IMG/VR virus record: IMGVR_UViG_3300040801_002079
Span: 124,001 to 188,000 of that record
DNA length: 64,000 nt
Strand: one strand, 5' to 3'
Shown one piece after another: positions 1 to 64,000 of this stretch (position 1 is its first letter; the number at the start of each line of letters is the position of its first letter). The notes beneath the pieces are model-generated. The model was not told the DNA's origin, made no database searches, and worked only from the letters and a program-made list of their open reading frames with translations. The position numbers and the translations under genes were made by a program.

Positions 1-53
1 ATCGTTATTGGTGGGGCTTGCACCCTAGCAATTTATCATCCGTACATTATTGA

Positions 54-82
54 TTGACACAGATCAATTTATTTGGTAAAGT
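54..82 (+). promoter_or_regulatory. sigma70-like promoter (TTGACA-17 nt-TAAAGT)
   Basis: TTGACA at 54-59 and TAAAGT at 77-82, upstream of the ORF at 112. Confidence 0.55.
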
Positions 83-111
83 ATTAAAACTTTCACTCAA
101 TAGGTAAGACT

Positions 112-726
112 ATGAAAATTTTATTTTTGTCGATATGGCTATCGGCTGCGTATTTTTTATACTCAATTCCTTACGAGGATTATATCATCGAAGAGGATTT
201 GGTTCCCGTGTCTGATGCGGAACTCAATCTTCCTGTTCGTAAAGTTCCACCCAAGGTGGGGCTAGAACCTCTTTTTTCTGAAAGCGAGGTTTTGTGTCTG
301 CAACAAAACATATTTTTTGAAGCCCGCAATCAGGGCTACGAAGCTAAGATCGCAGTCGCATGGGTTACTTTAAACCGAGTTAACCACTCTCGCCATGCAA
401 ATGATATATGCGGGGTAGTGAAACACGCTATCTATAAAAATGGTTTGCCGGTTAAAAATCGATGTGCATTTAGTTGGTTCTGTGATCGAAAGCCAGATCG
501 TCCATCAAATAATAAAATAGAATTACGTGCATGGGACGAAGCCGGATATATTGCGCGAAAATTTTTAATGAATTGTTTAGATGGTAAAACGGAGTTGTGC
601 CCGGAAGACCCCACTCACGGGGCAACATTTTATTTTAACCCAACTTTAGCTGATCCACACTGGAAAAATGTAAAGGTTAAAACTGTGGCTATCGATGATC
701 ACGTTTTTTATCGATATAATGATTAA
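112..726 (+). CDS. Cell wall hydrolase, SleB/CwlJ (Hydrolase_2) family, N-terminal membrane anchor
   Basis: EARNQ catalytic Glu motif, AVAWVTLNRV, ICGVV, FSWFCD, GATFYFNP, IDDHVFYR; hydrophobic N-terminus. Confidence 0.88.
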   Translation: MKILFLSIWLSAAYFLYSIPYEDYIIEEDLVPVSDAELNLPVRKVPPKVGLEPLFSESEVLCLQQNIFFEARNQGYEAKIAVAWVTLNRVNHSRHANDICGVVKHAIYKNGLPVKNRCAFSWFCDRKPDRPSNNKIELRAWDEAGYIARKFLMNCLDGKTELCPEDPTHGATFYFNPTLADPHWKNVKVKTVAIDDHVFYRYND

Positions 727-730
727 AATG

Positions 731-940
731 CTATGAATTGAAATCTTTGACCTTATTGGCTTCAAGTATTTCAAATAACTCAAACACATTCAATGATACC
801 AACGTGCTACCACCAACTCTTTTTACTAAAAAGAAGGGTACAGGTTTAGCGTCAAACAGCATGTATATGTTTGCAGAAGTCCCATCTAAAAGTGGGAATG
901 ATTTGCCAACCAAATCATTTAGATTAATATACTCATCCAT
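731..940 (-). CDS. hypothetical protein
   Basis: 69-aa ATG ORF filling the gap between two + strand genes; no motif. Confidence 0.45.
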   Translation of the reverse strand: MDEYINLNDLVGKSFPLLDGTSANIYMLFDAKPVPFFLVKRVGGSTLVSLNVFELFEILEANKVKDFNS

Positions 941-969
941 TATTGTATTTAGTGTTATTTTGAGGTATA

Positions 970-1482
970 ATGTTTCATATGAACATTTTAAGTGAAAAAT
1001 GGTGCGTTAGATTTTTACATCTGGCGAGAACTGTATCTAGATGGTCTAAGGACCCCTCAACTCAGGTTGGGGCGGTTATTACATCTATGGAAGGTGATCC
1101 TATATCTTTTGGATATAATGGATTCCCAAAGGGTGTGAGAGAATCTGATGAACGCCTAGAGCGTCCACAAAAATATGATTTCTCTGAACATGCCGAAAGG
1201 AATGCAATATACCTTTCACGGAGAGACTTACGGGATATGGTCATGTATGTGACCTGTTTGCCATGCTGCGACTGTGCCAGAGCTATTATACAATCAGGAA
1301 TAAACATTCTAGTAGTAGATGGTGAGTATCAAAAGACGATAAGGGCTGGAAGCTCTATTTTAACGCCAGATTTTAAACGTCAAAAGGAAAATTCAAGAAT
1401 CATGCTGGAAGAAGCAGGGGTTCAGATTATAGAAAAGTTTACAGCTAATGATATTACTAAATGGGAGAATATAAATGGCTAA
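970..1482 (+). CDS. cd: dCMP deaminase (cytidine/deoxycytidylate deaminase family)
   Basis: SKDPSTQVGAVI, GYNGFPKG, HAERNAI, PCCDC zinc ligands. Confidence 0.93.
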   Translation: MFHMNILSEKWCVRFLHLARTVSRWSKDPSTQVGAVITSMEGDPISFGYNGFPKGVRESDERLERPQKYDFSEHAERNAIYLSRRDLRDMVMYVTCLPCCDCARAIIQSGINILVVDGEYQKTIRAGSSILTPDFKRQKENSRIMLEEAGVQIIEKFTANDITKWENING

Positions 1483-1996
1483 AGGTAAGAACAGTAAGAA
1501 AAAGAAAGAAGTGATTGAAGATGTGGAAGAAGTGATCAGTGATGTGGTTGAAGAGATAACGGCTGAAACCAAATTTGTTGATAATTCATTTGCTGAATGC
1601 ATTGCGAGTATTACCAGAATTCCATCTGAACTTTTCGGTGATATTCATGCAAACATTGACCGTGTTGGAGTTGAAGAATGGCATAAGCCATACATTGAGG
1701 TTTTGAAACACCACGGCTATGATATGATATTCTTTGAGTATAATCCGGCTGAACCCATTGGTGGGGACAAGAAGCTTGAAAACATTATGTTTGAGCGTCT
1801 TCCCACCGGTAAGTGCATCATGATGGGGCGTGATTCGGTTCACAACTTTAAGAGTGTTACGGCAATTATTAATGACAAACACTTAGCTAAGGTTGTATTT
1901 GATCCAGCACCCAATGCATCGTTTGTTGAATTGTCACATGTCGGGTTCTTTATTAGAACGTTTATGGAAAGTTCTACTGAAGCCGATGGTTCTTAA
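1475..1996 (+). CDS. hypothetical protein
   Basis: 173-aa ORF overlapping its neighbours in operon fashion; charged N-terminus. Confidence 0.7.
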   Translation: MAKGKNSKKKKEVIEDVEEVISDVVEEITAETKFVDNSFAECIASITRIPSELFGDIHANIDRVGVEEWHKPYIEVLKHHGYDMIFFEYNPAEPIGGDKKLENIMFERLPTGKCIMMGRDSVHNFKSVTAIINDKHLAKVVFDPAPNASFVELSHVGFFIRTFMESSTEADGS

Positions 1997-2372
1997 TCAA
2001 ACATCTTATAACAAAGCATTTAATCTGCGAATCAATGAATGTTTGCAGAGTGTGGCACACTCATATGGGAATATTTTAGATATTCCCCGCAAAGCCGATA
2101 TTATTTTTAATTATGAATTTATTAAAAAGGATTGGCTGGCAGCAGCGAGTGTTGACCCAAATGCTAAAGTTACTCAAAGCATCATATCCTTCAACCCTCT
2201 ATATGTAGAAGAGTATTTTGATGAATTTATAGAAGATATTATTCCCCATGAGTTATCACACATTATTTGTTTTTTAAATAGATTAGATGATGGGCATGGG
2301 AAAAACTGGAAAACATTGTGTCGTGAAATGGGCGGCACCGGGGAAGAATTTCATAGGATCAGATACGCATGA
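1986..2372 (+). CDS. SprT-like zinc metalloprotease domain protein
   Basis: IIPHELSH (HExxH) followed by DDGHGKNWK; start moved to ATG 1986. Confidence 0.8.
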   Translation: MVLNQTSYNKAFNLRINECLQSVAHSYGNILDIPRKADIIFNYEFIKKDWLAAASVDPNAKVTQSIISFNPLYVEEYFDEFIEDIIPHELSHIICFLNRLDDGHGKNWKTLCREMGGTGEEFHRIRYA

Positions 2373-3106
2373 TTTATGCTATTGGTGACATTCATGGAAC
2401 ATATGTAAAACTGATACGCCTGTATCAGAAGATTATGCTTCATATGAAATACAACGGGGTGAAACGAGCCACGATCATCTTTTTGGGTGATTATGTTGAT
2501 CGCGGTCCACACCCACATAAAGTATTTGATTTCCTTATGAATTTGAAAGATACTGATGAAATTAAGCACATCTTTTTAAAGGGAAATCACGAGGATATGA
2601 TGATTCATGCTTATGATGGAGCAGACTATAAAGTATGGGTTGCTAATGGTGGGAGAGATACATTAAATGCTTTTGACATTGGCTATCCTGAAGACTTTGT
2701 TGGCAATGAAGAAGTAAAGCCCTATATTGATTGGTGCCGACAACTTGATGTTATGCATGTTGTGGGTAAATATATTTTTGTTCATGGCGGATATGACCCA
2801 AAGCGTCCACCAAACGATCAAAAAGATGAAGTTTTAATGTGGAAAAGAAGCACTCCTTACATGGATGGGAGAGAGTATGAAACGTGCGATTACACTATAG
2901 TGCATGGACATACTCCACATAAGGAACCCAAGATGTATAAAAATGAAATCAATGTTGATACATTTGCATATTATGATGGGCCTCTTACAGCAGTTGCTAT
3001 ACCGGAAGATATTACCCAGTATAATGCTGATGACATTTATGGTATGACAGATGATTGTTTCAATAAGGTAACCAATAATACTATTGAGTTCTTGACGGCT
3101 CAATAG
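2369..3106 (+). CDS. Calcineurin-like metallophosphoesterase (Ser/Thr protein phosphatase, NinI/PphA-like)
   Basis: IGDIHG, GDYVDRG, KGNHE, FVHGG, VHGHTP motifs. Confidence 0.92.
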   Translation: MIYAIGDIHGTYVKLIRLYQKIMLHMKYNGVKRATIIFLGDYVDRGPHPHKVFDFLMNLKDTDEIKHIFLKGNHEDMMIHAYDGADYKVWVANGGRDTLNAFDIGYPEDFVGNEEVKPYIDWCRQLDVMHVVGKYIFVHGGYDPKRPPNDQKDEVLMWKRSTPYMDGREYETCDYTIVHGHTPHKEPKMYKNEINVDTFAYYDGPLTAVAIPEDITQYNADDIYGMTDDCFNKVTNNTIEFLTAQ

Positions 3107-3155
3107 GGATTATGATATAGTTCAATCTCATTTAACGCAAACAGGAGAAAATTAA

Positions 3156-4520
3156 ATGAATGAAGTAAGCACAGGTTTTAATATTTGGCTGGTTCTCGTT
3201 CCCCTCATTTTGGTTGGTGGCGTAGTAATCTGGCTAGGATTATCGAAATGGCTGCGTGTCGCCGTCAAACCCAATGAAGTACATATTGTTCAATCATCAA
3301 ACAAACGTGTTTCGTATGGCGGTGATGGTTCCGCTAAAAACGTTTATTGGCGCTGGCCCGAGTGGGTCCCCATTTTGGGTGTTGAAGTAATTGAGTTACC
3401 TCTTTCCGTATTTGATCTTGATCTTCCTAATTATGAAGCATACGATCAGGACAAAGTACCCTTTATGGTTGATGTAAAGGCGTTCTTCCGCATTATGGAT
3501 TCCCGCATTGCATCAGAGCGAGTAGAAAACATGCATGAACTTAATGAACAGTTGCTTGCGATTGTTCAGGGTACTATTCGTAAGGTTCTTGCCATGCATG
3601 ATGTTGAAAAGATCATGGTTGATCGTGCAACTTTTGGCGAACTCTTTACAGAAGAGACCACTGAGAGTCTTGCAGCATGGGGTGTTGAAAATGTCAAGAA
3701 CATTGAACTCATGGATGTTCGTGACGCTAAAGGCTCTGAAACCATCTCTAACATCATGGCAAAGCGTGAATCTTTTATTGAGAAAGAATCTCGCATTGAA
3801 GTAGCCGAAAACCGTAAAGCAGCCGCCCAGAAAGAAATTGAAGCACAGCGTGAAGTTGATATTTCCGAACAGGAAGCTGAACAAAAGGTTGGTGAGCGCA
3901 CTGCCGAAAAAACCAAGATGGTTGGTATTGCTGAAGAAATGGCTCAGCAGGAAATTAAAGAGCAAGCCCGTGTTACTGCCGAGAAAGATATGGCGGTTAA
4001 AAAGGTTAACGATGTCAGAACTGCTGAAATTAATAGAGAGGTTCGTGTGGTTCAGGCAGACGAAGCCAAGCAGGTTGACATTGTTGAATCCGAAGGTAAG
4101 AAGCAAGAAGCTATCATCGTTGCTGAAGGTATGAAGGAATCTGAATTCTTACGAGCAATGGGTATTGAAAAGGTTGGTAACGCGGAGGCTGAGGCCATTA
4201 AAGCTAAGGGTCTTGCAGAAGTTGCGCCCGATATCCGTCTTGCCGAAGAGATTGGTGAAAATGAAGGATATCAGGAATACCTTGTTAAAATTCGTGTTCA
4301 GGATAAAGAACAAGCGGTTGGTGAAGAAGCTGCAAGAGCACTCCAAACTGGTGATCTTAAAATTATCGCCAATGCTGGAGATGTTAATGGCGGCATGAAT
4401 AGCCTGCTTGATATCTTTTCTTCAAAGGGTGGAACTAACCTTGGTGCAGCGTTAGAGGGTCTTGCTCAAACTGAAGTCGGTGGGGCACTTCTCAATAAGG
4501 TGACTGGAACCAAGGATTGA
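3156..4520 (+). CDS. SPFH/Band-7 flotillin-like membrane protein
   Basis: N-terminal TM helix, SPFH domain, long EA/AE-rich coiled coil, flotillin-like C-terminus. Confidence 0.88.
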   Translation: MNEVSTGFNIWLVLVPLILVGGVVIWLGLSKWLRVAVKPNEVHIVQSSNKRVSYGGDGSAKNVYWRWPEWVPILGVEVIELPLSVFDLDLPNYEAYDQDKVPFMVDVKAFFRIMDSRIASERVENMHELNEQLLAIVQGTIRKVLAMHDVEKIMVDRATFGELFTEETTESLAAWGVENVKNIELMDVRDAKGSETISNIMAKRESFIEKESRIEVAENRKAAAQKEIEAQREVDISEQEAEQKVGERTAEKTKMVGIAEEMAQQEIKEQARVTAEKDMAVKKVNDVRTAEINREVRVVQADEAKQVDIVESEGKKQEAIIVAEGMKESEFLRAMGIEKVGNAEAEAIKAKGLAEVAPDIRLAEEIGENEGYQEYLVKIRVQDKEQAVGEEAARALQTGDLKIIANAGDVNGGMNSLLDIFSSKGGTNLGAALEGLAQTEVGGALLNKVTGTKD

Positions 4521-4542
4521 TTTAATCCCACCAGTATGATAT

Positions 4543-4576
4543 AAAAGAACCCTCGCTTATGCGGGGGTTTCTTTTT
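4543..4576 (+). terminator. Rho-independent terminator
   Basis: AAGAACCCTCGC-TTAT-GCGGGGGTTTCTT followed by a T run after the flotillin gene. Confidence 0.8.
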
Positions 4577-4586
4577 GGAGAAGAAT

Positions 4587-5369
4587 ATGAAATGGGTAAT
4601 ACAGGATAATTTATACAATGAAGATGGGTACGTTAGATTTATTGAAGCATTGGACAATCAAAAACAGGATTACGAGGTTGTAAAGGTTGTCCCATTCGCT
4701 CATGAATTAATTCCAGATATAGACTTAAACTATAGGCCCATCTTGGTCATGGGGTCAGACTCTCTTATTGCTGCTGCACAGAAGAAGAACTGGTACCCCG
4801 GTGCTTTCACCAATCCCGTTACATTCCACCAGAGTATGTGGAACAGAAAACTTGGGATTAACATGCTCAATTATGATGCGCAGATTGTAAAGTTCGGGGA
4901 TGTTCGTGCCCCTAATGATAGCGAAGAGTTTTTTATTAGACCAGCATTGGATTTTAAAATTTTTGCTGGAACGGTAATAGATGCTGATAGTTTTGAAAAA
5001 TGGCAAGAAAAGGCTGTTGCCTATGGGGACACATTAAATGCGGATACAGAAGTCGTAATCGCTTCACCGAAAGTAATTTATGAGGAATATAGATTCTTTG
5101 TTGTGAATTTCAAAATTGTTACTGCATCCCGTTATAAGATAGGCAATAGAGTTAAACCGGACACCGAGGTTCCATCAGAGGCGGTTCAGTTTGTTACCGA
5201 TATGACTAACTATTGGAACCCAGATATTGCATACGTCATTGATGTTGCCAAGACTCCAAAGGGGTTTAAAGTGATTGAATATAACTGCATTAATGCGTCA
5301 GGATTTTATGCATGTGACTGTGAAAAAATTGTTTCTGCATTGTACGAGCAAGTTCGCTGGTTGAAATAA
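4587..5369 (+). CDS. ATP-grasp domain protein (DUF4343/R2K-like)
   Basis: FFIRPALDFKIFAG, EYRFFVV, AYVIDV, VIEYNCINASGFY. Confidence 0.82.
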   Translation: MKWVIQDNLYNEDGYVRFIEALDNQKQDYEVVKVVPFAHELIPDIDLNYRPILVMGSDSLIAAAQKKNWYPGAFTNPVTFHQSMWNRKLGINMLNYDAQIVKFGDVRAPNDSEEFFIRPALDFKIFAGTVIDADSFEKWQEKAVAYGDTLNADTEVVIASPKVIYEEYRFFVVNFKIVTASRYKIGNRVKPDTEVPSEAVQFVTDMTNYWNPDIAYVIDVAKTPKGFKVIEYNCINASGFYACDCEKIVSALYEQVRWLK

Positions 5370-5372
5370 ATA
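5366..5372 (+). promoter_or_regulatory. T4-type late promoter ATAAATA
   Basis: motif 5 nt before the MKLNEI gene; same motif at more than 20 intergenic sites. Confidence 0.65.
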
Positions 5373-5377
5373 CTGGT

Positions 5378-5872
5378 ATGAAACTTAATGAAATTGCGTC
5401 CAGTCGAGCATTAAAAACAAAAAAAGGTAGCCTCATTAAACGCTCCAAGTTTGGAGTTGGGAAACTTATTGGTGGGTACCTCTATCTACATAGAAATTAC
5501 ATCAATGATTTGCCTCCGGAGTTAAAACAAAAAATTATTGCAGCCGAAGAATATCTTGATGGGTTCGAATATAATACAGTTAAGGTTGGGTTAAAAAATG
5601 ATGTTGTAACATTTATAAATTCATCAGATTTTGATGAATCCCCGGAACCCACTGTAGGCAAATATGTTTCAATAAATTCATCGGGTGATACTAAAACCGG
5701 TTCCAGTAATGCAATCTGGCATCATAAATGGCTATGGGTCAAGGATGATTATCAGGGATTTGATGTGGAGGATTCATTTGAGCGATCCAAGAAATATCTG
5801 GAAATGGACATAGATTTCTCTAGAATAGGTAATAAAACATTTTGGGAGGACAACTATGCCAACAAACTATAA
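5378..5872 (+). CDS. Putative head-packaged protein; resembles the C-terminal domain of DNA-phosphorothioation-associated putative methyltransferases
   Basis: Late promoter at 5366; MKLNEI N-terminus; GK..LYLH, DFDESPEP, IWHHKWLWVKDDY pattern recalled from that family. Confidence 0.5.
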   Translation: MKLNEIASSRALKTKKGSLIKRSKFGVGKLIGGYLYLHRNYINDLPPELKQKIIAAEEYLDGFEYNTVKVGLKNDVVTFINSSDFDESPEPTVGKYVSINSSGDTKTGSSNAIWHHKWLWVKDDYQGFDVEDSFERSKKYLEMDIDFSRIGNKTFWEDNYANKL

Positions 5873-6575
5873 CCCATATACCCCACAGGCAGTCTCTGAG
5901 TGGCATCAAGAGCTTTCTAAACATGTCGGATGGCATGTACGTCATGTCGTAGATTATTTCCTAGACAGGGGCTTCACAGAGATTAAGATGATTGATGTTG
6001 GATGCTGCACTGGAAGGCTGGTTGAGCTAATGAATGAGCGTATAACCATTTCTGATGCAATCCTCATTGATGCCATATCCGAATTAACAGATCATGCAAA
6101 ATCAATATTCGGGGACAAATACAAATATGAAACCACTGTTCTTGGAAACAAAATAGGAGTAACGGACATTACTTTGCCTCAGCCAACAAACGGCGCTGTA
6201 AACTTAGGGGGAGCAACTGCACGAAAACAGGCAAACGATGTTCGCCCCAATGTCCCCATAAATACATTTGACGCACTATGGAAAGAGAAGTACATGGGGT
6301 TTGAACCCAACCTAATCAAAATAGATGCTGAAGGTTTGGATATAGATGTTATAGAAGGTATGAGGGAATTCTTAACATCTCTGGATACCAAGCCCCTCAT
6401 TGTTTATGAGATAGCGGGCATAAATATGTCTGAAGACGAAGTTGATGAGGTATATGATAGGCTTTCATTTTTAACCGAAATGGGATATGAGCCAATCTGG
6501 GAAGATTCCCTAGCTCCGAAGAAATGTTGTGACTTAGTAATAGGTATTAAAGATGAAATTGAAACAATTATATGA
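5856..6575 (+). CDS. FkbM-family SAM-dependent methyltransferase
   Basis: MIDVGCCTG SAM-binding motif I; LIKIDAEGLD motif typical of FkbM. Confidence 0.82.
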   Translation: MPTNYNPYTPQAVSEWHQELSKHVGWHVRHVVDYFLDRGFTEIKMIDVGCCTGRLVELMNERITISDAILIDAISELTDHAKSIFGDKYKYETTVLGNKIGVTDITLPQPTNGAVNLGGATARKQANDVRPNVPINTFDALWKEKYMGFEPNLIKIDAEGLDIDVIEGMREFLTSLDTKPLIVYEIAGINMSEDEVDEVYDRLSFLTEMGYEPIWEDSLAPKKCCDLVIGIKDEIETII

Positions 6576-6957
6576 AGCGGATTTAAATTGGGCTACACGG
6601 GATAATGCTCAGCGTCCCGGAAACTTTGATGATAAAAATTATGTACTATTAATGGTTAACATTAAAGACACTTTTGACAATGGACACTCTGGTTTCAAAT
6701 TAGATGTTGAAGATGAAAAAGGTGGACCCAATGCAATTGGTGATAGGTTGACCAAAGCTAAGGCACATTTTGAACAAGGGAAGCCCATGGACTATCCCGA
6801 AGTTGCATACAATCTATCAACAAAAACAGTAGATTATACCAATGGTAGACATCGTGCGGTTGCAGCATATCAAATGGGTAAATGGTTTATTCCTATGTTC
6901 GTATCAAAAGATGGGCTTCACAAATTCAAAGAGGTTGTAAGAACCCTTCCAATCTGA
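6553..6957 (+). CDS. ParB/Srx-like domain protein, putative head-associated
   Basis: TNGRHRAVAA motif; MKLKQLYE N-terminus. Confidence 0.55.
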   Translation: MKLKQLYEADLNWATRDNAQRPGNFDDKNYVLLMVNIKDTFDNGHSGFKLDVEDEKGGPNAIGDRLTKAKAHFEQGKPMDYPEVAYNLSTKTVDYTNGRHRAVAAYQMGKWFIPMFVSKDGLHKFKEVVRTLPI

Positions 6958-6969
6958 TATAATCACATC

Positions 6970-7428
6970 ATGTGGTTACCAGATTTTAGCAATTTATTCT
7001 ATGGAACATCAAATGTCAAGAATGGCAGAATCGGCACTCATTTCAATATTGGGTGGCTTTCGCATCGCCATGAGTTTCCCACCGGAAGCATTGATGATGA
7101 AATCTTAAATAAATTAAGAGCATATCCCATTGTTAATAGATGTAGAGGATTTCATCCCTGTGATTTTTGTGAAGAAAATGTGTTTGGTAATGGTGAAATT
7201 CATGTGATAAGTAACGGTGGGGTTGAATTTAGATCACCCCAAATGCTCATTCATTATATTGAATTCCATAGTTATTTGCCACCTCAACCATTTCTAGACG
7301 CAGTTATTGGGTTGCCTGTAAGCAGAAATGATGTTATTCAGTATATCTTACACCATCACGAACCAACCCTCCAATTCTATGAAGAATGGGAGAAGGGGTT
7401 ACAGACATATCTTAATAAATTTGGATAG
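6970..7428 (+). CDS. conserved hypothetical protein with CxGxHxCxxC putative zinc site
   Basis: CRGFHPCDFC...GNGEIHV...PQMLIHYIEFHSYLPP motif. Confidence 0.65.
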   Translation: MWLPDFSNLFYGTSNVKNGRIGTHFNIGWLSHRHEFPTGSIDDEILNKLRAYPIVNRCRGFHPCDFCEENVFGNGEIHVISNGGVEFRSPQMLIHYIEFHSYLPPQPFLDAVIGLPVSRNDVIQYILHHHEPTLQFYEEWEKGLQTYLNKFG

Positions 7429-7432
7429 ATAT

Positions 7433-10400
7433 TTACCCTGAAACTGTCGGTGTTACGGTTATTGTCGGTGTAACCGTAGCTGTAACAGTTGGTGTAACCG
7501 TTAATGTCGGTGTAACCGTAGCTGTAACAGTTGGTGTAACTGTATTTGTTGGCGTAATCGTTGGTGTAACCGTAGTAGTCGGAGTTACTGTTGGGGTTAA
7601 TGAAATAGTAGCTGTAACAGTTGGTGTAACGGTTGGTGTAGGAGTAGGAGTAGCTTCGATGCCCTTCCATTTTAAAACCAGAGAGTCAATAACTTGCTCA
7701 ACTGTGAAATCATTTAATCCACCCTGAATAAAAATAACTTCACCTATATCAGCATTGAGTCCATCAACCATTGTCATATCATTACAAAATATCCATGATT
7801 CATCCACAACAAATGAATCAACATCCAGTGTTCCAGTGTCAACAATTTCACTGTTATAATATGCCTTAACAGACGTACCATCCTTGAATATTCCACGAAT
7901 AACAATTTCACCCGCTTCGGGATTATTTCCTACACCTTGTGTTAATGTTAATTCCGTTCCTCCATCTGGATAGAACGTAGCTATCGGTCCATCATCAACA
8001 GTGGAATTATAGAGTCTAATTCTTGCTGAACTTGTGTCGGTACTAGAAAAGAATGTGTCGGTGGAACTGTTAGCTATATTGGCAGTTACCCAGAACATCC
8101 CAACATTTGAAAAATCACTTATAGCGTTCCCCTGTGTTCCAACATTTACCGCGCCCGTCACACGGGCAACACTGAGGCCGTTAAATGCATTTTCTCTATA
8201 TGTTATATTGGCTGCATTCCTCCATGAGGGCATTGTGCCGGAATTATTAACCCATGCAGAAACTGATTGACCATCAGTTGGGTTAGTTATAATTTCCCCC
8301 TCCGATGATCCCGTTGATAACCACTGTCCATCACTTGCGTCAAGCCATGTTATAACGGAAACATCCGTATCATCAATCCACCAATTTGGTTTATCATATA
8401 AGTCATGATATGTGAAGCCATTGCCGCTATTGTAGAAGAATGAAATGTCTCCATCAGCTAATAAAACATCACCGTGCACGGCTTGTCCTATATTGCCTTG
8501 GAATTTATATCCAGTATTGGAGCCATAAAGTCCCATATTGGTGTACATCCATTGATTGTCACCAGTATTAGACGTTGGATTAGATGGGGTGTTGGTTACA
8601 GTATGCCACTCAAACGGAGACCCGTTTACAGAAATTCCCATTCTGCCAAGAGTTGAATCCCATTGGACGCAAATTAAATATCGCTGAAGTCTCTGATATT
8701 CTTCACTGAATAGTAAAATTTCATCGTCAATTAAATCTGAATTATTTCTACAAACAAACGCTATTTCGTTTCGGTGTGTACCAAAACTATCAGATATTGA
8801 TATGCCGGAATCATAAGGGTTATAGGGATTATTAACTTCACTCACGTACCTAATCCCTCGTCCTCTGAGCATCAAGAACCACCCATCTCCTTGCCCATCT
8901 TCGCCTGCTGGTCCCTTTTCTGAGCCAACACTTATAAGCGTTTTATCAGAAACATCTTCCATTGGCTCACACCATATCCAGTGGAACCAATCATTATCAA
9001 AATTAAATGATTCTGCTCTTGTTGAACCACTATTCCATCCAGATGTTGAATTATTTGAAAGCACATTATATTCCCTTCCAGTTATCATATCTTCATCTCT
9101 AACGGTGGAAATATCCCATGGAGTTGACATATCAAATTCATAAAAAGCGTCATAGGCATGTGTCATAAAGAGCTTTGTACCATCTGAGCTAATATCAATT
9201 CCATATATCTGCGATGAATCACCTTGCAGGTAATTAAAGTTATGACTGTTAGTTAATGTTGCGCTGGTTATATCCCAAGCCGTACTCAGTGTATATTGTT
9301 CAAGCTCTGCAAAATCTGCTGTTCTATTGCGGCACATTACATACATTTCAGTGCCATCGGGCTTAAATTTTAATCCTACTGGAGAGTCGGAGGTTGACGT
9401 TGTTGCAAGTGGAGTTCCACCAGATACACTTGATGTTATATCCCATGGTGTTCCTAATGTGTATTCAGAGATAGCATCTGTGCCAATAGATGTGCCGAAG
9501 AACTTTGTTCCATCGGGGCTAATATAAATACCATGCATCTCACTATTAACTACAAGCTCCCCCGCAATGGGTGCAGCATTTATATCCCAAGGTGTTGAGC
9601 ATGTTAACTGATAAATCTTAAATGTGCTGGGATTTCTCTCTTCTACCGATACATAGAGACTGGTGCCATCGGGACTGAATATAGCAGCATTTGTAGCGGC
9701 CCAGCGTGATATATCTTCAACATCAGGATGATAAAGATTGCGTCTATTCCCATCACATGTTGCTGTTGTTACATCCCATGGCGTTGACAGTGTAAATGTG
9801 AACAAATCGCTGCCGAATTCGGTAAGGATATATAATTTGGTTCCGTCTGAAGATATATCCATATCCTGTGGAACCCCATCCCAGAAATTAATTTCAAATC
9901 TACCTTCTAGTGTTGCTGTGCTCAAATCTTTAGGTGTTGACATTAGATATTGTGTAATCCAATTACCCTCTTCACCTAAAATATACAATCTGGTATTATC
10001 ATCGCTTATATGAAGCGCTCTTGCTCCGCTGTGTAGGCTTTCATCTACTGATAGTTCAATACTATCATAAGTCATGGTACTAATGTCCCATGGAGTTGAA
10101 AGGCTAAATGAATGCAATGCAAAGTAATCTGCTGGCACTAAATATCGATCAGCTATAGCAAAATATTTAGTTCCATCGGATGAAAAAGCTCCCCCATACT
10201 CTGCCCAATCAACGCCCAACGTCGATAAATCAAGGTAGTAATAACTTGTAGGGTCTAATGTTGTTATATCCCAAGCAGTGGATAGAGTATATGATGCTAC
10301 GCCACCATTGCCGTGCTCATACATAATCAAACCATCTGAGGAAAATTCAATACCATCTTCTTCACCTACATAATAATTAGTATCACTTGTTTTATAATCG

Positions 10401-12055
10401 GTGTACGCTGAATTTATATCCCATGGTGTTCTTAACTCTATCTGATAAACATTGTCTTCCCATGATCCATAAAAATAAAAATATCTACCATCTATGCTAA
10501 AAGTTGATGCTAGGGTGCCACCATCTATCCAAGAAAAGAATTTAGCATTTGATACATGTGCCCCCTCTATTGACCATGGTTTGTTAATTGTTTGCTCACA
10601 TATTCCACTATTCCCGAAATCTGTCACGAATAACCGTGTCCCATCATCTACAAAGTGTATACCAGTAGGATTTTGCCACGGTTCCGTTACGTGCATTCTT
10701 TCCACAATATTGGTGAGGTTCATCGGATCAAACCCTTCGTCTCTTATATTCGTGGTTCTATCTCCGGTTGTTTCATCCCAATATGCCGTTTTTATAAATG
10801 CCCCGGAACTCTCGTCTGCTGTGTTTTCGTTTGTTATAACAGGCTTTTCTCTGGAAGCATCTTGATTAAACTCGAACCATGTGATAACACTTGGGTATAT
10901 TGGAGGAGCGGGTGACGGCGTAGGGGTTGGTGCCAGATAAACATATTCGATGATCAGTTTTTCAGATATTCCAACCTTAACATGTGAATGTTTGGGCGTA
11001 CTACACTCACCATCACCGTCAAATCCAGCCGTATTAACATATCCATATAATTTAACGAATCCAGTGCTTGCAGATGTTGGGACCAAATCAGCTAGATGTA
11101 TAATGGTTTCATTCGCATTTTTATCATATTCAGATCGAATAATCTTATACTGCTTATCACTATCTGTCCCAGTATCTTCAATTTCAATATAACGATTAGG
11201 AAGCATACCGGTTCTTAATTGAATACTTCCGTGATTAGAACCTTCTGTTGTATTCGTAAACGAAGTTTGGGTCGTACTATGTAAATTTATTGTTGTAAAG
11301 TTGCCATCGAAGTTATAACTTTCGATTAAATATGCTCCGTTATTCTTGTTACCAATTTTATATTCGACAATGGCGTTATCCAATCCAACCGCTATTGGTT
11401 TACTCTCAGATATAACAATTGTTGTAATATTTGATATGGAATCGTATGTTGCAGATAGTACAGTGTACATATCGTCATCAACATCCGCATTATATAGTTT
11501 AAACCTGCCCTCATTGATCAACTCTTGTGTATAATTTCCCTTAACAAGAATTTGTGTCTCTGTGGTAGTGTGTACATCAAGGGTTCTTACGGGAACAACC
11601 AAAAATAATTTCTGAAAAGCTAGCTGTGGACGAATATCGCCCCTAACCACAATTGAATCATATGTTGGTATGGAATCAATTTGTGCGCGAACATCATATG
11701 TGTTATTACCTGAAATGCGAACGGTGTCAGTTACGTTTTCTATTTCATTGATGGGCAATACGTTTACAAGATCGGAGTTATCAAAAATTACACCATAACC
11801 ACCAAGACACTCAAACAAATCACAGCAGTCAACCGAGTCGAATCCACATTCGCCATCCCATGTATATCCATAACCCACTGTTTGACACAAGGGATTATTT
11901 TTATAGTCGATGTTAAAAAATATATTTTCCTCGAACTTTACATCCAAATCTTCTCGAAAATTATAGTTCTCAATAATTTCTAGAATTTTCGTATGGTACG
12001 GTTTAACGTCAAGAAAATATTTTTTAAACGAGTCGGTTGGTCTTGAGTTAGTCAT
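7433..12055 (-). CDS. Large virion fibre/adhesin: N-terminal virion module, STPWDI beta-propeller repeats, LamG-like domains, C-terminal TPTV tail
   Basis: 1540 aa; about 10 xSTPWDIxxA repeats; two VITW-starting LamG-like segments; late promoter at 12061-12067 on -. Confidence 0.8.
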   Translation of the reverse strand: MTNSRPTDSFKKYFLDVKPYHTKILEIIENYNFREDLDVKFEENIFFNIDYKNNPLCQTVGYGYTWDGECGFDSVDCCDLFECLGGYGVIFDNSDLVNVLPINEIENVTDTVRISGNNTYDVRAQIDSIPTYDSIVVRGDIRPQLAFQKLFLVVPVRTLDVHTTTETQILVKGNYTQELINEGRFKLYNADVDDDMYTVLSATYDSISNITTIVISESKPIAVGLDNAIVEYKIGNKNNGAYLIESYNFDGNFTTINLHSTTQTSFTNTTEGSNHGSIQLRTGMLPNRYIEIEDTGTDSDKQYKIIRSEYDKNANETIIHLADLVPTSASTGFVKLYGYVNTAGFDGDGECSTPKHSHVKVGISEKLIIEYVYLAPTPTPSPAPPIYPSVITWFEFNQDASREKPVITNENTADESSGAFIKTAYWDETTGDRTTNIRDEGFDPMNLTNIVERMHVTEPWQNPTGIHFVDDGTRLFVTDFGNSGICEQTINKPWSIEGAHVSNAKFFSWIDGGTLASTFSIDGRYFYFYGSWEDNVYQIELRTPWDINSAYTDYKTSDTNYYVGEEDGIEFSSDGLIMYEHGNGGVASYTLSTAWDITTLDPTSYYYLDLSTLGVDWAEYGGAFSSDGTKYFAIADRYLVPADYFALHSFSLSTPWDISTMTYDSIELSVDESLHSGARALHISDDNTRLYILGEEGNWITQYLMSTPKDLSTATLEGRFEINFWDGVPQDMDISSDGTKLYILTEFGSDLFTFTLSTPWDVTTATCDGNRRNLYHPDVEDISRWAATNAAIFSPDGTSLYVSVEERNPSTFKIYQLTCSTPWDINAAPIAGELVVNSEMHGIYISPDGTKFFGTSIGTDAISEYTLGTPWDITSSVSGGTPLATTSTSDSPVGLKFKPDGTEMYVMCRNRTADFAELEQYTLSTAWDITSATLTNSHNFNYLQGDSSQIYGIDISSDGTKLFMTHAYDAFYEFDMSTPWDISTVRDEDMITGREYNVLSNNSTSGWNSGSTRAESFNFDNDWFHWIWCEPMEDVSDKTLISVGSEKGPAGEDGQGDGWFLMLRGRGIRYVSEVNNPYNPYDSGISISDSFGTHRNEIAFVCRNNSDLIDDEILLFSEEYQRLQRYLICVQWDSTLGRMGISVNGSPFEWHTVTNTPSNPTSNTGDNQWMYTNMGLYGSNTGYKFQGNIGQAVHGDVLLADGDISFFYNSGNGFTYHDLYDKPNWWIDDTDVSVITWLDASDGQWLSTGSSEGEIITNPTDGQSVSAWVNNSGTMPSWRNAANITYRENAFNGLSVARVTGAVNVGTQGNAISDFSNVGMFWVTANIANSSTDTFFSSTDTSSARIRLYNSTVDDGPIATFYPDGGTELTLTQGVGNNPEAGEIVIRGIFKDGTSVKAYYNSEIVDTGTLDVDSFVVDESWIFCNDMTMVDGLNADIGEVIFIQGGLNDFTVEQVIDSLVLKWKGIEATPTPTPTVTPTVTATISLTPTVTPTTTVTPTITPTNTVTPTVTATVTPTLTVTPTVTATVTPTITVTPTVSG

Positions 12056-12121
12056 AAATGTATTTATCTTATTATTATCTACTTGAAATCGCCTATTTTG
12101 TTTGATATAATCCTATTTATT

Positions 12122-12751
12122 ATGAGATTTGTAAAGTATCCAAAAACAAACTATCTGCCATGGTCACGCTCTATTGGTGAGGGAGACCGTGTACTTAAAC
12201 ATATGGATATATTTGAAAATCAGCGAGTTATTGTAACTGAAAAAATGGATGGTGAAAATACCACCATGTATCACTCTAAGATTCATGCTCGTTCTCTGGA
12301 TTCCGTTAATCACCCCTCTAGAAACTGGGTGAAAAATTATTGGGCATCTATTCAATATAATATCCCACATGATATTCGAATTTGCGGAGAAAACTGCTTC
12401 GCAAAACATTCTATTCATTATACCAAATTGCCATCATATTTTCTAGGATTTAATGCTTGGAAAGAAAACACATGTCTAGAATGGGATGAAACTATGGAAT
12501 TATTTTCAACCATAGGTATATCTCCCGTCAAAGTTTTATACGATGACATATATGATGAAAACTTAATTCGAACTATTCCAATAAATGAATCTAAGTGTGA
12601 AGGCTATGTTATGCGCCTAGCGCGATCATTCACTATGGATGAGTTTCCGCGTGTTGTCGGAAAGTATGTAAGAGAAAATCATGTACAGACCGATGAGCAT
12701 TGGATGAAAGGTCCAATGATACCCAATATTCTTAAGGAAATAACACTATGA
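12122..12751 (+). CDS. rnl: RNA ligase (Rnl2-like nucleotidyltransferase)
   Basis: KYPKT, TEKMDGENT motif I, ICGEN, EGYVMR, KYVRENH. Confidence 0.88.
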   Translation: MRFVKYPKTNYLPWSRSIGEGDRVLKHMDIFENQRVIVTEKMDGENTTMYHSKIHARSLDSVNHPSRNWVKNYWASIQYNIPHDIRICGENCFAKHSIHYTKLPSYFLGFNAWKENTCLEWDETMELFSTIGISPVKVLYDDIYDENLIRTIPINESKCEGYVMRLARSFTMDEFPRVVGKYVRENHVQTDEHWMKGPMIPNILKEITL

Positions 12752-12993
12752 TTGTACCAGAAGATACCCTTTTAATGGACGGATATGACGATTGTCTAGA
12801 AGGAATTTGTATTCGCTTTGGTCAAGACCCCATTGCAATATATGATTATGATAAAGTCATTAATAAATTAATGGAAGATGGCCTATCAGAGGTTGACGCA
12901 ACGGAATGGTTCGAATATAATATGATTGGTGCGTGGGTAGGAGAAAAGACTCCCGCATTTATCGTGAAAGATGTAGAGTTTGAATACGAATAA
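12748..12993 (+). CDS. conserved phage hypothetical protein
   Basis: DGYDDCLEG...AIYDYDKVI...EWFEYNMIGAWVG pattern common in aquatic phages. Confidence 0.7.
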   Translation: MIVPEDTLLMDGYDDCLEGICIRFGQDPIAIYDYDKVINKLMEDGLSEVDATEWFEYNMIGAWVGEKTPAFIVKDVEFEYE

Positions 12994-13029
12994 ATTTTTA
13001 ATATAAATATACAATAGGAACATTATAAT

Positions 13030-13245
13030 ATGAATGGCAAAACCGCAAAACTTATCCGGAAAGTTGCATTAACTGCGCCCTACGGCAATAAAGGATTTGA
13101 TGAAGAAGAAACAAAATATGTTATGAGGGAAAGCACAATTATGTTGGCACCCGGAGTTAGACTCACAGAAAAGTTGCTCAAGAAATTCTACAAGCAGGGC
13201 AAATTCACCACAGAAGATTTAAGACAGGGCCTTCTTTCAGAATAA
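13030..13245 (+). CDS. hypothetical protein
   Basis: TATAAATA at 13002 and AGGA SD upstream. Confidence 0.65.
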   Translation: MNGKTAKLIRKVALTAPYGNKGFDEEETKYVMRESTIMLAPGVRLTEKLLKKFYKQGKFTTEDLRQGLLSE

Positions 13246-13571
13246 TGAACGATTTTATAATCTTTGATGAAATTATATCAACCGAGCCTAGCGTCAACTG
13301 GCTTGACTATCTGGGTCAATCGAATGTAAATTTGGTTAATTTACATGCATCCATATATGCCCTTCTCTTGGTTCACAGTGATGATGAGTCATTAAGTGGA
13401 GATGAGCAAAAAACACTGGATGAGGCCCGTGATATTCTGGATCAACATATATCACATGACAATCTTTTTGACATTATGGGTGACGAAGTTGGGTCATATG
13501 ATTATGATCCACAATCAGTTTTAAAGTACGCAGTAAGAATTATTGACTTTTATAAAGGAGATTCAACCTAA
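13245..13571 (+). CDS. hypothetical protein
   Basis: TAATG translational coupling to the upstream gene. Confidence 0.65.
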   Translation: MNDFIIFDEIISTEPSVNWLDYLGQSNVNLVNLHASIYALLLVHSDDESLSGDEQKTLDEARDILDQHISHDNLFDIMGDEVGSYDYDPQSVLKYAVRIIDFYKGDST

Positions 13572-13572
13572 A

Positions 13573-13746
13573 ATGCGTAATGAAATGCAAAAGTTGTTAC
13601 AGTTAACACAAGCACTTGAAAAGGCAACTGATCCCGATGAGAGGGATAGATTGGAAGAAGAAATTTTTAATTTGGAAATGGAAATGGAAGACTATGATGA
13701 TAACCAATATAGGACAAACCATCATCAAAAATTTTCTGACTTTTGA
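13573..13746 (+). CDS. small acidic coiled-coil hypothetical protein
   Basis: AAGGAG SD at about 13555; ATG 13573. Confidence 0.6.
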   Translation: MRNEMQKLLQLTQALEKATDPDERDRLEEEIFNLEMEMEDYDDNQYRTNHHQKFSDF

Positions 13747-13754
13747 ATAAATAC

Positions 13755-13836
13755 GGAAAAATGGGAGTGTCTGGTTATATTGGAGTCTCGCTGGGGAGCG
13801 AGTTTTGTTGGGGACCAGACACTCCCTTATTTTTTA
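13755..13836 (+). ncRNA. Candidate structured small RNA or attenuator behind a late promoter
   Basis: ATAAATA 13747-13753; perfect 13-bp stem 13763-13775/13814-13826 enclosing hairpin CTCGCT-GGGG-AGCGAG; T run follows. Confidence 0.45.
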
Positions 13837-13846
13837 GGGCAGACCA

Positions 13847-14053
13847 ATGATTGATAAAGATGAAGTTGCTATTTTAACCAACAATATTACCAATAGTATT
13901 AAAGACATCTTAGAGAATAAAAAAATTAGTTATATGTCAGATACCCCTGAATTTGTGGAGGGATTGTTGGTCGGACTAGAGATAGCTGGGATTTATGGGA
14001 ATGATATTCAAAAAGTTTATTCTGATTTTGTTTCTCGCAATAATAGCGAGTAG
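13847..14053 (+). CDS. hypothetical protein
   Basis: 68-aa ATG ORF. Confidence 0.55.
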   Translation: MIDKDEVAILTNNITNSIKDILENKKISYMSDTPEFVEGLLVGLEIAGIYGNDIQKVYSDFVSRNNSE

Positions 14054-14261
14054 TTGCACTATAAATGATCCTAAGCCGTTTTTTCCAGAAAATGCGATAA
14101 CGTGTGTGCACAAATATGAAAAAGAAATAAAATTCACTTACTTGCCCGAAAATATCAGCAGATTTATCATCAATGACATGACTATGTTCCATATTGCAAC
14201 CATCGATGATAGAAATGTATTTTTAAACATCTACGAAATAGAAAATTACAACTGTGATTGA
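14001..14261 (+). CDS. putative lipoprotein
   Basis: KK + hydrophobic stretch + lipobox IASSC. Confidence 0.6.
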   Translation: MIFKKFILILFLAIIASSCTINDPKPFFPENAITCVHKYEKEIKFTYLPENISRFIINDMTMFHIATIDDRNVFLNIYEIENYNCD

Positions 14262-14559
14262 CTTAAGCAAAATGAGCCTGCCACGTAAAGTCTTGGTTTA
14301 CATGAGACTCCCTCATTCTTATTACCTAAATATGATTACAGCTATTATTGCTATGATACTGTCCGGTATATTTTTACATCGAAGTGTGACGTATCTAATT
14401 AGCGGTGATATGTGGATTGGGATAATAGAGTTTTTTATTGGTTGTATGATTATCATATTTGGAATAATATGTATTTCAAGATTTATGAGAAAATACCATG
14501 ATTACTTATATGGAATCATAACCAAAGGAAAATCCAATTTGGAGATAAAATTTAAATGA
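14254..14559 (+). CDS. membrane protein (2 TM helices)
   Basis: two long hydrophobic segments. Confidence 0.65.
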   Translation: MIDLSKMSLPRKVLVYMRLPHSYYLNMITAIIAMILSGIFLHRSVTYLISGDMWIGIIEFFIGCMIIIFGIICISRFMRKYHDYLYGIITKGKSNLEIKFK

Positions 14560-14876
14560 ATATGAGAATCAGGACAAAATGGGGTCAAATTATTATAGAC
14601 CCTGAAAGAATTTTTGAAATGCGAGTAGTTGTTAATCCATGGGACAATGTTTACAAAGTAGAGTTTGTCATGGACGGCACATATGAGGTTATACCAGCAG
14701 ATGTGGCAAATGCCAATGAGCTTAACGCTCTTATGCGCAGGGTGACCAATGAACTTCACTTTGTAAAACAATACAAGTTCAAAGATACTACTGGACATTT
14801 GCAGATTAATGAAGCAAGAAGGCGGTCAGCCTTTAAGGAGAGGAAAGAGTATGAAGCGAATAATAATGTACAGTAA
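14556..14876 (+). CDS. hypothetical protein
   Basis: ATGA overlap with the upstream gene. Confidence 0.6.
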   Translation: MNMRIRTKWGQIIIDPERIFEMRVVVNPWDNVYKVEFVMDGTYEVIPADVANANELNALMRRVTNELHFVKQYKFKDTTGHLQINEARRRSAFKERKEYEANNNVQ

Positions 14877-15117
14877 ACCAACATGCAGTTTTTGCACTAA
14901 AGCTAAAAAATTGCTTGATGAGAAAATGGTCCCATATGAGGAAAGAGTGGTTGGGAATGGATATTCGGCAGATCAGGTGAGAGAACATTGTCGAAAATTG
15001 GACCCCAATGCCGTAGTAACAACTGTTCCTCAAATTATTTTACAAATTGATACATCTGAGCAGTACATAGGGGGATATACAGAGTTGGCAGTTAAGGTTC
15101 ATTCTGGAACCTTGTAG
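14851..15117 (+). CDS. nrdC: Glutaredoxin
   Basis: MYSKPTCSFC CxxC, TTVPQI, YIGGYTEL. Confidence 0.9.
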   Translation: MKRIIMYSKPTCSFCTKAKKLLDEKMVPYEERVVGNGYSADQVREHCRKLDPNAVVTTVPQIILQIDTSEQYIGGYTELAVKVHSGTL

Positions 15118-15125
15118 GAGGAAGT

Positions 15126-15443
15126 ATGGATGGTGTTTTAATAGTATTGGCTCTACTTCTGGGCGTTATTATTTCCGCGTGTGCAATAGCATACAAAGAA
15201 AGAAAATTTGAGCCACCGGTCACTGATGAACAAGATAATGTTGTTGTTAACGGCGTTGTTTTGGGTAAGTATTACGGAGACCCTGAAACCAAAACATGCG
15301 TAGAAGTTATAGCGGTTGAAGATGATATGGTCGCCTTTCGACATATGAGCGAAGAAATTCACAGTATGCCAAAAAGCGCATTTTTAGAAAAATATTATAA
15401 GTATCCCAACGGATGTGAGTTCCCGGAAATTGATAGATACTAA
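15126..15443 (+). CDS. membrane-anchored hypothetical protein
   Basis: N-terminal TM helix; GGAGG SD. Confidence 0.65.
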   Translation: MDGVLIVLALLLGVIISACAIAYKERKFEPPVTDEQDNVVVNGVVLGKYYGDPETKTCVEVIAVEDDMVAFRHMSEEIHSMPKSAFLEKYYKYPNGCEFPEIDRY

Positions 15444-15717
15444 AGTAGTACACTGTCAGAGCGAACCATATGATATTTATATTGGTAGACCCAGTATATG
15501 GGGTAATCCGTTCAAAATAAATGATGGGATGACCCGCAAAGAAGCTATAAATGCCTATAGGGATTGGATTCTATATTCCCCAGATGCTGAAGAGCAGCGA
15601 TCTAAATTACACACATTAAAAGGAAAAACACTTGGATGTTGGTGTAAGCCAAAATCATGTCATGGGGATGTTTTGGTTGAATTAGCCGACAATAACGTGC
15701 TAGACTTGCTATCATGA
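15430..15717 (+). CDS. DUF4326 family protein
   Basis: YIGRPSIWGNPF...LKGKTLGCWCKPKSCHGDVL signature. Confidence 0.85.
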   Translation: MIDTKVVHCQSEPYDIYIGRPSIWGNPFKINDGMTRKEAINAYRDWILYSPDAEEQRSKLHTLKGKTLGCWCKPKSCHGDVLVELADNNVLDLLS

Positions 15718-16160
15718 AATACATTAAACAGGACATAACAAAGGTTGAGCGTGGCATCATTGTTCATGGAGTGAATTGTTTAGGTGTTATGGGCAGTGGT
15801 GTCGCGCTAGCTATTCGAAACGCCTTTCCAGTTGTATATGAAAAGTTTAAAGATGCCCCCACTGGAAAAGACATGTTGGGCACCACCCATATGATTACTG
15901 TAAAAGATGATCTTTATGTTGCGAATTGCTACACCCAAGTGAACTATGGTTCAGATAACAGGCGTTACGCAGACTTAGATGCTGTTCGTAAATGTTTAAC
16001 GGATTGCTATGATTTTGCCGATTTAATGCAACTCCCATTATGTTCAGCTAAAATAGCTAGCCTTCGCGGTGGTCTGGATTGGGATACAGAAGTTGAACCT
16101 ATTTTTTTGGAACTAAATAAAGAGTATACGAACGTAGACGTTGCAATTTACTATATATAG
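15714..16160 (+). CDS. Macro domain protein (Poa1p/Appr-1-p processing type)
   Basis: QDITK, IVHGVNCLGVMGSGVA, IASLRGGLDW; ends in TAG. Confidence 0.9.
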   Translation: MKYIKQDITKVERGIIVHGVNCLGVMGSGVALAIRNAFPVVYEKFKDAPTGKDMLGTTHMITVKDDLYVANCYTQVNYGSDNRRYADLDAVRKCLTDCYDFADLMQLPLCSAKIASLRGGLDWDTEVEPIFLELNKEYTNVDVAIYYI

Positions 16161-16169
16161 GAGTATACT

Positions 16170-16355
16170 ATGCTTATTGATGGAACAAACGCTAGTACAG
16201 CAAAATACAATGTAATCGTTAATGGAAGAGTGGTTCGACACAAGGTTCCAAAAATGGTTGCTGAAAACTACATTATAAACTTAGATGAAAATTCACAGAA
16301 AGAGGCCAAAATGGTCCCCGTAACTGATGAAGGAAAAGAAATCTTATTAGGATAG
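16170..16355 (+). CDS. hypothetical protein
   Basis: GGAG SD; same frame as the macro gene; ends in TAG. Confidence 0.65.
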   Translation: MLIDGTNASTAKYNVIVNGRVVRHKVPKMVAENYIINLDENSQKEAKMVPVTDEGKEILLG

Positions 16356-16358
16356 GAA

Positions 16359-16565
16359 ATGGACTTAGAGAAAAAGGAACAGCTAGAAAAGCTGCATGAC
16401 GGAATTGAAGAATTTTTAACATTTATTGAAGAACACGAGGATATTGAAGAGGAAGATGGCGAGTATGAGTTTTTAGCCGATGAATCTGGTGTATCCAATA
16501 CTGAATGGGATAATTTTATTGAATCCCTTAATGTTGTTAGTGAACATATTGAAAAATTAAAATAG
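16359..16565 (+). CDS. small acidic hypothetical protein
   Basis: very Glu/Asp-rich; same frame; ends in TAG. Confidence 0.65.
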   Translation: MDLEKKEQLEKLHDGIEEFLTFIEEHEDIEEEDGEYEFLADESGVSNTEWDNFIESLNVVSEHIEKLK

Positions 16566-16931
16566 ATGTATACTGCATACGTATTAACAGAAAAATCTAG
16601 AAAGACCCTGTTCTTTCTTTTTCCACCAAAATATCCTGAGGTTATTGGTCACCATATAACCGAAACCTTCGGGGTTTCCAAAGATGCTGAAGCTCCGGAA
16701 ATGCCAACGCTTGTTGAGGTTGTTGGCTACATCGACAATGGTGATGGAGTTGAGGGATTCTTGGTGGAAATAGACGGGTCTAGTGATCGCCCATCTGGTG
16801 GTAAATATCACATTACATGGTCAATTGATCGTGATAAGGGATATAAGCCTGTTAATACTAATGATTATACAAATGATGCAAAACCGGTTAAGCCTGTACG
16901 ATTGCAGGTTGAACCCAAAGTGCTCCGGTAG
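16566..16931 (+). CDS. 2H phosphoesterase (cyclic phosphodiesterase-like)
   Basis: two HxT motifs, GHHITE and KYHITW, about 50 aa apart; its stop TAG lies inside the tRNA gene. Confidence 0.65.
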   Translation: MYTAYVLTEKSRKTLFFLFPPKYPEVIGHHITETFGVSKDAEAPEMPTLVEVVGYIDNGDGVEGFLVEIDGSSDRPSGGKYHITWSIDRDKGYKPVNTNDYTNDAKPVKPVRLQVEPKVLR

Positions 16932-16999
16932 CTCAGTTTGGTTAGAGCAAGAGCTTCTAAAACTCATGGTCGTGGGTTCGAATCCCGCCCGGAGCGCCA
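16922..16999 (+). tRNA. tRNA with CUA anticodon in canonical register (putative amber suppressor), encoded CCA
   Basis: 7-bp acceptor GCTCCGG/CCGGAGC, D arm GCTC/GAGC, loop TT-CTA-AA (16955-16961), T arm GTGGG-TTCGAAT-CCCGC, G73, CCA; anticodon stem has two mismatches. Confidence 0.8.
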
Positions 17000-17011
17000 A
17001 GAATTAAAGTT

Positions 17012-17320
17012 ATGTTGACAGAAGGCAAATACAGAAGTAACATAAAAACTGCGGTGTCTAATGTTAGACCTAACCGTCCACCACCAGCACCTAAGGGAAC
17101 TAATACAGTGAAAAAGTCCAGAATAGACATAGATGTAAGCCCTGAAGTCTTTGTTGAAATTTACGAAGCTGTAAGCGATGAAGATACAAAAGCATTTGAT
17201 ATAAATCTCTTTGTTGACGGTAAGTTAGCAGGGAGAATGACAGACATAAGTGCGGAAGATGGGGGCACTTTTTCAACATTAAACGCAAATGCAAGGAGAA
17301 ATATAAAAGATGAGCAATAA
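17012..17320 (+). CDS. hypothetical protein
   Basis: 102-aa ORF after the tRNA. Confidence 0.55.
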   Translation: MLTEGKYRSNIKTAVSNVRPNRPPPAPKGTNTVKKSRIDIDVSPEVFVEIYEAVSDEDTKAFDINLFVDGKLAGRMTDISAEDGGTFSTLNANARRNIKDEQ

Positions 17321-17555
17321 TGAATTAGAAAGAGTTGAAAGATTGCAAAAAGTGGACATTAGTCCGGGTGATATACTGATTGTTTACGTAGATTATGGTA
17401 AACTTCCATCAGATAAAAGAGAGGCGTATGCTGAAAATATCTTAACATATTACAAAAAGGCGTTACATCGAAGTGCGCTTAAAGATGTTAATATAATATT
17501 AGCGCCTAACACTTTTGATCATGCCGTTCTTCACGTAGTGGAAGAGCATATATAA
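17310..17555 (+). CDS. hypothetical protein
   Basis: 81-aa ORF overlapping the upstream gene. Confidence 0.6.
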   Translation: MSNNELERVERLQKVDISPGDILIVYVDYGKLPSDKREAYAENILTYYKKALHRSALKDVNIILAPNTFDHAVLHVVEEHI

Positions 17556-17913
17556 ATAATTTTATAGCCAAAGGAAGATAAAATTATGAATCAGTTTAGG
17601 GGGAGAGTTCCAAATTATGTTGATGCCGGTGAACTTCCTGAATTTGAGTTCGAAACCGAAGAAGAATTACTATCACACTATTGGCTCAAACATTGGACAG
17701 AAATGAGTGATTTTAAAGAATTTCGTTACTCTCCTACTGGACGCAAAAGGGATTATGCTTATTATTTAATGGCAATAATTAAAACACCTCTGTTTAAAAA
17801 GAATGAACATTGGGTTATGGGATTTATAAAGTCATTAGATGGATTATCATTTAAAGAGTGGAAGGAATAGCAAGGTATAAATAATTTTATAACCAAAGGA
17901 GGATAAAATCATG
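17551..17913 (+). repeat. Duplicated 38-nt late promoter + SD + ATG cassette (17551-17588 and 17876-17913)
   Basis: TATAAATAATTTTATA[G/A]CCAAAGGA[A/G]GATAAAAT[T/C]ATG, 35/38 identical. Confidence 0.9.
17586..17870 (+). CDS. hypothetical protein (late-expressed)
   Basis: late promoter and SD directly upstream. Confidence 0.7.
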   Translation: MNQFRGRVPNYVDAGELPEFEFETEEELLSHYWLKHWTEMSDFKEFRYSPTGRKRDYAYYLMAIIKTPLFKKNEHWVMGFIKSLDGLSFKEWKE

Positions 17914-18007
17914 ACATAGATTTACATACGTGGATCACCATAAGTTAGTACCAAATTTAATATCGAATTTAGTACCAAATTTAATACTTAACTTATGGAG
18001 ATTTAAA

Positions 18008-18472
18008 ATGGAAACATTAGTAAAACAAGACGTAAACTTGACAAACGAAATCACATCGTTCTTTGATTCCAAGGAACATTACTTAGAATTCATCGCTGCA
18101 TGGAAAAAAAGCATAGCTGATGGATATCATGAAAGACAGAAGTATACACACCGCATTTATGTTGATGGGTCCCACAAAGAAGTGGAGCTTAAGCATCCAT
18201 CAAAGTTAACATGCGTTCATCACTTAATCTATAATGCGTTACGCAAAAAAGATTTACATAAATCTTTTGCACCGTTAACCAGCGAAGGTAAAATAAATGC
18301 CAACGCTTATCGTGATCCATATTATGCATTTAGACGAGCATGTGATGTTCTAGACCGCAATGTAACATCTCGTTGGGGTAGAACCGATTGGATCAAGGAG
18401 CCTTTTGGTGATACAGTAACAGATGAGATGTTAATTAAGTTGAATGCAGCGTTAAAATGTGTTAAGCTGTAA
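18008..18472 (+). CDS. hypothetical protein
   Basis: GGAG SD at about 17997, ATG 18008. Confidence 0.7.
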   Translation: METLVKQDVNLTNEITSFFDSKEHYLEFIAAWKKSIADGYHERQKYTHRIYVDGSHKEVELKHPSKLTCVHHLIYNALRKKDLHKSFAPLTSEGKINANAYRDPYYAFRRACDVLDRNVTSRWGRTDWIKEPFGDTVTDEMLIKLNAALKCVKL

Positions 18473-18479
18473 CTGAAGT

Positions 18480-18549
18480 AACAGGGTGGGTAGTTCTCCT
18501 CGGGGTTTTTGTTTATTTTTCCCCCTTTCATAGCTACCCACCCTGTTTT
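18480..18549 (+). terminator. Long-stem hairpin (terminator or processing site)
   Basis: AACAGGGTGGGTAG/CTACCCACCCTGTT 14-bp perfect stem around a 40-nt loop, then TT and a late promoter. Confidence 0.55.
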
Positions 18550-18574
18550 ATAAATATATCAATAAGGAAGAATT

Positions 18575-19078
18575 ATGACTAGCAAGTATAAACTATATTT
18601 GGATATGGACGGTGTTGTGAGTGATATGGACGCTATGATGGCAGATATCACTAATGGTGCGTCTGAGCAGCCAGATTACCCTAGGGGAAAATTCTGGGGT
18701 GCAGTGTCGCGTTACAATAAAGAGGTTGCTCCATTCTTTGAGTCACTTCCTAAAACGAAAGATGCTGATAAACTCGTACAGTTTGCGACTGATAATTTTG
18801 ATGATGTTGCCTTTTTAACAGCATCGGGAACAACTCCCAAGGATGGGCCTGAGCAAAAGCGTAGATGGGTTGAAAAGCATTACCCCGGTATGAGGGTCAT
18901 TGTGGTAACCAAAAGCGCTGAGAAGGCCGTGTATGCCAATCCTCGGTCAATTCTAGTGGATGATAGGGATAAGTCTATTAATCCATGGAGAAAAGCTGGT
19001 GGAGTTGGTATACTCCACACCTCAGTGAACGACACAATTAATCAACTAAGCTCTTTTATGCCTGACCACCGTCAGTAA
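18575..19078 (+). CDS. HAD-family 5'(3')-deoxyribonucleotidase (NT5C-like)
   Basis: LYLDMDGV motif I, FLTAS, ILVDDR motif IV. Confidence 0.88.
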   Translation: MTSKYKLYLDMDGVVSDMDAMMADITNGASEQPDYPRGKFWGAVSRYNKEVAPFFESLPKTKDADKLVQFATDNFDDVAFLTASGTTPKDGPEQKRRWVEKHYPGMRVIVVTKSAEKAVYANPRSILVDDRDKSINPWRKAGGVGILHTSVNDTINQLSSFMPDHRQ

Positions 19079-20546
19079 TATTAAGTGAATATGTAGTTGT
19101 TAATGTGTTTCTAGCTGTTGTTGCTGCACCGGCTGAATATTGAACATTACTAAAGTGCCAGTCACCTCCAGTGTTAATTCCAGCAAGCCCACTCCATGCA
19201 ATAAGGACCTCATCATATTTCGCAGTGGAAAACGGGGTCGTGACTCCGTTACAGAAGTTTGGACCACTGCCGCTTAAGGGCCTCCATCCGGCAATATCAA
19301 GTCCTGTCATAGCGAAACACCCACTAAACATTTCATCAAAATACTGAACGTCATCAACATCCCAGCCCGACACATCGGGGGCGGGGGTCATCACGCTACA
19401 ATTTTCAAACATGCTATCCATGTCGGTTGCGCTTCCAGTATTCCAGTTACTAGTATCTGGTGGTGTAAGCATGGCATTACAGTCTTGGAACATACTCCAG
19501 AAAACACCAACATTACTTACGTCCCAATTACTAGTATCAGGAGCAGAGGTCATATTAAGACAACCATAAAACATTCCTTCCATATTTGTAACATTTCCAA
19601 CATTCCAGTCGGTTGTGTTCGGGGGATTTATTAAAGACGTACAATCTTCGAACATATAATCCATGGAATCAACCAAATCAAATGTATTATTAACCCCAGC
19701 GTCAGTGGCTGTTATAGACGATAAGTTTGAACACAAGCGGAAGCCATTATTGCAATATAATAAACCTATGTCTCCCCAATTTTTTATTCCCACTAATTTG
19801 TCACGATCTGCTTGGGGCATAGTATCTGTTGTTATCCAACTAAATGTTCCCGTGATTGAAACATCATATGTCCCGGCTGTTGCATACGTGTGAATTCTTA
19901 ATGGATCGGAGCCGCTCGTGATTGTATCACTATTTCCATCACCCCAATCTACATCATAACTATAGGTGCCCGTATTTCCGGATGGTAATTGTATAGTATC
20001 CCCATCACTCGCAATTGTCCATGTCGTAACAAAAGCGGCACTAACAGGCGATGGTGTTGGAGTTACCGTAGGAGTAACAGTCGGGGTAACGGCTGATGTA
20101 ACCGTGACTGTGGGTGTTGGGGTTGGTAAGTTACTATTTGTTGCAGCAAGAGCTACCCATTCCGTGGCTGAATACTTAGTAAGTTGCATACTGTTCCATT
20201 GGGTCGGTGTTGAGACAGCAAGTGTTGACCCATTAATTGTATCAGTTGCGGGAGTCACAAACACCTCACCATTACCTAATTGCAACATAATACAGAAGAA
20301 GCCTTCGGGTAATCCATCAGGTAGTGTAACCGAAACATCATCATTACTAGTAAAGGCAACGGTCTTTCCATGGTCCGATGCCTGTATTGTATAAGTTAAA
20401 CCCGCTTGAATGTTAAAAATAGGCTTATAAAAGAAGTCCCTAGCTGTTAATGAAAAGAATTTAAAGGTGCTAGCATTATCAACGCCCACTAGCTCCTCTG
20501 TTCCATCCAATGCTGTTTTTTCTGTTAAGTCATTAATTCTTGCCAT
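19056..20546 (-). CDS. Virion fibre/adhesin with PKD-like domain and BspA/DUF285 repeats
   Basis: TPTV linker, VDWGDG...HTYATAGTYDVSITG, repeated W(N/D)VxNVxxMxxMFxxC units. Confidence 0.8.
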   Translation of the reverse strand: MARINDLTEKTALDGTEELVGVDNASTFKFFSLTARDFFYKPIFNIQAGLTYTIQASDHGKTVAFTSNDDVSVTLPDGLPEGFFCIMLQLGNGEVFVTPATDTINGSTLAVSTPTQWNSMQLTKYSATEWVALAATNSNLPTPTPTVTVTSAVTPTVTPTVTPTPSPVSAAFVTTWTIASDGDTIQLPSGNTGTYSYDVDWGDGNSDTITSGSDPLRIHTYATAGTYDVSITGTFSWITTDTMPQADRDKLVGIKNWGDIGLLYCNNGFRLCSNLSSITATDAGVNNTFDLVDSMDYMFEDCTSLINPPNTTDWNVGNVTNMEGMFYGCLNMTSAPDTSNWDVSNVGVFWSMFQDCNAMLTPPDTSNWNTGSATDMDSMFENCSVMTPAPDVSGWDVDDVQYFDEMFSGCFAMTGLDIAGWRPLSGSGPNFCNGVTTPFSTAKYDEVLIAWSGLAGINTGGDWHFSNVQYSAGAATTARNTLTTTYSLNITDGGQA

Positions 20547-20573
20547 TATATAATTCCTATATCTTATCTCTAT

Positions 20574-21170
20574 TTATGGTCCTGATAGTTGTTGTCCATC
20601 ATGTCCATCAATCGTGTTACCATCCTGTCCTTCTAGATATGTTCCATCGGCTACCGAAGGTGTAACCGTTGGGGTAACGGTGCTTGTAGGTGTAACCGTT
20701 GGGGTAACGGTGCTTGTAGGTGTAACCGTTGGGGTAACGGTGCTTGTAGGTGTAGCCGTTTGTGTCGGAGTAACGGTACTTGTTGGGGTAACAGTCGGGG
20801 TAACAGTTGAAGTGGGTGTTAGTGTTGGAGTTACAGTTGGAGTTACAGTTGGAGTCGGTAATATGTTAAAGAAATCTGCCTCTCTGAATATTAAATTTAA
20901 TGTCCCAGAAGTGGGTTCCGAAAACTCAATTAATATGGTATTATTATCAACAATTTGAACAGATTGTGGTATAATTTCAGAATTACGGTTATCCAGAATC
21001 TGGAAATAAAGTTTGGTGGTTCTTCTCCAGTGCTTTACATACCATGTATCAGAAGCTTTACGCACACGAACCCTCAAGCTTTTAAGGTTTGAGTCGGATA
21101 TTTCATTGGTTGTATACCAGTTACCGTTTTCTAAGTCAATATAAAGTGGCTTGTATCTTGTTTTAAGCAT
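20574..21170 (-). CDS. Virion structural protein with TPTV repeat tail
   Basis: late promoter 21196-21202 on -; C-terminal TPTSTVTPTV repeats. Confidence 0.7.
   Translation of the reverse strand: MLKTRYKPLYIDLENGNWYTTNEISDSNLKSLRVRVRKASDTWYVKHWRRTTKLYFQILDNRNSEIIPQSVQIVDNNTILIEFSEPTSGTLNLIFREADFFNILPTPTVTPTVTPTLTPTSTVTPTVTPTSTVTPTQTATPTSTVTPTVTPTSTVTPTVTPTSTVTPTVTPSVADGTYLEGQDGNTIDGHDGQQLSGP
20659..20748. repeat. Perfect 30-nt tandem repeat x3 (encodes TPTSTVTPTV-type units)
   Basis: GGTGTAACCGTTGGGGTAACGGTGCTTGTA three times plus a partial fourth. Confidence 0.95.
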
Positions 21171-21195
21171 ATTGGGTCCAATTTTCTACAATATA

Positions 21196-21214
21196 TATTT
21201 ATCCGTCATAAATA
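21196..21214. promoter_or_regulatory. Back-to-back divergent T4-type late promoters
   Basis: TATTTAT 21196-21202 (- strand ATAAATA) and ATAAATA 21208-21214. Confidence 0.7.
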
Positions 21215-21244
21215 TAATATATAAATTAAATATTGGATTCCCTT

Positions 21245-21661
21245 ATGAAAAAGACATTAAAAGACAAATTGATTGATGAGGCTATGGATTTCTATAGGAT
21301 TGATAGCCTGCTTGATGATGAAGATTTCGACATGGGAGAAGATGAAGATATGGATTTCGACTTCGATGATGAAGATTTCGATGATGAAATGGGGGAAGAA
21401 AATCCAGACAAGGCTGGTATGATAAGACCAGTTAAGGGTGCATATTTGGTTTATAAAAGAGTTACTCCCAATAATAACTATGAGGAGTTATGGGTTTATA
21501 ATTTAGGTAACGTTAAATCTCAGACTCGGATCAGAAACTCTATACTGGCTGGCACGGACATTGATCCTGTCGATCTAAGATCACCCGATAATGAGCAATC
21601 AGCTACTACATGGTCGAAGGGTAATGTGCAATATCTTCATATCGATGGATTGCCCAATTAA
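21245..21661 (+). CDS. Putative head/virion protein with acidic N-terminal region
   Basis: late promoter; DEDFD-rich tract; AGMIRPVKGAYLVYKR...YEELWVYN. Confidence 0.65.
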   Translation: MKKTLKDKLIDEAMDFYRIDSLLDDEDFDMGEDEDMDFDFDDEDFDDEMGEENPDKAGMIRPVKGAYLVYKRVTPNNNYEELWVYNLGNVKSQTRIRNSILAGTDIDPVDLRSPDNEQSATTWSKGNVQYLHIDGLPN

Positions 21662-21719
21662 CCGTTGACATTTTTCAAATTAGGTTATACACTTCTATAG
21701 TTATTCTATAGGAGGAAGC

Positions 21720-22286
21720 ATGTCACTAATAACAATAAGCGGATCGCAAGGTCAAGGCAAAACCACAGTTTTATCATCCCTTGCTGAATTAGGCTATAAC
21801 GTAATTCCACATAAAACATCCCGTCTGATCTTAGATGATTGGGGCTACACTTTAAACGAGGTTAACAAAGATTTAAACTTGAAAAAGAAGTTTCAGGATG
21901 AAATTCTTGTTCGCCACGTAGAAAATAATAGAATCGCATTAGAGTCCGATGAAGTGTTTCTGTCTGAGCGATCTTTCGCTGACATATTCACGTACACTAT
22001 ATTCACTCTTGGAGCATTCAATGAGTATAGTGAGTGGCTGGACGGGTATTATCAAAAATGTAAGCAGGGTCAGGCAATGTATGACGCGGTTATTTCTTTA
22101 AGTGGAAGAACCACTGATATTGACAATGATGGTGTTAGATCAGTCAATCAACACTTCACTGAATCCATTGATATTGTATTACAGTTTTATCTTGAGCAGT
22201 TTACTGGTCCTGATTTGGTTAGAGTTAGCACACCAGATCATGCTGAAAGAGTAACAGAGATATGTAATTACATTGATTCCATTTAA
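21720..22286 (+). CDS. AAA_28/NadR-Ttd14-like P-loop nucleotide kinase
   Basis: ITISGSQGQGKTT Walker A, SERSFAD; TTGACA at about 21665. Confidence 0.75.
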   Translation: MSLITISGSQGQGKTTVLSSLAELGYNVIPHKTSRLILDDWGYTLNEVNKDLNLKKKFQDEILVRHVENNRIALESDEVFLSERSFADIFTYTIFTLGAFNEYSEWLDGYYQKCKQGQAMYDAVISLSGRTTDIDNDGVRSVNQHFTESIDIVLQFYLEQFTGPDLVRVSTPDHAERVTEICNYIDSI

Positions 22287-22307
22287 TTATTTTATATAAA
22301 TATACTT

Positions 22308-22559
22308 GTGAACACTGTAAAACCAAGAAAGAAACAAAGGCGCAAAGCCATAAGAGAGGCAGCGCCTGCTGATGCAAAGGAAGTTGATAACTTAAAGCGA
22401 GAACTTGCTGCGCAGCGTAAGGCTATCAACACTTTGGAGCGGTCAAATAAGTACTTGCGTGACAGGCTTTCTAATGTTGAATACAGGGTGAGCGTAGCAG
22501 ATCGCATTCTAACCAATCTTCAGAATGCGGTTAACAAGTTCTCAAGGATAATCAGATAA
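22308..22559 (+). CDS. coiled-coil hypothetical protein
   Basis: GTG start after late promoter 22295-22302. Confidence 0.55.
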   Translation: MNTVKPRKKQRRKAIREAAPADAKEVDNLKRELAAQRKAINTLERSNKYLRDRLSNVEYRVSVADRILTNLQNAVNKFSRIIR

Positions 22560-23014
22560 TGCAAATCAATGTCAGGGAAAAGAAAATAGAAGATGGTCGC
22601 TTTGGGTTCTTTGGCCCAACGTCCGTACTCTTTACACCCTTTACAAAAATCATATGTGGGGTGTTATTGGTTGGTTTACTGGGAAGTTTGGGTGTAACTA
22701 CTTGGAAGGTTTTTGAAACAAAAAATCTGAAAATTGAATTACTTGAAGTAAAGAATGATAATACGCACCTGAATAATGAACTGGATATCTGTAAATTTGA
22801 ATTGGACGATACAAATATTAGAATTGCAGAAATACAAGCGGCTTCAGAAAAGGATATGCAGATCATAAGGGAAGTTAATGAAGAACTCAGTAAACTTACC
22901 GTTGAACAGAAAAAAGAAATTAATAGACTGAAATCATTACCCGCACCAGAGGGGTGTGATGGAGCCACGGAATGGTTACGGGATAATCTGGACATATTTA
23001 CGAGGCAGCAATGA
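22559..23014 (+). CDS. Putative i-spanin (Rz-like)
   Basis: single TM helix, periplasmic coiled coil, C-terminal Cys; adjacent to a lipoprotein. Confidence 0.7.
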   Translation: MQINVREKKIEDGRFGFFGPTSVLFTPFTKIICGVLLVGLLGSLGVTTWKVFETKNLKIELLEVKNDNTHLNNELDICKFELDDTNIRIAEIQAASEKDMQIIREVNEELSKLTVEQKKEINRLKSLPAPEGCDGATEWLRDNLDIFTRQQ

Positions 23015-23472
23015 AAAATCTAATAGTGTTAAGCATAAGTGCAATCATACTAATGGGCTGTGGTCATCAGCAAGTTAAAACTGTATATCAGGATAAGTAT
23101 ATCCCCATACCTATTGTTCCAGCACCACCCGAGGTTGCAAAACCTGAATATTATTCAGAAACACTAACCGATGAGCAAAAAGAAGACATTGGTGAGTTGG
23201 CTAAAGCTTACGTTATAGACTCTAAGCAAGCAAAGGCTTATGCTGATAACCTTGAACGAGTGTATGAAACATACGGTGATATGGCAACAAGCTCAGAAAA
23301 CCGATTAAAAGCATTAGAAAGTCTGGGAGCTACTGTTGATAGAAGTTTAATGGAGCAGGCATCTGCCGAGATTAATACTGAACTAAAATCACTATCTTTG
23401 CAAATTGAAACGAACAGCGAAGAGGTTGATTCGGACATAGAAGAACTCAGGCAGATGAAAAAGCCTGAATAG
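23011..23472 (+). CDS. Putative o-spanin (Rz1-like lipoprotein)
   Basis: signal peptide with lipobox LMGC, Pro-rich IPIPIVPAPP segment. Confidence 0.72.
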   Translation: MKNLIVLSISAIILMGCGHQQVKTVYQDKYIPIPIVPAPPEVAKPEYYSETLTDEQKEDIGELAKAYVIDSKQAKAYADNLERVYETYGDMATSSENRLKALESLGATVDRSLMEQASAEINTELKSLSLQIETNSEEVDSDIEELRQMKKPE

Positions 23473-23496
23473 TTCCCTTTATTCATAAATACCCTT

Positions 23497-23817
23497 ATGA
23501 AATTAAAAACTTTATTCGAAGCCAAAAAATCAGAAGATAAGGTGGTATTTAAGGAAACTGATCCGCAGTTGCCGTTTCCTAATGATACCATCACGGCTAT
23601 TAAAAAGAGAATTAATGTTTTTGCTAAGGACTTGACAACCGACTGGGATAGTGCAGTTGAAATGTTAGATGCTGTCCTTATGGAATTGAAAGTTCCAAAG
23701 CCTCAAGCTTATTTAAAAGAGCGGTGGAGACAATACCAAGAGTTAATTGAATTTACAGTAGAAAATTTATATGACTCTAGGGGCTTTGGTGGCAACTGGA
23801 ATAGAGTTGTAAAATAA
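23497..23817 (+). CDS. Putative head-internal protein
   Basis: late promoter 23485-23491; MKLKTLFEA N-terminus. Confidence 0.65.
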   Translation: MKLKTLFEAKKSEDKVVFKETDPQLPFPNDTITAIKKRINVFAKDLTTDWDSAVEMLDAVLMELKVPKPQAYLKERWRQYQELIEFTVENLYDSRGFGGNWNRVVK

Positions 23818-23831
23818 CTTCGGAGAATGTA

Positions 23832-25283
23832 ATGAGTATAGACTATTTAAAAGAAATGTTAGACCTAAACCCATCTAAAGTGGAATCGGATATACCGACA
23901 CCCCACTCAGATTCACTTGACAACAAATTGAGCATTGTTAAGTACTCAGAGGCCAAGCAAATCTTAGAGCATCCTGAAGTTTATCCTGTGCTCAAAGAAA
24001 TGAAAGCTTTTGATCTTTTAAATGAACACGATGTTGATACTTATCACACACTAGCAATATGGGTATCAGAAGCTTTAGAGGTTTTCGCAACCGAGAACTT
24101 CGGAACAGCGCAGGCAATTGATTTTAATGAGAAGTTCATTCTTCGTTCCGTAACTGAAGGACTGAATGATTTTTCTAGTGAGTTCTTGACGGAATTTACA
24201 AAGAAGCGCTTTATGGATACGGATGATGGAGAGGTGGAAAAATCACTAGATGTGCCTTCACAGTCAACGTCATGGCTTGATAAGCTTGCTGCGAAGTTTG
24301 GAATCTCTGAATTTGGTATAAAAGACTTTCTTTACCTCTATCTCTTAAATAGGATGGGTCAAGGTAAAGAAGATACAAAGTTTATGAAGCCCCCTGTAAC
24401 GGAGGCTATGGCTCTTTTCCTAAATGAAAAGGCTCCACCGGGAATGGAAGGCTGGATCAACAGTGTTAAAGCTAAGTTCCAAAAAGAATATGGGGATGAT
24501 TGGGAAGAGGTTTTATACTCAACTGCATGGAAGAAATATAAAGCTAATAAAAAGAAAGTAAACGAAGGCTTTATGGACAAGGAAATTCCTCATGAAGAAA
24601 TGATGCGATCAATGGAGCAGGCTGGTTGGGAAGAAAATGGTGGAACGGCTTTATGGTCTCACCCCGATCACCCCGATTTCTGGGTTGATGGAAATACCGG
24701 ATATATCTATGTTTATCCAACAAGACCCTTATCTGGCCCGTTTACAGCGGAAGATGATTTTCTTGAAACATTCGACAATATGGGAGACTTTCTCAATTGG
24801 GTAAACAGTGGGGAGGCAGATGAACGTGCTGCTAAATATAAGAGAATGGCAACCGATGCTGGTTGGAGAGGATATGTTGAAGAGGATGACATGAGCAAAG
24901 TAAATGAAGATGTAGATGATATGTATGGTGGAGCTACGAAACAGGAACACTTCCCTCGCCCAGAGGACAAAAAGGCTCCGAAGGCATCATCTAAAGTAAA
25001 ATCTGACGTTAGCCAACGTATTAAAGAGCTTGATAAATTGATTCGGGATTATAAGGAAAAAACACACTTCTTTGGTGAGGTTAAGCCCGCCATATTTAAT
25101 GCTAAAGAAGCATTAGAAGAGATTCAGGGCAAAATTAATGATGGATCGATGGATGCATACAAAGAAGCACAGATTCATTTCCAGAAACTAATGAGTCCGA
25201 TCACTAACTTATTCCCACCAAGCTTGGTTAAGTTTCTAGCATACGGGAATGATGGAGAAGAAAATAAACCTAAAGATGTTTAA
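23832..25283 (+). CDS. Putative head-internal/core protein, acidic, with ChaB-like YSTAWKKY segment
   Basis: 483 aa; repeated LNE/VNE/VTE sites resembling prohead protease cuts. Confidence 0.6.
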   Translation: MSIDYLKEMLDLNPSKVESDIPTPHSDSLDNKLSIVKYSEAKQILEHPEVYPVLKEMKAFDLLNEHDVDTYHTLAIWVSEALEVFATENFGTAQAIDFNEKFILRSVTEGLNDFSSEFLTEFTKKRFMDTDDGEVEKSLDVPSQSTSWLDKLAAKFGISEFGIKDFLYLYLLNRMGQGKEDTKFMKPPVTEAMALFLNEKAPPGMEGWINSVKAKFQKEYGDDWEEVLYSTAWKKYKANKKKVNEGFMDKEIPHEEMMRSMEQAGWEENGGTALWSHPDHPDFWVDGNTGYIYVYPTRPLSGPFTAEDDFLETFDNMGDFLNWVNSGEADERAAKYKRMATDAGWRGYVEEDDMSKVNEDVDDMYGGATKQEHFPRPEDKKAPKASSKVKSDVSQRIKELDKLIRDYKEKTHFFGEVKPAIFNAKEALEEIQGKINDGSMDAYKEAQIHFQKLMSPITNLFPPSLVKFLAYGNDGEENKPKDV

Positions 25284-25975
25284 TCCTTTTTATGGATTGC
25301 ATCTCTTATGTTTTTATTAACCTGATCTCTTCGGGCCATCTTTTGCTTTCTTTCTTCAATTTCAGTTAGGATGGCATGTAGATTTTTTTCCGCTTTACTT
25401 GCAGTCGGAGCAGGTTGAGTTAATGGGAGAGGGGTTGGCTTAGGTGTTACAGCCTCTTCAGTCTTCTTCTCTACCACTACTTCATCAACCACACTATCAG
25501 CTTCTAGATTCCTGCCGATAAGCTCTTCTGCAAAGTCTATTGGATCAAAAGCAGTTGATTCTTTAACTTCTTTAGCGGATGGTGACGGCTTGGGTGTTGA
25601 CTCTGATTTCTTGGTCTCAGGCTTATCTTTCTTTTCTTCTTCAGGCTCTTCCATTGGACGCATTTTAGCATTGTCTTTAACCTGAACCTTGAAGTCCTTT
25701 TCATCAATAAACTTAATGTCACCAGAATCAACTTCAAATCTGGCATTTTCTTTGTATACAAATATAGAATAAGAGACCTTGGCTTTCTTTAAAGTATCCT
25801 TGAGCTTTGTTGGTATAGTGAAGGTATAGTCAATGTCCTCACCTTTTATCTTCTTTAGCTTAATACCTATTTGAAAATCAGTCTTGTTAAGCATAAGCTC
25901 AGCATCGAATTTCCCTATATCAATTGAGGGTTCGATAGATATCTCATATGGTACACCAATTGCTATTTTTTCCAT
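25280..25975 (-). CDS. hypothetical protein (probably virion-associated)
   Basis: 231 aa at the end of a minus-strand structural operon. Confidence 0.65.
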   Translation of the reverse strand: MEKIAIGVPYEISIEPSIDIGKFDAELMLNKTDFQIGIKLKKIKGEDIDYTFTIPTKLKDTLKKAKVSYSIFVYKENARFEVDSGDIKFIDEKDFKVQVKDNAKMRPMEEPEEEKKDKPETKKSESTPKPSPSAKEVKESTAFDPIDFAEELIGRNLEADSVVDEVVVEKKTEEAVTPKPTPLPLTQPAPTASKAEKNLHAILTEIEERKQKMARRDQVNKNIRDAIHKKD

Positions 25976-26451
25976 TTCGCTGTAAACCTATTATTTTTGA
26001 CCTTATTCCATGCCGTTTTAAACTTGATTCTTAATGTATTTATCTGTCCAACTCGTTTTATTATCTGATCCTTCTTAAACGAATCAACAATGAATGTTCT
26101 AGTAACACGCTTCTTACGGAACTTAACTACGAACGTAAGCTTATATTTCTGCTCTTCCGGTAAATCATCGTCCCATCCAGATGGATACGATGCTCCACCA
26201 CCTCCACCTCCACCTATTCCCGGTGATGGGCTTGGGCTGGGCGTAACCGAGGGAGACGGTGTAATCGTTGGAGTAACAGTGGGGGTTAACCCACTGGTGG
26301 GCGTTGGAGTGGGCGTTACAGATGTTGCCGTGGGAGTAGGGGTGACACCCAATGGTTCAATGTATAAATGAAATGGACCAAATATTAAAAGATTACACGC
26401 TGGGCCACCTAACCCCTTGGTTATAATACTTCCAACGCCTATGTTCATCAT
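25963..26451 (-). CDS. Virion protein with TPT linker and Gly tract
   Basis: VTPTPTATSVTPTPTPT...GGGGGGG; basic C-terminus. Confidence 0.65.
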   Translation of the reverse strand: MMNIGVGSIITKGLGGPACNLLIFGPFHLYIEPLGVTPTPTATSVTPTPTPTSGLTPTVTPTITPSPSVTPSPSPSPGIGGGGGGGASYPSGWDDDLPEEQKYKLTFVVKFRKKRVTRTFIVDSFKKDQIIKRVGQINTLRIKFKTAWNKVKNNRFTAKWKK

Positions 26452-27815
26452 TATTGTGGTACTCTTTCTGCAACTTCATCTGTGCTTGGCGTTCCAGTGC
26501 TATCCAATAATGCAAATGTTAGTATTGGAGTTACATCATCATCATCATATATAGTAAGAGTATTATTGTCTTTATCAATTACGCTTCTATTCTCTTCATA
26601 TTTCTGTAGAAGTGCAAGCACTTGTGCTATACTGGTTAATGAAGCTAGGGTGGAATCCTTCTCTGCTGTTGTCCAAACAGGGGATAGACCCTTTCTAATA
26701 ACAGTTACCGCACCACCAGATTCATCTGTTATATGTCCAGTTCCTCTAACCACTATTGTTCCAGCAGTGCATGTACTATCAATGATTAGATGACCTGATA
26801 ATAAATCCACGCTGCATAAATTATTTGCATCACTATAGTTCTTTATCCTAATTCCGCCCGTGTAGGGTCTTAATTGCAATTCGAGGTTCGGATGATTATT
26901 ACAATCAATGATGGGTGAACTGGTTCCGGGAATAAGTGAAAAACAGTCCAAGAATGAATAGAACGAATTACTGAAGCCACTGGATGGGAGTGTTATGGTT
27001 CCCAATAGGCCACACTTGGATGCATCCCCTTCGAAATTGGAGAAATCTTCTATAATCCCTTCTTCCAATGAAAAGTTTCCGGAAGCATATCCAGCCATGT
27101 ATAAACGTCTGAATGTACATTCATGGACATCTTGACCAGAAAATATCAACCCAGTTGTTGTCGGGTCTCTACCAAGAAAATCAGAATGTGACCAGTCACT
27201 CGTTGGAGCCGTATTTGCCTGAAAATATCCATTTAGATGAACCCTTCTTGGCAATCCCCTATTAATCATTATAGCATATGCATCAGTTAAATTATCAACC
27301 GGATATGATGTCGTACCGCGTGGATACTGTGATCCGGGTCCACCAACCACATTATCAGTCCATATTCTACCGTCAATAAATGATTGATCTTCAATTTCTT
27401 TTGAATATGTTAAACCGGCTGAGTTTGCAGATCGTACAGAGACTTGGTTAACATTTGTTACGTCAGCAATGTTTGTGTTGCCGCCGACTAGGTTAACAGC
27501 ATATTGTCCATTCTCAAATGTAATGGTATACCCATTAATGATTTCGATAACTCGTGCAAGCGTAACGCCACCAACTGTAACAGGTTGGTTATGTGAGTGG
27601 GTGTCTAAAAACGACATACCCTCAATGCTTGCTTCCAGAGCCTTTAACTCTAATCGAAACAGGTTAACGTCCAATTCACGAATTTCAGTGGGGGTAGATT
27701 GTACCAATAGAAGATAGCTTCGGGGAACATGAATTATCTTGTTTCCCCAATCGATGTATATTCCTGATGCAATATACCCACTTTCTACATATCCACTATC
27801 AACATAATCTGCCAT
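26451..27815 (-). CDS. Virion structural protein with beta-helix-like central region
   Basis: 454 aa in a late operon; Gly/Ser/Cys-rich beta-type repeats. Confidence 0.65.
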   Translation of the reverse strand: MADYVDSGYVESGYIASGIYIDWGNKIIHVPRSYLLLVQSTPTEIRELDVNLFRLELKALEASIEGMSFLDTHSHNQPVTVGGVTLARVIEIINGYTITFENGQYAVNLVGGNTNIADVTNVNQVSVRSANSAGLTYSKEIEDQSFIDGRIWTDNVVGGPGSQYPRGTTSYPVDNLTDAYAIMINRGLPRRVHLNGYFQANTAPTSDWSHSDFLGRDPTTTGLIFSGQDVHECTFRRLYMAGYASGNFSLEEGIIEDFSNFEGDASKCGLLGTITLPSSGFSNSFYSFLDCFSLIPGTSSPIIDCNNHPNLELQLRPYTGGIRIKNYSDANNLCSVDLLSGHLIIDSTCTAGTIVVRGTGHITDESGGAVTVIRKGLSPVWTTAEKDSTLASLTSIAQVLALLQKYEENRSVIDKDNNTLTIYDDDDVTPILTFALLDSTGTPSTDEVAERVPQ

Positions 27816-27818
27816 CGT

Positions 27819-28523
27819 TTACGTCCAGAAATCTGGTGCCCTCTGTTTTGTCGGTAGACCCGTGCTCTGGTAGTGTATATCAACAAAATGAATAAAGGGG
27901 TCAGGCACACCTCCCCCTGAAACCGTTATATCATTTGAGTCAAGATAGAAGCGGCATAATATAAGACCATCTGGCTCTAGAATATCTGTATCCAATTCAT
28001 CAGATGCTCCACCTGAAACCGACAGTGTGGTTTCTGCGATCATATGCTGGTACGGCGTTGTACTTACATTTTGGGCAACAGTCTTGGTTATAGTGGTGGG
28101 AAATGCGGCTTGATTGTGACCTTTAGAATAGGTTGTTTCCCATGCAAACGTTAGACTGCCTCCGGTAACAAGAGCGTTATCGTGTGAATGATGCACATGA
28201 ATGAATAAATCCGAACCCATGAGATAATCATGTGGCATATGAAAACGACAAAGCATTTCGTCGCCCTCTGCAAACTGAAACTCTGTTATTCCGCCCCGAT
28301 AGGCTGCAAACGTTGGCTGGTTTAAAGAGTTTGGATCAATAAACCCCGTTGCTAACATATCATGCCACCCCCATGTTGGGGTAGTCGTATCAAGTTTTAT
28401 ACCAACCGTTCTACTCGAAGGGAACACCTTACCATCGGGAATATCCCTCAATTCGATAAAGTTGTTATCCATTTCGGTGTGTGTTAAAGGAGACCCTTTG
28501 GAAGCTCTTGTAATAATAGCCAT
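27819..28523 (-). CDS. Tail-fibre-like virion protein
   Basis: RASKGSPLTHTEMDNNF N-terminal motif typical of phage fibre proteins; late promoter at 28594. Confidence 0.7.
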   Translation of the reverse strand: MAIITRASKGSPLTHTEMDNNFIELRDIPDGKVFPSSRTVGIKLDTTTPTWGWHDMLATGFIDPNSLNQPTFAAYRGGITEFQFAEGDEMLCRFHMPHDYLMGSDLFIHVHHSHDNALVTGGSLTFAWETTYSKGHNQAAFPTTITKTVAQNVSTTPYQHMIAETTLSVSGGASDELDTDILEPDGLILCRFYLDSNDITVSGGGVPDPFIHFVDIHYQSTGLPTKQRAPDFWT

Positions 28524-28615
28524 TAATAGAATCTCCTGTTATTTTGATTTTTCATATTATAAGTCATAAAGTCGGTATTATAGCATATAGTTGTATTTAT
28601 ACCAGCCCCGAACAA

Positions 28616-29083
28616 TTAAGAGTTGGTTTTTTCTAATAATGCATTAAGCTGATTTATTTTCTTTTCTTGGTCTCGTACCGTCCCTTCTAATTTTTGAATA
28701 AGTTGAATGTATTCATCTTTGGCTTTATTATTGTCAGTAATAGCCTTAAGGACGATGTTTTTCTGTATTAATAAATTCTTTTCGGCATTTTCTAATTGCC
28801 TCTGAACAACATCGACTTTCTCAAGAAGCTTATTTCGCTCTTGTTGCATAATGTCAGCAGCGTGGTTCATACTGCTTGCTAACTTTTTAAGGAATTCGAT
28901 TTTATGTTTATCATCCCATTTATGGAATTCTTCACCAAAATTGATCATTCTGGCTCTGGGAGCAGTAATTCCTTCAAAGTCTAACTCTTTTAGTCCTTCA
29001 ACTTCTATCCCAAGATATTCTTGAGTATGGGGGCTTTCTTCCCCTGCATCCATGATGTCATCAATATCGTCTCTGTTTGTCAT
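28616..29083 (-). CDS. coiled-coil hypothetical protein
   Basis: late promoter at 29108-29115; heptad-rich C-terminal half. Confidence 0.65.
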   Translation of the reverse strand: MTNRDDIDDIMDAGEESPHTQEYLGIEVEGLKELDFEGITAPRARMINFGEEFHKWDDKHKIEFLKKLASSMNHAADIMQQERNKLLEKVDVVQRQLENAEKNLLIQKNIVLKAITDNNKAKDEYIQLIQKLEGTVRDQEKKINQLNALLEKTNS

Positions 29084-29114
29084 GATTATTCCTCTTGAGT
29101 GTACCTATATTTAT

Positions 29115-29146
29115 AAAAAAAATCCCCGCTGTCAAGCGGGGATTTT
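29115..29146 (-). terminator. Rho-independent terminator
   Basis: AAAATCCCCGCT-GTCA-AGCGGGGATTTT, T run on the - strand. Confidence 0.85.
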
Positions 29147-29180
29147 CATTAACGCTAAATTTTAAGAAAGTAGCTTTCCG

Positions 29181-31124
29181 TCAAGCATCTGAGGTCCTGA
29201 TCGCGGCGATTGTACCACCGGTACTCGTTAGCGTTGATGGTGCCTCAAACGTCTTAATAGGCGTTGATCCACCATCTCTAACTCGTACAAACAATGCTCT
29301 ATCACCTAGACCATTATTATAAATGGTTGTGAACGTTGCTGTCGTAGTAGCATCAGCAATTTCATCAATATAAGCAATAAAGATGTTATTGCCGGTTGTA
29401 GCGTCTGCATCATCAGACCCCTGATATGCGCCACTTAGCGTGTAAACAGAACCAGTGTATGAGGTATATGCCTGTGGAGCATATACGCCATTATCGTCCT
29501 GAACACGAACAATACCACTAGCTGGAGTATCAACAGGAATCGAAGAGGTGGTTGTAATGGTAGTTGAAACGTTATCAGTTAATGTACCATTAATCGTATC
29601 CTGATCTTTCTGTAGAATACCCGCTGCACGAGGTCCAACCAATACTCTATCCTCAGCCTCAACCAAACCAGTTACCGTGAAGGTTACATTGTTTGGAGGA
29701 ATCTGCGCTGTACCCGATAGGTCTTCTAGAGAATCCGATGCTCGTAGATCATCTGGGTCAACACCAATACCGTATGCACCAATCAACGAACCCGTATATG
29801 ATCCGAGGAAGGTTTTTGGAACGGTACGTGCTGTTGGAGCACCATTTACATCTGCTGTTGCACTAGAGGTTAATCCTCTAACTGGCAAATCATCAACAGG
29901 GGCAGAGCCAGTTTGTAACTGAATGTACATGTTGCCCGTTGTACCATCATCATCCAATGCTAATAGCAATCCGCTACCGCCGTTATTAGCATTGTTTAGA
30001 ATGGTCGTATCAACTGCTGCTGTAACTGCACCAGTTCCATCAGCCACAGTGATAACATCGTTATCAGCAATAGTGATTGTTGGGTCTTCAAGAGCAACAA
30101 TCATGTTAGTTGAGCCATTGTCGTACATCACACGACCCGCAGCACCATTGGTTCCAATTGTTACATAATCGCCAGCAGAGAATGTTCCACCCGATAATGT
30201 GTCATATGTAATATCGGTTCCCCATACTACAACCTCATCTTCTTGGAATGGACCGCTAGCTTCATTGTCATAAGCAAACGAGTGTGTAATTCCCAAGAAT
30301 AGCTCACCGTTAATACCATGAATGGTTTTGGCTGTGCCATTACCAGTAAGGTCTTTGATGAATTCCCACATACCTTTAAGGCCGTCACCCGATGTATCAG
30401 CGCCATATGTCCAACGAGAGTAGTATTCTCTAGCACCACTACCGTTATTAAGATCAATGGTCTGGAATCCTTCGGTGTTTGTTACGTGCGTATATGCAGT
30501 AACTGTACCCTGTGAAGTGTCATTTTGTGCGTCAGGTGTTGTACCGATAGCCGCAACGGACTCACCCTGTCCCAAGGTTACGTTGAAGAAGTCGTATGAA
30601 TCGCCCCAGTGACGAGCTTGTACACGAATTCTTTTACCATTAATATCTGCACCATTCACACGAGATTTAATCAAAACCCTCATAAGAATACCAGCAGCAG
30701 TGTTACCATTGTAACCACCCGATGACTGATCGCCCCAGAAAGGAGCAGATGGTGTAGTAGTAAACTGATAAAGCTCATTATCCTGAATGATCATAAGCTG
30801 TGTGTTCGCGTTATTTACAGCACCAAGTACCTGTAGTCCAGAATAAACGGTGTCACCATCATCCTGAGTAATAGAACCAGCATAGAGATGTTCTGCTGCC
30901 GTATCATCGATGTTGTACGTACCTAGCAACGTGATAATGTTATCCGTTGAACGCTCAGATGGTGTATCCGAGGTAATGTCAATTAGGTCATTACCCGATG
31001 CACTCGCGTCATCAGCTAGGTCTTGTAAGAATCGGTGAAGTTCCAATACAGTGTAGTTTGCTGTTGTTCCTGTATATCTAATGTCCCCATTTACGGCAAC
31101 ACTGAAATCGTCTGCAATAGCCAT
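29181..31124 (-). CDS. Abundant virion structural protein (decoration/fibre-like)
   Basis: 647 aa Gly/Thr/Asp-rich, with its own late promoter (31193) and terminator. Confidence 0.7.
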   Translation of the reverse strand: MAIADDFSVAVNGDIRYTGTTANYTVLELHRFLQDLADDASASGNDLIDITSDTPSERSTDNIITLLGTYNIDDTAAEHLYAGSITQDDGDTVYSGLQVLGAVNNANTQLMIIQDNELYQFTTTPSAPFWGDQSSGGYNGNTAAGILMRVLIKSRVNGADINGKRIRVQARHWGDSYDFFNVTLGQGESVAAIGTTPDAQNDTSQGTVTAYTHVTNTEGFQTIDLNNGSGAREYYSRWTYGADTSGDGLKGMWEFIKDLTGNGTAKTIHGINGELFLGITHSFAYDNEASGPFQEDEVVVWGTDITYDTLSGGTFSAGDYVTIGTNGAAGRVMYDNGSTNMIVALEDPTITIADNDVITVADGTGAVTAAVDTTILNNANNGGSGLLLALDDDGTTGNMYIQLQTGSAPVDDLPVRGLTSSATADVNGAPTARTVPKTFLGSYTGSLIGAYGIGVDPDDLRASDSLEDLSGTAQIPPNNVTFTVTGLVEAEDRVLVGPRAAGILQKDQDTINGTLTDNVSTTITTTSSIPVDTPASGIVRVQDDNGVYAPQAYTSYTGSVYTLSGAYQGSDDADATTGNNIFIAYIDEIADATTTATFTTIYNNGLGDRALFVRVRDGGSTPIKTFEAPSTLTSTGGTIAAIRTSDA

Positions 31125-31315
31125 TGTATGTATTTCTCCTTAAGTTTAACGTTAAAATGGTATTTCTTGAATACCTAAAAATTATTCAAATATATTTATA
31201 CGAATGGCGCTGTTGTTATAAAAAAATGCTTTACTTTTGATTTTTTACATGTTATAGTAATCATGCTAAATACAAATGTAAGACTAAAACCATTAGGACA
31301 TAGGAGGTATGACTA

Positions 31316-32476
31316 ATGCATAATTACGACTATATCGTATATATCGGGCGATTCCAGCCCTTCCATAATGGTCATCTGACCACGCTTATGAAAGCTCTGC
31401 GCTTGGGCCAAAAGGTTATCATGGTGCTAGGCTCTTCAAATTCCCCTCGAACCTATAAAAATCCTTGGACTTCTACTGAACGAGAAGTAATGATTCGCAG
31501 TTGCCTTAGTGCAACCGAGAACGAAGCATTAGAATTTGCTCATATAGAAGACCATCTTTATTCCAATGAGAAATGGTTACTTGATGTTCGTACCGAGGTG
31601 CGCAAGATCATTACCACCACTCGCACACAGATTGTTTTAAATGAAGATGATTATAATGATCCAAATTATAAACACTCTGTTGCCCTCATTGGGTATAACA
31701 AAGATGAATCCAGCTTTTATACTAAAGAGTTTCCGGATTGGCCCTTAATTGAAACGGGACCACATATTAAGGAAAGTACCGGGAAAGGGAAGCCAGTCGG
31801 ATCAACCATGATTCGCTTCTTAATGTTTACTGGCGATTTGGGATATGTTGAAAGCAACGTTCCTCCCGCCATCTATGCATTTCTTGAAAATTTTACCACC
31901 ACTGAGGACTTTCAGTATCTTCAGGACAGCTTCGACCACTACTACAACGAAGAAAAGCAGTACAAGGATTTACCATATTGGATGAATTTCTTCACCGCTG
32001 ATGCCGTAGTGGTACAGTCGAACCATGTCTTGCTTGGTAAGCGCAAACATCACCCCGGTAAAGGTCTTTGGGCTTTACCCGGAGGTCATGTTAGCGTAAA
32101 TGAAACTTCATATGAAGCCGCTTTGCGTGAACTTACCGAGGAAACTAGAATTAAAGTTCCAAAGGGTAAAATTATCGGTAGTATGGTAATGAATCGTCGC
32201 TTTGATCACCCCGCACGGTCTCTCAGATGTCGTGTAACGGGAAATCATGGTAGGACCGTAACCGATGCCTTCTTCTTTAAGCTTGACGGAGTAGCGTCAA
32301 GCGGAGAAGCAATACATTCACTCCCTAAAGTAAAGGGTGATGATGATTTAGAGGAAGCCCGCTGGTTCCCGCTAGATGAGGTTCGAAACATGCGCTCCGA
32401 GCTTTTTGAAGATCATTTGGACATTATTGAATATTTTGTAGATAGAGCACCCAAGGAGTCTACTTCTTCTTGGTAA
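31316..32476 (+). CDS. nadM: Bifunctional NMN adenylyltransferase / Nudix ADP-ribose pyrophosphatase (NadM-Nudix, NatV-like)
   Basis: IGRFQPFHNGH HxGH motif; Nudix box GGHVSVNETSYEAALRELTEET. Confidence 0.95.
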   Translation: MHNYDYIVYIGRFQPFHNGHLTTLMKALRLGQKVIMVLGSSNSPRTYKNPWTSTEREVMIRSCLSATENEALEFAHIEDHLYSNEKWLLDVRTEVRKIITTTRTQIVLNEDDYNDPNYKHSVALIGYNKDESSFYTKEFPDWPLIETGPHIKESTGKGKPVGSTMIRFLMFTGDLGYVESNVPPAIYAFLENFTTTEDFQYLQDSFDHYYNEEKQYKDLPYWMNFFTADAVVVQSNHVLLGKRKHHPGKGLWALPGGHVSVNETSYEAALRELTEETRIKVPKGKIIGSMVMNRRFDHPARSLRCRVTGNHGRTVTDAFFFKLDGVASSGEAIHSLPKVKGDDDLEEARWFPLDEVRNMRSELFEDHLDIIEYFVDRAPKESTSSW

Positions 32477-32505
32477 ATTAAACTAACCCATGTTACATAG
32501 GAGGT

Positions 32506-33957
32506 ATGAACATGAACACAACTTTTCTAAAATCAATTCTTAACGTACACGGTGCGAAGACCGATGGATACAAGTTTGATCATCACAAGCAGACTGTTCC
32601 CGGTATGACCAACGCCTTTTCTTACATCGAATCCCGAGGAACTAACTTGGATTGGGATAACCCCCGAACCCTGTTCTTTGGATTACAGATGTATCTTAAA
32701 GAGTATATGACTCAGCCTGTTACTCATGAAGATATCGATGCCATCATTCCCCTAGTGGAAAAATATGGTGTTGAATTCAACGAGAAGGGATGGAGACATA
32801 TTGTTGATGCCCATGGAGGCATTCTTCCATTGAAAATTCGGGCAGTTAAAGAGGGTACAGTGATGCCATTAAGTAATGTAATGGTGTCAGTTGAAGCCAC
32901 TGATCCCGAGTGCTACTGGTTAGCACCTTTCGTAGAAACTGCTTTGCTCCGTGCAGTGTGGTATCCAACCACGGTTGCATCCAATTCATTCCGCGCCAAG
33001 GAAATCATCAAAGGATTCTTGGATGAGACTGCTGATAACGGTGATCTTGAACTTCCGTTCAAGTTGCATGACTTCGGTGCAAGGGGTGTATCTTCCGCTG
33101 AAAGTGCACAGATTGGAGGTGCAGCACATCTTGTCAACTTCATGGGTTCTGATACCTTTGAGGGTGCGCTTGCAGCCATGTTGTATTACGACACTGATAT
33201 GCCAGCCGGTACGATTCCTGCTGCCGAACACTTCACCATTACCTCTTGGGGTCCAGAAGGTGAAACCAGTGCGTACCGAAATATGCTTCGGACTTTCGGT
33301 GGTCCTGATAAAATGCTTGCAGTGGTGTCTGATTCTTACGACATGTATAATGCTGCCGAGCATATTTGGGGTGAAGAGCTTCGTGATGACGTTATCAACA
33401 TGGGTGGAACCTTAGTGGTTCGTCCTGATTCTGGTGACCCACTGGTTGTTCCCGTTGATGTCATTGAAATTTTAATGGAGAAGTTTGGTTACACTATCAA
33501 CAAGAAGGGATACAAGGTTCTTCCTGATTGCATTCGAGTTATTCAGGGTGACGGTATCACCGTTGATAACATCAAAGCCATTCTTACTCGCATGAAGTCT
33601 CGTAAGCTTAGCGCATCTAATATTGCATTCGGAATGGGCGCTGGTCTGCTTCAGCAGGTTGACCGTGATACCTACAAGTTTGCAATGAAGTGTTCTGCAA
33701 AGGAAATCAATGGTCGATGGGAAGATGTTTGGAAAGACCCTAAGACTGATTCCGGTAAGAAGTCCAAGCGTGGTCGTGTCACGCTGGTACAGGATCGCAA
33801 TACAAAAGAGTTTAGAACCATTAGACTTGATGGGCCAACTTCTGTTAAGGAAACGGAACTAAATGTAATGCGAACTGTATATAATAACGGTGTTGTTGAG
33901 TCCGAGTTTCAGACGTTTGACGAAATTCGTGAACTTTCAAATTCGTACTTGAAATAA
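32506..33957 (+). CDS. nadV: Nicotinamide phosphoribosyltransferase
   Basis: TDGYKFDH, LHDFGARGVS, PAAEH, VVSDSYD, VVRPDSGDP, VIQGDG, FGMGAGLLQ; SD spacing favours ATG 32512. Confidence 0.96.
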   Translation: MNMNTTFLKSILNVHGAKTDGYKFDHHKQTVPGMTNAFSYIESRGTNLDWDNPRTLFFGLQMYLKEYMTQPVTHEDIDAIIPLVEKYGVEFNEKGWRHIVDAHGGILPLKIRAVKEGTVMPLSNVMVSVEATDPECYWLAPFVETALLRAVWYPTTVASNSFRAKEIIKGFLDETADNGDLELPFKLHDFGARGVSSAESAQIGGAAHLVNFMGSDTFEGALAAMLYYDTDMPAGTIPAAEHFTITSWGPEGETSAYRNMLRTFGGPDKMLAVVSDSYDMYNAAEHIWGEELRDDVINMGGTLVVRPDSGDPLVVPVDVIEILMEKFGYTINKKGYKVLPDCIRVIQGDGITVDNIKAILTRMKSRKLSASNIAFGMGAGLLQQVDRDTYKFAMKCSAKEINGRWEDVWKDPKTDSGKKSKRGRVTLVQDRNTKEFRTIRLDGPTSVKETELNVMRTVYNNGVVESEFQTFDEIRELSNSYLK

Positions 33958-33986
33958 CACAAAGTTGTATATATAATAAATATAAT

Positions 33987-34059
33987 ATGGAGACGGATGC
34001 CTTCGGGGTCCGTCCTCCATTAATTTTAATATTGCTTAAATTAGGAGGATATTATTATG
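33987..34059 (+). promoter_or_regulatory. Structured hsp20 5' UTR with ROSE-like thermometer element
   Basis: hairpin ATGGAG-ACGGATGCC-TTCG-GGGTCCGTC-CTCCAT (33987-34020), then TTGCT (34032-34036) able to pair with SD AGGA (34043-34046) with a bulged G. Confidence 0.6.
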
Positions 34060-34551
34060 AACGCAAAATTAAAAACTTTAACACCTGTTACACCCAAAGT
34101 TAGTGCATTACAATCACTTTTCCCAGATATGAACAAATCCGGTAGGAATTTGTGGATGTTTGATGATTTCTTGGAAGGGCTGTTTGATGACTTTAATTCG
34201 TATCAAACCGAAATTACATTTCCAAAATATAATGTGAAATTCCATAAGGATACAGGAGATGGAATTATTGAAATTGCATTGGCTGGCTACGACAAGAGTG
34301 ATATCAACGTTGAATTAACTCCGGAAAATAAACTTCGGGTTTCGAACGTTAAAACGGAAAACAACGTTGATCGGGAAGATGATTGGGTCTACACGAAAAA
34401 TGGAATCGCCTCTAGGGATTTCAGTATTTCATGGAAGCTAAGTCCCTATCAAGAGGTTGGTGATGTGGAATTCGTCAATGGTATTTTGACCATTAAGATT
34501 AATAACACTGAGCCGCCTAAGCCGGAAACGAAGTACCTTAAAATTAAGTAA
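34057..34551 (+). CDS. hsp20: Small heat shock protein Hsp20 (IbpA-like)
   Basis: FPKYNV, IEIALAGY, GIASRDF, NGILTI. Confidence 0.92.
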   Translation: MNAKLKTLTPVTPKVSALQSLFPDMNKSGRNLWMFDDFLEGLFDDFNSYQTEITFPKYNVKFHKDTGDGIIEIALAGYDKSDINVELTPENKLRVSNVKTENNVDREDDWVYTKNGIASRDFSISWKLSPYQEVGDVEFVNGILTIKINNTEPPKPETKYLKIK

Positions 34552-34574
34552 GCTTATTTACTAAGCACTTAAGT

Positions 34575-34600
34575 AAAGAGGGGACTTCGGTCCCCTCTTT
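34575..34600 (+). terminator. Rho-independent terminator (UUCG loop)
   Basis: AAAGAGGGGAC-TTCG-GTCCCCTCTTT. Confidence 0.88.
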
Positions 34601-34659
34601 CATTTGCAATGTTATAAATTTGCTGGTATAATAAATAATTCATAACAACAGGTAAAAAA

Positions 34660-35154
34660 ATGAAGATTAGAGAATTAAAAGAGAGCGCAGACTATCCGGA
34701 AATTATAGTTATGATAGGGCTTCCCGGTGTAGGGAAGAGTACCGTAATAAAGCGGGATTACCCAAACCATACAATCGTATCTTCGGATGATATTATTGAG
34801 AAATATGCTGCCGAAGAAGGAAAGACCTACGATCAGGTTTTTCAGAAATATATTGGGCAAGCTTCAGGCGAAATGAAATCAGTATTTCGCAGAGCAGTCC
34901 AGAATAATGAGAACATTGTCTGGGATCAGACAAATCTTTCCAAGAAGAAAAGGAGAGGTATACTGAGTCAGGTTCCTCGGCATTATAGAAAAGTTGCCGT
35001 GGTATTTGATGTCTCTGATAAAGTTCGTTATGAGCGAATGGCGCAGAGAGAAGGTAAGAGTATTCCTGCTCATGTAATACAGAGTATGGAAAAAGCGTAT
35101 CAGGCCCCAACCAAAGATGAGGGGTTTGATGAAATTAGAGTAATAAAGGAGTAA
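34660..35154 (+). CDS. AAA_33 P-loop kinase (polynucleotide-kinase-like module)
   Basis: MIGLPGVGKST, SSDDII, VWDQTN, lid R..R; MKIRELKE N-terminus. Confidence 0.8.
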   Translation: MKIRELKESADYPEIIVMIGLPGVGKSTVIKRDYPNHTIVSSDDIIEKYAAEEGKTYDQVFQKYIGQASGEMKSVFRRAVQNNENIVWDQTNLSKKKRRGILSQVPRHYRKVAVVFDVSDKVRYERMAQREGKSIPAHVIQSMEKAYQAPTKDEGFDEIRVIKE

Positions 35155-35160
35155 ATAAAA

Positions 35161-35769
35161 ATGGAAAACATGGTAAAGACTTCATTCACCGGACTGAATC
35201 GACTTCCTCAGATTCTAGCATTGAATAAGAGTGGTGAAGCAATGAGATGGATAGACTACGAAAAGTGTGCATATTACTATGCAAAAGATCGCGTACTGTG
35301 GAGTTTAGGACAGTATGAGGTTATTTTGCGCGGTGGTAGGAATGCGCTCACAGGTCAGCCGTCGATACTTACCATGGATTCCATTGTAGCTATTGACAGT
35401 GATCGTAGTCCAACAAAGTCTCGCAATTACACCTCTCCAGCATTGGAGAACAGACTTCTTTTCCGTAGAGATAAGAACATCTGTGCGTATTGTGGACACC
35501 GCTATGGTAGCAACCAGTTAACTCGTGATCACGTTACTCCACGTTCTCGTGGTGGTAAGAACACTTGGGATAACGTTGTTACCGCTTGTAAGGGATGCAA
35601 CCAGTGGAAAGCAGACAGTATGCTTAATGAACTTGATTTAAAGTTGATTTATGTTCCATACACCCCTACATACAATGAGCACTTGATTCTCAAGAATCGC
35701 AAGATACTTGCAGACCAAATGGAATTTCTTATGAAAGGTGTTGGTAAGAACAGCAGACTGTTGTCTTAA
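35161..35769 (+). CDS. HNH endonuclease (McrA-like/HNH_5)
   Basis: CAYCG...TRDHVTPRSRGG...NVVTACKGCN. Confidence 0.9.
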   Translation: MENMVKTSFTGLNRLPQILALNKSGEAMRWIDYEKCAYYYAKDRVLWSLGQYEVILRGGRNALTGQPSILTMDSIVAIDSDRSPTKSRNYTSPALENRLLFRRDKNICAYCGHRYGSNQLTRDHVTPRSRGGKNTWDNVVTACKGCNQWKADSMLNELDLKLIYVPYTPTYNEHLILKNRKILADQMEFLMKGVGKNSRLLS

Positions 35770-35843
35770 CCCTTTACAAGACTACATTTTGTGGTATAAT
35801 ACAAAGGAAGCCTAGAGCTTCCTTTGTTTTTTTGGAGAACAAT

Positions 35844-36416
35844 ATGGATTTACATGAATTTAATAAAAATGCAATAAAAACAGAGTCTTTAGTCGATACT
35901 GTAATTACAGATAGAGCTATTTTAATGGAATCTTTGGTTGCCTTTGAGCAGGTATCAGAATTATTGGATGCATTAAAAAAGAGTGCTTTTTATAATAAAC
36001 CAATAGATGTTGAGAAGCTTATGGGTTCAGCCGATTCAATCAATAAAATTGGATATGTACTCTCAAATGAAGACATATGGGAAATAGGGGCGACAAAAAA
36101 TGACGATATTAACCCTCGTTTATTCCATGCCATAATTGGAATTTTAACTGAAGCGGGTGAACTTGCAACAATATTGATAAATCACTTGCAGGGCGAAGAA
36201 TTGGATACAGTCAACATGCTAGAAGAATTTGGCGACATTGCATGGTATCAAGCAATCGCATATGATGAATTGAATGTTGATCCATACCATCCACTGGTAG
36301 CAGTGATTAACAAACTAAGGGCTAGATACCCAAACAAGTTTACTTCAGATGATGCTATAAATCGTGATGTAGACAGTGAGCGGGCTATACTTGAGGATTC
36401 CTTAAAGGGTGAATAA
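35844..36416 (+). CDS. MazG-like nucleotide pyrophosphohydrolase
   Basis: GILTEAGEL...EEFGDIAWY...KLRARYPNKF. Confidence 0.85.
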   Translation: MDLHEFNKNAIKTESLVDTVITDRAILMESLVAFEQVSELLDALKKSAFYNKPIDVEKLMGSADSINKIGYVLSNEDIWEIGATKNDDINPRLFHAIIGILTEAGELATILINHLQGEELDTVNMLEEFGDIAWYQAIAYDELNVDPYHPLVAVINKLRARYPNKFTSDDAINRDVDSERAILEDSLKGE

Positions 36417-37044
36417 AATGAGACCAGTATGTTTAGTAGATTTAGATGACACATTGGGTGATTTAAAAAATCCAATGATGAAAGCTCTTAATCGATCAAC
36501 CGGAAAGGACATTCATTGGTCGGAGTGGTACACATACAATGTTCCAACATTATATGATATATCCGATGATGCATTTATGGACATATTGATTAATGAGCAT
36601 GTTATTGAGAATTTAGAGATACATCAATCAAGTTATAAATTTCTGAATGATTTGCACTTATTGGGGTATTATACAGTATTGATAACCGCAAGAGGGTGGC
36701 ACCCAAGAGGAAAAGAAATAACCGAAGAATGGGTCAGTGATTATAATTTGGATATTGATGAACTTATCGTGGTTGAACATGATCAAAGTAAAACGGATGT
36801 AATTTCCGGGTTTAATAATATTGTATTTTCGATTGATGATAGAATAAAACATTGTCGAGAATACATGAGAACTGGGCGCATTCAACATGTTTTGGTATAT
36901 GATGCCCCATGGAATACACATATGACGAAACACAACCCATTCGTGGGCGGGGATGATTATCATCAAAGAATTTTTGATCTACATGAAATTATAGAGCACG
37001 TTGAATGGTGCGATAATAAAAGGAGAGTTTCAAATGTTTGCTAA
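36409..37044 (+). CDS. HAD-family 5'-nucleotidase (NT5C-like), second copy
   Basis: LVDLDDTL, LITARG, SIDDR, DAPWN. Confidence 0.82.
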   Translation: MNKMRPVCLVDLDDTLGDLKNPMMKALNRSTGKDIHWSEWYTYNVPTLYDISDDAFMDILINEHVIENLEIHQSSYKFLNDLHLLGYYTVLITARGWHPRGKEITEEWVSDYNLDIDELIVVEHDQSKTDVISGFNNIVFSIDDRIKHCREYMRTGRIQHVLVYDAPWNTHMTKHNPFVGGDDYHQRIFDLHEIIEHVEWCDNKRRVSNVC

Positions 37045-37327
37045 GTTTGCAGATAAAACAAAAGTTGAAAAGTTATTGGAAAAAGATGCTACATTGGTAG
37101 ATATGAGGTCTCCCGTTGCGTTTAGGAACGGATCAATTGAGGGATCAGTTAACCTGCCCCTCAAGAATTTTTTAAATCGTCTTCCCGGACTTGACAAGAA
37201 TAAGGGATTGATCTTATTCAGTGACGCAAAGAACCACCCCGATGTGACTTCAGCAATTAATTATGCTGCGCAGCTTGGGTTTTCCAATATTTTTGTTTCT
37301 GAATATAATACGTTAAAGGACAAATAA
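37034..37327 (+). CDS. Rhodanese-like domain protein (active-site Cys absent)
   Basis: LVDMRSPVAFRNGSIEGSVNLPL; LILFS at the position of the usual IVVYC. Confidence 0.72.
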   Translation: MFAKFADKTKVEKLLEKDATLVDMRSPVAFRNGSIEGSVNLPLKNFLNRLPGLDKNKGLILFSDAKNHPDVTSAINYAAQLGFSNIFVSEYNTLKDK

Positions 37328-37911
37328 TGACTCTAGGTGAACCTGATCAGTGCATTTGTGGTAGAACCGTTTCAGGGTTCAGTACGTGCCCTGTTCACGG
37401 TGATAAATGGTTTGGGACGGGTACCCCAAATGAAAACAATGATAATAAGCCATTTCCAGCGTTATACTATTTAATCCCCGAAGGGGACTATTGTTATAGA
37501 CGGACAGGTAGAGTTGTTATAGATAACCGTGTATGGGATGATGATGAATACAAATATGTTTCATACTATTTTAAGCCTGAAACAAAACTCTGCTCATTCT
37601 GGAAATCCATAGGTGATGGGAATGCTCTTTGCACTTACATGAATGAAATAAGCTATCAGAGTGAATGCAATAATCTGGTATGGGATCAAGTAAAGGAATG
37701 TGGGGTTCGTGTGGCAGACTACAGTTTAGACGAACTTGAGCACATGAGGGACAATGATCCAGATTGGTACAAGGCCACAAAACGCCAAAAGAAATTTCCA
37801 CAATTTATGGAAAGTCTTGTTACTATCCTAATGGACTCAGAAACAAATGAACTGACTTATGATGGAATTACTTACACCCTAAGTCAGCACATTTATGATA
37901 GTGGCAATTAA
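37327..37911 (+). CDS. Cys-rich hypothetical protein
   Basis: CICG...CPVH, YYLIPEGDYCY, LVWDQVKECG. Confidence 0.6.
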   Translation: MTLGEPDQCICGRTVSGFSTCPVHGDKWFGTGTPNENNDNKPFPALYYLIPEGDYCYRRTGRVVIDNRVWDDDEYKYVSYYFKPETKLCSFWKSIGDGNALCTYMNEISYQSECNNLVWDQVKECGVRVADYSLDELEHMRDNDPDWYKATKRQKKFPQFMESLVTILMDSETNELTYDGITYTLSQHIYDSGN

Positions 37912-38660
37912 GCTGTTACTCCCGCTTCTTCCAGTGCACAAATCCAAGATTTAACAAAGGCGCTTCTAACAATGTCATCGGGCCTGAACGTAACTTGGTC
38001 AAACCCTTCCATACGTTCAACAACATTTAGAAACTCTCTCATACCAGACTGATCATTCTTTTTACGATAAAGATCGGTCTGAATCTGATCACCAATTATG
38101 ATTAACTTGGAATTTGCACCAACTCTGGTTATGACTGAGTTAATTTCATAGAAAGTCATATTTTGAACTTCGTCAATTATTATAACAGCGTCATCCCATG
38201 TTAGACCTCTTACAAATGATGTAGGAACAAACTTGACAATTTTTTGTTTCTTCATTTTTTCGTATGCGGTTGGTCTGCCGAATAGGTCAGAGAATATGTC
38301 ATTATATGGGGTCTCGTAGACCTCCATTTTTTCAGCGTCATCACCGGGGAGGAATCCTATGTCCCTAGAGGCTACTGCGCTTCGGACAATTATCATGTTG
38401 TCCTGTTTTGATTTCTTTGATAGGACATCTGTTAATCCCAGATAAATTGCTGCGTAGGTTTTTCCTGTTCCTGCTGAGCCGTTTGCTAAAATGTTATTAC
38501 CGTAAAAGTAAGATTCAAACATTTGGTGTTGAGGGGTGTTTATTGGTTTTATTGATTTTAAATCATTTATTGTTAGGCGTTTTGATTCTTTGAAATCTTG
38601 AAGTGCCTGTACGTCATTTTCTATAACTTTCATAGTGCATCGCTTTGACTTTCTACTCAT
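37908..38660 (-). CDS. phoH: PhoH family ATPase
   Basis: GSAGTGKT, GFLPG, RGLTW, IIDEVQN, IGDQIQTD, DIVRS. Confidence 0.95.
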   Translation of the reverse strand: MSRKSKRCTMKVIENDVQALQDFKESKRLTINDLKSIKPINTPQHQMFESYFYGNNILANGSAGTGKTYAAIYLGLTDVLSKKSKQDNMIIVRSAVASRDIGFLPGDDAEKMEVYETPYNDIFSDLFGRPTAYEKMKKQKIVKFVPTSFVRGLTWDDAVIIIDEVQNMTFYEINSVITRVGANSKLIIIGDQIQTDLYRKKNDQSGMREFLNVVERMEGFDQVTFRPDDIVRSAFVKSWICALEEAGVTA

Positions 38661-38754
38661 GTTTAAGTATTTCCTTTAGTAGTTGGTTTAAAAATAAAAG
38701 TGCTTAAAGTGTTACTTTGGACTAAACATGTTTCGATATCCTACCTCCTTTAGA

Positions 38755-38872
38755 TAAAAAAATGGGATGAGTCATGTACGGCATCATTCTAAACTAAATA
38801 TGTTGTAAATGATTTTGTAATGTTGACTACATCCCATCGGTTGTTTTTGTTCATATCTTATGATATATTTAT
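38755..38872 (-). promoter_or_regulatory. phoH leader: late promoter plus long-range stem ending in a U run
   Basis: ATAAATA (-) 38866-38872; 38762-38774 pairs with 38824-38837; T run on - at 38755-38762. Confidence 0.45.
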
Positions 38873-38898
38873 AGTTAACTTTGGAGTAATTTTAAAAA

Positions 38899-39102
38899 AT
38901 GACACAAGTATATGTTTATAATGGAAAAGAAGTTTTTTTAACGGGAAGAACTGCTAAAAAGAGTAGCAGAAGAGGCGACAAAGTATTGCATGAGATTCTT
39001 CCTAAGAGGTATATGAACAAAGAAATTGACTCATTTATTGAATCCGATTGGGTGTTTTTAAAGGACCTCTATGCTATAGTCGAAAATTCAGAAGATAAAT
39101 AA
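38899..39102 (+). CDS. hypothetical protein
   Basis: VYVYNGKEVFLTGRTAKK pattern; GGAG SD. Confidence 0.6.
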   Translation: MTQVYVYNGKEVFLTGRTAKKSSRRGDKVLHEILPKRYMNKEIDSFIESDWVFLKDLYAIVENSEDK

Positions 39103-39122
39103 GCTTAAACGAGGTTAATATA

Positions 39123-39455
39123 ATGAAAACAATAAACGAAAGAGCCGATATTATATCAAACACTTTTCAGAATAAAGCACTTAGCTTTCTTAAAGGAATG
39201 GAAGAACGAATGGGGAATGATTTGATTTATTCTCTAGCTCTTGAAGCTGGAAATGTTTTTCTCTGCGTTGCTGCACACCCATCAATGACACCAAAACGCT
39301 GGGACACAGAGCGGGAACGTATTCTGTTCTTAATTGATGAAGAGGAATATGGAATGGATCAAGATGAACTTATTGAGGTTCTCTCTGAGCGCCTAGAAGA
39401 TCATATGTATTATGTCACTGCGGGACCCGAAGAAAATGAAACTGAGACATCTTAA
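39123..39455 (+). CDS. hypothetical protein
   Basis: late promoter 39095-39101, GAGG SD. Confidence 0.65.
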   Translation: MKTINERADIISNTFQNKALSFLKGMEERMGNDLIYSLALEAGNVFLCVAAHPSMTPKRWDTERERILFLIDEEEYGMDQDELIEVLSERLEDHMYYVTAGPEENETETS

Positions 39456-40029
39456 GCCCGTACCACAAACCGACTATGATCCGCGTGATCCAATTGGAAC
39501 AGTGTATACATTTAGACATCCCGATGGTATGCGTGGCACCGTAACTGTATTAGAAAAAATTGAAGATGAAGCCTCAGGGGTATTTGTCGGAGTGAAGTTT
39601 TCCGAGGAAACCAATGATGCCATAATGAATTTTATTGAATCTCAGGATATCCCAAATCCTGTAACAAAAGATAAACTACATTGTACTGTTATGTACACAT
39701 ATAGTGATGCCCCTGATTTAATTGAAGAAAGTAGACCCCCTCTTATCCCCGCATGGAATGCTACACCGGATAAATTTGAAATATTTGAAACACAGGATGA
39801 TAATAATTGCTTGGTTTTAAGAATAAAATGTGATGAACTAACCGAAAGGCATGAGAAAATCATAGCGGATTACGGAGTTGTTTATACGCACGAGGAATAC
39901 AAGCCACATATAACATTATCATATGATTGTGGAGATTTCGATATTTCAACGTTGGACAAAGATGCGTTACCTGATGAAATCCTTATAACAGAGGAGTATG
40001 CATCATCGATTGATCCAGACTGGGTATAG
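39436..40029 (+). CDS. acb1: Anti-CBASS nuclease Acb1 / T4 gp57B-like 2H phosphoesterase with N-terminal extension
   Basis: VGVKFSEET...IPNPV...KLHCTVMY...YKPHITLSY...EEY...DPDW follows T4 gp57B along its length. Confidence 0.85.
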   Translation: MKLRHLKPVPQTDYDPRDPIGTVYTFRHPDGMRGTVTVLEKIEDEASGVFVGVKFSEETNDAIMNFIESQDIPNPVTKDKLHCTVMYTYSDAPDLIEESRPPLIPAWNATPDKFEIFETQDDNNCLVLRIKCDELTERHEKIIADYGVVYTHEEYKPHITLSYDCGDFDISTLDKDALPDEILITEEYASSIDPDWV

Positions 40030-40031
40030 TG

Positions 40032-40038
40032 ATAAATA
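40032..40038 (+). promoter_or_regulatory. T4-type late promoter driving the tmRNA
   Basis: ATAAATA just after the acb1 stop and before the acceptor piece. Confidence 0.7.
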
Positions 40039-40043
40039 AGTAT

Positions 40044-40328
40044 AACATTGTACGATCCATTTAAGGATTTATTGTGGACGGCGGTTCGATTCCGCCCATT
40101 TCCACCAAAAGCATACCTAATGGGTATATTTTATGATGGGAATGCACTGGTTTCGACATGGTAAGTTGGTAAATGAGGACAATGCGGCAACCGTGAAAGT
40201 CGTTAGGGTAAAACCAAAGAAGCAAAAAACTAAATGCAAACGATAGCATATATGATCAGGCCCTTGCCGCTTGATCGTGGGTTTAGCCAACCTTGAACCA
40301 GAACGGGTTAGGGGGGAGTAATCCCCCC
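40044..40328 (+). ncRNA. ssrA: Circularly permuted (two-piece) tmRNA; tag ANDSIYDQALAA
   Basis: acceptor piece with T arm and CATTTCC-A-CCA ends at 40107; coding piece starts GGGAATG at 40138 (G3:U70, A73); tag frame 40236-40274; terminator 40311-40328; late promoter 40032-40038. Confidence 0.9.
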
Positions 40329-40351
40329 GAATTTTATCAAAAGGGACTTCT

Positions 40352-41107
40352 ATGAATCACGCAAAAAATGATGAGACTTACAACGATAACAATAATAACA
40401 ATGAACAGCCTCTTTTTCCATTTTTACCTAACAGGGAACAAATAAGGTCCTTTAAAAGAACCATCCCAGTAGCGGTCTATGACTTCTACATTACTGATGA
40501 AATAAAAGAACCAGATGTGTACATGGAGTTAATTCAAACTCTTAAAAGTGCTGATCCTCAGGATACAATTTTCATCTATTTAAATACTCCGGGCGGGAGC
40601 CTCTATACTACCATTCAGATAATGTCGGCAATCACTAGCTCACAGGCAAAGGTCATAACATGCCTTGAAGGGCAGGCATGTTCTGCTGGAACATTCATTT
40701 TCTTAGCGGGAGACACTAAAATAGTTAATCCCCACTGTACGTTCATGGTTCATAATTATAGCCAAGGAGCAAGTGGTAAGGGTAACGAAATTGTATCCCA
40801 TGTTAATTACATGGATCGATATTTTAAAAGACTAGCTGAAGATGTATACACTGAGTTTTTAACCAAAACTGAGTTGGAATCCGTTATTAAGGGTGATGAC
40901 ATGTGGATGGATTCACACGAACTGGTGAAAAGATTAGATGCCAACAACCATGACTACATCTACACGGGCCAAGATTTGGATGAAATATTAGGCAGAGACC
41001 CTGATGAGATTTCAGATGAAATGGAAGATGCTTCTAAGCCCAAACAAAGGGCAAAAAAGAAAGTAACTAAGAAAAAAGCTTCGAGGAAAAAAACCGCGTC
41101 TGATTAA
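40352..41107 (+). CDS. clpP: ClpP-like serine protease with Lys-rich C-terminal tail
   Basis: YLNTPGGS, ACSAG (Ser), FMVHN (His), DMWMDSHE. Confidence 0.9.
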   Translation: MNHAKNDETYNDNNNNNEQPLFPFLPNREQIRSFKRTIPVAVYDFYITDEIKEPDVYMELIQTLKSADPQDTIFIYLNTPGGSLYTTIQIMSAITSSQAKVITCLEGQACSAGTFIFLAGDTKIVNPHCTFMVHNYSQGASGKGNEIVSHVNYMDRYFKRLAEDVYTEFLTKTELESVIKGDDMWMDSHELVKRLDANNHDYIYTGQDLDEILGRDPDEISDEMEDASKPKQRAKKKVTKKKASRKKTASD

Positions 41108-41145
41108 TATTGACCCACCCATCTTCAATGTGATATAATTTCAAA

Positions 41146-42156
41146 ATGAATTATGAGTGCATTGAAGATGTAGTCAGAGAGCATGTTGCATTTAAAAATG
41201 TGTCAGCATCTGGCTGGAACCAAGCATATTGTGAATATTGTGGCGATGGCGGGAGAACCAAGGGTCCCCGTGGTAATTGGCTATTTGATGGTGATATGCT
41301 ATTCTTCAATTGCTATAATTGTGGAACCAAAGCAAATTTTGATCCTCACAGGGAGATACCATTTAGTAAGCACATGCATGGTGTCTTCAAGGCTCACGGA
41401 ATCCCATTAAAGTTCTGTTATGCGTTAATCCCCAAAGATGCTAATGCCGAAACTAGGGAAGTTAAGCCTCAAAAACTTAAATTTGATTCATTTGAATTAC
41501 CGGATCATTTTTATAAACTATCAAGTGCAGCAATGGATGACAAAAAAGCAATCATTGCTCGTGAACATTTAATAAACAAACGTAAAATTGATCCGGACGA
41601 TTTCCCGTTTTATCTATCAAGCGGAGTTACACAATCATCTAGCCCTAAAGATATAAGTTTGGCTAAGACATTTCAGCAAAGACTTATAATTCCATCATAT
41701 GTCAATGATACATTAATTGGGTATGAGGGAATGGCCCTATATCCAAATAAAAACAAATATATAACAATTGGTTCTAATTTGGTACACGGCTATTCTAATA
41801 TTTTCAGGGAAGAGGGGCATGTGCCACTGTTTGTAACTGAAGGATTTTTTGATTCATATCATGTAAATGGAGTCGCATTGTGTACAAACTCCTTAAGTAA
41901 TAAGCATATAGAGCTTCTGGAAAAGACATCTAGGCCCAAGGTTGTTATACCGGATAGGAAGAATACACATAACGCTTTAGCTGAAGAGGCACTTAATCTT
42001 GGATGGGGCGTGTCGCTACCCGAAATAAAGCCATATAAGGATATTTCAGAGGCAATTGAGCACTATGGTGTATTTTTCGTATTAAATTCGGTTATGAAAT
42101 CCATAAAATACGGGGATAGTGGAAAAATTTATTTAAAAATATATAATGTTGCATAA
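41146..42156 (+). CDS. DNA primase (T4 gp61-like)
   Basis: zinc ribbon CEYC...CYNC; TOPRIM FVTEGFFDS, VVIPDR, KDISE; TTGACC-17-TATAAT promoter upstream. Confidence 0.85.
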   Translation: MNYECIEDVVREHVAFKNVSASGWNQAYCEYCGDGGRTKGPRGNWLFDGDMLFFNCYNCGTKANFDPHREIPFSKHMHGVFKAHGIPLKFCYALIPKDANAETREVKPQKLKFDSFELPDHFYKLSSAAMDDKKAIIAREHLINKRKIDPDDFPFYLSSGVTQSSSPKDISLAKTFQQRLIIPSYVNDTLIGYEGMALYPNKNKYITIGSNLVHGYSNIFREEGHVPLFVTEGFFDSYHVNGVALCTNSLSNKHIELLEKTSRPKVVIPDRKNTHNALAEEALNLGWGVSLPEIKPYKDISEAIEHYGVFFVLNSVMKSIKYGDSGKIYLKIYNVA

Positions 42157-42181
42157 ATAAGTTTGTAAATCTCATTTTTTT

Positions 42182-42373
42182 ATGGAGTATAATATGGATC
42201 ACATGGAAGTTGTTGACACCCAAGAAAAAGCAATCGAAGCTGCTGCTAGAGAGCTTTTTAAACTGACCATTTTAGCCGAAGAAGAGCGTATCTCTAAAAT
42301 TGAGATTAATAACAGCGCTGATTTTTCATTTAGACGCGAATATTTTCAAAAGGCTATACAAAATTTGTTATAA
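42182..42373 (+). CDS. hypothetical protein
   Basis: late promoter 42153-42159. Confidence 0.55.
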   Translation: MEYNMDHMEVVDTQEKAIEAAARELFKLTILAEEERISKIEINNSADFSFRREYFQKAIQNLL

Positions 42374-42568
42374 ATGCACTCGAAGGCGTACAAGTTTTCA
42401 AAAAAATCTTCTGTTGACTTTATAGTTGAGTTCCGCACATCGGATAATCCCCATAATTTTTTTCGCAAATACAACATTGTTTATAATAATGATGGGTCAG
42501 TATACGATTTGGACTTGAAACAATCATTCAAATGCATATATAATTGGGCTGAAGCTATAGCTGTATAA
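42374..42568 (+). CDS. hypothetical protein
   Basis: ATG abuts the upstream stop. Confidence 0.55.
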   Translation: MHSKAYKFSKKSSVDFIVEFRTSDNPHNFFRKYNIVYNNDGSVYDLDLKQSFKCIYNWAEAIAV

Positions 42569-42580
42569 TTGTGAGGAACA

Positions 42581-42913
42581 ATGAAAAAAGAAAACGCATT
42601 AGAAAGTGTATCTATCGACAAGCCCTATATAAATGGGTTGATTGAAATATATGGGGTTATCGGCGCAATTCATGCAATGAGAGAAAGGTTTACCGGGGAT
42701 ATGAATGAAAAAATACCCGATAGATTTTTAAGAATAATGGTATGGCAATTAACACACTCCATTGAGGGGCTTGAGGAAGAGGCTAATATGACCTTTGAAA
42801 GTATTGCAGATATTGCTCACTTTGGTCAAGTCACTGAAATCTATACGTTGCGCACAATGTGCAACCATATTTTGGGTGGAGCCGACAATCTAAAAGAATA
42901 TGTGAAATCTTAG
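42581..42913 (+). CDS. hypothetical protein
   Basis: GAGG SD; 110 aa. Confidence 0.6.
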   Translation: MKKENALESVSIDKPYINGLIEIYGVIGAIHAMRERFTGDMNEKIPDRFLRIMVWQLTHSIEGLEEEANMTFESIADIAHFGQVTEIYTLRTMCNHILGGADNLKEYVKS

Positions 42914-42957
42914 TTTAAAGTTCTAATAAATACCTAAAACAAAGGTCACATATTTAA

Positions 42958-44547
42958 ATGAAATTAGAATTTAGACAGGGCTTAGTCCAAATACAATCTA
43001 CACCACCATTTATAACTACATCGGGCGGCAGTGTAAGTCTAAATTCGTCTGTAACCGATAATATTGTAACATTTGCACACGGTGAAGATAATTACCTTTT
43101 TATAGAATCTAATGATCTTCCCGGTGCATGGACGGGTCCATTCGGGGCTGGAACAACGTGGCTCTATTGGAATCTGGATATAGAGACTGGAGTAAGAACC
43201 TTCGGAAGTACCACTCTTGACCCAACTGGATATGGAGATGATATGCCATCCAGTCCAGTAATGGGTGAAATGTTCTTTTCAACATTAGAAAATAAAATGA
43301 AGGAATGGAATGGTTATAAATGGGTAACCGTTCTGCGTGTACTTGCAGGGGAAATAACTGGGGGAACATTAACGCCATATAGCGAAGGATCACAAATCTC
43401 AGATGATTTTCAAGCATATGCAGGATATTTGCTTTTTGATGAAAATGGAAATCCATTTAAAGAATCTGATCCATTTAATCGTGGTCATTTTGTACATACT
43501 GAGACAAGGCTTAAAGCACAAAATACACCACTCAATCAATACGAGCAAAGAAATACCGAATATTCATATACATCGGATACATCAATACCTGAGGGTTATT
43601 GTGTAGCACTGATAGAAGACAAAACTCTAACCGTTGCATCATATAGAAAGCCTGAAAGACCATGTATTGGAATATCATTAATGGACTTATATGCTGGTGA
43701 TATGGGCAGGTATGTGACGGAGGGGGTGCTGACCTTTGAGGGCTGGAATTTTGATTCCGTACCTAATACCCCTGTTTGGGTTGGACCAAATGGAGAAGTT
43801 ACCACCACTGTACCAACCGAAACTTCAATTCAGAGGTTAGGGTTTGTGGTTTCAAAAAACAGTATACTATTGGATATAAGAGAGCCGGTTTTACTAGACC
43901 CATCTTATAAGGACTGCTTTGTTCCATCACCAACTCCAACTCCAACTCCAACTGTTACACCAACCATTACTGCAACCGTTACACCCACGGCGACAGTTAC
44001 ACCAACTGTTACAGCTACGGCATCTGTTACACCAACTGTTACCCCAACTACTACAGTTGATCCAACAGTAACACCAACTGTTACAGCCGCTATTACACCA
44101 ACACCAACAGTAACACCAACAGTTACCCCAACTATGACGGTAACGCCTGAAGTTAGCCCATCACCAACAACAACTCCTGCTCCATCTGCTGAGGCCACAC
44201 CAACCCCAACTGTTACTTCAGGATTAACTCCAACTGTTACTCCAACTTCTACAGTTACACCAACAATTACTTCAACTGCGGAAGTAACACCAACCCCAAC
44301 AGCTACGACTGGTCTAACACCAACAGTTACACCAGAGGTTACACCAACGAATACGGTAACACCTCCCGTTACACCAACAGTTACTCCATCTTTATCTGTT
44401 GGGGCATCCCCCACACCTACTCCAACGGTTACACCAACGAACACGGCAACAACTACACCTACCCCAACAGTTACGCCGACAATGACAGTAACCCCAACTC
44501 CTTCCCCATTAAGCGGATTGAAGACACTCTTTATTGACTGGACATAA
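42958..44547 (+). CDS. Virion fibre/decoration protein with about 190-aa TPTV mucin-like stalk
   Basis: late promoter 42926-42932; C-terminal third is nearly pure T/P/V/A/S. Confidence 0.8.
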   Translation: MKLEFRQGLVQIQSTPPFITTSGGSVSLNSSVTDNIVTFAHGEDNYLFIESNDLPGAWTGPFGAGTTWLYWNLDIETGVRTFGSTTLDPTGYGDDMPSSPVMGEMFFSTLENKMKEWNGYKWVTVLRVLAGEITGGTLTPYSEGSQISDDFQAYAGYLLFDENGNPFKESDPFNRGHFVHTETRLKAQNTPLNQYEQRNTEYSYTSDTSIPEGYCVALIEDKTLTVASYRKPERPCIGISLMDLYAGDMGRYVTEGVLTFEGWNFDSVPNTPVWVGPNGEVTTTVPTETSIQRLGFVVSKNSILLDIREPVLLDPSYKDCFVPSPTPTPTPTVTPTITATVTPTATVTPTVTATASVTPTVTPTTTVDPTVTPTVTAAITPTPTVTPTVTPTMTVTPEVSPSPTTTPAPSAEATPTPTVTSGLTPTVTPTSTVTPTITSTAEVTPTPTATTGLTPTVTPEVTPTNTVTPPVTPTVTPSLSVGASPTPTPTVTPTNTATTTPTPTVTPTMTVTPTPSPLSGLKTLFIDWT

Positions 44548-44550
44548 GAC

Positions 44551-45933
44551 ATGGAAATTACTAGCAATATTAAAAACAAAATAGAAGAAATTTATAAAGA
44601 TTCTAATTATAATGTTAGAACCGTTAGCTTAGGACGCAAAAAGGTTGGAGATGAAAAAACGGATGAAATTGCCATTGTCATTCGAGTAGAAAAGAAAAAA
44701 CCTTTAAGTGAATTGAGCGCAGACGAAATTGTTCCAAAAACAATAACTATAGATGGACAAGATTTTAAGACTGATGTTATCGAAGACCCTAGTGAAATTA
44801 CAGCAATAGCCTGCTTTACTTCAACTGATCCTGACGTTTTAAAGTTGCAGGGTGACCCAGCGCTTCTTACTCCTCTTAAGGGTGGACAAGAACTTACACA
44901 ATTCCCAACAGGGTGGACAGACTTTGGTGGCGGAAGCTATGGATTCACTGTGGGAACATTGGGATTCATCGGAGTAGATGACATTGATGGAAAAATTGTC
45001 GGTGTGACCAATAATCATGTAGTAATTGGGAACGGAGATATAAATGGAGACAGGGATATACCGACAGAGGTTGCATCCCCATATAATATTATTGAACCTA
45101 TAGAATGGGTGGTTGATAGCTCATCGTATGCTCCCGGAGCATTACTACGTGATGAAAGTGCCCCCGGAACATTTGTAGATGGCGCACCAAATATCAAGAG
45201 ATATATTCCATTTGATGTAGATGGAACAAACTATGTGGATGTTGCGCTTCTGATTATGGACCCAACGAAGGTTGACAACACATCATATCAAATACACCAA
45301 CCAACAGGGGAGACAGCATATACGGATTATTTGCCATTTGCAAGCACCGCAGAGATCGATAGTTTACTAGCTACTCCCAGAACAATATACAGTACAGGAA
45401 GAACTACGGGACCAAAGGGGTGGGGAGTAAGTGCTTCATGTACATTAGAAATAACAGCATTAGCTGAAACCATTAGTGTTAGTGGGTTATCCGATACAAA
45501 CTTAACCTTTTCAGATGTTGTGCGATTTGAGTTTACTGATGGCAGTAATTATCCAATCGATAGTGGAGATTCTGGATCAGCCGTTGTTGCAGATTTTGAT
45601 GGAACTAGAAAAATAGTAGGGTTAGCATTTGCAGGAAGCCTAACAGCAGGATTCTTCTGTAGAATTGATCGAATAGCTGATGCTATAAAAATACGCCAGT
45701 GGGATGAGCACTATGTTTACGATGATACTGTTCCAGCAGGGGCCACACTTAAAGCTGCACCCATTGAGGATTCATCAGCGGATAGTGTAACTGTTACTCC
45801 TGAATGTAAATATCTATTCCAAGCTGGAACATCAATGACAGATACATATGATGATCTATTAGCTATAACTCCACTAGCGTGTTCAGTTACGCCAACTGTT
45901 ACACCCGAAGTAACACCAACCCCATCTGGTTAG
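44551..45933 (+). CDS. Trypsin-like (S1) serine protease with N-terminal prodomain and TPTV tail
   Basis: GTLG, TNNHV (His), VDVALL (Asp), GDSGS (Ser), VGLAFAG. Confidence 0.85.
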   Translation: MEITSNIKNKIEEIYKDSNYNVRTVSLGRKKVGDEKTDEIAIVIRVEKKKPLSELSADEIVPKTITIDGQDFKTDVIEDPSEITAIACFTSTDPDVLKLQGDPALLTPLKGGQELTQFPTGWTDFGGGSYGFTVGTLGFIGVDDIDGKIVGVTNNHVVIGNGDINGDRDIPTEVASPYNIIEPIEWVVDSSSYAPGALLRDESAPGTFVDGAPNIKRYIPFDVDGTNYVDVALLIMDPTKVDNTSYQIHQPTGETAYTDYLPFASTAEIDSLLATPRTIYSTGRTTGPKGWGVSASCTLEITALAETISVSGLSDTNLTFSDVVRFEFTDGSNYPIDSGDSGSAVVADFDGTRKIVGLAFAGSLTAGFFCRIDRIADAIKIRQWDEHYVYDDTVPAGATLKAAPIEDSSADSVTVTPECKYLFQAGTSMTDTYDDLLAITPLACSVTPTVTPEVTPTPSG

Positions 45934-45975
45934 GTGTTGACATAACTAAAAATATTTTTTATAAATAATAGCATA

Positions 45976-46419
45976 ATGAAAAAAATAAGTAAAAAATATC
46001 CCTTAATTGTTGAATCACACCCCGATGATTATAATGGATACGAGTTCATAACTCTAATTCGCTATAATGATATCAACCATTTGACCATTGTTGATAATAC
46101 GGATAAGAAATTCATTAACTGCTATGTGCTGGACCTGTGTAAAACGGTTAATCTAGAAGAAGAAAGAATAATAGATGTTACTCAAGAATGGTACAACACA
46201 TCTAAAGATGCATATCCAATATCAATAGAGTTCTCCAAGCTTGGAATGACAGATGATGTGTCTAAGATTTTAAGAAGCTTCTCCATCGATTTTGTTACAC
46301 GAGTTATCGGACCTCTTCCACATTTCAGTATGAAAGGTGTAACTAAAGTTAGAAAGAGAAAGCGTAAAGATGTGCCTGAGGGAATTCGTATTGTACAAAA
46401 GAAGCTTAAAGATTATTAA
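45976..46419 (+). CDS. conserved jumbo-phage hypothetical protein
   Basis: TATAAATA 45960; basic C-terminus. Confidence 0.65.
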   Translation: MKKISKKYPLIVESHPDDYNGYEFITLIRYNDINHLTIVDNTDKKFINCYVLDLCKTVNLEEERIIDVTQEWYNTSKDAYPISIEFSKLGMTDDVSKILRSFSIDFVTRVIGPLPHFSMKGVTKVRKRKRKDVPEGIRIVQKKLKDY

Positions 46420-46780
46420 GCTTTGATAAAAGTCTGAAGGATTCTTTTACATCCTGATTATTAAACGTCTGAGCAACCCGCTTGGATGCTTCCAGAACTT
46501 CATTTCCCTCTTCCGAAAGCTCTCCTGTTTCATCAACCAAATTATGGTACTCAAGCATCTCCTTACCTCGTGTAGTTAATTCTAAGGCGTTTTCGGTTGA
46601 TCTTAGGGCACCAAGCTTCAATAATGTGTTTCTGGCAACAGAGAGGTTCTCGGAGGCCACAGTGTTCTCATATGCAACCTCTGGTGTGGGAGATACCTGA
46701 ACTATGACCAACACCGCTTTCTGTGTATCATTTAATATAGCAGTGTTAGGATTAATTAATTCTTTAAGTAGTGTTTTCAT
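46406..46780 (-). CDS. Putative head-associated protein
   Basis: MKTLLKEL N-terminus; winged-helix-like LTTRGKEML segment. Confidence 0.55.
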   Translation of the reverse strand: MKTLLKELINPNTAILNDTQKAVLVIVQVSPTPEVAYENTVASENLSVARNTLLKLGALRSTENALELTTRGKEMLEYHNLVDETGELSEEGNEVLEASKRVAQTFNNQDVKESFRLLSKLNNL

Positions 46781-47339
46781 TCTGTTGCCCAATCAAGTGT
46801 AACTGTAGAACAATAAGTAATGAGTAAGGTATCGTATGAGACTTACGCATATCACTATTTATCCGCTTAGTGTATAATTCTGGGCGAATAGCTTCCGGGT
46901 TCTCTAAATATTTTTCCAGCAGGCCAATCTTTCCGGGCCTAATTAATGCTAGAATGTCTGATAATTGCTGAACACTTCGGGGCTTCACTTTCTCCACAAT
47001 GTCAAAATGTTTACCAATATGGAATAACCCGCTAACAATTTTTTCACTTTCAAGTAGTGTCCAATCCGGCTCTTGCTTCAAAAGTGCCCGCATTTGAGCC
47101 TTACTCTTAAACTCTTTCAAGAGATTAAGATGTAGTAAATCAATCTTCAAGAAACCAACATCCTCAGCCTCTTTATAGGGTATGGCAGATAATTTAGTTT
47201 CGGGGTCTACAGGAATTTGCTGAAAATAAACACCAGCAGGGTGTTTTCTCAGTTTACCATCTTCGTTCATTGAGGCATAAACTAAATCAAAAACATCACT
47301 GGGATTAAAATCCGGGCGTAGATCGATATCAATGTCCAT
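46764..47339 (-). CDS. DNA polymerase III alpha (DnaE)-like fragment, C-terminal palm half
   Basis: begins MDIDIDL (catalytic DxD), KHPAGVYF, GFLKIDLL, ALIRPG, KSHTIPY. Confidence 0.85.
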   Translation of the reverse strand: MDIDIDLRPDFNPSDVFDLVYASMNEDGKLRKHPAGVYFQQIPVDPETKLSAIPYKEAEDVGFLKIDLLHLNLLKEFKSKAQMRALLKQEPDWTLLESEKIVSGLFHIGKHFDIVEKVKPRSVQQLSDILALIRPGKIGLLEKYLENPEAIRPELYTKRINSDMRKSHTIPYSLLIVLQLHLIGQQNENTT

Positions 47340-48069
47340 AATTCATTTCTATTTCTCGTTTTGTAACTATTAAATCTTCAACGCTTTCACAAAAGTTTAT
47401 CTTACTTTCATAATGTAGCATATTATACTCTTCCTGTAAAGCGAAGTTGTATTGCTGATCCTTCATGTCAAGTAAGTAAATAATAGTGTCATTGATGTTA
47501 AAGTTTTTTAACCTCATAGTCAATTCGAAAAATGGAAATTTAGAAATATCTATATCTGTTATAGGATTAAGAGATGATATCAATCCTCTCAATTGATTCA
47601 TATTCATGTCTTCGATATAAAAATCATCATCTAATCTGCTTAGCGTGATCGCTATAATGTCCAAAGCCTCTTGATATTTTTCTTCCAGATTTGGAGAAAA
47701 TCTAAAACTTATTCTTTCATTGTAATACTCGACAAGCTTTTGATGTAAGAATTGTTTTCCTGATTCAACATCCTTTAAAGACATATTAGATGAATAGTCT
47801 ATTAATATAAGACCACGTTCTTCTTCTAATTTATTAAGCTTTTCCTTATATTCTGAAATATTCTCAACAGAAAATCTATCAAGATTGCGCAAAGACTCTC
47901 TCCAATTGACCCATTGATTGCGAGATTGTGATGTAAGAGGGACATCCTGTAGTTGTGTCCAGTCACTTTCCAATAGGAGTCTGTTGCGTCTAGCAATAAG
48001 GCTGACCCATTTTATTTCTTCTTGATTTTTTGACTGCGAATATTTTAAATTCTTTATCTTTTTTATCAT
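47329..48069 (-). CDS. Phage tail assembly chaperone (Phage_tail_APC-like N-terminus)
   Basis: RNRLLLESDWTQLQDVP...WVNWRESLRNL. Confidence 0.75.
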   Translation of the reverse strand: MIKKIKNLKYSQSKNQEEIKWVSLIARRNRLLLESDWTQLQDVPLTSQSRNQWVNWRESLRNLDRFSVENISEYKEKLNKLEEERGLILIDYSSNMSLKDVESGKQFLHQKLVEYYNERISFRFSPNLEEKYQEALDIIAITLSRLDDDFYIEDMNMNQLRGLISSLNPITDIDISKFPFFELTMRLKNFNINDTIIYLLDMKDQQYNFALQEEYNMLHYESKINFCESVEDLIVTKREIEMNYGH

Positions 48070-48082
48070 GTCAAGGTCTACA

Positions 48083-50383
48083 TTATGCTGGCTTAAAGAA
48101 GAAATATACCGTGGCCCGTGTTAGGGTTGCATCGTATGTTGTCCAAACCGCAGGGAATGAAAGATTTGATGATCCGTAACTAGTCACTATACTCTGATTT
48201 ATATAGTTAGTGTTCTCAGCTTCATTATAATAAACCCTATAAAATGTTCGCAAATAATTGACCACATATCCATCAGGAACATTTATATCAAATCCAGTTA
48301 CATCTCCGTCATTGCCATCAATATCACTCGTTATAGATAAAGAGAACTTTTCACCGTCAACGAAGGTCGTGGTCCTACTTCCAAACGAACTGGTTCCTCC
48401 GGTTTGTCTAATATCTGCACTTAACGTAAATGATCTTTCTGGAGTCGGCGTTGGGGAAGGGCCATCTGGTGGTGGGGTTCCATCTATGTTCCAACAGAAT
48501 TGATTTAAATAATTACATATGTTTTTGCCTTCCATCCATCTAGTAGCAAAATCACCTGAAAATGAATCATTATGTATTATCTGAACCGCGCCATCTGGTA
48601 ACAACGCCGCACTATCGAATGTTACATCATTCATACTGAAGGTTCTAGTTCCCAAATTACAATTTCCGCTTCCATCAGAAACTCCTATATTTGTATACCC
48701 CATTGGTTGAGTTGAAGACTCACCAATCATTGCTAATAACTGATTTCCTGTAATTCCCACGGGTTCAAATATAAAGAGCCATTTTCTTCCGGGTCCACCA
48801 ATTTCTTGTAGATATAACCCAGCTTTACATATAGCATATTCCGATGTAGTTCTAGACATAGAACCAAAATTATCATTATAATTATTATATCCAACTACTC
48901 TTGTCGCGTTAGAGAAAATTTGCCCAGCCGGAACGGTGTCGCCTTCGGCTGGTGTTATAACGGAGCAACTTCCTGTAACAGGAGCATCATCTACTCCATC
49001 ATGATCCCAGCTTGAGTACCAATATGTCAATGTTCCGGGCGATGAAGGGAATGGCCCCTCAGTCCCCGGATTTGTTAAGTTTGTTCCACCCGCAGCACAT
49101 CCACCAACATATCCAACCGAACTAATATCAGATGATCCGGGTATCCACCATTGTCGGGTATTGCCAACACTATCAGTGAGAATAACTCTACCGTGGAATC
49201 TTACGGTCATGCTATAATTATTTTCAGTATTAAATTCCGCGCTATCAAATTTCAAACGAATATATGGTATTTCTCCGGGGGATATATTTGTACGCAATGA
49301 TCCAGTTCCGTCTCCACCGAAATAACTCTTTAAGACTGTGCTGAGGGGATATGCCGACCCCTGATAGTACGTGCCTCCACTTCCAACCTCAACTAAGCCA
49401 GAGGGATCACTTGTGGGAGATTGAATAGTGGCGAATACATTTTGGAAATCAACAGTGTAAGGTGGGACCCCACCACTAATGTTTTGTAATGAAAAATATG
49501 TACTCTGATCATATGCACTTTTTGCAACATTACCCTCAGTATCGATGTGTGATGTGTTCGTTCCGCCTCCGGGTCCGGGAGTTCCGGGATCACATGGTGC
49601 GGGAGATACATAGAGTCGCGTATCGACTCCTAATGGCTCTACTGGCTCGGGAGTATCGGTTGGAGTCGGTGATACCGGAGGTGAGGGGGGAGGCGTTCCT
49701 GCGGGGCTGCTAGTTGGTGTGACTGTAATTCCCACTGGAGGGGTTGGGGTTGGAGTAACCTCTGGTAAATCTGGGGGAGTAACCTGTTGCCCCAGATTGT
49801 TATTGCCGCGTATTCCTATAATTAAATAGTTTACGTAAGATTCAATAGTAGTGGTATCTCCTAACACCTTATAGTGCATGGTTACTCTTGCTTCAGAGTC
49901 AGTACCACAAGTCATTCCAGAAAATCCGGAATTATATGCTGCGGGTGCTACTGACCATATACATTCAGAGTATTCAAACTCTCGGCCCGTTACAGGGCTA
50001 ATGGGTTTAGGCAATTGCTGACCATGATATACTGTTCCCCAGTTTGCTGCAACATCATCGTAACTTGATATTGGAATCCAATATGTTCCATCCCAAAAAT
50101 ATAGCACACCAGATGTTGAGTTATACCAAAACTGTCCATGGGTTGGGTTAACAAGCAAATTCTCATGACTTTGCGATGTGTCGGGTGTTCCGGGAACAGA
50201 TGGGTTTTCAGGGCAAGCAAAATTTTCTAGCAAGTGTAATAGATTTTCATTAAGATATTCACCATATTCTAGATTTATTCTTCCAAACATAGCAACATCA
50301 ACAGAGGTTCTATTAACATCACCCTGTTTAACTTCTATTGGACTAGCACTAACTTGTGTAAAATCTATTTTATATGTTGACAT
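48083..50383 (-). CDS. Virion fibre protein, paralog 4 of tandem array
   Basis: shared FGR..LEYGE.LNENLLHLLENFACPE module, PT linker, unique C-terminus. Confidence 0.8.
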   Translation of the reverse strand: MSTYKIDFTQVSASPIEVKQGDVNRTSVDVAMFGRINLEYGEYLNENLLHLLENFACPENPSVPGTPDTSQSHENLLVNPTHGQFWYNSTSGVLYFWDGTYWIPISSYDDVAANWGTVYHGQQLPKPISPVTGREFEYSECIWSVAPAAYNSGFSGMTCGTDSEARVTMHYKVLGDTTTIESYVNYLIIGIRGNNNLGQQVTPPDLPEVTPTPTPPVGITVTPTSSPAGTPPPSPPVSPTPTDTPEPVEPLGVDTRLYVSPAPCDPGTPGPGGGTNTSHIDTEGNVAKSAYDQSTYFSLQNISGGVPPYTVDFQNVFATIQSPTSDPSGLVEVGSGGTYYQGSAYPLSTVLKSYFGGDGTGSLRTNISPGEIPYIRLKFDSAEFNTENNYSMTVRFHGRVILTDSVGNTRQWWIPGSSDISSVGYVGGCAAGGTNLTNPGTEGPFPSSPGTLTYWYSSWDHDGVDDAPVTGSCSVITPAEGDTVPAGQIFSNATRVVGYNNYNDNFGSMSRTTSEYAICKAGLYLQEIGGPGRKWLFIFEPVGITGNQLLAMIGESSTQPMGYTNIGVSDGSGNCNLGTRTFSMNDVTFDSAALLPDGAVQIIHNDSFSGDFATRWMEGKNICNYLNQFCWNIDGTPPPDGPSPTPTPERSFTLSADIRQTGGTSSFGSRTTTFVDGEKFSLSITSDIDGNDGDVTGFDINVPDGYVVNYLRTFYRVYYNEAENTNYINQSIVTSYGSSNLSFPAVWTTYDATLTRATVYFFFKPA

Positions 50384-50413
50384 CTATTATTCCCAATTAT
50401 CTGTATTTATCCA

Positions 50414-51784
50414 TTAAAGACAATCCGGACATTCATCACAATGTTCATAATGTCCATAGCTAATAGGAAGCTCCCAGTCAGTCGGCGTTCGATTATTTGA
50501 ACCCCCAACAGGTGTTGGCTCTCTTGGTATATACCAATTAACACTATTGCCTTCAGCATCTATTAGAATAACCCACCCTGACAATGTGTAGTTTATTCGA
50601 TATGTGTAAGTTGGATCGAAATTATCAGGGTTATCAAACTTAGGAGTAAACTTAACATATGGTAGAGATGTTGTATTTAGATTTGTGCGCAACCACGATG
50701 TATCCGACCCCACTCCTCCATAATATCTTATATCCATTGTCATTGGGGGCAGCGCATATTGTCGAGTCTGACTTTCCCCTGTTAAACTATACCACCCTGT
50801 TATCGGGCTAACGACTATCCATCTAAAGATTACTTGATACGGTCCATTGCCTCCTGATAAATCCTGTAAGGACACATAATATGGTTGCTCAACTTGATTT
50901 ATTTGTATTGATGGGCCACATGTGTTGTATAGTCTTATTCCGGTTCCTCCGGGTCCGGGCGCTCCGGGGTCTCCGGGAGATGGTGCAGTATATAATCTGG
51001 TATTAATGCCCAGAGGTTGAGGAGACGGAGTTGGTGTAACTTCGGCTGTAACTGTTGGGGTTACTGTGCTTGTTGGAGTTACAGTTGGTGTAAAATCAGG
51101 GGTGCTCGTCACGGTAGGAGTAACTGTTGGGGTTAATCCATATGTTGGGGTTGGGGTTGGAGTTATACCAGATGGAAGCGGTGGTGGAACTAAGCTTCCT
51201 TTGTTTTGATTCCCCTTTATTCCTATGATTAAGTAATTCGCTGTTCCGGGAAGTAGATCGGGTGGGGTGCCGTATTCCATTGTAACAATGGCATTGTTGT
51301 CTGTTGCGCAATTTACAACACTAAACCCCGTATCATATGTCGCAGGAGCCACACACCATATACATTCGTTATATTCAAACTCTTGACCACTTGTTGGGCT
51401 TACAGGTTTAGGTATCTGCTCTCCATGAAATATTGATCCCCAATTGGCAGCTACATCATCCATACTGCTAATTGGGGTCCACGCAGATTCTGTATAAACA
51501 TATAATGTGCCTTTTGTTGTGTTATACCAGAATTGTCCATTTATTGAATTATCAAATATATTATCAAATGATAAATTGGTGTCTGGGTTTCCGGGATTTA
51601 AAGGGTCTTCGGGGCAGGCAAAGTTTTCCAATAGATGAACAAGGTTTTCCTGAAGAGCGTCACCGTATTTTAATCGAATATATCCAAATAATGATATATC
51701 CGTAGATGTAGTATCAACAGATTGCTCATTAACCTTTATTGGAGCTAGGTTGATGTTTGTATATTGAACGGTATAAGTGGTCAT
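50414..51784 (-). CDS. Virion fibre protein, paralog 3
   Basis: same N-module; PT linker; Cys-rich end HCDECPDCL. Confidence 0.8.
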   Translation of the reverse strand: MTTYTVQYTNINLAPIKVNEQSVDTTSTDISLFGYIRLKYGDALQENLVHLLENFACPEDPLNPGNPDTNLSFDNIFDNSINGQFWYNTTKGTLYVYTESAWTPISSMDDVAANWGSIFHGEQIPKPVSPTSGQEFEYNECIWCVAPATYDTGFSVVNCATDNNAIVTMEYGTPPDLLPGTANYLIIGIKGNQNKGSLVPPPLPSGITPTPTPTYGLTPTVTPTVTSTPDFTPTVTPTSTVTPTVTAEVTPTPSPQPLGINTRLYTAPSPGDPGAPGPGGTGIRLYNTCGPSIQINQVEQPYYVSLQDLSGGNGPYQVIFRWIVVSPITGWYSLTGESQTRQYALPPMTMDIRYYGGVGSDTSWLRTNLNTTSLPYVKFTPKFDNPDNFDPTYTYRINYTLSGWVILIDAEGNSVNWYIPREPTPVGGSNNRTPTDWELPISYGHYEHCDECPDCL

Positions 51785-51802
51785 TCGATCCTCACCTTAT
51801 AC

Positions 51803-53353
51803 CTAGTCGTAACCAAGTATTCTTAACTCTGTCAGACATGAACCCGGACATATACTGCAATCATAATAGTGATTCCAAGTGCTATTAAATTTATATGTCG
51901 ATCCGGGGTTAACTCGTTGATTCGATCCTCCGGTTTGAGTTGCATCCTCGGTTAACCACCATGTAATAGATGTACCAACCGAATCTGTCGCTCTAATATA
52001 TCCCCATACTTCAGTCCAGAATCCAAGATAGCTTGCTTTATCTAAATCGTACCAAAGATCATCATTACCTGTATAGGTGTCAACCCTAGTATAACATGCC
52101 TCTCCGGGATCAACATTAATTCTAATTTCATTAACCCCGCTTGATTGTCGCGTTCCGCCACCATAATAAACTCTCAGTTCAGGCTCGACTGGAAGTGGAT
52201 ATGGATTAGGATCGGTAGGCCACATCATGTATCCAGTAGTATTATCAGTTCCAGCAGAATAGATATTACTCATATCAACAGTGTAAGGTGGAACGCCGCC
52301 AGATAACCCAACTAGATATACACTAACTGTTCTCTCAAGAGCATAAGAAAAATATAAATGTCTAAACGCTGCAACCGTTGCTGGGTCCTGATCGGGCCAC
52401 ACAAGATCGCCACACGAGTTTTTATGGTAAGTTGGTGAGCCACTACTAACGTCATTTGTGTATCCCGGTGAAGGGTACACATATAATCTAGCATCTCTGC
52501 CAAACGGCTCAACACTATTGGGTGGGGTTGATGCGGGTGTGCTCGTTGGCGTTGGCGCAAGAGGTGACGGTGATGGTGTAACAGAATTTGTGGGGGTAAC
52601 TGTTGGGGTTGCGCCAAATGTTGGTGTAGGGGTAGCAGTCGGTGCTGGTGTTTGGGTCGGGGTTATAACTGGGGGATTAATGTTATTAATTCCTCTGTTA
52701 ACATTTCCACGTATGCCAATAATCATGTAATTGGCAATACCGTTTATCAGCGTTGAGTCTCCCGTAACCCTGTATTGCATTGTGACCCGCGCATCATCAT
52801 CATCCGTTGAGCATACCATGAAGTCAATTTCATCATCATAATGATATGGACCCACCATCCAAGAACATTCTTCATATGTAAAGGTTGCACCCGTGCTTGA
52901 CACTGGAAGGGGAATCTGTTCCCCGTGTGCAATGGTTCCATAGTTTGCGGCTATTTCAGAAAATAAACTGAGGGGTACCCAAGTGCCAACATCATTAATC
53001 ATTTTATAAACAAAAAGATGCCCTTCGGTTGATGATGTAAGACCACTGCTTGCAGGAAATCCGGAATTGTACCAAAGCTGTCCTTCAATTGCATTTTCTA
53101 ATGTGTGTCGAATAGCTCCCTCTGTTTCAAGGGTTTCAGATTCAGAGCTAATAAAGGGGTTACCCGCATTCTGAGGGTCTTCGGGACAAGCAAAGTTTTC
53201 CAATAAATGAAGAAGGTTTTCATTCATTAATTCTCCATATTCCAATCTCTCCCTGCCAAATAAAGCAATAGCCAAGTCTTGGTTTATGGTTTTTTCATCC
53301 ACATTAGTGGATGGTTTACTTTTATCTGTTCTGTTAATTACATAAGTAACCAT
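51803..53353 (-). CDS. Virion fibre protein, paralog 2
   Basis: same N-module; PT linker; end DCSICPGSC. Confidence 0.8.
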   Translation of the reverse strand: MVTYVINRTDKSKPSTNVDEKTINQDLAIALFGRERLEYGELMNENLLHLLENFACPEDPQNAGNPFISSESETLETEGAIRHTLENAIEGQLWYNSGFPASSGLTSSTEGHLFVYKMINDVGTWVPLSLFSEIAANYGTIAHGEQIPLPVSSTGATFTYEECSWMVGPYHYDDEIDFMVCSTDDDDARVTMQYRVTGDSTLINGIANYMIIGIRGNVNRGINNINPPVITPTQTPAPTATPTPTFGATPTVTPTNSVTPSPSPLAPTPTSTPASTPPNSVEPFGRDARLYVYPSPGYTNDVSSGSPTYHKNSCGDLVWPDQDPATVAAFRHLYFSYALERTVSVYLVGLSGGVPPYTVDMSNIYSAGTDNTTGYMMWPTDPNPYPLPVEPELRVYYGGGTRQSSGVNEIRINVDPGEACYTRVDTYTGNDDLWYDLDKASYLGFWTEVWGYIRATDSVGTSITWWLTEDATQTGGSNQRVNPGSTYKFNSTWNHYYDCSICPGSCLTELRILGYD

Positions 53354-53526
53354 TATACTTCCTCATAACTGTCAATCTTTGAATGTATCATGTCGGATTT
53401 AAATTCGCCGTCTGATATCTCAAAGACTTCAATTCCCGAATCTGCTGAATTTTGCGCCGATACCCGCTTTTGTGCAGTTCCTATAATAACTTGTTCTCCA
53501 TCGATTTCTTTAACCAATAAAAACAT
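53353..53526 (-). CDS. 57-aa small protein missed by the ORF track ([16 protein letters not shown]...)
   Basis: ATG at 53526 overlaps the upstream stop; its TAA overlaps the downstream ATG (TAATG). Confidence 0.65.
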   Translation of the reverse strand: MFLLVKEIDGEQVIIGTAQKRVSAQNSADSGIEVFEISDGEFKSDMIHSKIDSYEEV

Positions 53527-54893
53527 TATAGTATTTCCCCGCTCCCCTCGACTGTTAATGCAAGCCTAATATCATCAGAGTCGCCTTTTGGTCCAGTTAT
53601 TGTTACAACTATAACCTGAGTCCATTCACTTCCTGATGTTGGTGGACCTAAACACCACGATTTAGTTGTGCCCAGATTACCCGATGTTGGCCCGGATGCT
53701 ACAGGATATGGAAATTCTTGGGTGGCGGTAAATGTATAATCTGATCCATCTTCTCCATCTCTAAATCCATTAACTACCCACTCACCATAAACTCCACATG
53801 ATGCTGCAACGACAGTTCCGTTGGAGTTTATGCTTATACATGCGGTTGAAGCCGTCTTAAGACAAGCATAAAAGCCGCCCTTAACATCGCCAGTTGGATC
53901 AACTGATAGAGATGGTGTAACCTCTGGTGTAACAGTTGGATCAGGCGTATTTGATGGTGTAACTGGAGGCGTTGGCAATGGAGTCTCCGTGGGGTCAGGC
54001 GTACTTGACTGCGTTGGTCCGGGAGTTCCTGCGGGCGTATTTGATGGAGTAACTGGGGGCGTTGGCTCTGGAGTATTTGTTGGTGTAGCAGTAACTCCGG
54101 GTGCGGGTGTATTTGATGGCGTAACAGTATTGGTCGGTGTAACTGTTGGTGTATTTGTTGGGGTTGGCTGTGGAGAGCTTCCGGGAGTCACCGTTGGGGT
54201 TGCGGTAACAACCGGTGTTCCAGTTTGAGTTGGCGTTGGTGTAGGAGTTGCCGCCTCTGGTAAACTTGGAACAGGGCCGATTGCTCCCAGATTTGCATTA
54301 TCCCTTATGCCAACAATCTGATAATTAACTAACCCAGTAGTTAAATCGGAACCAACGGGACGATACTGCATATTAACTGTTGCCTGATCATCAGTAGAAC
54401 AAACCATGTAGTTAATATCATCAGGGTAATTAAACGGGGAAACTATCCACGAACATTCTTCATATTGAAATACATATCCTGTTGTGGGACATACGGGCTG
54501 TGGCAATTGCTCACCGTGTGCAATCACTCCATAGTTGCCAGCAACATCACACCCTGTACCAAGTGCCGTCCATTCTGTTCCATTATATCGATAAGGTCTT
54601 TTATCCGTTGTGTTATACCAAATCTGTCCCTCAATAGGGTTTTCAAGAAGTGCGCCAAATGCATTGGCTAAATCTGGATTTCCGGGATTACCAGCATCTT
54701 CGGGACAGGCAAAGTGTTCTAATAAATGTAAAACATTTTCATTAAATATTTCACCATAATCTCGTTTTGTTTTACCAACGAACGCGATGTCGGCTTTATT
54801 TGTAATCAATTCACCCTTGGAAACAAAGATTGCATCTTTGCTGGCATCGGTAAAGTTTATTGTATAAAGATTTTGTGAGCAGTTAGTTGCCAT
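53526..54893 (-). CDS. Virion fibre protein, paralog 1
   Basis: same N-module; long PT linker; tandem late promoters 54923-54936. Confidence 0.8.
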
Positions 54894-54950
54894 AGTTTAT
54901 CCCAAATATAATATTTCCCTAGTATTTATTATTTATGCGATTCAGGATAA

Positions 54951-55619
54951 CTATAAATCTAACTGAGACAAGTAATTTTTGACCTCATTAATTGATCCTT
55001 TATTAACATCAAGTATTAATTGCCACTTATCTAAGTTTATAACAGACTCTATTAATTTCTGCTCTTCATAGTTGGTTTCATTCCTAACATATTCGTGAAA
55101 TTTTTTACTCAATAATAATGCCCAAGGGGATAAGTTTCTAGACTGTATCAGTTTTATCAAATCCTGTGGCTTCAAATGAGAATAAACCTCAGATATTTTA
55201 CACCCAAATGCAGAAGATAACCTCTCCATTGTTGTCAATGTTATGCGCAGATGAACCTTAGCGTCATTCTCTTTATCAAACTGGTTTATAAAGTATGAGT
55301 AGATATCATCATTGTACCAATGCTGTGGGAGTATTGAATCCTTTGCCATTAGTTCAATATACAACGACACATCCGGAATTCCCATTTTTAGTGCGTAGTC
55401 TGTAAATGTATAAAATACCTTATAATACTTTGACCCTATGAAGATTTCTTGAGAAGGATTAGGGAGGTTGCGCTTCTTAAACCATGTTTGGTAGTTTTTA
55501 TATGCCATCTTTCCACGAGGTGTCTTGAGTTCCCCAATACGAGTCTCCTCATCACACTTATGCTTGGTGTAATTTTCTTCTTTAATAAACTTAGTTTTAC
55601 AATATTCACATTCAAACAT
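54951..55619 (-). CDS. hypothetical protein with N-terminal zinc finger
   Basis: FECEYCKTKF...HKC; in the clamp-loader operon. Confidence 0.65.
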   Translation of the reverse strand: MFECEYCKTKFIKEENYTKHKCDEETRIGELKTPRGKMAYKNYQTWFKKRNLPNPSQEIFIGSKYYKVFYTFTDYALKMGIPDVSLYIELMAKDSILPQHWYNDDIYSYFINQFDKENDAKVHLRITLTTMERLSSAFGCKISEVYSHLKPQDLIKLIQSRNLSPWALLLSKKFHEYVRNETNYEEQKLIESVINLDKWQLILDVNKGSINEVKNYLSQLDL

Positions 55620-56067
55620 TTTTATATTCTTTCTTAATGGCTTCGATTTGATCCCACTCGCCTAATTCATCAATTATAGCTAACATGCTTTCCAGATTCA
55701 TCAACTCACTGTCTGCTTTAGCCTCGGCTGTTCCTATTTTATAATACTTTTTCAAAAGATCAACCGTTATTGGCCTCTTGGTTGGTTTAGATTTTTGTTT
55801 TTTCCATTTATAAAATTCAGGTTTATTATTCCCCGAAGAGCACAATAGGTTATAACAAAGTTCTGGATATCGATGAAGTTTAAATATATTTTGGTTTGCG
55901 GATGCTGCAAGCATCAATAGTTTTTCTTTGTCGTTCGTAAACGCCATCCACCTTAAGATAATATAAGGTGAAATTGTTTTTCTCTCTGCATCAGTTAGGG
56001 ACTGTATATAATTATAGTCCCCAACATCGACATGTTTTAAGACTTCAAATATGTCAATCTTGCTCAT
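55612..56067 (-). CDS. Clamp loader small subunit (T4 gp62-like)
   Basis: SPYIILRWM...FYKWKK...LLKKYYKIG pattern; near the RFC ATPase. Confidence 0.7.
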   Translation of the reverse strand: MSKIDIFEVLKHVDVGDYNYIQSLTDAERKTISPYIILRWMAFTNDKEKLLMLAASANQNIFKLHRYPELCYNLLCSSGNNKPEFYKWKKQKSKPTKRPITVDLLKKYYKIGTAEAKADSELMNLESMLAIIDELGEWDQIEAIKKEYKNV

Positions 56068-56371
56068 TAACTGTTAGCCGTTTATTGCAGAACTTACACA
56101 GAACATAGTCTCCACGATTTACTAAAAACTCCCGTGGATGTACACATTCTTTTGCAAGAAGATCACGTAATGCAATAAGTTCGTCAAGATGGACCTGTCG
56201 CTCCATTGTCAATTCGAGAATCTTTTCTTCTATCGGTTGAATATTCTCTTCAATCATGGTGGTCATCTTTTTATGCTTTCGTTTCCATGCAATACGTTCA
56301 TTCTTTGTAGCATGGTTTACAATTTTGGTAAATAATTCTTTGTCCGTCACGGCAATCTCCTTATATGTCAC
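56054..56371 (-). CDS. hypothetical protein
   Basis: coiled coil plus C-terminal ECVH...CKFC. Confidence 0.6.
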   Translation of the reverse strand: MTYKEIAVTDKELFTKIVNHATKNERIAWKRKHKKMTTMIEENIQPIEEKILELTMERQVHLDELIALRDLLAKECVHPREFLVNRGDYVLCKFCNKRLTVNEQD

Positions 56372-57308
56372 AAATTTTAGCTAGACACGCTGATAAGTTA
56401 AGTTCAGGTATGGCGCTGGTATCATGTATGGCAGCATAATGCGCCAATGTTATTACAGCCTTTCGCATATTCGATTCGTTGTTTGAGCATTTTTCAATTT
56501 CTTTCAGATTGTTATTTAAAAACCGATATACATTACCAATATCATCAGGTGAAAGTTCTTGGTAAATTAAATCGCGTATTGAAATCCAATCATTTTCATC
56601 AATTAACATTAGTATCTTAACAAACACTTCAATATTTTCAACCGATGGTGGATGTAAAACTTTACCATCATATGCTTGCTCAATACTCGTAATAAATTTT
56701 CGTAGGTCAGGAAATGCCAATTCCAAATGTGAATCCAAAATGGCAATCAGTTCACCAGAATCTACACTACTTAAATCCATACCCTGTGTATTGAGTATTT
56801 CTAGCACAATTCGTTTCATCTCTTGTTTACTCATACTTGTAAACATATATTCCGTACAGCGTGAACGAATCTCGGGGATAATTTTATGAGGCTTATTGCA
56901 TGTAAGAATGAACCGTGCATTCATATCCTCATCTTCCATCATTGATTTTAACGCTTCCTGTGCTTGTACGGTTAGCGCATCGGCCTCATCCAAAAAGACT
57001 AACCTGAACTTGCTCATGCTCATGGTGCTTATAAACGGTTTAACTTTATGTCGTATATCGTCAACCGAATTATCATCGCTTGCATTAAGAACAAGAACAT
57101 CAATTTCAGGGATGCCGATTTCATTCTGAAGAATATAGCGAAGCGTTGTTTTGCCCGTACCGCGATGTCCTGCTAACAGAAGGTCAGGGAAATCTTTTTG
57201 ATCTATATATTTCCTGAAATTTCGCTCAGTTGCTTCATCTTGAAATACGTATTCATCAATGGACTTTGGGCGATAAAGTTTATACCACCCTGTAGTTATT
57301 TTGCTCAT
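56361..57308 (-). CDS. Clamp loader ATPase subunit (T4 gp44/RFC-like)
   Basis: WYKLYRPKS, GHRGTGKTT, LNASDD, LDEAD, SRC. Confidence 0.93.
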   Translation of the reverse strand: MSKITTGWYKLYRPKSIDEYVFQDEATERNFRKYIDQKDFPDLLLAGHRGTGKTTLRYILQNEIGIPEIDVLVLNASDDNSVDDIRHKVKPFISTMSMSKFRLVFLDEADALTVQAQEALKSMMEDEDMNARFILTCNKPHKIIPEIRSRCTEYMFTSMSKQEMKRIVLEILNTQGMDLSSVDSGELIAILDSHLELAFPDLRKFITSIEQAYDGKVLHPPSVENIEVFVKILMLIDENDWISIRDLIYQELSPDDIGNVYRFLNNNLKEIEKCSNNESNMRKAVITLAHYAAIHDTSAIPELNLSACLAKICDI

Positions 57309-57361
57309 ATGAACTCCTATAATTCTAATATTTTATAAGAGTCTATTAGATATGTCAAGAA

Positions 57362-58393
57362 CTATGATCGGTTTATTTTTCCAAGATTTTCTCGAACAGA
57401 AGACCGCTTTATCTCATTTTCAATGCGAGTAACAGTATCAGCCAATGATTCGATTGCATCCGTGTTCTGTGAGTTCATTATAAGCTTTTTAAGATCATTT
57501 AAATCATCAGAACTAATGGATGGTTCAGAGGAAGATTGCGTCTCTTCAGGGACTTCTTCAGGGACTTCTTCAGGGACTTCTTCAGTATCCCCCATATGAC
57601 TCACCGCATTATCAATACTATCCACTGTGTGCACTCCTGCATCATCTATAACGTGCTTTGCTTCTTCAACAATATCATCTATAGCCTTAGCAGCCGTTGC
57701 ATTGGCCTTTTCTTCCTCTCGCTTTCTCAGGGCTATATTCGCAGCCAGTGTTAAACTAACCGCCAATGGATCGAAAACACCAATTATTATAAGAACAAAC
57801 CAGAATGTAGCTTTATCGGGATTCTCACCCAACACCTCTGCTACATATATAATAGGTCCAATTTTCGCCTCTGTTGTTAACACATTGCCCTTTAGCTCTA
57901 AAAGCTTAGCATCCGTGTCTTCCAGTTTCTGGATAATGTCCTGCTTTTCTTCCTCATATGTGCGGATAAGTTCCATTCGCTTAGTGATATAATCATCACC
58001 GGTTCTAGCAATGTCAGAGTTTATTCCATCTAATCTTTCTTGATATGATTGTCGCTGCTGCTCATAGATTACAATTTGTTCTTGTTGCTGCTTTAAACCG
58101 ATAGAGTCTGTCTGGTATGCGGCAGTTAGGAATCCAAAAATGCCCAACGATGTAACAACCATAAGAGTGAATACAGCAATAAATAAGTAAGTCTTAAGCA
58201 GTCTAGGTGTAGATGACCAATATCTATAGAGATAAGAGGCAGCAACAAGTTTTCCTACCTCAAGTGCACCACCCATGATTATAACAGGTATAAAAGAGGC
58301 TGAGAATATTTGCGCCAAACCGTAGACACTAAAAAACGCGGCAGACGATGCTACCGCGAATGCGCTTAGTATTAATAGTAAAATAAAACCCAT
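57362..58393 (-). CDS. Conserved T4-like-phage membrane protein (3 N-terminal TM, coiled coil, TM)
   Basis: AAFFSVYGL...LEVGKLV...GIFGFLT...IGPIIY...VFDPLAV; internal EEVP x3 repeat at about 57543-57585. Confidence 0.7.
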   Translation of the reverse strand: MGFILLLILSAFAVASSAAFFSVYGLAQIFSASFIPVIIMGGALEVGKLVAASYLYRYWSSTPRLLKTYLFIAVFTLMVVTSLGIFGFLTAAYQTDSIGLKQQQEQIVIYEQQRQSYQERLDGINSDIARTGDDYITKRMELIRTYEEEKQDIIQKLEDTDAKLLELKGNVLTTEAKIGPIIYVAEVLGENPDKATFWFVLIIIGVFDPLAVSLTLAANIALRKREEEKANATAAKAIDDIVEEAKHVIDDAGVHTVDSIDNAVSHMGDTEEVPEEVPEEVPEETQSSSEPSISSDDLNDLKKLIMNSQNTDAIESLADTVTRIENEIKRSSVRENLGKINRS

Positions 58394-58411
58394 GAGGGTA
58401 TTTATCTATTT

Positions 58412-58747
58412 TTAGGATGCTACTGGATTTTCCTCAGTAACACATACAACCTTTTCAAAGTCAGTAAACCAAAACTTTTCGGCATCATGAGCATCAGTCA
58501 GCGTCATAGCATTAGTCCAACCAAGAGCTTCGATAAGAATATACTCACCCTCTTGAATTAAACTCGTGTCCACATCTGGACCCAGCTTTAAAACCTTACC
58601 CCAACGGTCTTGATTAACCTGATTACTTCTATCTTCAATCAGGTGAATCCCGCCAGCAGACTTACTATGAAAAGCACTGTTTTCAATATCTTCTACAAAC
58701 TGAAATAAAATTTTTGTGTTAATCGGCTTTATTGTTTCTAAACTCAT
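58412..58747 (-). CDS. GroES-like co-chaperonin
   Basis: IKPINTKIL, SAGGIHL mobile loop, GKVLKLGP, GEYILI. Confidence 0.8.
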   Translation of the reverse strand: MSLETIKPINTKILFQFVEDIENSAFHSKSAGGIHLIEDRSNQVNQDRWGKVLKLGPDVDTSLIQEGEYILIEALGWTNAMTLTDAHDAEKFWFTDFEKVVCVTEENPVAS

Positions 58748-58748
58748 G

Positions 58749-59024
58749 TTATCCTCTTTTTTTAATTATTTTGCGTTTTTGATTTTTCATTGCTTCAGGC
58801 TTTTCTTCAGGCTCAGGTTTCGCCGCTTTAGTTTCAACCGGCTTATCCGTCTTGTCAAGCATTTTCTGAACTGCCCTCTTAGAGCCGCGCTTCCGTTTAG
58901 AGTACACAAAGTCTTCTCTATTTTTCACATCAGCGGAAACAGGCTTGTCGCCTATTTTTCTTTTAAGTTCCAGTAAATCAAAATCAACTACTTCGCCTTT
59001 TATACTTGTAGCTTTTCGTGCCAT
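58749..59024 (-). CDS. basic hypothetical protein
   Basis: GEVVDFDLLELK motif; late promoter at 59054. Confidence 0.6.
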   Translation of the reverse strand: MARKATSIKGEVVDFDLLELKRKIGDKPVSADVKNREDFVYSKRKRGSKRAVQKMLDKTDKPVETKAAKPEPEEKPEAMKNQKRKIIKKRG

Positions 59025-59056
59025 CGTTATAAACTCCCAATATCTCTTTTATATAT

Positions 59057-59653
59057 TTATGCTCTAAAAAAATCTGCGATATCAAGCTCATAGTAGATGC
59101 TATCAACATCATGAACTCCTATCAAATAAAGTACATATGAACAGCACGAGCTTCCCCTGCCTGTCCCCCATATTATTCCATTTTCCATAAAGGTGTCAAC
59201 AATGTACATAAGAGATTTTAATAAATCTGATAGCCCCCGTTCTTCCCATAGCTTCAGTTCCATGTTAACGCGGTCAACTCGCTCCATTATCTCAGTTTCG
59301 GTAAATGTATTACTGCGTAACTCGGATTCTAAACTATTGAATACAACATTATTTATCGATAACTCTTTGTATTCATTAGGGATATTCCAGTTAAACATTT
59401 CATCACTGAAATTAAGACTGGTTTTATTTTTTATCCTTTTCCCATCTTCCGTTAAATCATTAAAACGTTTAACAGAAAAATCTTCGGGATCAATGATAAA
59501 GCTATCAATCCAGTCATCCTCACCTGATAATATCTTATCAGCAAGCCCCTTTACGGTATATGATGAATCACCATCAAACCATAATATTCTTTTATCAAGA
59601 ATAGTGTATGGGTTAGATAAAGCTTGATTCGTAGTTTCCATCACTTGTGTCAA
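59057..59653 (-). CDS. DNA polymerase III alpha (DnaE)-like fragment, N-terminal palm half
   Basis: RVNMEL...WGTGRGSSCCSYVLYLIGVHDVDSIYYEL..DFFR matches the DnaE GRGS region. Confidence 0.85.
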   Translation of the reverse strand: MTQVMETTNQALSNPYTILDKRILWFDGDSSYTVKGLADKILSGEDDWIDSFIIDPEDFSVKRFNDLTEDGKRIKNKTSLNFSDEMFNWNIPNEYKELSINNVVFNSLESELRSNTFTETEIMERVDRVNMELKLWEERGLSDLLKSLMYIVDTFMENGIIWGTGRGSSCCSYVLYLIGVHDVDSIYYELDIADFFRA

Positions 59654-60059
59654 TCTCTCCCATCTTATGCACCGTACCTGTATCTATAACCTTTCGTCCA
59701 TTACCAGAATCTACCACTTTTGGATCGCTGGTCTTCTGTGTATGTACATGACGTTTCCTCTGGATTGGTTTATCAGGCAGCTTCACTGTTTCATCCATGT
59801 CCAAATTTGTTAAAGGACCCTCGGGTCTAGGCTTCTTCTGTGCTACCGGTTGCTGATTAGGATTAGCTCGTGGTTGTTGTTGGGCTGGTGCGGCAGGAGC
59901 AGGTTGTCTTTCAACAACCGTGTCTTCCAATTGATCAATTTTATTTTTAATTTTTTCCCATTGTTCGGCATTTGGACTCCATCCCTCGGGTTGGAAATCC
60001 AGCACACCATCTAACCAATTTTTAAACTCATTAACCGAAACTGTTGTTTTTTCACTCAT
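59613..60059 (-). CDS. hypothetical protein
   Basis: EFKNWLDGV...WSPNAEQWEKI, Pro/Gln-rich linker. Confidence 0.65.
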   Translation of the reverse strand: MSEKTTVSVNEFKNWLDGVLDFQPEGWSPNAEQWEKIKNKIDQLEDTVVERQPAPAAPAQQQPRANPNQQPVAQKKPRPEGPLTNLDMDETVKLPDKPIQRKRHVHTQKTSDPKVVDSGNGRKVIDTGTVHKMGEIDTSDGNYESSFI

Positions 60060-60096
60060 AATAATAAATCTCCATAGCGTGACAATTTTATTTATA

Positions 60097-60585
60097 CTAA
60101 ATTAAATCGCCTATAACCATGTCCTTTAAATACTTATTATAGCTATCTGTGGGAGCAATGCAAGCCCACATATCACATCCTAGTGGATGACACAGCATCG
60201 TATTCTTAATAAGTGATGGCGTTTGCACGTTAGTATACGGATCATAGTTTATAACTCGCACAACATTTGGAACCAATTTTTCGGTTTTATGGTTATACAC
60301 AAATGCGGAAAACGTATGTTTTGTTAAATCTGAAAATTCAACCACATCAAGTTCTGATGTTTCAGGTGAGTATATTAATATATTCCAATCTGCTGGGGCC
60401 TCAATTGAATATCCATGTATGGATATGCGCAGAGTTTTAGCGCCTTCAAGTTCTTCATTGAGAACCAATTCTCTAAGAGTGAAGTCCATTATCTCAAGGT
60501 CTAATGCCCAGAAGTGACTGACCGGAAATGGTATATCAATATTATCAAGTATGATGGGGTCGTTATGCTCGTCAAGTAGAATCAT
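60097..60585 (-). CDS. conserved hypothetical protein downstream of UvsW
   Basis: 162 aa, overlaps the helicase stop. Confidence 0.65.
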   Translation of the reverse strand: MILLDEHNDPIILDNIDIPFPVSHFWALDLEIMDFTLRELVLNEELEGAKTLRISIHGYSIEAPADWNILIYSPETSELDVVEFSDLTKHTFSAFVYNHKTEKLVPNVVRVINYDPYTNVQTPSLIKNTMLCHPLGCDMWACIAPTDSYNKYLKDMVIGDLI

Positions 60586-62092
60586 CTGAAATGCCTTTAT
60601 ATTTTATTATATGTTTATGGTCTATAGTATGCCCTTCTTCTTTATAAAATGCAATACGTTCTCGTATATGTTTTTCCGAATAATATAAGTTGGAATAAAT
60701 GTCATAAACATTTACCACATCCTTATCATCTGCCTTCCTCAATCCACGCCCAAGTGTTTGAATAACTCGAACAAAACTCTTTCCAGCATCGACCATAAAA
60801 ATATTGAAAATTCTTTTAATATTTAATCCAACTGCTGCCAAACCATATGTTGTAATCATGATCACATCATCTCTTTCGGCAAACATGTTGAATTGTTCTT
60901 TTCTAACTTTTGTATTTTTGTCACCGTATATAAAAACAGAACCCGGAATCATTTCTTCCAACAGGGTTCCTTGTTTCTTAGTGTTAACTAAGATCACAGA
61001 GTTCCCGGATTGTTCAGTTTTTGCTTTAACAAATTCAGAAATAAACAAATTTCTCTCATAATTTTTGGATAAGTATCCTCGCTCATTAGCAAATTCAGGA
61101 TACAATGCTTTCTTATATTCAGAAAATGTTAGAGGCTTAGGGAATTTTTTACTAGGTTTAAAATTCTCCAAATATATATCATAATCCGGACGCAAATCTT
61201 CATCCAGTCCAAGTACGGTTAACACCATCGTGGATAACCATCCTTGATCAATTAATTCCTTAGCGGGAATCTCATAAAGTATTTGCCCCAATGAGCAACG
61301 CAAAGTGCGAAGATCACATGGATGTGGAGGAAATGTTCCGGTCATGCCCGTCTTCACATAACAATTGCTTCCATATTCATTTAGAATTTTATTAGCTTGT
61401 GATATGAAATTTTTACCACCATGACATTCATCCATTATTATATGCTTATACTTGCGAACAAAGTCTTCTTGATTCATTAGAGTTTGCCATGTACTGACAA
61501 CCACAGGATGATCTATATCTTTTTTAGAATCTCCCCAGAGACCAACATCTTTACTGAATTCATTAAACTCAAGAACAGTCTGGTAAATCAAATCTGTCGT
61601 GGGAACAATTATCAATGTTTCAAGTCCACAATGTGTATAGTACAGATCATGCAGAACCCAACAGCATACCGTCTTACCGGCACCTGTTCCACCTTTAATC
61701 ATTCCACCATTGTTCTGAGTTAATGCGTTTATTGCATTTACCTGATGATCGCCCAGTGTCCATCCAAAATCAGCAAGATAATGTTTATCAATTTTAGGCA
61801 CATTGAGTGAGATTTTATCTCTGGTATCTATAATTGATATTTCATATCCGAAATCCTTTATTATGGGAATAATATCAGGTAAGAGGTTGATGCAGACTTT
61901 ACCATTTTTCGTAAAGAATCGGTGATAACCATCCCATATCTTAGCTTTATATTTCGGGTTAAAAAAGTAGTTAGGTGTTTGCAGTTTAAAAGCGTCACAT
62001 ATAGCAGCATATTCACCGGGACCTAGCCCGATGACAACTGCGTCTACTTCATTTAATAATTTTATCTTTGCTTCTTTTTTTATTGTCTGCAT
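60572..62092 (-). CDS. uvsW: UvsW-like SF2 DNA helicase
   Basis: GTGAGKT, STWQTL, DECH, TGT, GLNIKRI, QTLGRGLR. Confidence 0.92.
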   Translation of the reverse strand: MQTIKKEAKIKLLNEVDAVVIGLGPGEYAAICDAFKLQTPNYFFNPKYKAKIWDGYHRFFTKNGKVCINLLPDIIPIIKDFGYEISIIDTRDKISLNVPKIDKHYLADFGWTLGDHQVNAINALTQNNGGMIKGGTGAGKTVCCWVLHDLYYTHCGLETLIIVPTTDLIYQTVLEFNEFSKDVGLWGDSKKDIDHPVVVSTWQTLMNQEDFVRKYKHIIMDECHGGKNFISQANKILNEYGSNCYVKTGMTGTFPPHPCDLRTLRCSLGQILYEIPAKELIDQGWLSTMVLTVLGLDEDLRPDYDIYLENFKPSKKFPKPLTFSEYKKALYPEFANERGYLSKNYERNLFISEFVKAKTEQSGNSVILVNTKKQGTLLEEMIPGSVFIYGDKNTKVRKEQFNMFAERDDVIMITTYGLAAVGLNIKRIFNIFMVDAGKSFVRVIQTLGRGLRKADDKDVVNVYDIYSNLYYSEKHIRERIAFYKEEGHTIDHKHIIKYKGISDDST

Positions 62093-62093
62093 A

Positions 62094-62573
62094 TTATATG
62101 CTCATGATAATATCTTGAGCTTCGAGTTCTATCATTTTCAAATAATTGTTTAATGTGTAGGAACGCTGACGGAATTGCTTACCAACAACATCAGCCCTCT
62201 CTCTCAATTCCGATATCTCTAATCGTAAGCGCCTTAACTCTATGTATTTCTTATTGCCCGATATTAGACGCTTTATCGCTGTTTCCGAATGATTGTAACC
62301 AGACTGCTGCTTAATAGACGTATAGATTTCTTCTTCTCGTTCATCCAGTTTAATATCGAAATATGTTAACAGTGTGTCCAGATCAACGCGGATTTGATCA
62401 TAGTATGCGGCCCATGAGTCCTGCTCAATTAATGCATTTGCAATGTTCTTTCCATCTATCTTTAAAGTATCTTCCCATCCCTTTAGCTTATTTTCGTATT
62501 TAATCAAAAAGTCACCCAAGGCTTTGTAATCAATGTCGCCATTATCATGGGTTATCATGTTAACAGTACTCAT
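62094..62573 (-). CDS. uvsY: UvsY-like recombination mediator
   Basis: helical 159 aa, position between UvsX and UvsW, QFRQRSYTLNN. Confidence 0.7.
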   Translation of the reverse strand: MSTVNMITHDNGDIDYKALGDFLIKYENKLKGWEDTLKIDGKNIANALIEQDSWAAYYDQIRVDLDTLLTYFDIKLDEREEEIYTSIKQQSGYNHSETAIKRLISGNKKYIELRRLRLEISELRERADVVGKQFRQRSYTLNNYLKMIELEAQDIIMSI

Positions 62574-63163
62574 GATTTCCCCTCTGGTCTTAATAACATG
62601 AGTTGCTTTATCTGATCTTCATCTAAATCCATGTCAGTTAAATCAAAACCCTCATATTCAATTTTCTTAGGCTGATTCTCCTTTGGCGTAGATTTAGGGG
62701 TTGGGATTTTAACCCCATCTTTAAAGCATTCAAAATATTTCTTTAGAAATGCATCATCTGCAACCATTAGGTCCATCTCTTCTTGACTAGAAGAAAGAAC
62801 AAGATCACTATATTCTTTAACAAATTTTACCAAGCCATCAAAATCAGCGTCATCAACCAGCATTAACGGTAGAATTACCCTCATGTGTGTGACATAATTG
62901 TTTACATTGCTTGCGTCAATGTAAACAACGTCTTCGTTTTCTCCACGCATGATGGTGCCTTCCCTATACTTTGCTGCACCAATTAAGTCTATAAGTGCGT
63001 TATTGTTCCTATGGAAGTCAACGTTAATCCACTCTGCCGTCATCTCATCATGACACATATCCTTGAAAACTTCATCGAACACAACCGAATAGTCCGATAA
63101 TATATTAACGGTTTCATCGATTGCGTGTTGATTGCGTTTAGCAATTTTGGCAGCTAATGACAT
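62570..63163 (-). CDS. hypothetical protein
   Basis: ATG 63163 directly after the UvsX stop. Confidence 0.65.
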   Translation of the reverse strand: MSLAAKIAKRNQHAIDETVNILSDYSVVFDEVFKDMCHDEMTAEWINVDFHRNNNALIDLIGAAKYREGTIMRGENEDVVYIDASNVNNYVTHMRVILPLMLVDDADFDGLVKFVKEYSDLVLSSSQEEMDLMVADDAFLKKYFECFKDGVKIPTPKSTPKENQPKKIEYEGFDLTDMDLDEDQIKQLMLLRPEGKS

Positions 63164-63164
63164 A

Positions 63165-64000
63165 TTAATCGGATTTATCCAAGTCTTCGGTTGGGATTTC
63201 ATATTCCAGAACATCGTCTATTGCCTTAACTTCTTTAAAGATAGCATCCTTATACTCATCAAGATTTTTTCTCTGAAATTTATTTTCACCGAATGTATAC
63301 CACGCTCCACTTCTCGTAACAACGCCTAGTGCTTCCGCAGCTTCAAGTATACCAGAATACCAATCCATTCCCGTTTCATACGGAACTTCAATGATACACT
63401 TTTGAAACGGCTTAGTAAGCCTAGTTTTTGCCCCAAACGCTTCCAGAATAATACCTTCGAATTTGTTTGTCATATTATCCTTTAGCAGACGGTTCGTTAG
63501 CATTACAATCTGCGTATATGCGAATTTCAACGAGTGGGTTATTTTTTCAGGCTCACGCTTATTCGTATAAGAATCCTGATTCTGATATGTTTGCTTGGTT
63601 GCCACAACCCCCATGCGATGCTTTCTAATGCGATGCATGATTATTGACTGGAAACTCTTAAGCTGCTTAGCCTGTTGTCCCATATCAGCGGGGTTTTCTC
63701 CCTTTTTCCCTTTCTCAGCTTGTGTATCGGTTTTTAATTCATCAAGAGAATCGATGCATATGAGGTATGGAATCTGTTCACTCTTTGGTGCCTTTTCATA
63801 TTCATTAAAGAATGTAGCCAAAACTTTAGTTGCTGTGGCAATAGAATCAACGCCGTTATACGAGTAGTATGGATTGTCAACATCCACGCCAATCTTGCGC
63901 ATATATTCATTATCCAGTGCATGTTCGGAATCAATAATGAAAACGCCATAACCTTTTTTCAAAACTTCCCTAGCGGCATTTCCAATTAGGAAACTTTTTC
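63165..64000 (-). CDS. uvsX: UvsX/RecA-like recombinase (5' truncated by window edge)
   Basis: (G)KSFLIGN P-loop at the edge, IDSEHAL, IDSLDEL, GADMG-like PADMGQQAK, GAWYTF. Confidence 0.92.
   Translation of the reverse strand, partial: KSFLIGNAAREVLKKGYGVFIIDSEHALDNEYMRKIGVDVDNPYYSYNGVDSIATATKVLATFFNEYEKAPKSEQIPYLICIDSLDELKTDTQAEKGKKGENPADMGQQAKQLKSFQSIIMHRIRKHRMGVVATKQTYQNQDSYTNKREPEKITHSLKFAYTQIVMLTNRLLKDNMTNKFEGIILEAFGAKTRLTKPFQKCIIEVPYETGMDWYSGILEAAEALGVVTRSGAWYTFGENKFQRKNLDEYKDAIFKEVKAIDDVLEYEIPTEDLDKSD

Follow-up and report, generated by a model that had tools for sequence, protein, structure and literature searches.

The window, the whole stretch of 64,000 nucleotides analysed here, is part of a 316,801 bp genome record with terminal repeats from an uncultivated T4-like jumbo phage (~317 kb), an XacN1-like member of the group 2.2 jumbo phages. 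The genome encodes a gp23-type capsid protein (Gp23, E 7e-92) and a family B polymerase (DNA_pol_B, E 1.3e-34). In addition, it carries two small genes for the halves of a Pol III alpha-type palm, each in a single copy (PF07733 and PF17657 have one match each in the whole genome). Both genes lie on the minus strand, 11.7 kb apart, with 14 ORFs of at least 57 aa in between, and the initial annotation rightly described them as collinear palm halves. The closest cultured members of the family are found in XacN1, Xoo-sp13, Stenotrophomonas RAS14/CM1 and RsoM2USA; the XacN1 proteins are 48% (N half) and 60% (C half) identical to those of the window. A megablast search with the 14-kb region against cultured phages gave no match, the DNA of the phage having diverged too far, and none of the RNA runs searched contains the phage.

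The N subunit of this split minimal Pol III alpha is encoded at 59057..59641 (194 aa). Its ORF is open back to a TTG at 59653, but the ATG at 59641, which is also used in the public gene call P0003, is the likelier start. The assignment is based on PF07733 (DNA_pol3_alpha; E 4.9e-9, residues 118-195 on profile positions 16-93), on phrog_11127 (E 6e-40) and on the fold. The protein ends in GTGRGSSCCSY...DIADFFRA, and the HMM alignment covers the stretch from GRGS to ERFL. In the AlphaFold model (pLDDT 91.9) residues 84-194 correspond to residues 278-394 of E. coli Pol III alpha (Z 12.4-13.2, rmsd 2.2-2.6, 106-110 residues), and an exhaustive fold scan of 48,161 chains yielded Z-scores of at least 8 only for C-family polymerases, the next best being 4.5. 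Fold and HMM alignment together identify this region as the helical half of the palm with the GxGRGS triphosphate-binding loop, a motif that is invariant in 120 N halves; the invariant residues are G159, G161, R162, G163, S164, H177, D180 and S181. Residues 1-83 form a family-specific domain that matched nothing in Pfam and nothing informative in the Atlas; the matches of the wide fold search were filled by the DnaE-like part and not by these residues.

A UvsW-like helicase gene (60572..62092, minus strand) lies upstream of the N subunit, which therefore sits in a replication module. The genes between the two halves that are given here with coordinates likewise lie on the minus strand. Between the N subunit and the clamp loader, XacN1, 121Q and Atu_ph07 have kept a 91-aa ORF (58749-59024 in the window) and a GroES/gp31-like gene (58412-58747). 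The clamp-loader genes (55612..57308), always found directly downstream of the N subunit, comprise a gp44-like AAA+ clamp loader (56361-57308), a 105-aa ORF (56054-56371) and a gp62-like subunit (55612-56067). The following gene (54951..55619) encodes a 222-aa protein of phrog_11058, and in other lineages it is the conserved upstream neighbour of the C subunit. It was considered as a sliding clamp but cannot be recognised as such: its product is a C2HC zinc-finger protein (N-terminal C-x2-C-x12-H-x-C) specific to phages, and a candidate accessory factor. A 343-aa ORF is also present among the genes between the halves.

In the window the zinc-finger gene and the C subunit are separated by a variable inserted cassette (47329..54893). 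It contains four phrog_15511 paralogues with shared N-termini (48083-50383, 50414-51784, 51803-53353 and 53526-54893), putative fibre genes, and a tail-fibre-assembly-like gene (47329-48069), the stop of which overlaps the start of the C subunit by 11 nt. A 57-aa ORF lies among the paralogues. Four fibre genes and a clamp-loader operon had been proposed to separate the halves; the genes are there, with the identity of the phrog_15511 proteins as fibres being putative. Directly after the C subunit lies a small conserved ORF (46406..46792, minus strand), 43% identical to XacN1 ORF227, and convergent to the C subunit is a plus-strand gene (45976..46419) for a phrog_11637 protein of 147 aa with a basic C-terminal tail, which is linked to the C subunit across lineages. 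Promoter and terminator scans, and the T4 late-promoter motif TATAAATA, stayed at chance level.

The C subunit (46764..47339, minus strand; 191 aa) was identified by phrog_11778 (E 3e-59), by its fold and by its catalytic motifs. It begins with MDIDID, i.e. at the catalytic DxD. The match to the Pfam family DNA_pol3_finger is weak (E 4e-4, below the cut-off), and sequence and profile searches against the PDB gave no DnaE match, the similarity being below threshold; the homology is therefore shown via PHROG profiles, the predicted fold and short motifs. In the model (pLDDT 94.3) residues 1-189 correspond to E. coli 400-781 (Z 10.4, rmsd 3.6, 184 residues); DnaE/PolC chains fill the first 15 places of the fold search, and the next best match has a Z-score of 3.6. 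The catalytic residues are D2 and D4 of the DxD, and K65 and D67. The latter two lie within LKIDLLHL, the equivalent of VKFDFLGL (K553/D555) in E. coli, so that the third catalytic Asp, the absence of which would have spoken against the reading in the initial annotation, is in place. In the HMM alignment the finger motifs FQLES...RPG and NKSH align with DnaE, which leaves a reduced finger with RPG (R134/P135) and KSH (K166-H168). In a set of 120 representatives obtained by clustering at 50% identity or less, D2 and D4 are each conserved in 119, K65 and D67 in all, R134 in 118, P135 in all and H168 in 116.

Compared with E. coli Pol III alpha, the C half is strongly shortened. Its residues 8-64 (57 residues) replace residues 406-552, about 30 residues replace 640-756, and the protein ends at the equivalent of residue ~781 of 1160. 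The thumb, most of the fingers, and the beta-binding and OB regions are thus lacking. A PHP domain (PF02811) had no match at E <= 1 anywhere in the 316.8-kb genome, and the proposed absence of PHP and clamp-binding regions is borne out. The palm itself is broken between the ERFL and DxD elements, in a loop of ~5 residues (E. coli 395-399): the N half continues for only ~2 residues past the ERFL equivalent, and in the C half a single residue precedes the DxD.

Single-protein scans of IMG/VR were almost empty (no match for the N half, two loci for the C half), and alignment-based scans were therefore needed. These gave at least 590 N-half-encoding stretches in IMG/VR. The family has 418 representatives at E <= 0.001. 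A tblastn search of cultured phage records found 99 with the N half and 96 with the C half, in the same genera. The two halves occur together, in line with the co-occurrence proposed as a check: of 12 IMG/VR records of at least 244 kb chosen for the C half, 11 contain the N half as well, the lone exception having its C gene at the contig end, and all six records at least 56% complete that were chosen for the N half hold the C half. Both halves diverge in parallel among the relatives, with intact frames at 30-60% overall identity.

The spacing seen in the window is not a general property. Collinear genes about 12 kb apart are found only in the XacN1-like clade; among the relatives the distance varies from 4 to 184 kb, and the gene order varies too. 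The Rak2-like and PA5oct-like phages show the reverse order, the C gene coming first and the N gene 31-44 kb later, in other lineages the halves are up to 99-184 kb apart, and in RsoM2USA the fibre cassette is absent and the distance is 4.2 kb. What is conserved is the position of the N half ahead of the clamp-loader genes, and that of the C half between the C2HC zinc-finger gene and the convergent small gene; in other clades the C gene lies ahead of primase and helicase. The phrog_11058 and phrog_11637 genes adjoin the C gene even where the N gene is 85-184 kb away. In one locus (L018) a 200-aa gene overlapping the C gene was considered as an adjacent N half; it is a phrog_11058 homolog instead. 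The synteny with replication genes and with these two families could reflect a mere conservation of core-gene order in the clade.

Among the matches listed, both halves occur in one ORF in P0316, P0392 and P0393 (375-376 aa, from independent contigs) and in P0377 (336 aa), the gene of which overlaps a gene of the Replicase family (PF03090). With hhalign, P0316 matches the N-half profile at E 5e-23 and the C-half profile at E 4.5e-35. The fused metagenomic proteins contain the same two modules and catalytic residues as the pair in the window, but on one polypeptide, with a linker of 11 residues at the site of the window's break. A phrog_11637 gene also adjoins a fused form: at the fused locus L017 it lies downstream together with a structural gene, as in the window. 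On the C-half tree the fused forms are placed inside the split forms, the three proteins of 375-376 aa forming a clade with 9 split ones (SH-aLRT 99) and P0377 being placed among split forms with weak support (83). They therefore look like secondary fusions, on a tree with an uncertain root.

The predicted complex of N and C subunit, suggested earlier as a check, reached an ipSAE of 0.92 in all three runs, with 0.09 for the best control. By comparison, 58 of 80 solved complexes and 2 of 110 mismatched pairs attained the ipSAE mark, counts that hold only roughly here because own alignments were used for the N+C complex. The partner pLDDT was 93 and the runs shared at least 97% of the contacts; the GRGS loop (residues 158-160) touches residues 5-7 of the DIDID segment. 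Part of the score may stem from the model having memorised the DnaE palm as a single chain; the score is a sign of likeness rather than of binding.

Since the catalytic residues are near-invariant, the halves co-occur, the complex model passes and natural fusions exist, the reading of the heterodimer as a minimal C-family nucleotidyltransferase made from two small genes is well supported, as the initial annotation had suggested. The N subunit would supply the helical half of a Pol-beta-like palm, including the GRGS loop that in DnaE holds the triphosphate of the incoming nucleotide, and its 83-residue family-specific domain would, according to the model, pack on the partner. The beta-sheet, with K65 and the three carboxylates that bind metal (D2, D4 and D67), would come from the C subunit, together with a shortened finger in which the FQLES-like, RPG and KSH motifs are retained. 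The halves would then assemble non-covalently into one enzyme. For this enzyme we infer catalytic activity, DNA as the substrate and a physiological role: probably, the two genes encode a Pol III alpha-type enzyme that acts as an accessory DNA polymerase for short-patch synthesis. Because both genes lie in T4-like replication modules and a full family B replicase is present, its role would be that of a second polymerase in replication or repair, e.g. in primer extension or gap filling. The two linked proteins, phrog_11058 with its C2HC zinc finger and phrog_11637 with its basic tail, may help the split polymerase. It is conceivable, if doubtful, that they do so as parts of a larger phage-specific accessory polymerase, in which they supply the missing DNA-holding functions (thumb and clamp-binding). 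The T4-like jumbo phages would in that case have a two-polymerase (family B and family C) replisome with an adjacent clamp loader.

We consider it unlikely that the pair is an active two-subunit nucleotidyltransferase other than a templated DNA polymerase, such as a terminal transferase or end-modifying enzyme, an enzyme adding primers or tails, or one making a nucleotide signal. Other enzymes with a Pol-beta fold often carry out such reactions, and the phage already owns a complete family B replicase. Judged from the lengths, the thumb, the index, ring and little fingers, and the clamp-binding and OB domains are all absent; as the thumb and clamp-binding parts are what DnaE uses to hold primer and template, templated and processive synthesis is not assured. 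Nevertheless, finger motifs specific to the C family (FQLES-like, RPG and KSH) have been kept near-invariant, the genes are always found among those for clamp loader, primase and helicase, and the fused P0377 is translationally coupled to the Replicase/primase-family gene, all of which argues against such a reading.

The genes lie far apart, probably in different transcription units, and in the window the coupling partner of the C gene is a tail-fibre-assembly gene, which would fit halves that act separately, e.g. with one or both binding and disturbing the host Pol III or other parts of the replisome, and form no joint enzyme. Their strict co-occurrence and parallel divergence, an active site so complementary that either half is useless alone, the passing complex model and the natural fusions make this very improbable.

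The products might also be joined covalently, through RNA trans-splicing or through a split intein of the kind known from the split DnaE of cyanobacteria; an intein-split family B polymerase has been reported in MIJ3, a relative of PA5oct. As the N half stops ~2 residues after ERFL and the C half starts 1 before the DxD, intein halves would have no space, and searches found neither a Hint nor an intein domain, in agreement with the initial annotation. No intron families (Rfam) were found in the window, and the gene order is reversed in other clades, so that joining of this kind is barely credible. Finally, the N half was labelled 'truncated' in an earlier annotation (CBB paper), but the idea that the two ORFs are decaying, functionless remnants of a captured dnaE gene is just as implausible, and is effectively refuted already by the conservation pattern, i.e. 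by the hundreds of representatives with intact frames and near-invariant catalytic residues.

The split arrangement was already published in 2021, as a split minimal DNA polymerase III alpha of group 2.2 jumbo phages, by Iyer, Anantharaman, Krishnan, Burroughs and Aravind (Viruses 13:63, PMC7824862), and the finding in the window is a re-discovery. The split, the distance between the genes and the likely reconstitution are all explicit in that paper (sections 3.4.1 and 3.5, Fig. 3b), and the statement in the initial annotation that small PolIII-like genes have been noted falls short of this. The same authors proposed the minimal Pol III core as a model of what the ancestor of the bacterial replicase looked like. 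Our additions are the exact break point, the variable gene order and distance, the fused relatives and the conserved gene neighbourhoods of both halves. A search of the literature found no biochemical, genetic or expression work on any member of the family. The genes occur in ~100 cultured jumbo phages, among them phages of the Rak2-like and PA5oct-like types that have been considered for phage therapy, and the role of the split enzyme in such a very widespread phage group is a directly testable question. Clear constructs for biochemistry follow from the exact break point, from the naturally fused proteins and from the complex model that passed.

With DnaE and PolC (PDB 2hnh, 3e0d and 3f2b) the phage pair shares the Pol-beta-like palm with GRGS, the DxD and third Asp, the conserved Lys, and the RPG and KSH finger motifs. 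It differs in consisting of two chains instead of one, and of ~385 instead of ~1160 residues, without PHP, thumb, index, ring and little fingers, beta-clamp-binding domain and OB domain; it is the smallest known C-family polymerase core. In cyanobacteria, DnaE is likewise made from two distant genes, whose products are joined to a full-length DnaE by splicing of the intein halves that they bear, the break being at another place. The phage pair, in contrast, has no intein and is broken inside the palm, between ERFL and DxD. From the family described by Iyer et al. (PMC7824862) there is no essential difference: two separate proteins from distant genes make up the N-terminal unit, which binds NTP, and the C-terminal unit, which binds Mg and the template, the other Pol III domains are absent, and a family B polymerase is present alongside, in a T4-like jumbo myovirus. 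The copy in the window comes from an uncultivated microbial-mat phage and shows the XacN1-type order of N gene, clamp-loader genes, zinc-finger gene, fibre cassette and C gene.

The two halves of the C-family polymerase core very probably form one enzyme, a conclusion that is based on four lines of evidence: conservation, co-occurrence, a complex model and natural fusions. The split described in the initial annotation is real and was correctly read. The ORF of the N half is open over 59057-59653 (minus strand), the most likely start being the ATG at 59641, which gives a protein of 194 aa in agreement with the public gene call. It ends in the stretch GTGRGSS...DIADFFRA, passes the cut-off of the Pfam family DNA_pol3_alpha and matches phrog_11127 (E = 6e-40). 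A profile of 120 N-half relatives, across which the GxGRGS motif is invariant, places it on E. coli DnaE 289-392, and residues 84-194 of its AlphaFold model (pLDDT 91.9) superpose on E. coli 278-394 (Z 12.4-13.2, rmsd 2.2-2.6 A, 106-110 residues). When the fold was compared exhaustively with 48,161 chains, only seven, each a C-family polymerase, reached Z 8, and the next scored 4.5. Residues 1-83 (approximately 59393-59641, minus strand) make up a conserved N-terminal domain with an LxDRxLWFDGDSS motif, for which no counterpart was found in Pfam, Atlas or PDB.

The C half (46764-47339, minus strand) starts with MDIDID and matches phrog_11778 (E = 3e-59); sequence searches against solved structures returned no DnaE match. 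Residues 1-189 of its model (pLDDT 94.3) align to E. coli 400-781 (Z 10.4, rmsd 3.6, 184 residues), and the top 15 fold matches are all DnaE or PolC, the next having Z 3.6. In the HMM alignment LFH..RPG falls on E. coli 596-640 and RKSH..Y on 752-767. The stretch LKIDLLHL is the counterpart of E. coli VKFDFLGL and thus K65 and D67 are equivalent to K553 and D555; the third catalytic Asp region, on which the initial annotation had made its reading depend, is present in the form of D67. Among 120 C-half sequences (clustering cut-off 50% identity or less), D2 and D4 are each kept in 119, K65 and D67 in all, and the finger residues R134, P135 and H168 in 118, 120 and 116, respectively. The alignments of both halves to E. 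coli put the break into the short loop that joins ERFL (E. coli ~392) to D401. The C half has no thumb-sized stretch, 57 residues taking the place of E. coli 406-552, and it likewise lacks most of the fingers and the whole part after E. coli residue ~781.

The co-occurrence of the two genes, which had been proposed as a check, is close to complete. By tblastn the N half was found in 99 and the C half in 96 cultured phage records, with matching genus counts. The N half is also present in 11 of the 12 large IMG/VR records selected for the C half, the sole exception carrying its C gene at the extreme end of a linear contig, and the C half in each of the six records of 56% or higher completeness selected for the N half. 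From near to distant relatives the identities of both halves drop in step. A complex of the two ORFs was likewise predicted, with an ipSAE of 0.92 in three of three runs against 0.09 for the best control; in a benchmark the ipSAE mark had been attained for 58 of the 80 solved complexes and for 2 of the 110 mismatched pairs, counts that apply only approximately here, custom alignments having been used. The partner pLDDT is 93 and contact agreement between runs at least 97%. The GRGS loop (N residues 158-160) is modelled against DIDID residues 5-7 in a DnaE-palm-like arrangement, and the N-terminal domain of the N half contacts C-half residues 39-54. Since DnaE is a solved single chain, the passing score may in part reflect the memory of the model, which as a prediction displays likeness and not binding.

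Fused forms occur naturally. At E <= 0.001 an exhaustive C-half profile search gave 418 representatives. The best 150 are almost all ~190 aa or shorter, and two longer ones among them consist of both halves joined. The metagenome protein P0316 (375 aa) contains both halves in a single frame and matches the N-half profile (hhalign E 5e-23) with the family-specific N-terminal domain covered. P0392 and P0393, on further contigs, are 78-81% identical fused forms, and a further, less closely related one is P0377 (336 aa), whose gene overlaps a PF03090 Replicase-family gene; the N-terminal domain is retained in the 375-aa forms and missing from the 336-aa form. The single-chain genes lie on metagenome contigs at L015:1066-2193, L017:519-1649 and L016:3171-4181. 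On L016 the overlapping Replicase-family gene encodes 552 aa, and this contig may come from a small replicon in which a primase-type initiator is combined with a fused polymerase. In the C-half tree the three 375-aa forms belong to a 12-member clade (SH-aLRT 99), the other nine members of which are split, and P0377 is placed elsewhere with weak support. Because they are placed among split forms, the fusions look secondary and seem to have arisen at least twice, the root, on the long E. coli branch, being unsure.

The window derives from an IMG/VR virus record of 316,801 bp with direct terminal repeats (positions 124,001-188,000). Its gp23-type capsid gene and family B DNA polymerase mark the phage, by gene content, as a T4-like jumbo myovirus. 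Three Gp23-family matches outside the window (G000:C1:204487-205722, 217078-217758 and 229533-229643 of the phage genome) are probably the major capsid protein and paralogues, e.g. a vertex protein. The closest cultured phages at both loci are Xanthomonas XacN1 and Xoo-sp13, Stenotrophomonas RAS14 and CM1, and Ralstonia RsoM2USA, and a DNA-level search against cultured phages gave no match. Phage DNA was also present in microbial-mat metagenome runs and was not found in the RNA runs searched. The phage encodes a tmRNA (39996-40331, plus strand; Rfam beta_tmRNA 98.6 bits, with tmRNA_permuted at 123 bits over 40046-40274), the betaproteobacterial type of which may hint at the host. Rfam gives a sole tRNA gene (16922-16996, plus strand) and no intron families in the window. 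Each half is present in one copy in the genome, and no PHP domain was found in the whole of it.

Order and distance of the halves are not conserved across lineages. The N half precedes the C half by 4-33 kb in the XacN1-like clade and many IMG/VR genomes and by 182 kb in Atu_ph07; the C half comes first in the Rak2-like, GAP32-like and PA5oct-like phages (31-44 kb) and in SCTP-2 (116 kb); in some IMG/VR genomes the order varies, at distances up to 99-184 kb. Despite the changing order, each half has kept a local gene context. Downstream of the N gene, the window, XacN1, 121Q and Atu_ph07 have a small ORF, a GroES-like gene, a further ORF and a gp44-like clamp loader, in that order; in RsoM2USA the first small ORF is missing. 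A phrog_11637 gene (45976-46419, plus strand; basic C-terminal tail) lies after the C gene in convergent orientation, and the phrog_11058 gene usually before it, with a primase and a DnaB-type helicase next in the Rak2-like phages, PA5oct, SCTP-2, Atu_ph07 and Slicko01. Both halves, phrog_11058 and phrog_11637 are single-copy in 17 IMG/VR genomes, in 12 of which phrog_11637 is convergent to the C gene and at most 1 kb away from it (at most 7 kb in 16), including four genomes with the N gene 55-184 kb off. The two 3' ends overlap by 9-26 nt in several phages, and the fused form in L017 is likewise followed by a phrog_11637 gene. The phrog_11058 protein (222 aa; 54951-55619, minus strand) has an invariant C2HC zinc finger, C-x2-C-x12-H-x-C. 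In the window its gene occupies the clamp position expected from the T4 gene order, but the protein is not recognisable as a sliding clamp and was rejected as one. Both proteins may be accessory subunits, or their linkage may merely be inherited core-gene order.

Between the halves lie, downstream of the N gene, a 91-aa ORF, the GroES-like gene and a 343-aa ORF, then the clamp-loader genes (gp44-like clamp loader, 105-aa ORF, gp62-like subunit), phrog_11058, four phrog_15511 paralogues in tandem (48083-54893, minus strand; 766, 456, 516 and 455 aa) plus a 57-aa ORF, and a tail-fibre-assembly-like gene, the stop of which overlaps the C-gene start by 11 nt. The paralogues, putative fibres, have ~250-residue N-termini in common and variable C-termini; together with the assembly-like gene they look like a receptor-binding cassette of varying copy number. 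The cassette is absent at this site in RsoM2USA, where just 4.2 kb separates the halves, and comprises six genes in XacN1, where they are 15 kb apart; the "12 kb" is therefore made up of a replication block that is conserved and an insertion that varies. A small ORF at 46406-46792 (minus strand; TTG start, no PHROG match) is 43% identical to ORF227 at the same position in XacN1 and, judged by this similarity, is probably a real gene despite its spurious look.

With regard to function, the pair is quite probably an active two-subunit enzyme acting on DNA. No catalytic part of a C-family polymerase has been lost, and both genes lie in replication modules of a phage that also encodes a complete family B replicase; an accessory DNA polymerase that carries out short synthesis during replication or repair is therefore the reading we prefer. 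With the thumb and clamp-binding parts gone, the activity could also be non-processive or independent of a template, which we consider rather improbable. Separate functions of the halves, for which the distance between their genes might speak, are unlikely given their co-occurrence. Covalent joining is unlikely as well: neither half has residues to spare at its ends for an intein half, and a search for Hint domains found none; the palm split over two genes without an intein, as initially annotated, is borne out also by the ORFs, fold alignments and junction ends. Decay of the two genes is unlikely in view of the conserved catalytic residues.

A "truncated" 172-aa Pol III alpha had already been noted in the 2017 paper on phage CBB, and our literature search found no experimental follow-up on the split minimal Pol III. 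Newly added here are the location of the break to the residue, the complex model that passed its controls, the quantitative co-occurrence of the N and C genes, the natural fused forms, the variable order of the halves as opposed to their conserved local context, and two linked uncharacterised genes (phrog_11058 and phrog_11637). Iyer et al. (Viruses 2021, PMC7824862) proposed that the split Pol III works alongside the family B enzyme, either in repair or in synthesising strands, and the pair in the window displays every defining feature of sequence, fold and gene arrangement of the split minimal Pol III alpha family that they described, and probably also its assembly into one enzyme.
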